A stretch of DNA of 63,582 nucleotides, counting the filler, from Kipferlia bialata (taxonomy: Eukaryota): assembly GCA_003568945.1 (NCBI GenBank). It is 6 parts of 6 records of this genome, joined end to end, with 100 filler letters (N's around TTAATTAATTAA, not from the genome) between each part and the next. Parts side by side here need not be neighbours in the genome. Positions count along the whole stretch, not along the records: positions 1 to 14,496 come from BDIP01000810.1; 5 more parts are not named here. One strand, given 5' to 3'. The notes below the pieces were generated by a model, which was given only the letters and a program-made list of their open reading frames with translations, made no database searches and was not told the origin of the DNA. Made by a program: the position numbers and the translations under genes. Of this stretch, positions 1 to 63,582 are shown one piece after another (position 1 is the first letter of the stretch; every line of letters begins with the position of its first letter).

Positions 1-1403
1 TACATAGAGATGCATAGCCTTTGGCGAGGTCGGCAAGACCAGGAAGAAGAAGGTACATACATGTAGTAATATATATATATGTATATATATATGTATATAT
101 TTTTATATAGATTTATATATAGATAGTATTAATGATAATTATTACCCACTTACTAATACTCCAGGAGGCCAGTGTCCTAGGTGGTTATTCTATATTCCAT
201 TATAATACAGTATTTGTAGAAATACTTATATACATATGTATATATATACTTATACATTTCCTGATGCCAGGAGGCCAGTGCCCTGGGTGCCAATGACCCC
301 CACATCCTGGACTACTACCAGAGGTACTGTATTCCTATATATATATATATATATTAATTCATATACTAATGTATTAATATGTATATATTGAGGGGTACTT
401 GACTATGGGATAGACACGCACATCCTGGACTACTACCAGAGGTACTTATATATGCATATATATATATATATATAATCTCATGAATTGTGTATATAAGTAT
501 ATATATTATTACCCCCACATCCTGGACTACTACCAGAGGTACTGAGATACACATGTATATGATGAGTGTATGTATGTATTTCTAAATTCACTGTGGGCTA
601 GATTCCCACATCTAGGACTACTACCAGAGGTACAGTGATATATATATAATCATATATATATATAATCATATGAATTGTGTAAATAACTATATATATATTA
701 TTACCACCACATCCTGGACTACTACCAGAGGTGCTTTGATGTATACTTATGTCTTTCGTATATATGTATACTAATGTATATACATATATAATATTTGAAT
801 TATGTGTTGTTATAGATGCATATTGAGGGGTACTATTGGATATACCCCCTCATCATGTTCCAGTTTTAGAGCTACCCTTATCACGCCTCTCTCTCTCTAT
901 TTATGATCGCTTTTACTATTGTACATACAGTATGTCTTTCTCTCTGATTTCAGACCCACAGTGTATACAGTCATGTATATATGTGTGTATGAATATATAC
1001 TGTATCTATGTGGATGTATGTCTTACTCCCAGGTCCACCCCCGAGACCGTCTCCTTCACTGTCAAGCTGGCACCTGGGGATCTCGACAGACTCAAGGTGG
1101 GTATATATATATACCTATATATACATATCTATCTATAATACATATATATATATATATATGTATATATCTACGTATGGAGTGATATAGATACCTGGGGATC
1201 TGGACAGACTCACGGTGGGTATATACAAAATGTATGGAGTGATAGACTCAAGGTGTGTATTTATGTTTATGGAGGGATTCTTCTCTTCTTTAGAGATGGT
1301 GACATGAGGGATTTTGAGTAGAATCTGTGGTTATGTCGATATAGTCATGTATATGTTACATGAGATCTGCTTATCCACAGGCTCTGCCATGAGATGTACT
1401 GAT

Positions 1404-1438
<35 letters not shown>

Positions 1439-2050
1439 CCATCAGCTGTACTTATCCCTAGGCCCTGCCAGGTGGTGTCGAGAAGGCCTTCAAGCTGACT
1501 GGATCAGTGCCCATCTCCAACATGTAAGTTGGCACAAGTACATACATAGCACTCTTTTTTATATGTTTAATCTGTGTACATAATTGATTAATTATTGTAC
1601 GTGCCCATCTCCAACATGTTCGTGGACACAAGTACATACCACTCTATGTCATCTCATCATGGTGGATCAATACATATCTGTCGTCGCGTTTCTTCTGTGT
1701 GTTGTGTTGTCTATGATAAATCACTGAAATGTACATATACATATATGTATGCATGCATGTCTTTCAAACCCCAGGTACCTCTTTGACTTTGTTGTATTCT
1801 GTAATTACGTGTATACCTCATTATTATTATTCACCCCCAGGTACCTCTTTGACGAGAGGGGCAGACTGCAGCTAGTATGTATTGCTCCTCCCTATTGTAT
1901 AGTGATGTGATTGTACATTATGTCAATGTATATATTCTATTGCCCCACCCCCAGGTACCTCTTTGACGAGAGGGGCAGACTGCAGCTCTTCCACACACCA
2001 GGGGCCATCATTGACAGATTCTTCAGGTATTTGCATGTATATACATGCAT

Positions 2051-2095
<45 letters not shown>

Positions 2096-2618
2096 AGTAT
2101 ATGCGTGTGTGTGTGAATAAGTATATATATGTATATAACCATGGGCCATCATGACATATTCTTCAGGTGCTATGTGTATATATATGTTGTTTCAATTGTG
2201 TTTTCAAGTTGGATGGGTTATTAATGGACTGTGTTAGGTACAGTGGATGTCTAGTCTTATATGCCTATATACACCCAGTGTCAGGACGCTCTATCTATGA
2301 CATATAAATTTGCATATATATGAGTGTTTGGGTTAGTATCTTATCATGTCTGACCCCCAGGGTCAGGAGGAGAGGCTACGAGGAGAGGAAGAGAGGACAG
2401 CTCATTGGCCTGGTGAGTACTATATAGGGAATGTGACCCTAAACACTCATAAAGAGTGTATATATTTATATTATATGTATCTGAGTGTTTTATCATCCTG
2501 GTGAGTTTGACTGTCCTACTTGGCTATCTACTATGATCCAGGTATTTGTATACATCTCTCCCATCCTGACCCCAGGTGAGGACTGACCCATATTGTACAT
2601 ATGTAGTATATACATGTC

Positions 2619-2653
<35 letters not shown>

Positions 2654-5600
2654 TCTGACCCCAGGTGAGGAAGGCAGCAGAGAGCAGGGCCAAGGAGAGG
2701 TTCATCAGAGAGGTGGGTGTAGAATAATGTATCGGATTAGGAACTAATTTTGTCTTATATAGTATTGTATCCTGACCCCCAGATCATTGACCAGACCCTG
2801 CATGTCATAAGTAAATATATATAAGACACATTGATATATTGTGTATTACTCCTGACCTATAGATCATTGACCAGACCCTGCACGTGATGAGGAGACCCGA
2901 GGCTGACATCACCTCAGACCTCTGGGACAGGGGGTATGCAGTGCACCAGGTACTCTCTCTATCTCTATCGATTTCTCTCTCTCTCTCTCTCTATGTATAT
3001 ATATATGTTACTATATGTATGTATACATATGGATGTGTATCCGACCTGGGGGACAGGGGGTATGCAGTGCACCAGGTACAGTATGTATATATATTTGTAT
3101 GTATGTGTGGATATTAGCCGTCATTAAATGGTATTGCCTTTGAAATTTTGAATCTATATCTATATATATACATGTATATGTATCCCCATTCACCCCTCTG
3201 ACCCCTCAGGACACTGCCTCCGAGCTTCTGGGCACCGAGCACAAGGTATGCTGGGAGTGGTGTATAGACATACATGTAGATACTATATATATAAACCCTT
3301 TGTATTACTGTAAGTTACTATATATATATACTACATTTTTACACATATACATGTATACATGTCCTTACAGCAGGTTGCCTCTGACTCTGTTGGCGATGAG
3401 GAGGCAGATGGCACCAGAGAATACACATATATACATATATACATTCACTCTATATATATGTATATACGTATACCCCTTATGTTGACAGGTTGCCTCTGAC
3501 TCTGTGGGTGATGAGGAGGCTGATGGCACAAGGGTGCACAAGATACTCAAGAGAGTACCTGAGGCAGCTGTGCGGTCACAGGGTTAGTATCAGTATATAT
3601 ACAGATAGTATGCATACAGTGAGTATAGTATATGATATATATTTGTATTGTATATATATATATATGTAGGAGTGTGTACTCAAGAGAGCACCTGAGGCAG
3701 CAGTCAGATCCCAGGGTGAGTTGTATATGTATATATATATATGCTAGCTTATCTATTGTCTTATGCAGCTACGAGTACCTCCTCAAGATATATAGTTAAA
3801 TATACATAAGAGCATTTCATGTATGTATATATACATGTGTAGTCCCACCCCCAGGCGACGAGTACCTGCGCAAGATATATATATATATATATATATATAG
3901 TAATATATAACTGTATACCTCTTCTAACTAACCCATGCTACGAGTACCTGCTCAAGATATATAGTAGAATATATATAGTAACTACCTATGGGAGTGGTTT
4001 AAGCATTGTGTCGCATATATATATATATGCATGTGTATGTATTATTGTTCCCACCCCCAGGCTACGAGTACCTGCTCAAGATGCCTGATGAATATGCATA
4101 GTTTAGATTATTTACTAGTATATAATGCAACTATATTCCTCTTACTAACTAGCATATGGTACTAATATATATACCTCTTACTAACCCAGGCTACGAGTAC
4201 CTGCTCAAGATGCCTGTCCGGTCATTCACAACTGAGAAGGCAGAGAAGCTGGCGGAGGAGGTCAGGTACTCTATCACGTGCATATATAGTATATGTCACG
4301 CAAGACTATTCAACAGCACTTGTGTACTCTTTTACGTATATATTATGTCTCTCTATACTCACCTCTAACCTCCCTATGCAGGTCGAGGCTAAATGACAGT
4401 ATTTCTAGTATTCATGTGTACTCTCTATTTACTTCTTACGTCTCTATATACTCTATCTGTATATCACCTCTACCCCCCTATCCTAGTTTCTAACCCCCCT
4501 AGGCAGGTCGAGGCTGAGCTGGAGTGGCTCAAGAAGAGGACCACGGAGGAGGTATGGGTTATGTATCAATATGTCCATGATATATATATATATATATATA
4601 TATGTATGTGATATATATATATATATATATTGGAGTGGCTCAAGAAGAGGACCACGGAGGAGGTACTATTTACATAGAAATACGTTTCTATACATATATG
4701 CCTTGATGCGGCAAGTATATCAATTGTATTTATGAATATATGTACCCTATATTAATGTACCCTCACTCTAGATGTGGCTGTGGGACCTTGCCAAGCTGGA
4801 GCTGGGTCTGGAGGCCATAGACCACGACACCTACAAGGAGGTCAAGATCAAGGTGTGTGAAGGGCAATATGATATTACTAATATCACAGTAGCCTTTATT
4901 TAATCGATATAGTATTTGTATCAATATGTTTGAATGCCATTCTCTATCCAACCAACTAGGACGAGGTCCTTGAGCCACATTTCTATATTCTGAACTGAAA
5001 TATATATGCCTATATATGTGTACACTTCTCTGTCCTTACCCCAGGACGAGGCCGTTGAGCTCAGGGAGCAGACTGTCCGTGCAGAGCTGATGAGGTATAT
5101 ATATATATACATATATTTACTCCATACATATGGATGTAGTGTTAATGCGTGGATTCGCGCATAGTAGTATTTGTTCCGTATATCGAGATTCATTGTCTCT
5201 AAGCCCTCAGGGAGAGAGAGAGAGGCCCTGATGAGGCAGCAGCCATCAGAGAGAGAGAGAGGGTCATTGGACAGACACCAGAGAACATCGGGAAGGTTTG
5301 TTTAGTAGCAGTCGACATATCAATTGTATTTTCATACACCCTTTATGTTGCCACTCTCCTTTAACGTCAGGTAGGTCTCTGTATACATTAGGGTTCTCTC
5401 TCTCCTCATATACTCCTCACCTTACGTCAGGTTTGTCGATTGTCTATCCAATTAGGCAAACTGTATTGGAGCCTCCTCTCTTTGTATGTTGTTTTCTCTC
5501 TCAATTAACGTCAGGGCGGTCTCTTCACCGTCCCAGATGCCATCACACCCACTGTCAAGAGAGAAGTGAAGGTGGAGGTCAAGAAGGAGCCTGCCAAGAA

Positions 5601-6396
5601 GGCTACCAAGAAGGGAGCCAAGGTAAATATATATATATATATAATATATACATATATATATATATGTAATATCCATTATGACACACCCAATGTTAAGAGG
5701 GAGGTGAAGAAGGCAGCCAAGAAGGGAGCCAAGGTGGGTATATTACACTCAATATTATACTTTCTATTCATTGTTGAATATATACATATACAAGGATACG
5801 GCGGCCAAGAAGGGAGCTAAGGTATCATCCAAGAGAATATGTATTCACTGATGTAACTAAACATATTTTCAAATCTGAAATATTCACAAGAGATCTCTGA
5901 TATACTTAGTATGACTCCTCAATGTATACTTGCACCCAGGCACCCCCCTCCAAGAGAGTTCCCTCTCCTTCCCCATCCCCTGAGGCATCACCCTCTGAAG
6001 GCACGGAATATATATACATATAGATGTATTCATAGGAATAGAGGGGAGGAGAGATGTATGTGTACAAATGTACGGAAAGAGAGGAAGAGGGGACCTTCTA
6101 GTAGCCAATGTGTGTTGTACAACTGAACTCAGTCCAGTCTCTGTTGGATCTTTGATATACGTGTAATTTATATATTTACAGAGCCCCCCTCATTCCAGCC
6201 GTTGACTCTGTGTGGGCCGACATCCTGACCCCTGTCAAGCAGCCCAGAGCAAAGCCTAGGGGGAAGGTATGTACATAGTATATAGTATATAGTATATAGT
6301 ATATAGTATATAGTATATATATAATAGTGTGTTTATAGTATAGTATGTATTATATAGAATATAGCAAAGCCTAGGGGGAAAGTATATATGTATACA

Positions 6397-6434
<38 letters not shown>

Positions 6435-9400
6435 TAGTGTCTCACCCTCAGACGACCATCCCAGTAAAGAAGGCACCTGCCAAGAAGGCTCCTGCCCCCA
6501 AGAAGGTATTATATATATATGTATGTATAAATATGTGTATGCTGAGAAGATATAGTAGATTTTTCAGTACTAATAATGTTTATACATACATAGCTCCTGC
6601 GCCCAAGAAGGTATGTTATGCCTATTAACTCATTGATACATATGCTGATGCCAGGGCCTGCAAATACCCGCATATATATGTGTGTATATGAACATACTCA
6701 TATACATACCCCCCCCTACCCCAGGCCCCTGCCAATACCTATGTAATGTATATAATATATACATGTATATATGTATATGTATACTGTCTCATCCTAGGCC
6801 CCTGCCAAGAGGAAGCCTGTCCAGCCAGAGCCTGAGCCAGAGAGTGAGGAGGAGGTACTCATATACAGTATATATTATTGTACTAGTATATATTCATGTA
6901 GAGTATTGTGAAGTAAAACTCTTAGAGAGTGAGGAGGAGGTACTCCCATATATGCATTTGTCTACAGATACTATATATAATATATAATATATATATACTT
7001 TATTACACTTCAGTCTAACCCCAGTCCATGAGGTACTCCCATATGCAGTGTACTATATATACTACATATAATATATACTATATACTATATATACTATATA
7101 CTATACTACACTTCTCTCTCACCCCAGTCCATGAGTGACTCATTCGTTATACATATATATGTGATGTGAATGGTATATTTTATACATATTCATTTAGTGT
7201 CTAATACATATACTATACATATACATGTAAGTGTCTCACCCCAGTCCATGAGTGACTACGGCAGTGCCCAGGAGGACACACCCATCCAGGTATCTATATA
7301 TATATATATGCATGTATATATATATATATGCATGTATGGATATGTGTGTGTGTGAATGTGTGTTCATGTATACAGTGCCCAGGAGGACACGCCCATCCAG
7401 GTATGTATATATTTATATATATATCTTATACCTTATACCTTGTATATATAATACATTATATACCCTCACCCCCAGCCCCGCAAGAGACCCATCAGGGAGA
7501 GAGGGGAGGAGGAGAGTGAGAGTGAGGCCGAGTCCGACTCTGACGAGGACGGATACGTGCCACAGCCCAGACAGCCCAGGCCCTCGAGGTAAGTAACCTG
7601 TATACTATATATCATATTGTATCCACTAAGGTTATATATTCATGTATATATACATGTATATATATATATTGGTGCCCCAGCCCAGACAGCCCAGGCCATC
7701 GAGGTACACTCTTATTGCTATTGATAGAATGTGTATTCTATGTAACCTATTGTACACGTCATGTTAATTTCTGGTACCCAACCCCATGCAGGCCCTTCTT
7801 AGACCCTCGAGGTACACTATTTATAGGACTTACAGCATATGTATACTTGTATTCAATATCCTCTTACCCACCTCAGGAGAGGTGCCCGTGTCTCCTACAT
7901 ATATACTACCATAATGTATATATACATTATAAATATCTTATACTGTATATATATATATATATATATATATCGTCTTGCCCTAGTATATTAGCTAACACCA
8001 GGAGAGGTGCCCGTGTCCCCTACATTATATAGTATAGTACTCCATAGGCATTTACTATGTGGAGTATATTGTATATGTGTATACTATATATGATAGGATA
8101 TTAATACCAGGAGAGGTGCCCGTGTCTCCTACAAGCCTGTGCAGGATGACAGTGAGACAGAGGACAGTGTGAGTGAGAGTGAGAGTGAGGTTGAGAGCGA
8201 GAGCGAGGTATGGACAGTAATATATCCATATATATGTGTTTTCTCTCTCACCCTAGGAGAGTGGGGGCTAGGTTTGTGATAAACTTGTATGAGAAATTAG
8301 TATATACAGAGTGTTTTCTGATAGACATGCAATGTACCTGTATGTATATCCATGCTCTCTCTCACTCCAGGAGAGTGGTGGCTATGAGCCCACCCCAGAG
8401 GTCAAGAAGAAGGTGGTGAAGAGGGCCAAGCCTGCTCCTAAGGTAGGGTCTTTCATACTACTATTGACGACATCACAATTAGCTTTGCTACTCATTATTT
8501 CTACTTATCTCAGGCCAAGGCCGCTCCCAAGCCTGCTCCCAAGGCCGCTGCCAAGGTGTGTGGTCCCGGAATATGCTACTACCTATATATACTCTGACGC
8601 TCTGCATTCTCTTCTATATATACTAAGCACACCCTCTTCATTCCCTAACCCAGCCTACATATACACACTATACATACTCTTCCTTCTAACCCCCAGCCTA
8701 CCAAGGCCAAGGTGACCAGGCGTGCCCCTCCCCCTCCCCCCGAGGACTCAGAGTCCGAGGAGACACTGGACCTGGTGGTGCGTTTCTAGTATGTACTTAT
8801 TGATAAATGATATTCACTATCCATATCTATATATATGTATATAGTTACTTTGTCCCAGTACGAGTCCGAGGAGACACTGGATCTGGTGGTGCGTTATATA
8901 TATGGATATATATAGTGTTTTCCGAATAGGATCTACACATTTGCAGATGTATTTACCGTATGTTTCACTCTAGATTACTTGCTATCTCTGGTATTGTCCT
9001 TATCACCACTCACCCCCTGGGAGTCTGAAGATGATGTAATTGATAGTTAAGCATGTACATTATATCGTGGCTCATCTCTGTCTTGTTTAGTACTTTTAAC
9101 CCCTAGGAGTCTAGAAGAGATAGCAAAGTATTGTTATATATACTATATCTATGTCTTAATGATACTTACCCCTAGGAGTCCGATGATGAGGATGCATTCG
9201 TATCCCCTGTGGTGCAGAAGAAGGTAGGGATAGGGTGTTTTGAAGTATGAATAGTGTTCCATACAGTATATGTCACAATGACCCATATACCAACATACTC
9301 ATATAACAACAAGAACCCTCTGTTTCCAATCACCCTCATCCTAGGCCCCTGCCAAGAGGTCTCTGGTGAGGAGGAAGGCACCTGTCAAGGTAAGGATATA

Positions 9401-10662
9401 CTATTGATGATGCATGGTATATCCATATAAGCGACTAGGTTATGATGGATTATGAGGAGGAAGGCCCCTGTCATTATATATATCTCTGTCTCGCTCTCTC
9501 TCTCGCTCTATTTACCTATGTATATGTATACAGCTATATTAACCACAGGCCAAGGCCCCAGTGAAGGCCAAGGTATCATACTTCTCTCTCTCCCTCTCTG
9601 CCTATGTATCTTTATAGCTATATATATACTCAACCATACATACTAACCCCACAGGCCAAGGCCCCAGTCAAGGCCAAGCCAGCCCCACAGGTATTATATA
9701 CCTATATACTTGTATGTAACCTACTGTATTGGTGCAGTAGACTGATACTGATACTCTGTAGTTCCCTCACCCCTAGTCGTGCTAAGTATATTTATATGGA
9801 TAGTATGTTCTAATATATGATATATATATATATATATCATATGTATAGTTCCCTCATCCCTAGGCACGCAAGTATATATTATATATATCTATATATATAA
9901 ATATACCTATTCTCACCCCCCAGGCCAAGGGTGCCGCCAAGGCAAGAGCAGCCCCCAAGCCCAAGGTATATATACATACCCCAAGCTATACACCCCTTTT
10001 CAATAATGATACCGTGACATATGTATGTTGATATATGTAGTGTTCCCAAGCCCAAGCCCAAGGTATACATCATGCATATGTACAATATCATGTGTGTATA
10101 GATGTTCTTTCTATTGAGTATACAGCTGTGAATTCATATTTATGGAGTGTAACATGTACATAGTGGTATATATATCATTCTCACACCCAGGATGATGAGT
10201 ACACTGACTCTGACTCGGATGTCGACATGGGCAATGAGCTCCCAAGCGCCAAGGTATACGTTATTGATTAGTGGTTATATATGTGAAAATTCAAATATGT
10301 GTGTATGTGTGCGTGTATACATATGGTATAGAGTTGTGTGTATGTATGTATGTATTCGTTGTTGTCTAACCCCAAGCTCACCATCCGCAACAGACCCTCC
10401 AGAGGCAGGAGGGTGCCCGTGAGGTATGGGTGTGTATGTATTCATAGATGTAGTGATGTATATATGTATATCTATGATTGTATATATTGATATGTGCACT
10501 GACAGTACAGTCTGCCGATGAATACACGGTTATGTCTTCATATATCCAATGAATATGTATATATATGCGTCTAATTCCAGATACACTGTGTCAGACAGCG
10601 AGAGTGAGAGTGAGAGTGAGAGTGGGTACGGAGGGGACGACAGCTTTGAGTACTCTGGATAG
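1..10662 (+). CDS. TOP2: DNA topoisomerase II, 3' part (end of the cleavage core plus a long K/A/P-rich and acidic C-terminal tail), many short exons, 5'-partial
   Basis: Spliced exons read ...[12 protein letters not shown]..., [109 protein letters not shown]. These match the eukaryotic TOP2 motifs N-M-x-L-F-D, R-x-x-x-Y-x-x-R-K, Y-D/E-Y-L-L-x-M and W-x-x-D-L. The last exon 10581-10662 ends in TAG. Confidence 0.9.
298..732 (+). repeat. Exon-end echo array: live exon end plus four intronic copies of CACATCCTGGACTACTACCAGAG|GT, each with a donor GT
   Basis: Unit seen at about 301-325 (live), 419-444, 517-540, 608-631 and 708-732, separated by TA-rich spacers. Confidence 0.9.
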
Positions 10663-11009
10663 AGAGACAGAGAGACAGTAGAGAGGCAGAGAGAGAGAGG
10701 CAGAGAGAGACATATAGAGAGACATTCAACCCCCCCCCCCCCTCCTGTCTCTGCTGCACACACCACCCATAGGCACTCTAGTCTATACCGCAGAGGTCTT
10801 GGGACATCAATAGATTGGTGATCATTATTGTATTCAAATAGACACTGCTTTACAATACCAAATGCTACTAGGTTCTAGTATGTCTTGTAATACACATCCT
10901 ATTCACTGACAATGACATTTACTTGAGTCATCTAACGAATGATAGTAACGTGTTCCAAATGACACTCTCCTATATACTAGGAGAGTCATCAGTTGTCTGA
11001 GTGAGTCTC

Positions 11010-14000
11010 TCACTCCGCCTCCTCGGCCTTAGGCTCAGGGGCCCACAGACCCTTCTTCTTCAGCCTGACAATAAGGGTGTAGAGAGAGAGAGAGAGAGAG
11101 AAAGAGAGTCTGTACTGTGGCATATACACTCTATCCTATACCTGTAGAGAATGCCCTTGGCAGCCACTGGGAGCACCTTATATATATATATAAATACCTT
11201 CATATATATATTCCATACATATACCATATACATATATATATATACATATATATATACTACCTGTACAGAATGCCCTTGGCAGCCACTGGCAGCACAACAA
11301 GTCTGGACAGATCCTCATCAGAGACTGGGGGTGAGACAAAGATATAGATATAGAATCATTGACATATAAGGTATATACATATATACATACAACCAGTGTG
11401 GACAGATCCTCATCAGAGACTGGGGGTGAGCAGCATTCTAAGGAACATATTAATATACAATATACAATAAATATACTGTATATATATATACACTAACGAG
11501 TCTGGACAAATCCTCATCAGAAACTGACGATGAGCATAAGAAGAACATATTATGTACATGAATATACTGCATAGTATACACTATACATACCCTTGAGCTC
11601 CACTCCGTCTGCCTTTGCGTTCTCTCTGATCATGGTGCACAGTCTGTCCACAATGAAGGGGACACAGGCCTCCTCAGTACCTAGAGTGAGAGGAGACGAA
11701 TATTATGTATATACAGAGTGTAATTATATATATATAACTATATATACTACAATTATATGATGTAGGGGACACAGGCATCCTCAGTGCCCGGAGTGAGACA
11801 TATATGATATGTGTATACAACGATCACATATATATACGTAAAGAGAAACGTGATCCTAATACACATGTGCGTGCATGTACTACTAACGAGTGTACCTGGC
11901 AGTCTATAGAAATATATAAATGGGTGTAGGTAATAATGTGAGTAAGATAGTATAGGACAACATATCAGATAGATATAGAGACCGATACACTACCTGGCAG
12001 CTCATCATCTGATCCAATGCGGCAGTATCCGACAATCTGGCGCCTGAAGGATAAGATACGATAAGATACGACAAGATACGATAAAATACGATAAGATACG
12101 ATAAGACTCCATAAGCATGGCAGTTCATCTATAGACAATAATAGAAGAGACAAATCCTTCTCATCATTCCAAAAGACAGGGCTGTGAGACATTGAGTATA
12201 TACGCTAAGGTGAGTGTGTCTTACCTCAGTGCATTGAGAGCTGCCATGACGTCTGGTCCCTCACTGCACTCAAAGTGGGCAGGGCAGAGACGCTGGGGGG
12301 CAATGACCTTGATGTCAGGGATGATACAATGTCTGCCATACATTTATGTATGACACTGATGTCGGGGTTAATGACAAGTGGTTACAATAACACATATACA
12401 ACTGTAATACTAAAATAGTAATTATACATGTCATTATCACATATATTCCATCAGATATAGGTTTTGAAACACCCTTATACCATATGTATTGATATTCACA
12501 CGAGGTGGAAAGGACCTGGGGTTCTGGGAATGTATGGATACAGTATAGGGGTAACAATTGTTATCTATACACATATACATACACCCCATCTCCACCCTGG
12601 AGAGGCTATCCATCCAGGCAGTATACATGCATCAATATCCATATATATCCATATATATAGACATAGATACCCTACCTCCACCCTGGAGAGACTGTCCATC
12701 CAGGCAGCGGGGTCAAACTGGGTGGGGGAGGAGCTGGGGGTCAGCTATGGTACAAGACGTTACAATAATAATGAATACAAGTAAACATATAAATAACCAG
12801 TTGTGTTGTGGGTGGGGGAGGAGCTGGGGGTCAGTACAATATAGGTAAAGCATAAAGATATACTCAATTACTACAAAAGATTTGAATGGATATATGAACT
12901 CACAGTACAACTGGGTAGCTGTCGAGGCTGTTGAGGATGAAATTTACCCCTCTTGCAATAAATATCAATGTATTACATTCTCTACAAGAAATACAGAATG
13001 TAATATATACCACGTACAGTACAACTGGGTAGCTGTCGAGGCTCTTGAGCACAGTGCCTGTGGCATCGCCAGTGAACATGGTCATGCTGGGGTGAGATAG
13101 AATCATGCATATCCATATGAATATATATATGTGTGTGTGTGTGTGTGGTTAGTACTTAGACATTAGTGAACATGGTCATGCTGGGGTGAGATGCTTGCAC
13201 GTATACATATACACAGCATACACGTATTGAACAGAGTGATTAATAATTACATGGTCATGCTGAGGTGCCAACTGCATGTATACATGTATGGAGAAATGGG
13301 GGCTACTCCATTCAGTGGATACATGCACGTATAGAGTAGGAGTGGATATCATATAAAGATGATACCTGCTCCTGTGCAGCCAGCAGCATATACAAGTAAA
13401 AATACAAAATATAGTATATAAATACATACATAATACATATGACATGTACAGAGGTATGGTTGATACCTGGACGGTTACTGTAAATACTTGATTGTGTATA
13501 ATTCAATATAGTACACTTGATACCTGCTCCTGTGCAGCCAGCAGCAGTGGTGGTAGGCGTGGCCGTGCATGTGCAGACACTGAGGGTGAGAACATGATAC
13601 AGGAATATTGATATATGTTATACACTCTACTATGTATATAAATATATACATGGTTCTTGGCATGCATGTGCAGACACTGAGGGGTTGACAATGTTTCAAG
13701 CCAATAGTATGTACTGTAGATAACAAGAGTTACACAAACTCAAAATAAAGAATGTACTACTACAAATATACACAACTCCATGTCTATTCTATGATTATGC
13801 AACTACACACATATACACATACATACATCCATATCCAGTAAGGGGTTCTCCTCTGAGTCCACAGACACACGTATACAAATATACATATATCCATATATAT
13901 GTTCATACAACACTGTATGTACCATACATATATATATATATATGCATATACCTCCATATCCAGGAGTGGGTTCTCCTCTGAGTCCACAGACACATATACG

Positions 14001-14011
14001 TACATATATAT

Positions 14012-14044
<33 letters not shown>

Positions 14045-14439
14045 CATATATGTATGTACCTCCATATCCAGGAGTGGGTACTCCTCTGAGTCCACAGACA
14101 CAGTCTCACTATCGGCAGCACTCCTAGGGGGTGAGAGACACGAATATATCAGAGCATGAGAGAGAGAGAGAGAGAGAGAGAGTAGAATCAGCAGCACTCC
14201 TAGGGGGTGAGAGACACGTATATATACAATATAAATAATATAAATAATACATATAATATATATATCAGAGCATATCAGAGAGAGAGAGAGAGAGAGTAGT
14301 ATCAGCATGTACATACACATATATTACCAAGACATAAACCACCAAGGGAAACAGACGGTGACTGCACGGAAAGAGAGACAGGGTAGACAAAGAGAGAGAG
14401 AGTGCGTGTGTATACCTGCACCGGTCTGCGTCGATGTCC

Positions 14440-14440
<1 letters not shown>
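11010..14440 (-). CDS. Metallo-beta-lactamase-fold hydrolase (prokaryote-like GHAxHH / FTGD / PxQFDP type), 5'-partial
   Basis: Minus-strand exons give [50 protein letters not shown] and end ...[13 protein letters not shown] (TGA at 11012-11010). The HxHxDH motif would lie beyond the contig end. Confidence 0.75.
12050..12107. repeat. Intronic 10-bp tandem repeat (GATAAGATAC)n, about 5-6 units
   Basis: Read directly from the sequence. Confidence 0.85.
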
Positions 14441-14496
<56 letters not shown>

Positions 14497-14596
14497 NNNN
14501 NNNNNNNNNNNNNNNNNNNNNNNNNNNNNNNNNNNNNNNNTTAATTAATTAANNNNNNNNNNNNNNNNNNNNNNNNNNNNNNNNNNNNNNNNNNNN
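14497..14596. other. Artificial contig linker (N44-TTAATTAATTAA-N44)
   Basis: Exactly 100 bp, carries stops in all six frames, and recurs identically five times in the window. Confidence 0.97.
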
Positions 14597-14797
14597 TTGG
14601 TGTTCATGGGGGATCTTCTGCCCCCCCCCCCCCCTTCCCCCCTCTCTCGCGTATTCCTGTCTCTCTCTGTCTCACTAAATGCATCATTCTCACCCCAGCC
14701 ACACATATCTCAATTCAATATTCAATAAGGACATTCTCTCTCTATCCTCACCTCTTCCACCCCCCATCCCTTTCTCTCTCCCCCCCTCCCACCCCAG

Positions 14798-16736
14798 CCA
14801 CTGACCTGCTTGTGTTCATTGTGGACCTTGTGTGCATAGTTGTGGGCCTTGTCCAGATAAGGATACTCAACAGAGCGCGGAAGTACACACCCCTGCCCCT
14901 CTACATGACGATGTGAGGCTTCTAGATATTGTGTGTCTGATTGAGTGCACCCGACATCTCTATTCCCACACTGAGTACCGATATGCCGTGTGACCTCACT
15001 CCAGTGCCACATTCCTCGCCCTCTGCACCACCATCCTAGTCCTGTGTATCACTGTGCCTAATGCCAACTGTGCCTTTCCCTTTGGAGAGACGGTGGCTGC
15101 CGTGTACCTGCTGGTGTTCCTGGTAGAGGTATACAGACATATATACATATATATAGAATGAGTATGAATATATGTGTAGTATAACTCTCTATATTACTAT
15201 ATATATATTTGCCCCCACCCCCTCAACTCAGGCCTCCCACGGGTGTGTCTCCACCACCCTGCGTGTCTGCATCAACTGCACTGTGGTGATATCTGGACTG
15301 CTGGCGGGTGTCCTCCTACTCCTCAACGAGAGGGTCAGGGAGACCTGGGCCTGTCACGTCGACTACTACGCCACACCCTCTGCGGTGGGTATGGTCATAC
15401 TCTGCATAGTCATGTGGCGCTATAGCATCAGGGACGAGGCAGCCATGGCAGTCCAGGCACACCACATGGCGAGGTATGTATACGGGTATATACAGATATA
15501 TTGAAATAGTAGAATGTATATTGTAGTAGGTATTTGTTTACAACAGTGTATTTATCACACCCTCACCCTCAGAGCTATGCAGGCCGCCCTGGGCATGTTC
15601 TACTCATCCCTACCTAGGAGGACCAGACGATACGTCACAGACGCCATCCCGTCGGCCAAAGGTACTCGCTCTATGTAGTGTCTCTCTCTCTCTCCCCCCC
15701 CCCCTCTCTCTCTGCATATGTATACACCTAACCCTAAGGCACCTCCGAGCCTGTGCTTGAGACCATGACCCCCCTCGAGGCAGTGGGTGCCACCTTCAGT
15801 AGGGTGGGGGAGGCGGAGGGAGAGGGGGGGTACCACGCACACACACCTGGTAGCACAGGGGAGAGAGAGAGACTGGTCCATCTGAGGGAGGCCAGCCACC
15901 CCCATCCCCTGAGTGCCAATCTGAGCATCAGTAACCTCAGTATCAGCAGGCTGCACAGCATCAGTAACAGCTACAGCCACGAGATGGCACTCAGACAGAG
16001 CCCAGGTGTGTGTGTCTTTTTCCACATATATATATGCGTTCGTGTCCTCATTTCCATATATACTAATACCAATTCATATTACTACCCCCCTCCCCAACCC
16101 CCTAGGCATGATCACGACTGAGGACGAGTGTGTGATAGCCTTTGTGGGTGTGGTACAGTCAGCACACAGGGTGCCAGCGGTGGCATACATAAAGGTATAT
16201 ATACATGTATGAAAGTGCCCTATTGTTTACTCTATTGTGTAGTGTCTGACTTCAGGACCTTGTCACACTCATGAGGGCACTCGATAGAGTGATATGTGTC
16301 ACACCCGGGGTGGAGAAGGTACAAATTCACCATACTGTGTTTCAAACTGACTGTGTGAAGAGTCTCTCTCTATATTTGTATGTGTGTACAGTATACCCTA
16401 ACACCAGGTCAAGGGCATTGAGGGCGCTCTCATTGTGCGTATAGGTGCTGGTACCAAGGTACCTGAGAGGACGGGAGAGGGAGAGGGAGAGGGAGAGGCA
16501 TGGTCAGGGGACGAGGATCATGGAAGTGGGGAGGACCTCGATAGAAGAATGCTGAGATTCCACTGCAGGTACGTATATATGACTCCCCCGCCCCTCTCTC
16601 TCTCCATGCCTCTCTCCACCTCTCCCTTGCACTTCAGTATACTTCTCTACACGCATGCATCTTGACCCCCTTTTAACCCTGGGAGACAGTCAGCTTCAGC
16701 ACCCTACTATGCATCTCTCTCTCTCTCTCTCTCTCA

Positions 16737-16773
<37 letters not shown>

Positions 16774-17961
16774 GACCAACTCACCCTAGACAGATGATCA
16801 GGTTCAGCACCCTGTGTATCATGGCCGTGCATGTCCTCAAGGGGATGGGACACCCACTGGAGACCATAGAGGGGGTCAGGACAGGTATACTATGTGTGTA
16901 TGAGTTCAATAGTGTCTCTTTCAGAGTTGTTACAAACCTTACCCCTCCAGGCATTGCCTGTGGGAGTGTCACTGCTGGTGTCCTGGGCACATGTGAACTG
17001 ATGTTCGATGTGTTTGGAGACACAGTCAACACGGCAGCCAGGTATGTGTATACCTCGTCCCCTCCAATCACTCTCTCTCCACATTCTATCTCTCTCCCCT
17101 TCTCTAAACCCACACTGATGCATAAGGCCCTTTCTATCTCTCTCTCTCCCCCTTACTTACTGAAGTATATCCCTCTCTAACCCCAGGCTCATGCACAAGG
17201 CCTCCCCCTCCGAGACCCTTGTGACAGAGGAGGTGGCATCCCTGGGGTGCAACATCACGGACTACAGGGGGTGCCCATACCCCAGGCACAAGCAGATAGA
17301 GTATGTGCAGTCGGAGCCCATAGTCATGCACATCAAGGTAGGGTGAAACAGGATAGATTATATGATATATATACTCATCTCTTAAGTGGTTGCATCAATT
17401 GCTCTACTTTGGTAGTCTTCCTATATTATGGATACCCCCCTGTCTGACTGTAGGGCAAGGGTCTGTGTCCTGTCAGAAAGATATGCCACAGTCCACGACT
17501 CATACACCACAGGTAATGATATTATTACATACTATTATTACATATCTATCTATCTATATATATATACATATATGCACACACATATATATACATGATATTT
17601 ATAACAGTCATACACCACAGGTGGAACACATCCAGAAGTCTCCCTATATCACTCACTCTCCAGTGCCCGACACTGTTTGTTGCACATCGCTTGTGTGATA
17701 TATATATATATATAAATACTATGTATATCCTATATATATGTATAACCTCACCCCAGTGCCAGGCACTGCCAGGTGCATATTACCATACCACAGTATGTAT
17801 ACTATATATATATATACTATGATTATACACAGATTACTCCCTTTGTATGTACCTACCCTCACCCCAGTGCCAGACACTGCCAGGTGCACATGGAGGATGC
17901 CTTCAGAGACCTCAAGACACACACCTGCTGGACAGACTGGGTATGGACAGACACTCCCATT

Positions 17962-17997
<36 letters not shown>

Positions 17998-18522
17998 TGC
18001 ATAACAAGACACACACCTGCTGGACAGACTGGGTGAGGGCACACACACTCTATATACATATATACATATATACATATATATACATATTACAGTGTACCAG
18101 ACACACCCCTGCTGGACAGACTGGGTGAGGGCACACTCTCTCTTTATATATGCATATATATATTATATAACAGACACACAGGTGCTGGACAGACTGGGTA
18201 CGGACAGACACTCTTATTCTCTCTCTCTCTCTCTATATATATATTATATAACAGACACACACNNNNNNNNNNNNNNNNNNTCTCTCTCTATATATATATT
18301 ATATAACAGACACACACGTGCTGGACAGACTGGGTGAGGGCACTCTCTCTCTTTATATATATACATATGTATTCATCTCCTTTCAGTCAGATCATGACCG
18401 CGGACTCCTTCCATAGCAACAGTCTCTCTCTCTCTCTCTATCTCTCTATCTCTCTGTATAGGAGATTGATCTCCCTCTTCTAACTGTTAGATCATGACTG
18501 CCGACTCCTTCCATGGCACTAG

Positions 18523-18560
<38 letters not shown>

Positions 18561-18601
18561 TGTTAATGCAAATCCCTCTTCTAACTGTTAGATCATGACT
18601 G

Positions 18602-18637
<36 letters not shown>

Positions 18638-21600
18638 ATATATATATATATATAGACGCGTCTGACTCTCAGATCATGACGGCGGACTCCTTCCATGGCA
18701 CCATCAGGGGGTACGGGAGGTGGAACGACGCTGCTGACAGGAGAGAGAGAGAGGGAGACGACATGGGGGATAGGGAGGGAGAGAGGGACGCAGAGGAGAG
18801 GTCTGTCCACTCACATGTCACAGGGGACCAAGGGTCAGATGTTGCAGAAGTAGAGACACCACCCACAGTCGATAGAATGTCGTCTTCCATCCTGCCTGTG
18901 CCATGGGACGTTATCAATGCAAGGTGGGAATACTCAGTGTATGAGTATAGTAGTGTCCCCCCTTCACACTCCCTCACCACCAGCTTCGAGAGTCCCCCCC
19001 ACCCCAGCAACCTCGACCCCATCCCTGTTACGAGTAGATGCAACTCATCGTGTAGCTCCAGCTCACCAACTACACCCTCAAAGGACACCCGACCCCACAG
19101 AGAGGCCTATATAGACCTCTACACCCCACCCCTACTACCTATGCACCTGGGGAGGGGGGATGCATCAGAGACGTCTGATACAGCCAGTAGTGACATGGAC
19201 GTCCCACACCTTATGGTGAACAGGGCACACTCCTTGTCACACTCCTTGTCACAGAGGGGCAGTGTGGGTATGCAGCATGTCACACGTGGTAGGGGGGTAC
19301 CTGAGTTGACACAGTCACTCCTCCCTAGGACCAGATCCACCATACTGCAGAGAATGCACTCGCTGAGGTGTGGCCCCGATATGGATACTTACAATAGTAC
19401 TTATAGGTGTGTAAGTGTCTGTGATATATATGTTGTCTCACTCCCCAGTGCCCTTCAGCCAGCCATGCCTGAGTCTGTGCCTGCTAGGCCTAAGAGACTG
19501 GCATTCAACTTCTCTCTGCCTGTACCCGCCCTCTTGAGGTCATTCAGCAGGTACAGGGTGACTACGTCATTAGCATCTATACTATACTATCTATACTATA
19601 CTGTCTATGCTATCTGTATAATACTATACAGAGAATATACGTATACTAATCTCCAGTCCTGGCATAGAGGGTGTCTCCCCCCTTGCCATCAACCGACTGG
19701 ACAGCATGATAGACAGTGTGGGGAGGGACCCCAGCCACACGCAGATCAGCACAGACGTGTACAGGTGTGCACACATAGAGTGTGAGAGTACTATCATCTA
19801 TTGGGAAATGTTATGTGCATTTATGGATCTGACCCCCCAGGGAGTGTGACGACACTGCGTCTGAGCCCACTCTGACACCACCAAGGTGAGGCTATACATG
19901 CATATAGGCAGTATAGTAGTTGAACTCGTGAGTGCGTTTGTTGTCTATGTACAGTGTCTTTGTCACAGTATGTCCTAACCCCCCAGGTCTGAGTGTTCAG
20001 AGGATGGGGACCAGTGCCTCACACCCATTGGGCAGAGGACGGCTGGACTGAGGTATCGATGCTGCTTGAATGCTCTCTCTCTCAATCGCGTAGATATGTC
20101 TCCCTAACTATGAAGGATGCAGAGTGCCCCTACCCTTGTCTCTCTGAGGGGCAGTCCCTTTGCAGACACAGCACCACTCTCTCCAGAAGACAGGGATGCC
20201 CTGCTCGCAGCTGTACCAGGTACCGCGTTATCTCTCTCTCTCTCTGTCTCTGTTGACTCAAGGTATCTATCTTGTCTTAGGTATCTCGCCCTCCCTACCC
20301 GTCTCTGCCTCACCCTCTTACCCCTAGACACCCTCGACAACCACACCCGGTCCACCATCCATCTAGACATGGCATGCATGGACAGGGGAGGGTGTGACAC
20401 TGACTCAGAGGGGTACTCGTCCGAGGGGTACAGCGACCATGGTAGGAGGTAGGGATCCCTCATTGAGATACATGTAGCCATACCTATATATCACTACACT
20501 GACACCCAGGTGCAACAACGAGAGTGTCCCGATGGGCCATGCAGACAGTGAGAGTGGGTGGGAGGAGTCGACATCAGTGGTGGTCAGTAGGAGGGTGAGG
20601 GAGAGGGAGAGGGAGAGAGAGACCAAGGGAGACACAGTGACCTTTGACTGCATACCGGAAGATGTCAGTGCTCCTATTGTGCATGAGGAGTACCCCAGTG
20701 GTATGGCAATGTACCCAGAGGAAGGGGGGAAGGGTGACACACCGGGTACCTCTGCCCAGAGCGTACCTAAACAGATACCCTGCCAGGCACCTCCACCCAG
20801 CACTGTGGCAGCCAGTCCATACGCACAGGACAGGTGGGGTGTGGAATGTATAGTATATACTATATGTAGATTTCTCATACTGACCCTAACCCTCCAGACA
20901 GCCCTCCGCCCCGACCCACCCCTCCAAGATACAGGACATGGAGAGCATACTGCTAGAGCACCTGGAGGCAATGTACGTCAGCGTGGCTGTGGACACACCC
21001 CTGCACAGGTGGGTATGAATATATGTATTTACATACACACATGTGTGTGCGTGTGGTGTTCACTTGTAACCCCAGGCTTGTGTCCCTGACCAGAAGGCAT
21101 GCCTATGGGACACCCATCAAGACTATCAAGGGTAGGAGAGGGAGAGAGAGAGAGGCTCTCTCCAACAGAGAGGTGCTGGGGGATGTGTGCCAGGCAATAC
21201 CCCAGATTATCAAGGTGGGAATATTGGAGTATATAATTATATGTATTCATCCCTCTCAGTGGATGTGTTCATAACAATGCCTGAGGTAGTCTAGTGGTGG
21301 GGAGGGGGTATTTGGTACTGTGTAGGGTGTATTGACTGATCTTGGACACCACAATTTCCTTGTCCCTGCCAGTAGATGTACGTATTGCGTGCCCTTTGAA
21401 CCCCCTTACCCCATCTAGTACTGGAAAAGTGGGTATTGGTTACAGTGTATTCTATAGTGAGTGATCCTGTAATGTTAACTATCTCTCTATGAGTGCTGGT
21501 TCATCGCTTACCACAGCTAGTACTGGACAAGGCCTCCCGTCGCAACCTCTTTGGCATATTCCACAGCGTCAAAAAGCTCAAGGTATGGATGTAGTGTCTA

Positions 21601-24600
21601 TATATATACATAAATGTCTATATATATAACTGTATGTCACCCCCTCACCCCAGACCCACATGTGGACTGTGCTGTTCATTGTATAATGGATATACATGTG
21701 CATGTGTATATATGCGTATATATGATGTATATAACTATGAATGCCATAGCATCCACCCCCAGACCCACATGTGGACTGTCCTCTTCATGTCCATCTTCCA
21801 GATATGCGTCATCATCCCGACCCTGGACCCCGACTACCAACGGGAGCTGGTACGGTACATCTCTCCCTCTCTCTCTCTCTCTCTCTCTATTATCACCACA
21901 TACTTCTCACCCTCCAGTATGAGTTAGCCAATGGCAACACCCGCCTCCTCTCCCTCCTAGACGTGTACCTGGTGGCTAAGTGGGCTTACTTTTTTGTCAT
22001 GGCGGTATGTATCTCTCTCTCCCTCTCTCTCTCTTCATCTCTTAGTGTATCAGTATATCTCAGTCTTTCTCGTCTTCTTATTGGTTCATTTGTATATCGT
22101 GTCCTCACCAAAGCTGAGGCTGGTCGTGTACACATACGCACTTGCCAAGTGCCGTCAGTTCGCATTTAGGGTCATGAAAAAGGTAGGCAGTAACATAAGA
22201 ACGCCTACAATTATGGTGTCTAACACATTTCAATGAGAAGTGACCGAACATTCAACTATGGTGAAATACTTGGGAACTCTTCTATTCGTTTTGCCTCCAC
22301 CGAAGAGTGTATGTATGTGGTTTTGCACTTTGCAGTATAGGTATATTGAATCATATATATACAGCAATAGGTATATATGCTCACGATCTGTGTGCCTGAC
22401 CCCAGGTGATGGGCTTCATGTACAGGGATGCAAGTGAGGCAGAGGGTGATACAGATACCGAGTCCAACGGGATGAAGGGCCAAGTGATCAAGGTCGGTGC
22501 TCGGTCCCATTTCATATTATAGAATACTCTCTCTTGTCTTATACATCCTATGGTGTGGATGCCTCCCCCCCCCAACCCCAGTCTGTCCCCCTCTTCACCT
22601 TCGTCATAGTCAACATGAGAGTCATCCTGCAGATGTGCGTGGGTGTAGCCGACCTGACCTGTGTACTGTGTCTGCTACTGATGAGGATGGAAGTCAGCAA
22701 TAGCAACGTCATCACACCCTACCTCAACAACCTGACTTGGGTACGGGCATCGCGTAGGAATAGGGTTGTCGTGTAGGATCTTTCTGTGGATGGCACTGTC
22801 TGTATCCTGTATATTCATCTGCTTCCTCGCCAAGTATTCGGCCTTCAGTTTGGAACCCCACTCTCCTTCTCTATCTCTCTAAGTCTATACCTTTTAGTGA
22901 TGACGGCAAAGCCCCGTATATGTACATTCCATACACTCATCCCAGATCTTCAGGAACCTTGGGACCAACGAGGCCTTTCTCTCCATGTTTGGAGTGAGTG
23001 CCGTGGACTCAGTCCCAACCCTACTCCTGCAGCTCATGGTTGGGATACCCCTGTCGTACGTGTAGTCTATATGTACATTAGACAAAGCCACATCCTTTCT
23101 TCACACATCATCCTCCTCCCCTTCACCTTCAGATGCTTTGTGGTCACTGTGTTCAAGCAGAGTTCCTTCCTGCACCTTACACACACTTCGGTGTGTCTGT
23201 ATGCACTGCTCCAGTCCGTCATGCAGGTATTGTACCTCTACTCAAGTCTCTCAAGATGTTGTCTTCATGATACCTATCACTCTCTCACTCCTGCTCCAGT
23301 CAGTCATGCAGGCATAATCTCTCTCTTCTTCCACTTGGTATACTCTATGGTGTAATAGTGCCTCCATGACATGTGTACACTGTTATCATCCACTCTCTAC
23401 ACGTATCACATATACATACCAACCCCAGGTTGTCTACATGTATGCGGGTGTCTTCTCCCTGATATCTATATCTCACTCTCCCATACTCTCTCTTATCCAG
23501 GTTGTCTACATGTATGCGGGTGTCTTCTCTCTGATATATATAGAGTATATATATCTATATCTCTCTCTCCTATACTCTCTCTCTCTTATCCAGGTCGTGT
23601 ACATGTATGCGGGTGTCTTCTTCATGTCTGAGGCAGTGGCCGCCAAGGTGCTAGTGTCTAGGGTGGCGTCGGGGAGGTTCTTCAACAGGTGATGGATGTG
23701 CCTCATATATATTTAGCCAATGTATGTGTATACAAGTACAGTATACACTCACACCCAGACTCCTGACCCCTGTCGCTGCCCAGACCAGTGGTCTCTTTGC
23801 AGCTGGGGGCGTGTCCCCACACCAGGCAGCATCGCTGGTCAGGTAGGACACATACTCTCTTGTCACCTCTTTGTCTCACTATACTCACATATATATACAT
23901 ACATACACCCTTGGGGAGAAGCATAGCCACATATCTCTCCATATCCTATGTCTTATCTGTGTATACAAGTATAGATGTATATACGAGTGTATATTGTATA
24001 TGTATAATGCATCTACCTCACTCCCAGGACCCTTGAGGAGAAGCACATGTATATATGTATATATGTATATACGTATAACTGGTGTATGTGTGTATACTGT
24101 ATATATACTAACTACCAGGACCCTTGAGGAGAAGCACATGTATATACGTATATATGGTATGTGTATACTGTATCTATACTTACTGTCAGGACCCTTGAGG
24201 AGAAGCACATGGCCACACAACTAGAGGACTCCATGCTGTCATCACTCTTCTATGACCAGGTATACTACATACATAGATGTATTCTATAAATATACTTTCA
24301 TGTGCTGAGATATTTATTGCATTTGCAGTGTATATCAGTGTTTATGTATATATATGTGTATACAGTACCCCTCACCCTCCAGATCAAGATCAAGGCTGCC
24401 CCTGTCCAGTCTTTGCAGTATCTACAATGTCAGTATTCATATATATATCCATGAGTTACTGTATAATCACACCTTACACTGTAGATCAAGATCAAGGCGG
24501 CCCCTGTCCTGTCTAGCGTCAGACACAGACACACCCCAGAGACACAGCACACAGAGAGGTACGAATATACTAATATCATATGCTATATATATATTAACAC

Positions 24601-27207
24601 CATATGTACTCTTGATGAGACACAGCAGACTGAGAGGTGTGTAGTGACTGTAGTATTATTCTTGACTATAGTATAGGTTTAGTTCTTATGTATATACCTC
24701 CCCCTCATCTGACCCCCAGCTTCATGAACAGCATGTACTCCAGAGGTAGACAGAGGGAGGCCTCTGCCATGTGCCAGCCTAGTGACACATGTACACCTGC
24801 GACACCTTCTACACTAGAGGATACTAGTGCACAAGGGGTTGATGATGCGGCGATTGTGGTGCACACGAGACAGCTCACCTCCCTGCTGAGGTCATGGTAC
24901 CCGACTCTCTTCCCAGCCCCCACCCCCGAGCCAGGCATTGCCCCCGTTCACTCCATGCAGCGCCTTCCCTCCATAGCGGGGCTGTCCCTACTCGATCGGC
25001 GTGTATCGTGTAGGGTGGAGGACCTTGTCACCACTTCCTACACCTCTGACGCAGACACTGAGCCACGCAGGGTGGACCCCCCCTCCCCTCCCCCTGCCCA
25101 CATACCCCCAGGGGTGGATGTCAGTGTGCCAGTCAACTACGCGTCGGAGGTGTGTGTAATAATGTGCAGTGTACTATTGGTATTCGTGGATCAAAGACCT
25201 GATTGATTGACCATACTCTCTGTACACTGACCCCAGGAAGAGATCAGTGACATGAGGCAGGCAGAGATTGAGTTCTTCCCCCTGATGGTCTACACAAAGC
25301 TCGACATATGTGGCTTTACCAAGTAAGTACACACTATATATACTTATAGTATGTATGTATACATATATTATCTATACTGACACTGATGCTGATTGAGTTC
25401 TTCCCCCTGATGGAGTATTGCAAGCTGGACATATGTGGGTTCACAAAGTGAGTGTTGTAGAGTATTTAGTAGAGTACATATGTATATCTATCTATATATA
25501 TATATATATTCCAAGCTCGACATCTGTGGGTTCACAAAGTGAGTGAGGGTTTGATTGCAGTGGTACTCATTGCCGAGTAGAGACGATACCACCGGTCACG
25601 TACTGATGTCTGTGTCTGTGACTCTCTCTCTACATGTATACCAACCCCCAGGTACTGCACCGACCATGGGTCAGAGGTTGTCCCCTTGCTCAACCTCCTC
25701 TTCACAGCACTGGATGAGGTACTGGCATAGTATCACTATTAGATGGTTCTATTTCATTTACTGAGGTACTGGTTATCAGTATCAGTATCCATTATTATAT
25801 AATATCTCTACTATCGGATACTCATACTATTGCTTTATCTATTTAGTGATACTATTACTCTCTCTATGTACACTGATGCTATTACTGTATCTGTTACTGA
25901 TCCTTATACCTAGGTGCTGGCCAAGTACTCTGCCAGTGGCATCATCAAGGTCAAGACAATAGGGGACGCATACGAGGTATGTATGCAAACACATATGTAA
26001 AACTGTGTAAAACGTTCATCATGGGACATGCTCTTCTTCAACCCACCGCTGTGTATTGTGTCCTGTGACTCTCTGTCACAGAGAGTCTCTGTGTCGACCT
26101 ATACATGTATATGTTTGTTGATATATATTGATACACACACCCTCACCCCAGGCCATGCTTCCCTTCAGCCCCACCCACCTCAAGTGTGCATCGGTCTCAT
26201 CCATCATAGAGGGCGTGGCTGCAATGGCTAAGGTGTGTGTATGCATGCATGATATACAGTGCGTATACATACACCTCTCCCTCTCCCTCCCCCTCAGGCT
26301 GCCAGTGAGTTCCAGAGCGTCGCACTCCGTATATTCTCCAGCCTACAGGTCGACCTATCTGTCAGGTACGAGACCAGTATTACATACATGTATGTAGATT
26401 ATGTGACCATAAGCACCCCATATGCTATACACTATGTACTCTCTGTGCTTTTACCCCAGGTGTGGAGTGGGAATGGGCCCTGCCTTTGCAGCAGTACTCG
26501 GGAGGTGAGTCTTATACGGACCAGCGTGTAATTGATCCTCTCTGAACTACACCATTGTATGTCCGATTGCAGCATCCATATTACGTAACATACATTCGGA
26601 TAAGTGGCCAACCGTGTCTCCTATGACATCGGTATGTCTTTAGTGATAGTAATAACGTCATACGTCACATATGTCTAACCCCCAGGATCCGTGTCTCCTA
26701 TGACGTTGTGGGAAGAGCCCCCTCTACAGCCAGGACCATGGAGGGACTCTCTCCTCTAGGGTACGGGCTACTATAGATACACTAGTGGTACTTACCCACT
26801 CATTTCAACCCCCCTGACCCCAAAGATGTGTCACTGTCTCCCTGCCTGTCTATGAACTGCTGTGCACTGACCCCACCCTCCACTTTGGCAGCTATGTCAC
26901 GCCCATGACCAATACCCAGAACATAGAGGACAGGGCTAGCAGTGCCCTACTTGATACTGCATCTGAGATGGTGAGGGAGAGAGTGGCTGCACAGAGGCAA
27001 GGAGACTCTGACTTTGAAGCGACTCTACTGCTGAACCATGCAGTGCTGAGGTCTGTGAGTGGGTCAAATGGGGGCACACCACCCACAGTGACAGAGTGGT
27101 TCGAGAGAGACCACCTCACGGCCCTTCCCTTACTGCACATGCACGAGAGAGAGGGTAGTATGGACAAGGGGACAGTGGGGGTGGTCCTGGAGGGAGTGTC
27201 TCTGTAG
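14798..27207 (+). CDS. Membrane-bound class III nucleotide cyclase (probable adenylyl cyclase), TM-C1-linker-TM-C2 architecture, 5'-partial
   Basis: Hydrophobic exons at 14798-15470. C1 exons: GVEK|VKGIEG and GIACGSVTAGVLGTCELMFDVFGDTVNTAAR|LM (16951-17041). Second hydrophobic block at about 21760-23690. C2 exons: KLDICGFTK (25237-25322), IKVKTIGDAYE, VR|CGVGMGPAFAAVLG and YDVVG. TAG at 27205-27207. That this is a single gene is inferred from an unbroken + strand exon chain. Confidence 0.8.
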
Positions 27208-27508
27208 TGATAACAGTGTAACCTGTGTTACTGCATCAGGGACTGGGCTCTCTCTTCATCTATTGCCTATCAATCAATCAATCAATCAATCAAGACATCC
27301 AACCAGGGAGTCTTTCGGTATTACCATATGTATCATACATACCTAGCATACCAACTTGTATTCATGTATATTACCATACTGTGCCAAATAGATACAAGTT
27401 TACATATCGATTGATTGCCTGAGTATTACCATTGCGACTCTCCATATCACAATGCCACTATGATCACCCCCCCTCCCCCCAATTGGGGGGTATCACTTTG
27501 CCCACACT

Positions 27509-28652
27509 CTACACGATGTCCTTATTGAACCGTAGCACGGTCCCGGGAGCACCCTCTGTCTCAACCACCACTGTACATGCATCAGAGAACACGTACTTCT
27601 GCTGGGGTACGTGGTATATCAGCTCCTCCACCTTACCCCACTGGTGCCACTGGCATGTGTGTGTATCGTATGCAGCTACCCTGTATGCATAGTCTATCCC
27701 AGTCCTAGTCAGCTCAGACACAACGTAGAACAGGAGGAGGTGCCGACCCATGGGGTGGAGGGGGGTGTTCTGGTGTTATATACAGATATGGACCCACAGA
27801 TTCAAAGATTTACACGGCATATAGTATGAAAATGAATGTATATATATAGATGCACTCACAAGGTTGTCATGGCCAAAGTTCTTGGTGAACTCTGACTCCA
27901 CCACCCACCCTGCCCTGGGTGTGTATGTGTACATACAGTCATAGACTAGGCCATATGCCTTGTCACCCATCTGCACTAGGGTCATACGGTTTAGACACTC
28001 ATGGGTGCTGTGGGGTAGAAGTGTCCACCCATCGCTAGGGGTGGATGGGTCCAAAGACCACATGTCAGAGGGGCTGGGGGTGAGGGAGAGGGGGGGGGGG
28101 CTGTCGGGTAAGAGAGAGACGTGCAGTATACTGCAGTCCATATCACGTCCGCACACAGATGTATACCCACTGTATACCCATTGTGTACACTCACCTAGTG
28201 ACCAATACCAGCCGTCCCTCCATGTATAGTAGCACCTGATACCCTGACAGATTGGGCACACTGTTCCACCCTGACAGATTGGGCACACTGTTCCACCCAG
28301 TGGCACCGATCTCCTCAACATCCCAGGTGTGTGTCTGTATGTCCAGGGAGACTAGGGTGCCACTCTCTCCCTCAGGCACCAGGAAGTATACCCTGCCCCC
28401 TGCCCTCACCCCTGGGTACACTGTCTCAGTGTCTAGTAAGGTATGGCCAGGGGTGCCTGGTGCAGGTGTCACGTCCACTCTCTCCAGCCCCCCCTCCGGC
28501 TGTAGGGTCACTAGGGTGATCACTGACCCACCCTCAGTCTGACACCTCTCTAGGATACGGCCATCCCCAAGCTGTATAAGGGTGGAACGACCCCCGACAC
28601 TTCCAGGGTAGGGATCGGTGGGGGTGGAAGTGTAGTACACTGGCTCAGACAT
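27509..28652 (-). CDS. Hypothetical kelch/beta-propeller-like protein, 3 exons
   Basis: ATG at 28652 (MSEPVYY...). Contains GGRVYFL...SLDIQTHTW, MWSLDP...GWTLLP and VAAYDTHTCQWHQWG; stop at 27509. Has an in-frame 27-nt tandem duplication (GWNSVPNLS x2) near 28243-28298. Confidence 0.55.
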
Positions 28653-56500: not shown

Positions 56501-56623
56501 AGAACAGACAACAAAACCTTAACATAGAAAAACGAGTAAGGTCATACAGCACCAAATATGAAGGAAAAACGTACTGGGAATCCTCCTTCCAGCGGCGTTC
56601 ACGAAAAACTGGTCGTCGGACAT
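53558..56623 (-). CDS. citF-citD-citE: Fused bacterial-type citrate lyase: alpha (CitF, CoA-transferase) + gamma/ACP-like (CitD) + beta (CitE, citryl-CoA lyase); 927 aa, 3 exons
   Basis: Exons 56623-56575, 56441-56021 and 55871-53558 total 2784 nt in frame, with GT-AG introns. CitF motifs: NAAGRRIP, ISWHHHLRNGD, RSHGGRVRAI, FSFQAGAGG, GALEVDVNFNIN, GGSQDTAAGA, WRDGTVIDVV. CitD-like: KSDVEITL...DAGASDWVIAARVEAAV. CitE: RRSLMYIPG, DLEDAV, VRIN, PKIES, GLEDY, IHPSQI, GRKMIDAPV. Confidence 0.93.
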
Positions 56624-57024
56624 AGCTGAGTTGCAAGTGCCGGTGTAGAGAGGGTCTACCACGGTCTATCGATGCTATCGGTTTTCCTCAATCTATCCCA
56701 ACTATTTTCCGGAAATTCCGACGTTTCGATCAGCAGCGAGATACTCAAAGACTTCTCTTGAATATCTCGCGGATCCAATACTGCGAGATATTGTCCTGCG
56801 TCAAAAACCACATAAGGGTCAATGCGATGACTGAAGTCTCATTGTTGCGAAATAGGACTGATCTGACTACTATTTGGATCTGGTACCATACACTCATAAC
56901 GTCTTTAGAGTAAAGCATATACTTCTCCGTAATATCATCAATGACTAGCATCGGTGACTATCTATTAATACTTGGATCTAGTACTATCACCATCTAGTTG
57001 ATTGCCCAACTCGACTGATGCTAC

Positions 57025-59698
57025 TTAGGCCTTCCATGTCCTGATCCACTCATTCATGGCCTGGAGCTGGAACTCCCTGGAGGTGAGAAGAGGATAAGTA
57101 ATGAGAAAGCGGTGAGGACAAGGGAGTGCGGGCTCGATAACCGCACCTGATAGTGGCCAGAGGGGCGGGGTCGTCGAGCTTGGTGGCATACATGTCAGCA
57201 CAGTGGGAGGTGCCGTGCATGACGTATCTGGGGGAGGCGGGGTTGTCGAACATGTTACCGAGTGCGTGCCAGGGGTCAACGTCTCCTGAGAGTCAGCACA
57301 TAGCACAAGTATAAGGAATGACGGAGAGGTCGGTACAAAAGCACCAGTACTCACCGTTGGCGTAGAACACGTTGCTGATCCTCTGCTTCTCGGCACCATA
57401 CAGCACGTTGGTCTGGGATGAGAGGGTGGTAATGTAACTATGCGTGAGTTTGATATGGACGTGTGTGCCGCACCTGGGCTGTCTGCATGTCGGCCTCCTC
57501 TGCCTCGATACCGAACACGTCAGAGCACCAGGAGTGGAAGTAGTCAACGTCTACCAGCTCAGACACAACATCAGAGGTGGTGCCGGTCTGCCAGTAGGAG
57601 AACTGGGGTGAGGAAGGGGGGGTGAATGGACACTAAACCATCATATTGACATCCATACACAATTCATTGCAGCACTACCAGTTTCATATGTGTATGTAGG
57701 TATATAACTATGCACATACCTCAGTGCAGCACTGCCAGGTCCAGGCCCTCTCAGATGCTGTCTCAGCGGTGGGGTCGAGGTCGAGCATGGAGTCGATGGT
57801 GGACTGGTAGGAGGCATCCACACACCCGGGGTAGTACTGGCGTCAGATACAGTGATAGACACGCATAGAGTAGGTACAGAATATGCAGCAGTCCCTAGTG
57901 GTGACTGACCTCAGCAGCCACGAGCTCAGCGATGTTCTCGAGGGTGGAGGAGTTGGGTCCGTCCACAATGTCGGTGCACAGAGCCTCAATGTCGCCTGGG
58001 TCAGAGAGAGAGTAGTGGAAGATGAGATGGTAAGAGAATGGCTGATCAAAGAGACAGAGAGACCCACCTGGCTTGGCGTACTGGATGGTTCCTGCAATGG
58101 GGTCGTCCAGGAGAGACCTAACGGTGAGGGTATGGAGGGATAATAGAAATATGGAAGACATGCCATTATATGATACATCACTAGTGGACCCACATGAAGT
58201 TAGCGACGTCGTTGACATCGGAGTAGTCGATGTCGTCACAGAGGTTGAACATGCGGAAGAGCTCATCGCGGCCAGACTTGGTGGCAATGAGAGTCTCGGC
58301 CCTGGGAGTCAGAGAGGGGACAGGGGGGGGGGGATAACTATATAAGAGTGGTGGCACACCTGGTGACGGCGTCAGCCACAGCCTGGGTGCACTGGTTACC
58401 GTAGGAGGAGGTGCCGAGGCTAGCCTGCACCACATCGAAGTACTGGTAGTAATCCACCTGAGGGGTGAGGGAAGTGGAACTGAGAGTACGCACACTTACA
58501 CTCACACACTAGGCCACACATAATAGCAGCATAAACACACACACACCTCGGCCTTGACAGGGGCAGAGGAAGCAAGGGCACCGGCAATCAGGTGGGGGTA
58601 CCTGGAGTGAAACAGCAGATGGAATCAGACACACATCACATCCACTATCATCAGCCTTGGCACCTGAGCCTCATCCAGGCAGCCAGGTTGCCGGAGTAGC
58701 TGCCGCCAATGGCGATCCAGGGGGCTCCCTCAACATCGTACATACCGGCGTCGGTGAAGTAGGAGATGAACCTGGGGTGGGAGGGCGAGAGAGCAGAGGG
58801 CTCTGTCAACGATATATATATGTACCAGGTAGTAGTGCTAGGTTGTAGCTGTTGTTGTCATGTACCTGGCGGTATCGGCCAGGGCCTGCTCAGAGGAGAG
58901 GTAGTGCATGTTCTCGGTGGCATAGTCCTCCACGGGGATGGACTCGCCGTAGTACCTGGAGGGTCAGACACTCACGGAGACGGACTAATTTGGGGGTGGT
59001 AGGGGGGGGTGGGAGGTCATTGCAAGTATTCTCTGAGCCTGACAGATACATGCACCCAGATGTCTCCCTACCTGTGCTCGAGGTCAACGATCAGACCTCC
59101 CAGCATCTTGGCAAAGGTGTTGACGTAGAAGTAGCCTCCCACGCACTTGGGGGACTCGGGACCCTCACCTCCTAGGAACAGAAGCACTGGGCCGCCTGGG
59201 TATGAGAGGAGATAACCACATGCCATGGGAAGAGATAATAAGCACAGAAGACAGGGAGAGACATGAATTGGAGTAAGATATGGATTCCGTGATCATGCGT
59301 ACCGGGTGTGTAGTAGGTGTCGTTGATGTAAAACTTCTGGCTCCAGTAGCTGATGTCCACCTTGTCGAAGTGGTCAAGGAGCTGGGATCAGAGAGAAGGT
59401 CGGTCAACACTATGAGAAGATACATACTCGTTGGCACCGGTTGCACTGGTTTTAAAGAACTTCCACACGCACAATTATCCATGAACTATAATCACTAGCT
59501 GTATGTCCATCCATAGGGCGTATCAATTGCATTATGGAATACATGTCAAGATATGTCAAACACTCCTCTCACCTGCTCGTCATACCAGTTAGCCTGGGCC
59601 TCGCCGAGCTCAGCCTCAGAGGCAACCTCCTTGTAGTAGTTGCGGGGGGAACACAGCACTACTGCCAGGCAGCAAGCGATGATCAGAGCAGTTCTCAT
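57025..59698 (-). CDS. Serine peptidase family S28 (prolylcarboxypeptidase/PRSS16-like) with a signal peptide
   Basis: MRTALIIACCLAVVLCS..., Q|LLDHF, GGPVLLFLGGEG, LEHR|YYGES, YLSSEQALAD, WIAIGGSYSGNLAAWMRLR|YPHLIAGALASSAPV, DPWH and HGTSHCADM; TAA at 57027-57025. Confidence 0.92.
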
Positions 59699-59949
59699 TC
59701 TCTCGCACTGAATAGGCACCTCTCTGCTGACCCTTCACTTCACTTGTTCAGTTTGACCCTCAAATCGACCCTTATTATGCACAAAAACGCCAAAACACAG
59801 CGAGAGGGTGTAGATCAGGGAGAAGAGCTGACACGGCTGTCAGCTCTTCTCCCTCTATCGTTATCGCTAACAGTATGAGCAAGAGGCCGCGTCACGAGGA
59901 AACATTCGATGAACTCGACGATCTGCCAGAGAACTTCGTACGTTGTGTA

Positions 59950-59997
<48 letters not shown>

Positions 59998-60097
59998 NNN
60001 NNNNNNNNNNNNNNNNNNNNNNNNNNNNNNNNNNNNNNNNNTTAATTAATTAANNNNNNNNNNNNNNNNNNNNNNNNNNNNNNNNNNNNNNNNNNNN
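59998..60097. other. Artificial contig linker (N44-TTAATTAATTAA-N44), flanked by poly-C and poly-G contig ends
   Basis: Same 100-bp construct. Confidence 0.97.
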
Positions 60098-60116
60098 GGG
60101 ACAGGGTGGGGGTGGT

Positions 60117-60151
<35 letters not shown>

Positions 60152-60282
60152 CATCGATATACGGACACCCTAGACACACTATATACACACCTCACAGTCT
60201 GTTGGCAGGGTAAGAGGGTCCTTGCGTGCACAAATAGTATACTATATTGCCCATTGGGTGTATATATATATATATACTATAC

Positions 60283-60867
60283 CTCACAGTCTGTTGGCAG
60301 GGTGGGAAGGAGGGACAGGGCCTGCACAGAGTTGTATCCAGAGAAGCCCCTGGGGTGAGAGGATAGTAAGAAGACCCACAAACAGATATATATACATATA
60401 TGTGCATGCACAAGCACTAACACATACTATCTTATCTATCCATATCTGCCTACTATCTTATATACTTGTACCGTCATACCTGACCACCACGTCTGCCTTG
60501 GCCTCTGTGGCAGAGATGAGCCTCTGGACCCAGGCACCTGGGGGCAGACATTGATAGTATATATATAGTATATATAGAAGAGAGAGAGAGAAAGAATACA
60601 TGGAGTATACTTCCATAGCAATCAGATCGATCAGTCTCTGGACCCAGGCACCTGGGGGTCAGACATGTATAGTACTTAGACAGGGTTCGGTATATGTAGT
60701 ACTCAGACTGATACAGAGTGAAGTGCATGTTTCCTCTGGACCCAGGCACTTGGGGGTGAGGGAGACATACACATAAAGTATGTGCACACGCAATGCCACT
60801 TACCTGACCTCACCCCGTACTGTGTGAGCGAGTCTCCAAAGCACAGGATCTTGGGGGCAGAGGGCAT
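60283..60867 (-). CDS. IAH1: SGNH/GDSL hydrolase, IAH1-like esterase, 3'-truncated
   Basis: MPSAPKILCFGDSLTQYGVRS|GAWVQRLISATEAKADVVVR|GFSGYNSVQAL contains SGNH blocks I (FGDS) and II (RGFSGYN). Confidence 0.8.
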
Positions 60868-61235
60868 GGGGGAGCAGAACGAGAAGAAGGAGACATCAAT
60901 TCGAGTCGATGCACATAATGTGCAGCACATTGTCTGGGTTTGGGTGAAGGAAAAACACCAGAAAAGGGGGTTAACTTGCGTGTAGGCTTTCCACCAACAA
61001 AGCGATTTGACATCAATGGCTCTATTCACTCTCTCTGTCCATTTCTCCTATCACAGTGACACAAAACCAAATGAACATATCTATTTCTTGCCTGATTGGA
61101 TCCATGTTTCATCGTTGCTGACATCCCCACCACAATACCCTAACTGCGTCTAGTATGCCCATGCACTCTCTCTCTCTCTCTCTAAATATATATATATATA
61201 TAATTGTATCTACACTCTGCTTCGTATGCGGATGA

Positions 61236-63066
61236 CTAGTATGCCCATGCATACACCTCAAACCTCATGGATGGGTGTCCCTGGTTGCCAAGAGGGGTGA
61301 TCCTCACCTGCGGTGAGAGACCATTCCATATTGCGTTGTGTAGTTAGATACACTAACACATATGAGTACCTGCTTGGCCACGACTGGGTTGCCAAATGTC
61401 TGCAGTACAATGGTGTGGCGGTCTGTGTTACCCTTGTACTCCTTGACATCAGGCTCGGCAGCAACCCACGTCCGTGGGACAGTGTCTGTAGCAAGGACTT
61501 CCACCTTGTAGCTGGGTTCAGTAGTGGGGTCTTTCATCCATGTATATATGGTGTAAGTCGAATATACAGTACACAGGCTCGGAAATACAAGAAGGCATGT
61601 GAATACTAATGGCGTCAATGTATGTATATAGGAGCCACCTTGTGACCCACTGATCATCCGAGGGCCTTCCTGCAGTGGCCACCCCTACCACCACAACGGG
61701 TCTGTCGAAGGTAACCTAAGGGTCAGATGCAACAGTTGTCCAGTAACTACAAGGGCGTCTCTCTCTACTCAGTTGTCTCTCGCCATCACTTGTCACATTA
61801 CAGTGTCCACATGAATAATGAAATATTATCGGGCTGTGATATTTAACCAAGAGTATAGTTTACCACACACCTGTGCGTTCTGACCAAGGCCGGAGCCAAA
61901 AGGGCACCAAGCACCTATAGCAGTGAACTGGCTGATATCAGACAGATATAAGCACTGCCGTTCCCACTCTTTGCCAAGGTAACATACATAGAACACTACC
62001 GTAGTGACCTCGCTGAATTGATGATGTTAGAATCTCAATTGGATTGCTCTTTGGAGTACATACCGCTTTGTGAGTCTGTACTCCGAGTGATGGTCAGAGC
62101 AGTTGTGGATGGCCATACTGCTGAAGTCCATTCTCGCTGCCCTCTCCTCAACGGCCTCCATCAAGGTGTGGTTGGGGTAGTGTCTCTGGATTGCGGCCAG
62201 GGCAGAGGGGGCGTCGGGGTGGAGGGATGCGATGGGAGTGGACTGGGATGAGGGGGGGTAACAGTGAGTGGAGTATGTCCGGTACCTTGTGTATCAACTC
62301 AATGGTATTGGTAGCCTATGGGAAGGATTTGTTGACTACTGTCTTACCTTGGGGTTGAGTGTGAAACCCTTTAGCAGGGTTGCCTTGGCATAGGCAAGCT
62401 CAGACACACCCTCAGAGGGGGAGAGAGAGGCAGGGGCATCTGACTCCTCCCTCTCCCTCTTCAGACCCTCGACTGTCTCACTAAGAGCATGGATCTGCTC
62501 TACCATAGCAGTGTTACTCTGGGTCTGGGTGTCTAGCTGCTTGCGGAGGTCATCAATCAGACAGTTCTGATATCAGTAAACATATCACATGACACACAGA
62601 GTTTTTTGACTACACCCTTTTGTCACTGGGTCAGCATGACAAGTTGTCACACGGATTGACTTGTCAAGTACGGTATGGGTATACGCAGCATATAGGAGAC
62701 AAGTTAACCCCACCTGTCTGTGTTGCATTGCTAACAGAGTCTCGATGAGGGAGTAGGAGCGGTGTCCCCTGGAGTGAATGAAGAAGAGAGGGTGTATCAG
62801 GTCTATAATGCGTGTAGGGGCAGCTGTAGGGCTACGATAGACAATGCCGCTGAGTTTAGACTCCATGTGTTGTGAAGACGTACATATGTATCACAATATA
62901 GTCAGTAGAGCCATCAGAGACATGCATCAATGATCGTGTATTGACGGTTTGTCACACAACTCTATAACACACCAACACACTAAGGTCCCTCACCTGCCTT
63001 CACAATCTCTCCATCTCCACAGTACTGGTCCTCAGTGGAGGACGTGTTAGATGCAAGGGGTGCCAT
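61236..63066 (-). CDS. Protein with a coiled-coil-like middle region and a C-terminal F5/8 type C (discoidin) domain
   Basis: Exons read YRLTKR|GAWCP..Q|VTFDRPVVVVGVATAGRPSDDQWVT|SYKVEV...YKGNTDRHTIVLQTFGNPVVAKQ|VRITPLGNQGHPSMRFEVYAWAY*, a clear discoidin signature. The start codon at 63066 is tentative. Confidence 0.8.
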
Positions 63067-63582
63067 GGAGGGTGTGTGGGGATGTGAAGGGTAGAGAGTG
63101 GTGACATGTGGAGTGACCCGAACATGAACCCCTTGGTGAGTTGTTTTTGCCTCAGAAGGCCAGTCATATTCAATCTCCACGTGCTTCTCTCCCTACAGAC
63201 CTATCTATCCCAATAATCAAGTCAAGGCTCTTAGGAGCTCCCAAATATGACTATATCATGACACTGTCTTCCACATACATATTCTATACATATTATATAT
63301 ATAGAAATCCAGAATGTTTGTGGTAGCGTTTGGCGTTCTTTAGATATGATGTGAATGAATACCATAAAGTGCTGGTCTAAATTGGAGATACGTCGTACAA
63401 AGGCGGTGAAGGGATAGATCTGAGGCCGAAAGGTTTCATGATATGGTGTGAAGTGCTAATGTGAATTGACACTACTGTTCAGACGCTGTACTGGACACTG
63501 TACACCTCAAGACACATATCCGCGAGATGTGGTGGGCGGTCAGGTATCTGACAACGACCAGACTACCCTTGGAGCCAGCTAT

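What the first reader, a model, noticed from the sequence alone, without database searches (positions are those of the whole stretch)
164..4260. Polarised exon echoes: introns are filled with partial copies of the adjacent exon ends, splice sites included
Seen: most exons in the microsatellite-rich genes are flanked by 10-50 nt truncated copies of themselves, with consistent polarity. Copies of [acceptor AG + exon start] lie upstream (e.g. 164-181; 1775 and 1841 before exon 1955; 3768, 3855, 3937, 4061 before exon 4190). Copies of [exon end + donor GT] lie downstream (four copies in 419-732). The same pattern occurs on all six contigs and both strands (MBL gene, cyclase, FNTB, PP2A 48532-48850, 51340-51553, IAH1). 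Inference: a genome-wide process duplicates junction-spanning segments and expands introns. The spliceosome must then pick the first of several donors and the last of several acceptors, or use them for recursive or alternative splicing. I do not recall this architecture being described.
Basis: partly seen in the sequence, partly recalled or inferred. Interest (0 to 1): 0.85.

Follow-up and report, generated by a model that had tools for sequence, protein, structure and literature searches.

The report
Exon-end copies stacked inside protist introns
In the free-living protist Kipferlia bialata, four in ten introns examined hold short copies of the neighbouring exon's end with an intact splice signal that the main mRNA skips, and because the copies differ from the exon mostly at silent codon positions they were likely pasted in from other alleles of the same gene during DNA repair.

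Summary
Real. The window is Kipferlia bialata. In eight hand-annotated genes, 58 of 144 introns hold 115 exon-end copies (10-54 nt, 94% identical), always exon-end+GT downstream or AG+exon-start upstream. None lie in non-adjacent introns. The units (~105 nt) make up 42% of intron DNA. Contigs from a public DNA run reproduce the arrays, and a spliced contig skips 16 of 16 copies crossed. Polarity follows from duplication geometry; recursive splicing is unsupported. New here: copies differ from their exon at 22.6% of four-fold sites but 3.9% of zero-fold sites (5.8x; neutral decay gives about 2x). Their intron flanks are mostly unrelated, and intron-only duplications are nearly absent. The copies therefore likely come from diverged alleles, by exon-anchored repair between homologs (inferred; no second allele seen). 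The architecture is not undescribed: chicken 'exon stuttering' (PMC12954441) is the same layout, in 3.4% of dot-chromosome introns, and this scan noted one sea-urchin gene. Verdict: new variant of a known kind, interest 0.72.

The parts
161..183 (+). acceptor copy (AG + start of exon 271-323)
   Evidence: repeats 267-289
271..323 (+). source exon, topoisomerase II-like gene (label recalled; weak PDB hit E 0.3 for another exon)
   Evidence: open frame over 33 exons
419..732 (+). four donor copies of exon 271-323 (419-441, 511-538, 605-629, 703-730), each followed by GT
   Evidence: joints after 604 and 702 bridged by a DNA contig
1190..1216 (+). donor copy of exon 1033-1096
1601..1619 (+). donor copy of exon 1462-1523
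   Evidence: bridged
1773..1873 (+). two acceptor copies of exon 1955-2026 (1775-1787, 1841-1873)
2152..2168 (+). donor copy of exon 1955-2026
2781..2802 (+). acceptor copy of exon 2863-2949
   Evidence: bridged
3043..3077 (+). donor copy of exon 2863-2949
   Evidence: bridged
3372..3414 (+). acceptor copy of exon 3489-3582; 3 differences in 41 nt, all silent
3677..3717 (+). donor copy of exon 3489-3582; 5 silent, 1 replacement difference
3768..4087 (+). four acceptor copies of exon 4190-4265 (3768, 3855, 3937, 4061); the intron 3583-4189 is removed whole in the spliced contig
271..10660 (+). whole TOP2-like gene part: 35 copies in 21 of 32 introns
14798..27207 (+). adenylate/guanylate cyclase-domain gene (KIPB_003978): 22 copies in 10 of 44 introns
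29727..37830 (+). prenyltransferase beta-type gene (FNTB-like): 36 copies in 15 of 17 introns
38565..40269 (+). further junction copies in a gene I did not annotate (38565, 38856, 39172, 39684, 40156)
47707..48970 (-). acceptor copies in the PP2A A-subunit gene (47814; 48615 and 48783 plus two shorter ones)
51333..51554 (+). three donor copies of exon 51136-51255

Best explanation
The introns hold head-to-tail units of exon end plus about 75 nt of intron-type DNA, and these units are likely scars of recombinational repair between homologous chromosomes whose exons still align but whose introns would be too diverged to align. Inferred steps: a break in an exon; one end invades the other allele through the exon, copies across the splice junction into that allele's intron, and is joined to the other broken end instead of annealing back. 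This leaves one whole exon plus a partial copy carrying another allele's silent variants and a different intron flank. Later mispairing through the copied exon piece adds or swaps units. Shown: layout, polarity, unit size, silent-site bias, mostly unrelated flanks, skipping in the main mRNA. Selection is inferred to keep only units that lack the second splice site and whose AT-rich spacer is about as long as a minimal intron; the spliceosome would then choose by whole-exon context, not by site strength.
For: Four-fold sites vary at 72 of 319 (22.6%), zero-fold at 50 of 1287 (3.9%): 5.8x, p = 4e-9 against the 2x ceiling for a neutral copy beside a constrained exon; pN/pS 0.19 (bootstrap over 75 arrays 0.13-0.28); same direction in all six genes that show differences; no GC-to-AT skew. 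A simulated neutral copy run through the same detector gives 1.8-2.0x. Variants private to one copy: 27 silent, 29 replacement, on 143 silent and 507 replacement sites. The flank beside a copy resembles the flank beside the real exon in only 22 of 111 comparisons at p <= 0.05, including many copies with no difference over 20-33 nt. Of 178 direct repeats in the window, 160 touch an annotated exon or copy, 12 lie in unannotated parts (10 look like junction copies by eye), and 6 are intron-only (3 one minisatellite, 3 parts of re-duplicated units), although intron-only targets are as many (15,606 vs 12,960 start positions). Spacer length (min 43, 5 of 112 under 50) overlaps that of short introns (min 55) and does not vary with copy length (rho -0.07). 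Context: metamonads lack NHEJ and Fornicata lost Rad51A and have two Dmc1 paralogs (PMC8516963, passages); Dmc1 stabilises mismatched heteroduplex (PMC6719624, abstract); the genome's k-mer profile suggests diploidy (PMC5874029).
Against: No second allele was seen: laying the DNA run on 1-6200 at 95% likeness listed no other letters (contigs drop variants and the list was cut), and no close relative came from the metagenome scan (best 43% identity). Copy-versus-copy silent excess is weaker: 3.1x, p = 0.07 against 2x. No microhomology signal at breakpoints (p = 0.41). The flank test has low power in low-complexity DNA, and 22 of 111 flanks are related, so same-chromatid re-duplication also occurs. 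Spacers are somewhat shorter than short introns (KS p = 0.03). The silent excess cannot tell 'born from another allele' from 'born identical, exon later converted'.
Confidence: 0.55

Rival explanations
1. Copies are born as ordinary same-chromatid tandem duplications (slippage or repair fill-in); microsatellite turnover then erases the intron part, and gene conversion from other alleles later refreshes the real exon and swaps flanks.
For: 22 of 111 flanks are related and some arrays alternate with period two; introns are full of microsatellites; later conversion would also give a silent excess.
Against: Needs intron-only duplications in similar number; almost none found. Zero-fold divergence of 3-4% implies young copies whose flanks should still align. 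Without inter-allelic exchange the ratio stays near 2.
Confidence: 0.25
2. The copies are functional: used in recursive or alternative splicing, or as regulated decoys, and kept under coding constraint.
For: GT kept in 54 of 58, AG in 48 of 57; copy sites score as high as real ones (copy >= real in 22 of 54 donors, 29 of 48 acceptors); silent-site bias; one 24-nt copy at 9549-9572 has both sites and keeps frame.
Against: No enrichment of AG|GT ratchet geometry (6 of 37 vs 26 of 107; 31 of 38 vs 87 of 106); 0 of 58 and 2 of 57 copies have a partner site; 84 of 97 copy-using transcripts tested would shift frame or meet a stop. The spliced contig skips 16 of 16. GT retention fits neutral decay at 4% per site.
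Confidence: 0.08
3. New AT-rich filler about one intron long is inserted at staggered breaks, the exon piece being a long target-site duplication (Daphnia-type neo-intron route, recalled).
For: Spacers are intron-sized, mostly unrelated to neighbours, and match no other intron in the window (0 hits in 10,296 pairs).
Against: The duplication would have to end within a few bases of the junction nearly every time (median extension 5 nt); it gives identical copies, so no silent bias; spacers carry only one splice site.
Confidence: 0.07
4. Assembly artefact: diverged haplotypes stitched in tandem by a short-read assembler.
For: Silent bias and unrelated flanks are what alleles look like; the published assembly of this species is short-read SPAdes of a probably diploid genome; three N gaps lie inside arrays; the DNA run may be the data behind the window.
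Against: The joint between spacer and mid-exon exists in neither normal allele. The eight listed contig pieces of the DNA run bridge 11 of 22 such joints in 1-6200 with at least 31 letters each side, no other letters, depth 331-378; the other 11 fall outside the listed pieces. Arrays hold up to five distinct copies, more than two haplotypes give.
Confidence: 0.04

Closest known systems
Exon stuttering on chicken dot chromosomes (Hron et al. 2026, PMC12954441; abstract, passages and second half of Discussion read)
   Same: A lateral part of an exon with its donor or acceptor is copied into the adjacent intron; over 90% of sources touch the exon border; median 36 bp; strictly local; coding region intact; non-crossover gene conversion named as one speculative mechanism.
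   Different: There 190 of 5,572 dot-chromosome introns (3.4%), GC-rich, units tandemly related and mostly seen by Tandem Repeats Finder, intron-only stutter common. Here 58 of 144 introns, AT-rich, flanks mostly unrelated, no TRF row with period over 24 in 1-14496, intron-only duplication nearly absent, and a silent-site bias (the word 'synonymous' does not occur in that paper's main text).
Human F7 IVS7 37-bp minisatellite spanning the exon 7-intron 7 border (PMC1557585, abstract)
   Same: Functional downstream donor copies stay silent; the most upstream donor is used.
   Different: One locus, identical units, donor side only; its 5'-to-3' scanning model cannot explain choice of the last acceptor here.
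Repair-mediated duplications with SDSA hallmarks in vertebrates (PMC2671141, abstract); one-sided invasion (title seen in the reference list of PMC4888836)
   Same: Short, closely linked duplications made at break repair, some holding exon parts and splice sites.
   Different: About 1,000 events in the human genome from nearby DNA of the same chromosome; not junction-anchored at this density, no allele signature reported in what I read.
[quoted passage not shown]
   Same: Same geometry (403 bp, donor duplicated).
   Different: It wrecks splicing and causes disease; Kipferlia tolerates about 0.8 such copies per intron.
Recursive splicing, stwintrons (PMC7138796, abstract) and intron gain by tandem duplication (PMC3265369, search listing)
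   Same: Duplicated splice signals inside or beside an intron.
   Different: No regenerated donor or acceptor; the copies make no new intron or exon, with one candidate exception at 9549-9572.

Membership tests
Exon stuttering (PMC12954441) | lateral exon part with its splice site copied into the adjacent intron | tested here: met
   115 copies; GT 54 of 58, AG 48 of 57
Exon stuttering (PMC12954441) | strictly local, proximal intron only, coding region intact | tested here: met
   0 hits two or three introns away; 0 internal stops in eight models
Exon stuttering (PMC12954441) | copies form imperfect tandem clusters whose units are related along their length, mostly seen by TRF | tested here: not met
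   flanks related in 22 of 111; no TRF period over 24 in 1-14496, which holds 49 copies
Exon stuttering (PMC12954441) | intron-only stuttering accompanies and outnumbers exon stuttering | tested here: not met
   6 of 178 repeats intron-only; microsatellites are abundant but were masked
Exon stuttering (PMC12954441) | extensive intron length variation within the species | not testable with these tools
   one sample only; no relative found
Recursive splicing (ratchet points) | acceptor directly followed by a regenerated donor (AG|GT) | tested here: not met
   6 of 37 vs 26 of 107, p = 0.37
Recursive splicing (ratchet points) | intermediates or lariats at the internal site | not testable with these tools
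   only contigs were available
Repair-mediated (SDSA-type) duplication | short, closely linked direct duplication | tested here: met
   unit median 109 (donor) and 100 nt (acceptor)
Repair-mediated (SDSA-type) duplication | breakpoint microhomology or filler | tested here: inconclusive
   indirect test gave p = 0.41; the donor sequence is unknown
Introner / mobile intron family | introns in unrelated genes share one sequence | tested here: not met
   0 hits of score 18 or more in 10,296 intron pairs
Intron gain by tandem duplication of an AG|GT exon segment | the stretch between the copies is spliced as a new intron | tested here: not met
   copies lie inside introns removed whole

The most novel reading that the evidence does not exclude
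K. bialata, lacking Rad51 and NHEJ, repairs breaks by Dmc1-driven invasion of a diverged homolog through its exons so often that some 40% of its intron DNA is a mosaic of other alleles' intron ends. The genome would hold on the order of 100,000 full-strength decoy splice sites (0.8 per intron x 124,912 introns, extrapolated from this window) that record lost allelic diversity, and a reduced spliceosome ignores them by a rule based on an AT-rich spacer of minimal-intron length. The same silent-site signature would then be expected in avian exon stuttering.
Probability: 0.35. Interest if true: 0.88.

Novelty: new variant of a known kind. Interest (0 to 1): 0.72.

Why it matters
It moves exon stuttering from a few percent of introns on bird dot chromosomes to a main builder of intron DNA in a distant protist, and gives a simple sequence test (codon-position bias of the copies) for the mechanism, which the bird paper leaves open. 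It also offers a large natural library of competing splice sites of equal strength, on both donor and acceptor sides, in an organism with 87 of 174 surveyed spliceosomal proteins and no snRNA candidates found (PMC6679479, passages): how the last of several complete acceptors is chosen becomes directly testable. The human FGG case shows the same event can cause disease.

Tried and rejected
No whole genome is held, so no genome-wide count. No RNA holder was listed as such; run X2 is RNA by guess, though its 5,175-nt record joins exons exactly at splice sites. Only 1-6200 was laid with reads, so other genes lack read evidence. Metagenome scan with the citrate lyase protein: 17 loci, at most 43% identity, no Kipferlia relative. 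Whole-exon duplication with later half-loss rejected: it would give both polarities. Spliced-mRNA template rejected by inspection: donor copies run into GT, not into the next exon. Base-composition artefact rejected: zero-fold rates are 3-6% for all four bases and four-fold rates 17-28%. Model corrections: a 26-nt candidate exon at 21260-21285 was dropped because it broke frame (the deposited protein also lacks it); a false 31-nt S28 intron was removed; my last cyclase acceptor differs from the deposited one by 22 residues. The script stopped early, so its list of short copies in long introns covers three introns only. Paper searches listed nothing on such copies in Kipferlia; the genome paper's main text has no 'duplicat'; its supplements were not read.
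Full report
Source. The window is six eukaryotic scaffolds joined by spacers. A long exon at 53561-55900(-) matches a Kipferlia bialata citrate lyase at 100%, and exon 24721-25149 matches KIPB_003978 on a 14,490-nt contig, the length of scaffold 2. The species' genome paper (PMC5874029; parts 1-2 of 6 and passages read) reports a 51-Mb short-read assembly, two k-mer peaks read as diploidy and 124,912 GU-AG introns; 'duplicat' does not occur in its main text.

Gene models. I annotated eight genes by hand: 152 exons, 144 introns, no internal stop. The cyclase model equals the deposited protein at 1,894 of 1,894 residues; the deposit adds 22 residues by an earlier last acceptor. For the first gene, a 5,175-nt contig of run X2 lies on eight exon pieces at one constant offset to my spliced model, so across 13 introns it holds no extra base and skips all 16 copies in 10 of them. 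Contigs show the main form only.

The observation. It holds at every quoted coordinate. Exon starts are copied only into the upstream intron, exon ends only into the downstream one, never two or three introns away. The anchored search gave 118 hits; after dropping 3 off-register ones, 58 donor and 57 acceptor copies remain in 58 of 144 introns, 10-54 nt long (median 26), 94% identical. In the 17 introns with both kinds, donor copies always precede acceptor copies. Each copy adds about 106 nt (r = 0.91) and units make 12,157 of 29,188 intron bases. Contigs of DNA run X1 match the window with no other letters and bridge 11 of the 22 spacer-to-copy joints in 1-6200; the rest fall outside the eight listed pieces. 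X1 may be the data behind the window, so this excludes stitching by an assembler but is not a second sample.

Polarity needs no special cause. A head-to-tail duplication across a donor leaves the first copy joined to its exon and the second in the intron; across an acceptor, the reverse. Duplications holding both sites would make new exons and are nearly absent: 0 of 58 donor copies have a usable acceptor, 2 of 57 acceptor copies a usable donor, plus one 24-nt candidate at 9549-9572 that I had modelled as an exon (23 of 24 identical to exon 9655).

What plain duplication does not explain. First, the copies, though intronic, carry a codon rhythm: 25, 32 and 106 unique differences at positions 1, 2, 3 (before the 3 hits were dropped); 72 of 319 four-fold sites vary against 50 of 1,287 zero-fold sites. 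A neutral copy beside an exon that takes only silent changes cannot exceed 2x, and simulation through the same detector gives 1.8-2.0x. So for most of their separate history both sequences were coding, which points to alleles (or homeologs). The per-copy figures fit: replacement divergence about 3%, silent 18%, leaving roughly 12% as allelic difference (my arithmetic). Copy-versus-copy comparison points the same way but weakly (3.1x, p = 0.07). Second, identity stops a median 5 nt past the junction, and only 22 of 111 flanks are detectably related to the flank of the real exon; the test is weak in low-complexity DNA. Third, intron-only duplications are nearly missing though their targets are as many.

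Mechanism. Best reading (0.55): break in an exon, invasion of the homolog through the only alignable sequence, synthesis across the junction, and joining without re-annealing; later mispairing through the copied piece re-duplicates and swaps units, giving the alternating flank types seen in some arrays. Fornicates lack NHEJ and Rad51A and keep two Dmc1 genes (PMC8516963, passages), and Dmc1 stabilises mismatched joints (PMC6719624, abstract). All of these steps are inferred. Against: no second allele seen, no microhomology signal. The main rival (0.25) is same-chromatid birth with later allelic conversion; both need exchange between diverged alleles.

Splicing. Copy sites are as strong as real ones by position-weight score (donors median 8.7 vs 9.0; acceptors 12.5 vs 9.7), so strength does not decide. 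Ratchet geometry is not enriched, and 84 of 97 copy-using transcripts tested would shift frame or stop. First-donor choice has a precedent (F7 IVS7, PMC1557585, abstract); last-acceptor choice runs against 5'-to-3' scanning. Spacers are rarely under 50 nt (5 of 112), near the shortest introns (55 nt). I infer whole-exon recognition with AT-rich stretches of intron length read as intron, as recalled for plants; untested. Copies are scarce in the genes with highest GC3 (S28 0.79, PP2A-A 0.77), perhaps through expression; eight genes are too few to say.

Comparison. The layout is that of chicken exon stuttering (PMC12954441; abstract, passages, half the Discussion), which the authors call novel and did not find in other vertebrates bar gerbils. 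This case works like it but fails two tested features (related tandem units; intron-only stutter) and is about twelve times denser; length variation among individuals could not be tested. An earlier scan note (e1-7787398) reports junction copies in one sea-urchin gene; I did not test it. Ten paper searches listed nothing on this in Kipferlia, and the two stuttering terms are held by bird papers only; subscription journals and supplements were not seen.

Verdict. Observation confirmed; interpretation partly supported; new variant of a known kind; interest 0.72.

Noticed in passing
window 53561-56623 (-): Citrate lyase subunit fusion, nearly intron-free. The same 927-residue protein has two NCBI accessions on two contigs, the longer 14,412 nt against 9,034 nt here; one residue differs from the window. 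Possibly a separately assembled allele or recent duplicate. Similar fusions occur in Barthelona and Pelomyxa.
   Followed up: partly
window 9549-9572 (+): 24-nt in-frame segment, 23 of 24 identical to the start of exon 9655, with its own AG and GT: a copy that may have become an exon in the Lys/Ala/Pro-rich tail. No RNA evidence.
   Followed up: partly
window 38762-38971 (+): Odd junction: the open frame seems to run to 38770 with no GT, and a copy at about 38851-38875 repeats bases on both sides of the apparent splice point; true donor unclear.
   Followed up: no
window 51136-51255 and 51580-51640 (+): A kelch-like exon (weak Pfam hit) reads in frame into the TsaD/Kae1 gene across a long poly-C tract: fusion or mis-join.
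   Followed up: no
window 6001-6002 (+): Apparent GC donor after exon 5940-6000, needed to keep frame; not shown by reads.
   Followed up: no
all annotated introns: Compact acceptor consensus, roughly CT(T/C/A/G)AC-CCCC-CAG, with the likely branch A about 8 nt from the AG, so each acceptor copy carries a whole 3' signal.
   Followed up: partly
window 18263-18280, 30305-30438, 34031-34060: All three internal N gaps lie inside copy arrays; the arrays may be a cause of this assembly's fragmentation.
   Followed up: partly
window 28241-28298 (-): 27-nt in-frame exonic tandem duplication in an unannotated gene.
   Followed up: no
window 12050-12106: 10-nt minisatellite, the only true intron-only repeat found.
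   Followed up: no

What the first reader, a model, noticed from the sequence alone, without database searches (positions are those of the whole stretch)
3374..3717. Echoes differ from the live exon mainly by synonymous substitutions
Seen: echo 3374-3419 versus exon 3489-3582 has five differences, all silent (GTG>GTT, GGT>GGC, GCT>GCA, ACA>ACC, AGG>AGA). The downstream echo 3678-3717 has GCT>GCA, GTG>GTC, CGG>AGA and TCA>TCC, with one replacement (GTA>GCA). Neutrally decaying intronic copies should gather mostly non-synonymous changes. Inference: the echoes diverged while under protein-level selection. They may be former live exon ends displaced by an incoming version from a divergent allele (homologous on the exon side, illegitimate in the intron microsatellite), or they may still be translated in some isoforms. 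Either would be an unusual exon-turnover system.
Basis: partly seen in the sequence, partly recalled or inferred. Interest (0 to 1): 0.85.

Follow-up and report, generated by a model that had tools for sequence, protein, structure and literature searches.

The report
Retired allele exon ends in introns
In a free-living flagellate, about four in ten exons examined have a half-exon copy with its splice site in the next intron, and these copies differ from the working exon mostly by silent changes, so they are likely once-working exon ends from diverged gene copies left behind by imprecise recombination, which would be a fossil record of genetic exchange.

Summary
Observation confirmed and general. 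Both echoes exist as described. With the live exon they lie on one unbranched DNA contig, and the one mRNA contig uses only the live exon. The organism is Kipferlia bialata (100% protein match). Of 142 curated exons, 56 carry 110 junction-anchored echoes: 5' halves only upstream, 3' halves only downstream. Echo-versus-live dN/dS is 0.18 (bootstrap 0.13-0.26). The fair null, a dead tandem copy beside a selected exon, gave 0.54-0.57 in the same pipeline. Echo-versus-echo dN/dS is 0.28. Echo splice signals differ from the live ones at about 45% of positions yet score as well. Replacement changes and AG/GT loss look like slight neutral decay (about 0.04-0.05 per site). The echoes therefore likely diverged while working on other chromosome copies, and were then stranded by half-homologous, half-illegitimate recombination. 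This is inferred: no second allele or isolate was found. Translation and haplotype merging are disfavoured. This scan noted exon-junction echoes before in sea urchin, where the silent bias matched the null; here it does not.

The parts
3372..3419 (+). 5' echo: AG (3372-3373) plus the first 46 nt of the exon, 5 silent differences, no donor
3420..3488 (+). filler: TA-rich intron 3' end ending in the live acceptor
   Evidence: sequence
3489..3582 (+). live exon (94 nt, phase 0 to 1), present in the RNA contig without other letters
   Evidence: table 8 (record 9, 3487-3581)
3583..3676 (+). filler: live donor and TA-rich intron 5' end
3677..3717 (+). 3' echo: last 39 nt of the exon plus a GT donor of another good type (GTGAG vs live GTTAG), 5 silent and 1 replacement change
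3768..4087 (+). stack of four 5' echoes (3768-3789, 3855-3876, 3937-3958, 4061-4087) of the next exon 4190-4265
8..10662 (+). host gene, C-terminal part of a type II DNA topoisomerase (weak Pfam PF00521 match, E=0.077, below cut-off; name otherwise recalled from motifs); 33 exons, 18 with echoes, 29 echoes
   Evidence: exon chain 1033-5622 fits 7 of 7 RNA offsets checked
11010..14123 (-). gene of untested identity, 9 exons, 6 with echoes, 12 echoes
25391..25538 (+). two strongly diverged 3' echoes of exon 25237-25322 (about 6 silent + 4 replacement; 4 silent + 0)
29552..37859 (+). prenyltransferase gene (PF00432, E=7.8e-10); 18 exons, 14 with echoes, 36 echoes
33866..34387 (+). stack of five 3' echoes of exon 33732-33796 with a shared breakpoint; two silent sites show all four allele combinations (N gap inside the stack)

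Best explanation
The echoes are non-coding half-exons with one splice site, and they are likely retired but once-working exon-intron junctions from diverged alleles, probably stranded beside the working junction when recombination between two alleles was homologous at one end and illegitimate at the other. Shown: each unit spans exactly one junction; divergence is silent-biased far beyond the dead-copy expectation; splice signals are different but equally strong; later decay is small and neutral. Inferred, step 1: a half-exon cannot be under coding selection next to the live exon on the same molecule, so the selected divergence arose on separate chromosome copies. Step 2: allelic introns are nearly unalignable, so exons are the only homology islands. 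A broken end invades the other allele inside an exon, copies across the splice site and about 80 nt of flank, and is joined to the other end without annealing. Step 3: only products that keep one complete exon survive. Step 4: stacks with a shared breakpoint grow by unequal exchange between an echo and another allele's live exon end. Candidate enzymes (not tested): Dmc1 for invasion, polymerase theta for joining. Implied silent divergence between the exchanged copies: about 0.13-0.17 per site.
For: Geometry: 111 of 116 hits are junction-anchored, none in crossed orientation; detection null 0.3%; inverted hits 3 of 269, non-adjacent introns 13 of 2191. Silent bias: dN/dS 0.18, exon bootstrap 0.13-0.26, simulated dead-copy null 0.54-0.57, lowest of 120 replicates 0.39; unique changes 120 silent vs 88 replacement, P=2e-9 against 0.5; third-position excess for every base, in 5' and 3' echoes, away from N gaps, and in the exons with outside support. 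Echo vs neighbouring echo: 41 silent vs 43 replacement, dN/dS 0.28, P=0.007 against 0.5. Splice strength: donors 1.67 vs live 2.0, acceptors 4.6 vs 3.8, full-decay null -0.7 and -2.8; 0 of 500 half-decay nulls reach the observed value; branch motif kept in 43 of 54 echoes, as another variant in 23 of 37 pairs. Later decay is neutral: mean BLOSUM -0.86 vs -0.56 for random changes, stop codons present, AT-ward, AG/GT kept in 99 of 109. Four-fold changes fit codon-bias equilibrium in both copies best (lnL -185.0 vs -189.0 to -200.8). Flanks are locus-homologous but far diverged. Repair genes: K. bialata entries for Spo11, Hop2, Mus81, Msh2 and PolQ, none for Ku70 (PMC8516963 supplement rows); fornicates lack Rad51A and have two Dmc1.
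Against: No second allele, paralog or isolate was found: no other-letter rows in 900-6200, only 37-43% relatives in metagenomes, no near-length protein relatives at E<=1e-25. Silent divergence is nearly uniform among echoes (negative binomial shape about 10; an exponential spread is 9 lnL units worse), unlike simple coalescent times. Flanks have diverged far more than silent sites (identity 0.62 vs 0.42 background at donor +3 to +6), which needs faster intron change. Echo length and filler length do not trade off (rho 0.09), so a fixed synthesis tract is not seen. pS of the 5' and 3' echoes of one exon is uncorrelated (rho 0.16). Sex has not been observed in metamonads (PMC8516963). Most gene models are my own.
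Confidence: 0.55

Rival explanations
1. Echoes are born as identical tandem copies of a junction from the sister chromatid; later, ordinary allelic conversion replaces the live exon end and its flank. Diverged alleles are still needed, only the order of events differs.
For: About a third to 40% of nearest echoes keep flank similarity above the 95th percentile of the null, and some units are near-perfect repeats. Changes shared by all echoes of a stack are almost all silent (13 vs 2).
Against: Private changes of single echoes are silent-biased too (39 vs 33, dN/dS 0.23). Echoes with similar and dissimilar flanks have similar silent bias. Replacement of the filler must itself end in poorly homologous intron.
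Confidence: 0.18
2. Plain tandem copies within one lineage are kept under indirect purifying selection, because they collapse onto or convert the live exon often enough that damaging changes in the echo are purged.
For: Would give uniform divergence and needs no sex. One stack of 22 shows four-gamete exchange.
Against: Replacement changes are no more conservative than random and include stops. Conversion would make splice signals identical to the live ones, not different and strong. By my rough estimate it needs very high diversity too.
Confidence: 0.12
3. The new junction is made by highly error-prone synthesis, and selection keeps only copies whose errors are silent and whose splice signals work.
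For: Explains uniform divergence, scrambled flanks and silent-biased echo-echo differences without sex. PolQ is present.
Against: Needs about 15% errors per base, far above polymerase rates as I recall them. Four-fold GC is not eroded under echoes (0.65 and 0.62 vs 0.61), and the four-fold matrix fits worse by 4-13 lnL units.
Confidence: 0.07
5. Echoes are translated in minor isoforms, for example an in-frame mini-exon 3670-3715 after an AG, or their splice sites work in nested splicing.
For: The mini-exon has the same phases as the live exon. Echo splice signals are strong.
Against: That AG has no pyrimidine tract or branch motif. The RNA contig is unbranched and uses live exons. 3' and 5' echoes do not co-occur in introns more than chance (P=0.59). 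Contigs drop rare isoforms, and the run's RNA status is a guess.
Confidence: 0.03
6. Assembly artefact from two merged haplotypes or strains.
For: The species is reported as probably diploid from k-mer peaks (PMC5874029). Some echoes flank N gaps. Run X1 may be the source of the window.
Against: One 921-nt contig covers 3011-3865 with no other letters or gaps, at depth 370 against 331-378 for its neighbours. Stacks hold up to five versions. dN/dS is 0.19 in introns without N.
Confidence: 0.01

Closest known systems
One-sided invasion / SDSA with non-homologous termination (Belmaaza and Chartrand 1994; Puchta 1998; seen as reference titles in PMC4888836 and PMC9299229 plus one passage; details recalled)
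   Same: One junction homologous, the other illegitimate; leaves a local duplication.
   Different: Described from break and gene-targeting assays. Here it would be a natural footprint at 39% of the exons examined, between diverged alleles and filtered by splicing.
Tandem genomic duplication and double-strand-break repair as routes of intron gain (PMC3443670, passages read)
   Same: Short direct duplications at exon-intron scale with filler DNA.
   Different: No new intron is made; the unit spans an existing junction and the two copies are diverged under selection, not identical at birth.
Junction-spanning tandem copies: human F7 intron 7 VNTR and sea urchin echoes (from earlier scan notes e1-7787398, e1-9861148; not checked)
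   Same: Same geometry: exon end plus splice site repeated into the adjacent intron.
Tandem exon duplication with mutually exclusive splicing (recalled)
   Same: Neighbouring copies diverge mainly at silent sites.
   Different: Copies here are half-exons with one splice site, never in crossed orientation, and absent from the mRNA contig.

Membership tests
Neutral junction-spanning tandem duplication | Direct, adjacent copy spanning one junction | tested here: met
   111 of 116 anchored, none crossed
Neutral junction-spanning tandem duplication | dN/dS at or above about 0.5 | tested here: not met
   0.18 vs simulated 0.54-0.57
Neutral junction-spanning tandem duplication | Intron part of the unit about as similar as the exon part; echo splice signal decays | tested here: not met
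Mutually exclusive duplicated exons | Each copy has both splice sites and an open frame | tested here: not met
Mutually exclusive duplicated exons | Both copies appear in mRNA | tested here: inconclusive
   only live exons in one RNA contig; contigs drop rare forms
Intron gain by tandem duplication | A new GT-AG intron between the duplicated segments | tested here: not met
   fillers are one-ended; exon chain is unchanged by echoes
One-sided invasion between alleles | Local direct duplication with one non-homologous junction | tested here: met
One-sided invasion between alleles | Copied part matches an identifiable donor allele | tested here: inconclusive
   no second allele or isolate found
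One-sided invasion between alleles | Microhomology or templated insertion at the illegitimate junction | not testable with these tools
   needs both parental haplotypes
One-sided invasion between alleles | Dependence on recombinase and end-joining enzymes | not testable with these tools
   gene presence only, from PMC8516963
Nested replacement of a whole exon in one event | 5' and 3' echoes complementary and equally diverged | tested here: inconclusive
   gaps -7 to 24 nt in 18 exons; spread tighter than three nulls (P<0.01) but not the strictest (P=0.08); pS uncorrelated

The most novel reading that the evidence does not exclude
Kipferlia runs a genome-wide exon-end turnover: exons are the only homology islands between hyperdiverse alleles, recombination routinely swaps in another allele's splice junction and archives the old one in the intron, so one genome holds a layered record of many past alleles and direct genomic evidence of sex or parasex in a metamonad.
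Probability: 0.4. Interest if true: 0.88.

Novelty: new variant of a known kind. Interest (0 to 1): 0.72.

Why it matters
Neither sex nor parasex has been seen directly in metamonads (PMC8516963). If echoes are stranded alleles, a single assembly gives many allele pairs and an estimate of silent diversity of about 0.13-0.17, and the claim can be tested with a second isolate. It would also give a route by which introns grow and splice junctions are replaced without changing the protein. It poses a sharp splicing question too: a reduced spliceosome (87 of 174 proteins, PMC6679479) passes over equally strong decoy sites about 110 nt from the real ones. Practically, echoes mislead gene finders: my own model called many as mini-exons.

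Tried and rejected
No whole genome was held, so tests are window-wide, not genome-wide. No RNA holder on record was listed; X2 is a guessed RNA run with a small share, laid. Reads were laid only on 900-6200. Protein searches: an exon of the host gene gave no hit; the PP2A exon found only the K. bialata protein among longer proteins and nothing at E<=1e-25 among near-length proteins. The metagenome scan gave 8 loci at 37-43% identity, not used. Rejected: base-composition or transition bias as the cause (four-fold ts/tv 22/55; per-base rates); flanks borrowed from other introns; whole-exon duplication followed by deletion (no crossed echoes); nested splicing; constant synthesis tract. Not shown: single-event nesting; same-exon co-occurrence, significant overall (P=0.001) but not within echo-rich genes (P=0.10); a clear rise of divergence with distance (pS 0.20, 0.24, 0.15, 0.22 for ranks 1-4). 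Literature: nine searches; no listing described these echoes. The library lacks most subscription papers.

Full report
1. Setting. A long exon at 49329-49688 (-) matches P0001 at 100% identity; its source names it Kipferlia bialata KIPB_003984. P0001 threads exactly onto 16 GT-AG exons. The species is a free-living fornicate with 124,912 annotated introns, reported as probably diploid from k-mer peaks (PMC5874029; I read passages and the overview section; those passages do not mention echoes and 'duplicat' occurs 0 times). The finding lies in the C-terminal part of a gene that reads as topoisomerase II (Pfam PF00521 E=0.077, below cut-off; otherwise recalled).

2. The observation. The 5' echo has 5 differences in 46 nt, all silent; the 3' echo has 5 silent changes and 1 replacement. 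One DNA contig of run X1, 921 nt, covers 3011-3865 with no other letters or gaps, at the depth of its neighbours; no other-letter rows were listed for 900-6200. X1 may be the source of the window, so this is not an independent sample. A 5175-nt contig of run X2 (RNA by guess) contains the live exon, and my exon chain reproduces all 7 record offsets checked, leaving no room for an echo between 1033 and 5622. Contigs drop rare isoforms.

3. Window-wide survey. I curated 142 exons in 12 gene pieces from a simple gene model and by eye; only the topoisomerase chain 1033-5622 and PP2A have outside support. Local alignment of each exon with its flanking introns gave 116 hits at a score reached by 0.3% of unrelated pairs. 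111 are anchored at a junction: 55 upstream hits at the exon 5' end, 56 downstream hits at the 3' end, none crossed. I dropped the 5 unanchored hits from all counts, and one probable chance hit (peptidase gene, no GT), leaving 110 echoes on 56 exons. Fillers have a median of 77 nt.

4. The right null. A dead copy beside a selected exon should show dN/dS near 0.5, because the live exon also drifts at silent sites. Simulating this through the same pipeline gave means of 0.54-0.57 and a minimum of 0.39 in 120 replicates; the observed value is 0.18 (141 silent, 89 replacement; exon bootstrap 0.13-0.26). Counting each change once gives 0.22, P=2e-9; without the focal exon 0.23, P=7e-8; with a fourfold transition weight 0.28, P=3e-5, although four-fold sites show no transition excess. 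Third positions carry 123 changes against 42 and 38, for every base; 5' echoes give 0.21, 3' echoes 0.17, introns without N 0.19, and the 17 echoes in exons with outside support 0.13. Four of 18 multi-change codons keep their amino acid.

5. Two clocks. Slow clock: replacement changes run at about 0.04 per site, are no more conservative than random, include stops and lean to A/T; AG/GT loss is 0.047 per site. This looks like neutral decay since retirement. Earlier clock: silent sites differ at 0.21 and keep the coding GC bias (echo base G/C in 50 of 77 four-fold changes vs 27 of 73 replacement changes, P=0.001). Donors differ at 2.7 of 6 and acceptors at 5.7 of 12 positions yet score as well as the live ones; 0 of 500 half-decay nulls reach this. 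Small indels inflate the acceptor mismatch count, so the donor and branch-motif results carry more weight. Flanks match their own locus better than other introns but are close to background beyond 12 nt. Neighbouring echoes, both dead now, also differ with dN/dS 0.28.

6. Mechanism. A half-exon with one splice site cannot be coding beside the live exon, and whole-exon duplication with later deletion should leave crossed echoes, which are absent. The selected divergence therefore likely arose on separate chromosome copies that were later joined out of register. I infer invasion inside an exon, copying across the junction into about 80 nt of flank, and end joining; long or well-matched overlaps would anneal cleanly and leave no trace, which could explain short echoes and the narrow divergence range (not tested). 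Shared breakpoints in stacks fit unequal exchange between an echo and another allele's exon end. The listed repair genes fit: no Ku70, PolQ present, Spo11, Hop2 and Mus81 present (PMC8516963 passages and Supplementary Data 2 rows; its file 1 could not be read), and Dmc1 stabilises mismatched joints (PMC6719624, abstract only). Whether the echo is the old resident or the incoming piece is open.

7. Against this reading. No donor allele was found. Silent divergence is more uniform than simple coalescent times predict. Intron flanks diverged several times more than silent sites. Tract length is not constant. The 5' and 3' echoes of an exon nearly tile it in 18 cases, but the strictest null gives P=0.08 and their divergences are uncorrelated, so a single nested event at the focal exon is not shown. 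One window may not represent the genome.

8. Comparison and novelty. Junction-spanning repeats, intron gain by tandem duplication (PMC3443670, passages) and one-sided invasion (PMC4888836 and PMC9299229, passages and reference titles) are known. Nine searches (listings only unless stated) returned nothing on echoes in Kipferlia or on junction copies with this signature; PMC6679479 passages cover its spliceosome only. Earlier scan notes report sea urchin echoes whose silent share matched the null (unchecked). I file this as a new variant of a known kind.

9. Verdict. The feature is real, widespread in the window and not explained by neutral tandem copies. An origin from diverged alleles has about 0.73 in total (0.55 one-sided joining, 0.18 copy first and replace later). 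Interest 0.72.

Noticed in passing
window 14497-14599, 29088-29186, 43650-43749, 50864-50963, 59999-60098: The window is several scaffolds joined by N runs with a six-frame stop linker; neighbouring pieces are not known to be adjacent.
   Followed up: no
window 51873-53288 and 57512-59698: Two genes (weak TsaD match; peptidase S28) have 0 echoes in 9 and 13 exons, while the prenyltransferase gene has 14 of 18 exons with echoes; echo density is patchy.
   Followed up: partly
   Followed up: partly
window 10377, 15739, 22114, 30938, 52154: Several exons appear to use AAG acceptors.
   Followed up: no
window 53558-55957 (-) and 55828-56541 (-): Long, nearly intron-free frames that read like a bacterial-type citrate lyase fusion (name recalled from the translation, not tested).
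   Followed up: no
window 30250-30479 and 33963-34289: Echoes on both sides of N gaps may be one copy assembled twice; results hold without them.
   Followed up: yes
window 385-427 and 820-857: Diverged direct repeat inside the echo-rich intron 324-1032 that matches no curated exon; possibly relics of a lost exon.
   Followed up: no
window 28242-28290: Short exact tandem repeat inside a predicted minus-strand frame.
   Followed up: no
window-wide: Echoes rarely exceed 60% of the exon (8 of 68 nearest ungapped echoes; longest 57 nt) and exons over 100 nt rarely have one (6 of 29). Unexplained; fits failure to anneal short, mismatched overlaps.
   Followed up: partly
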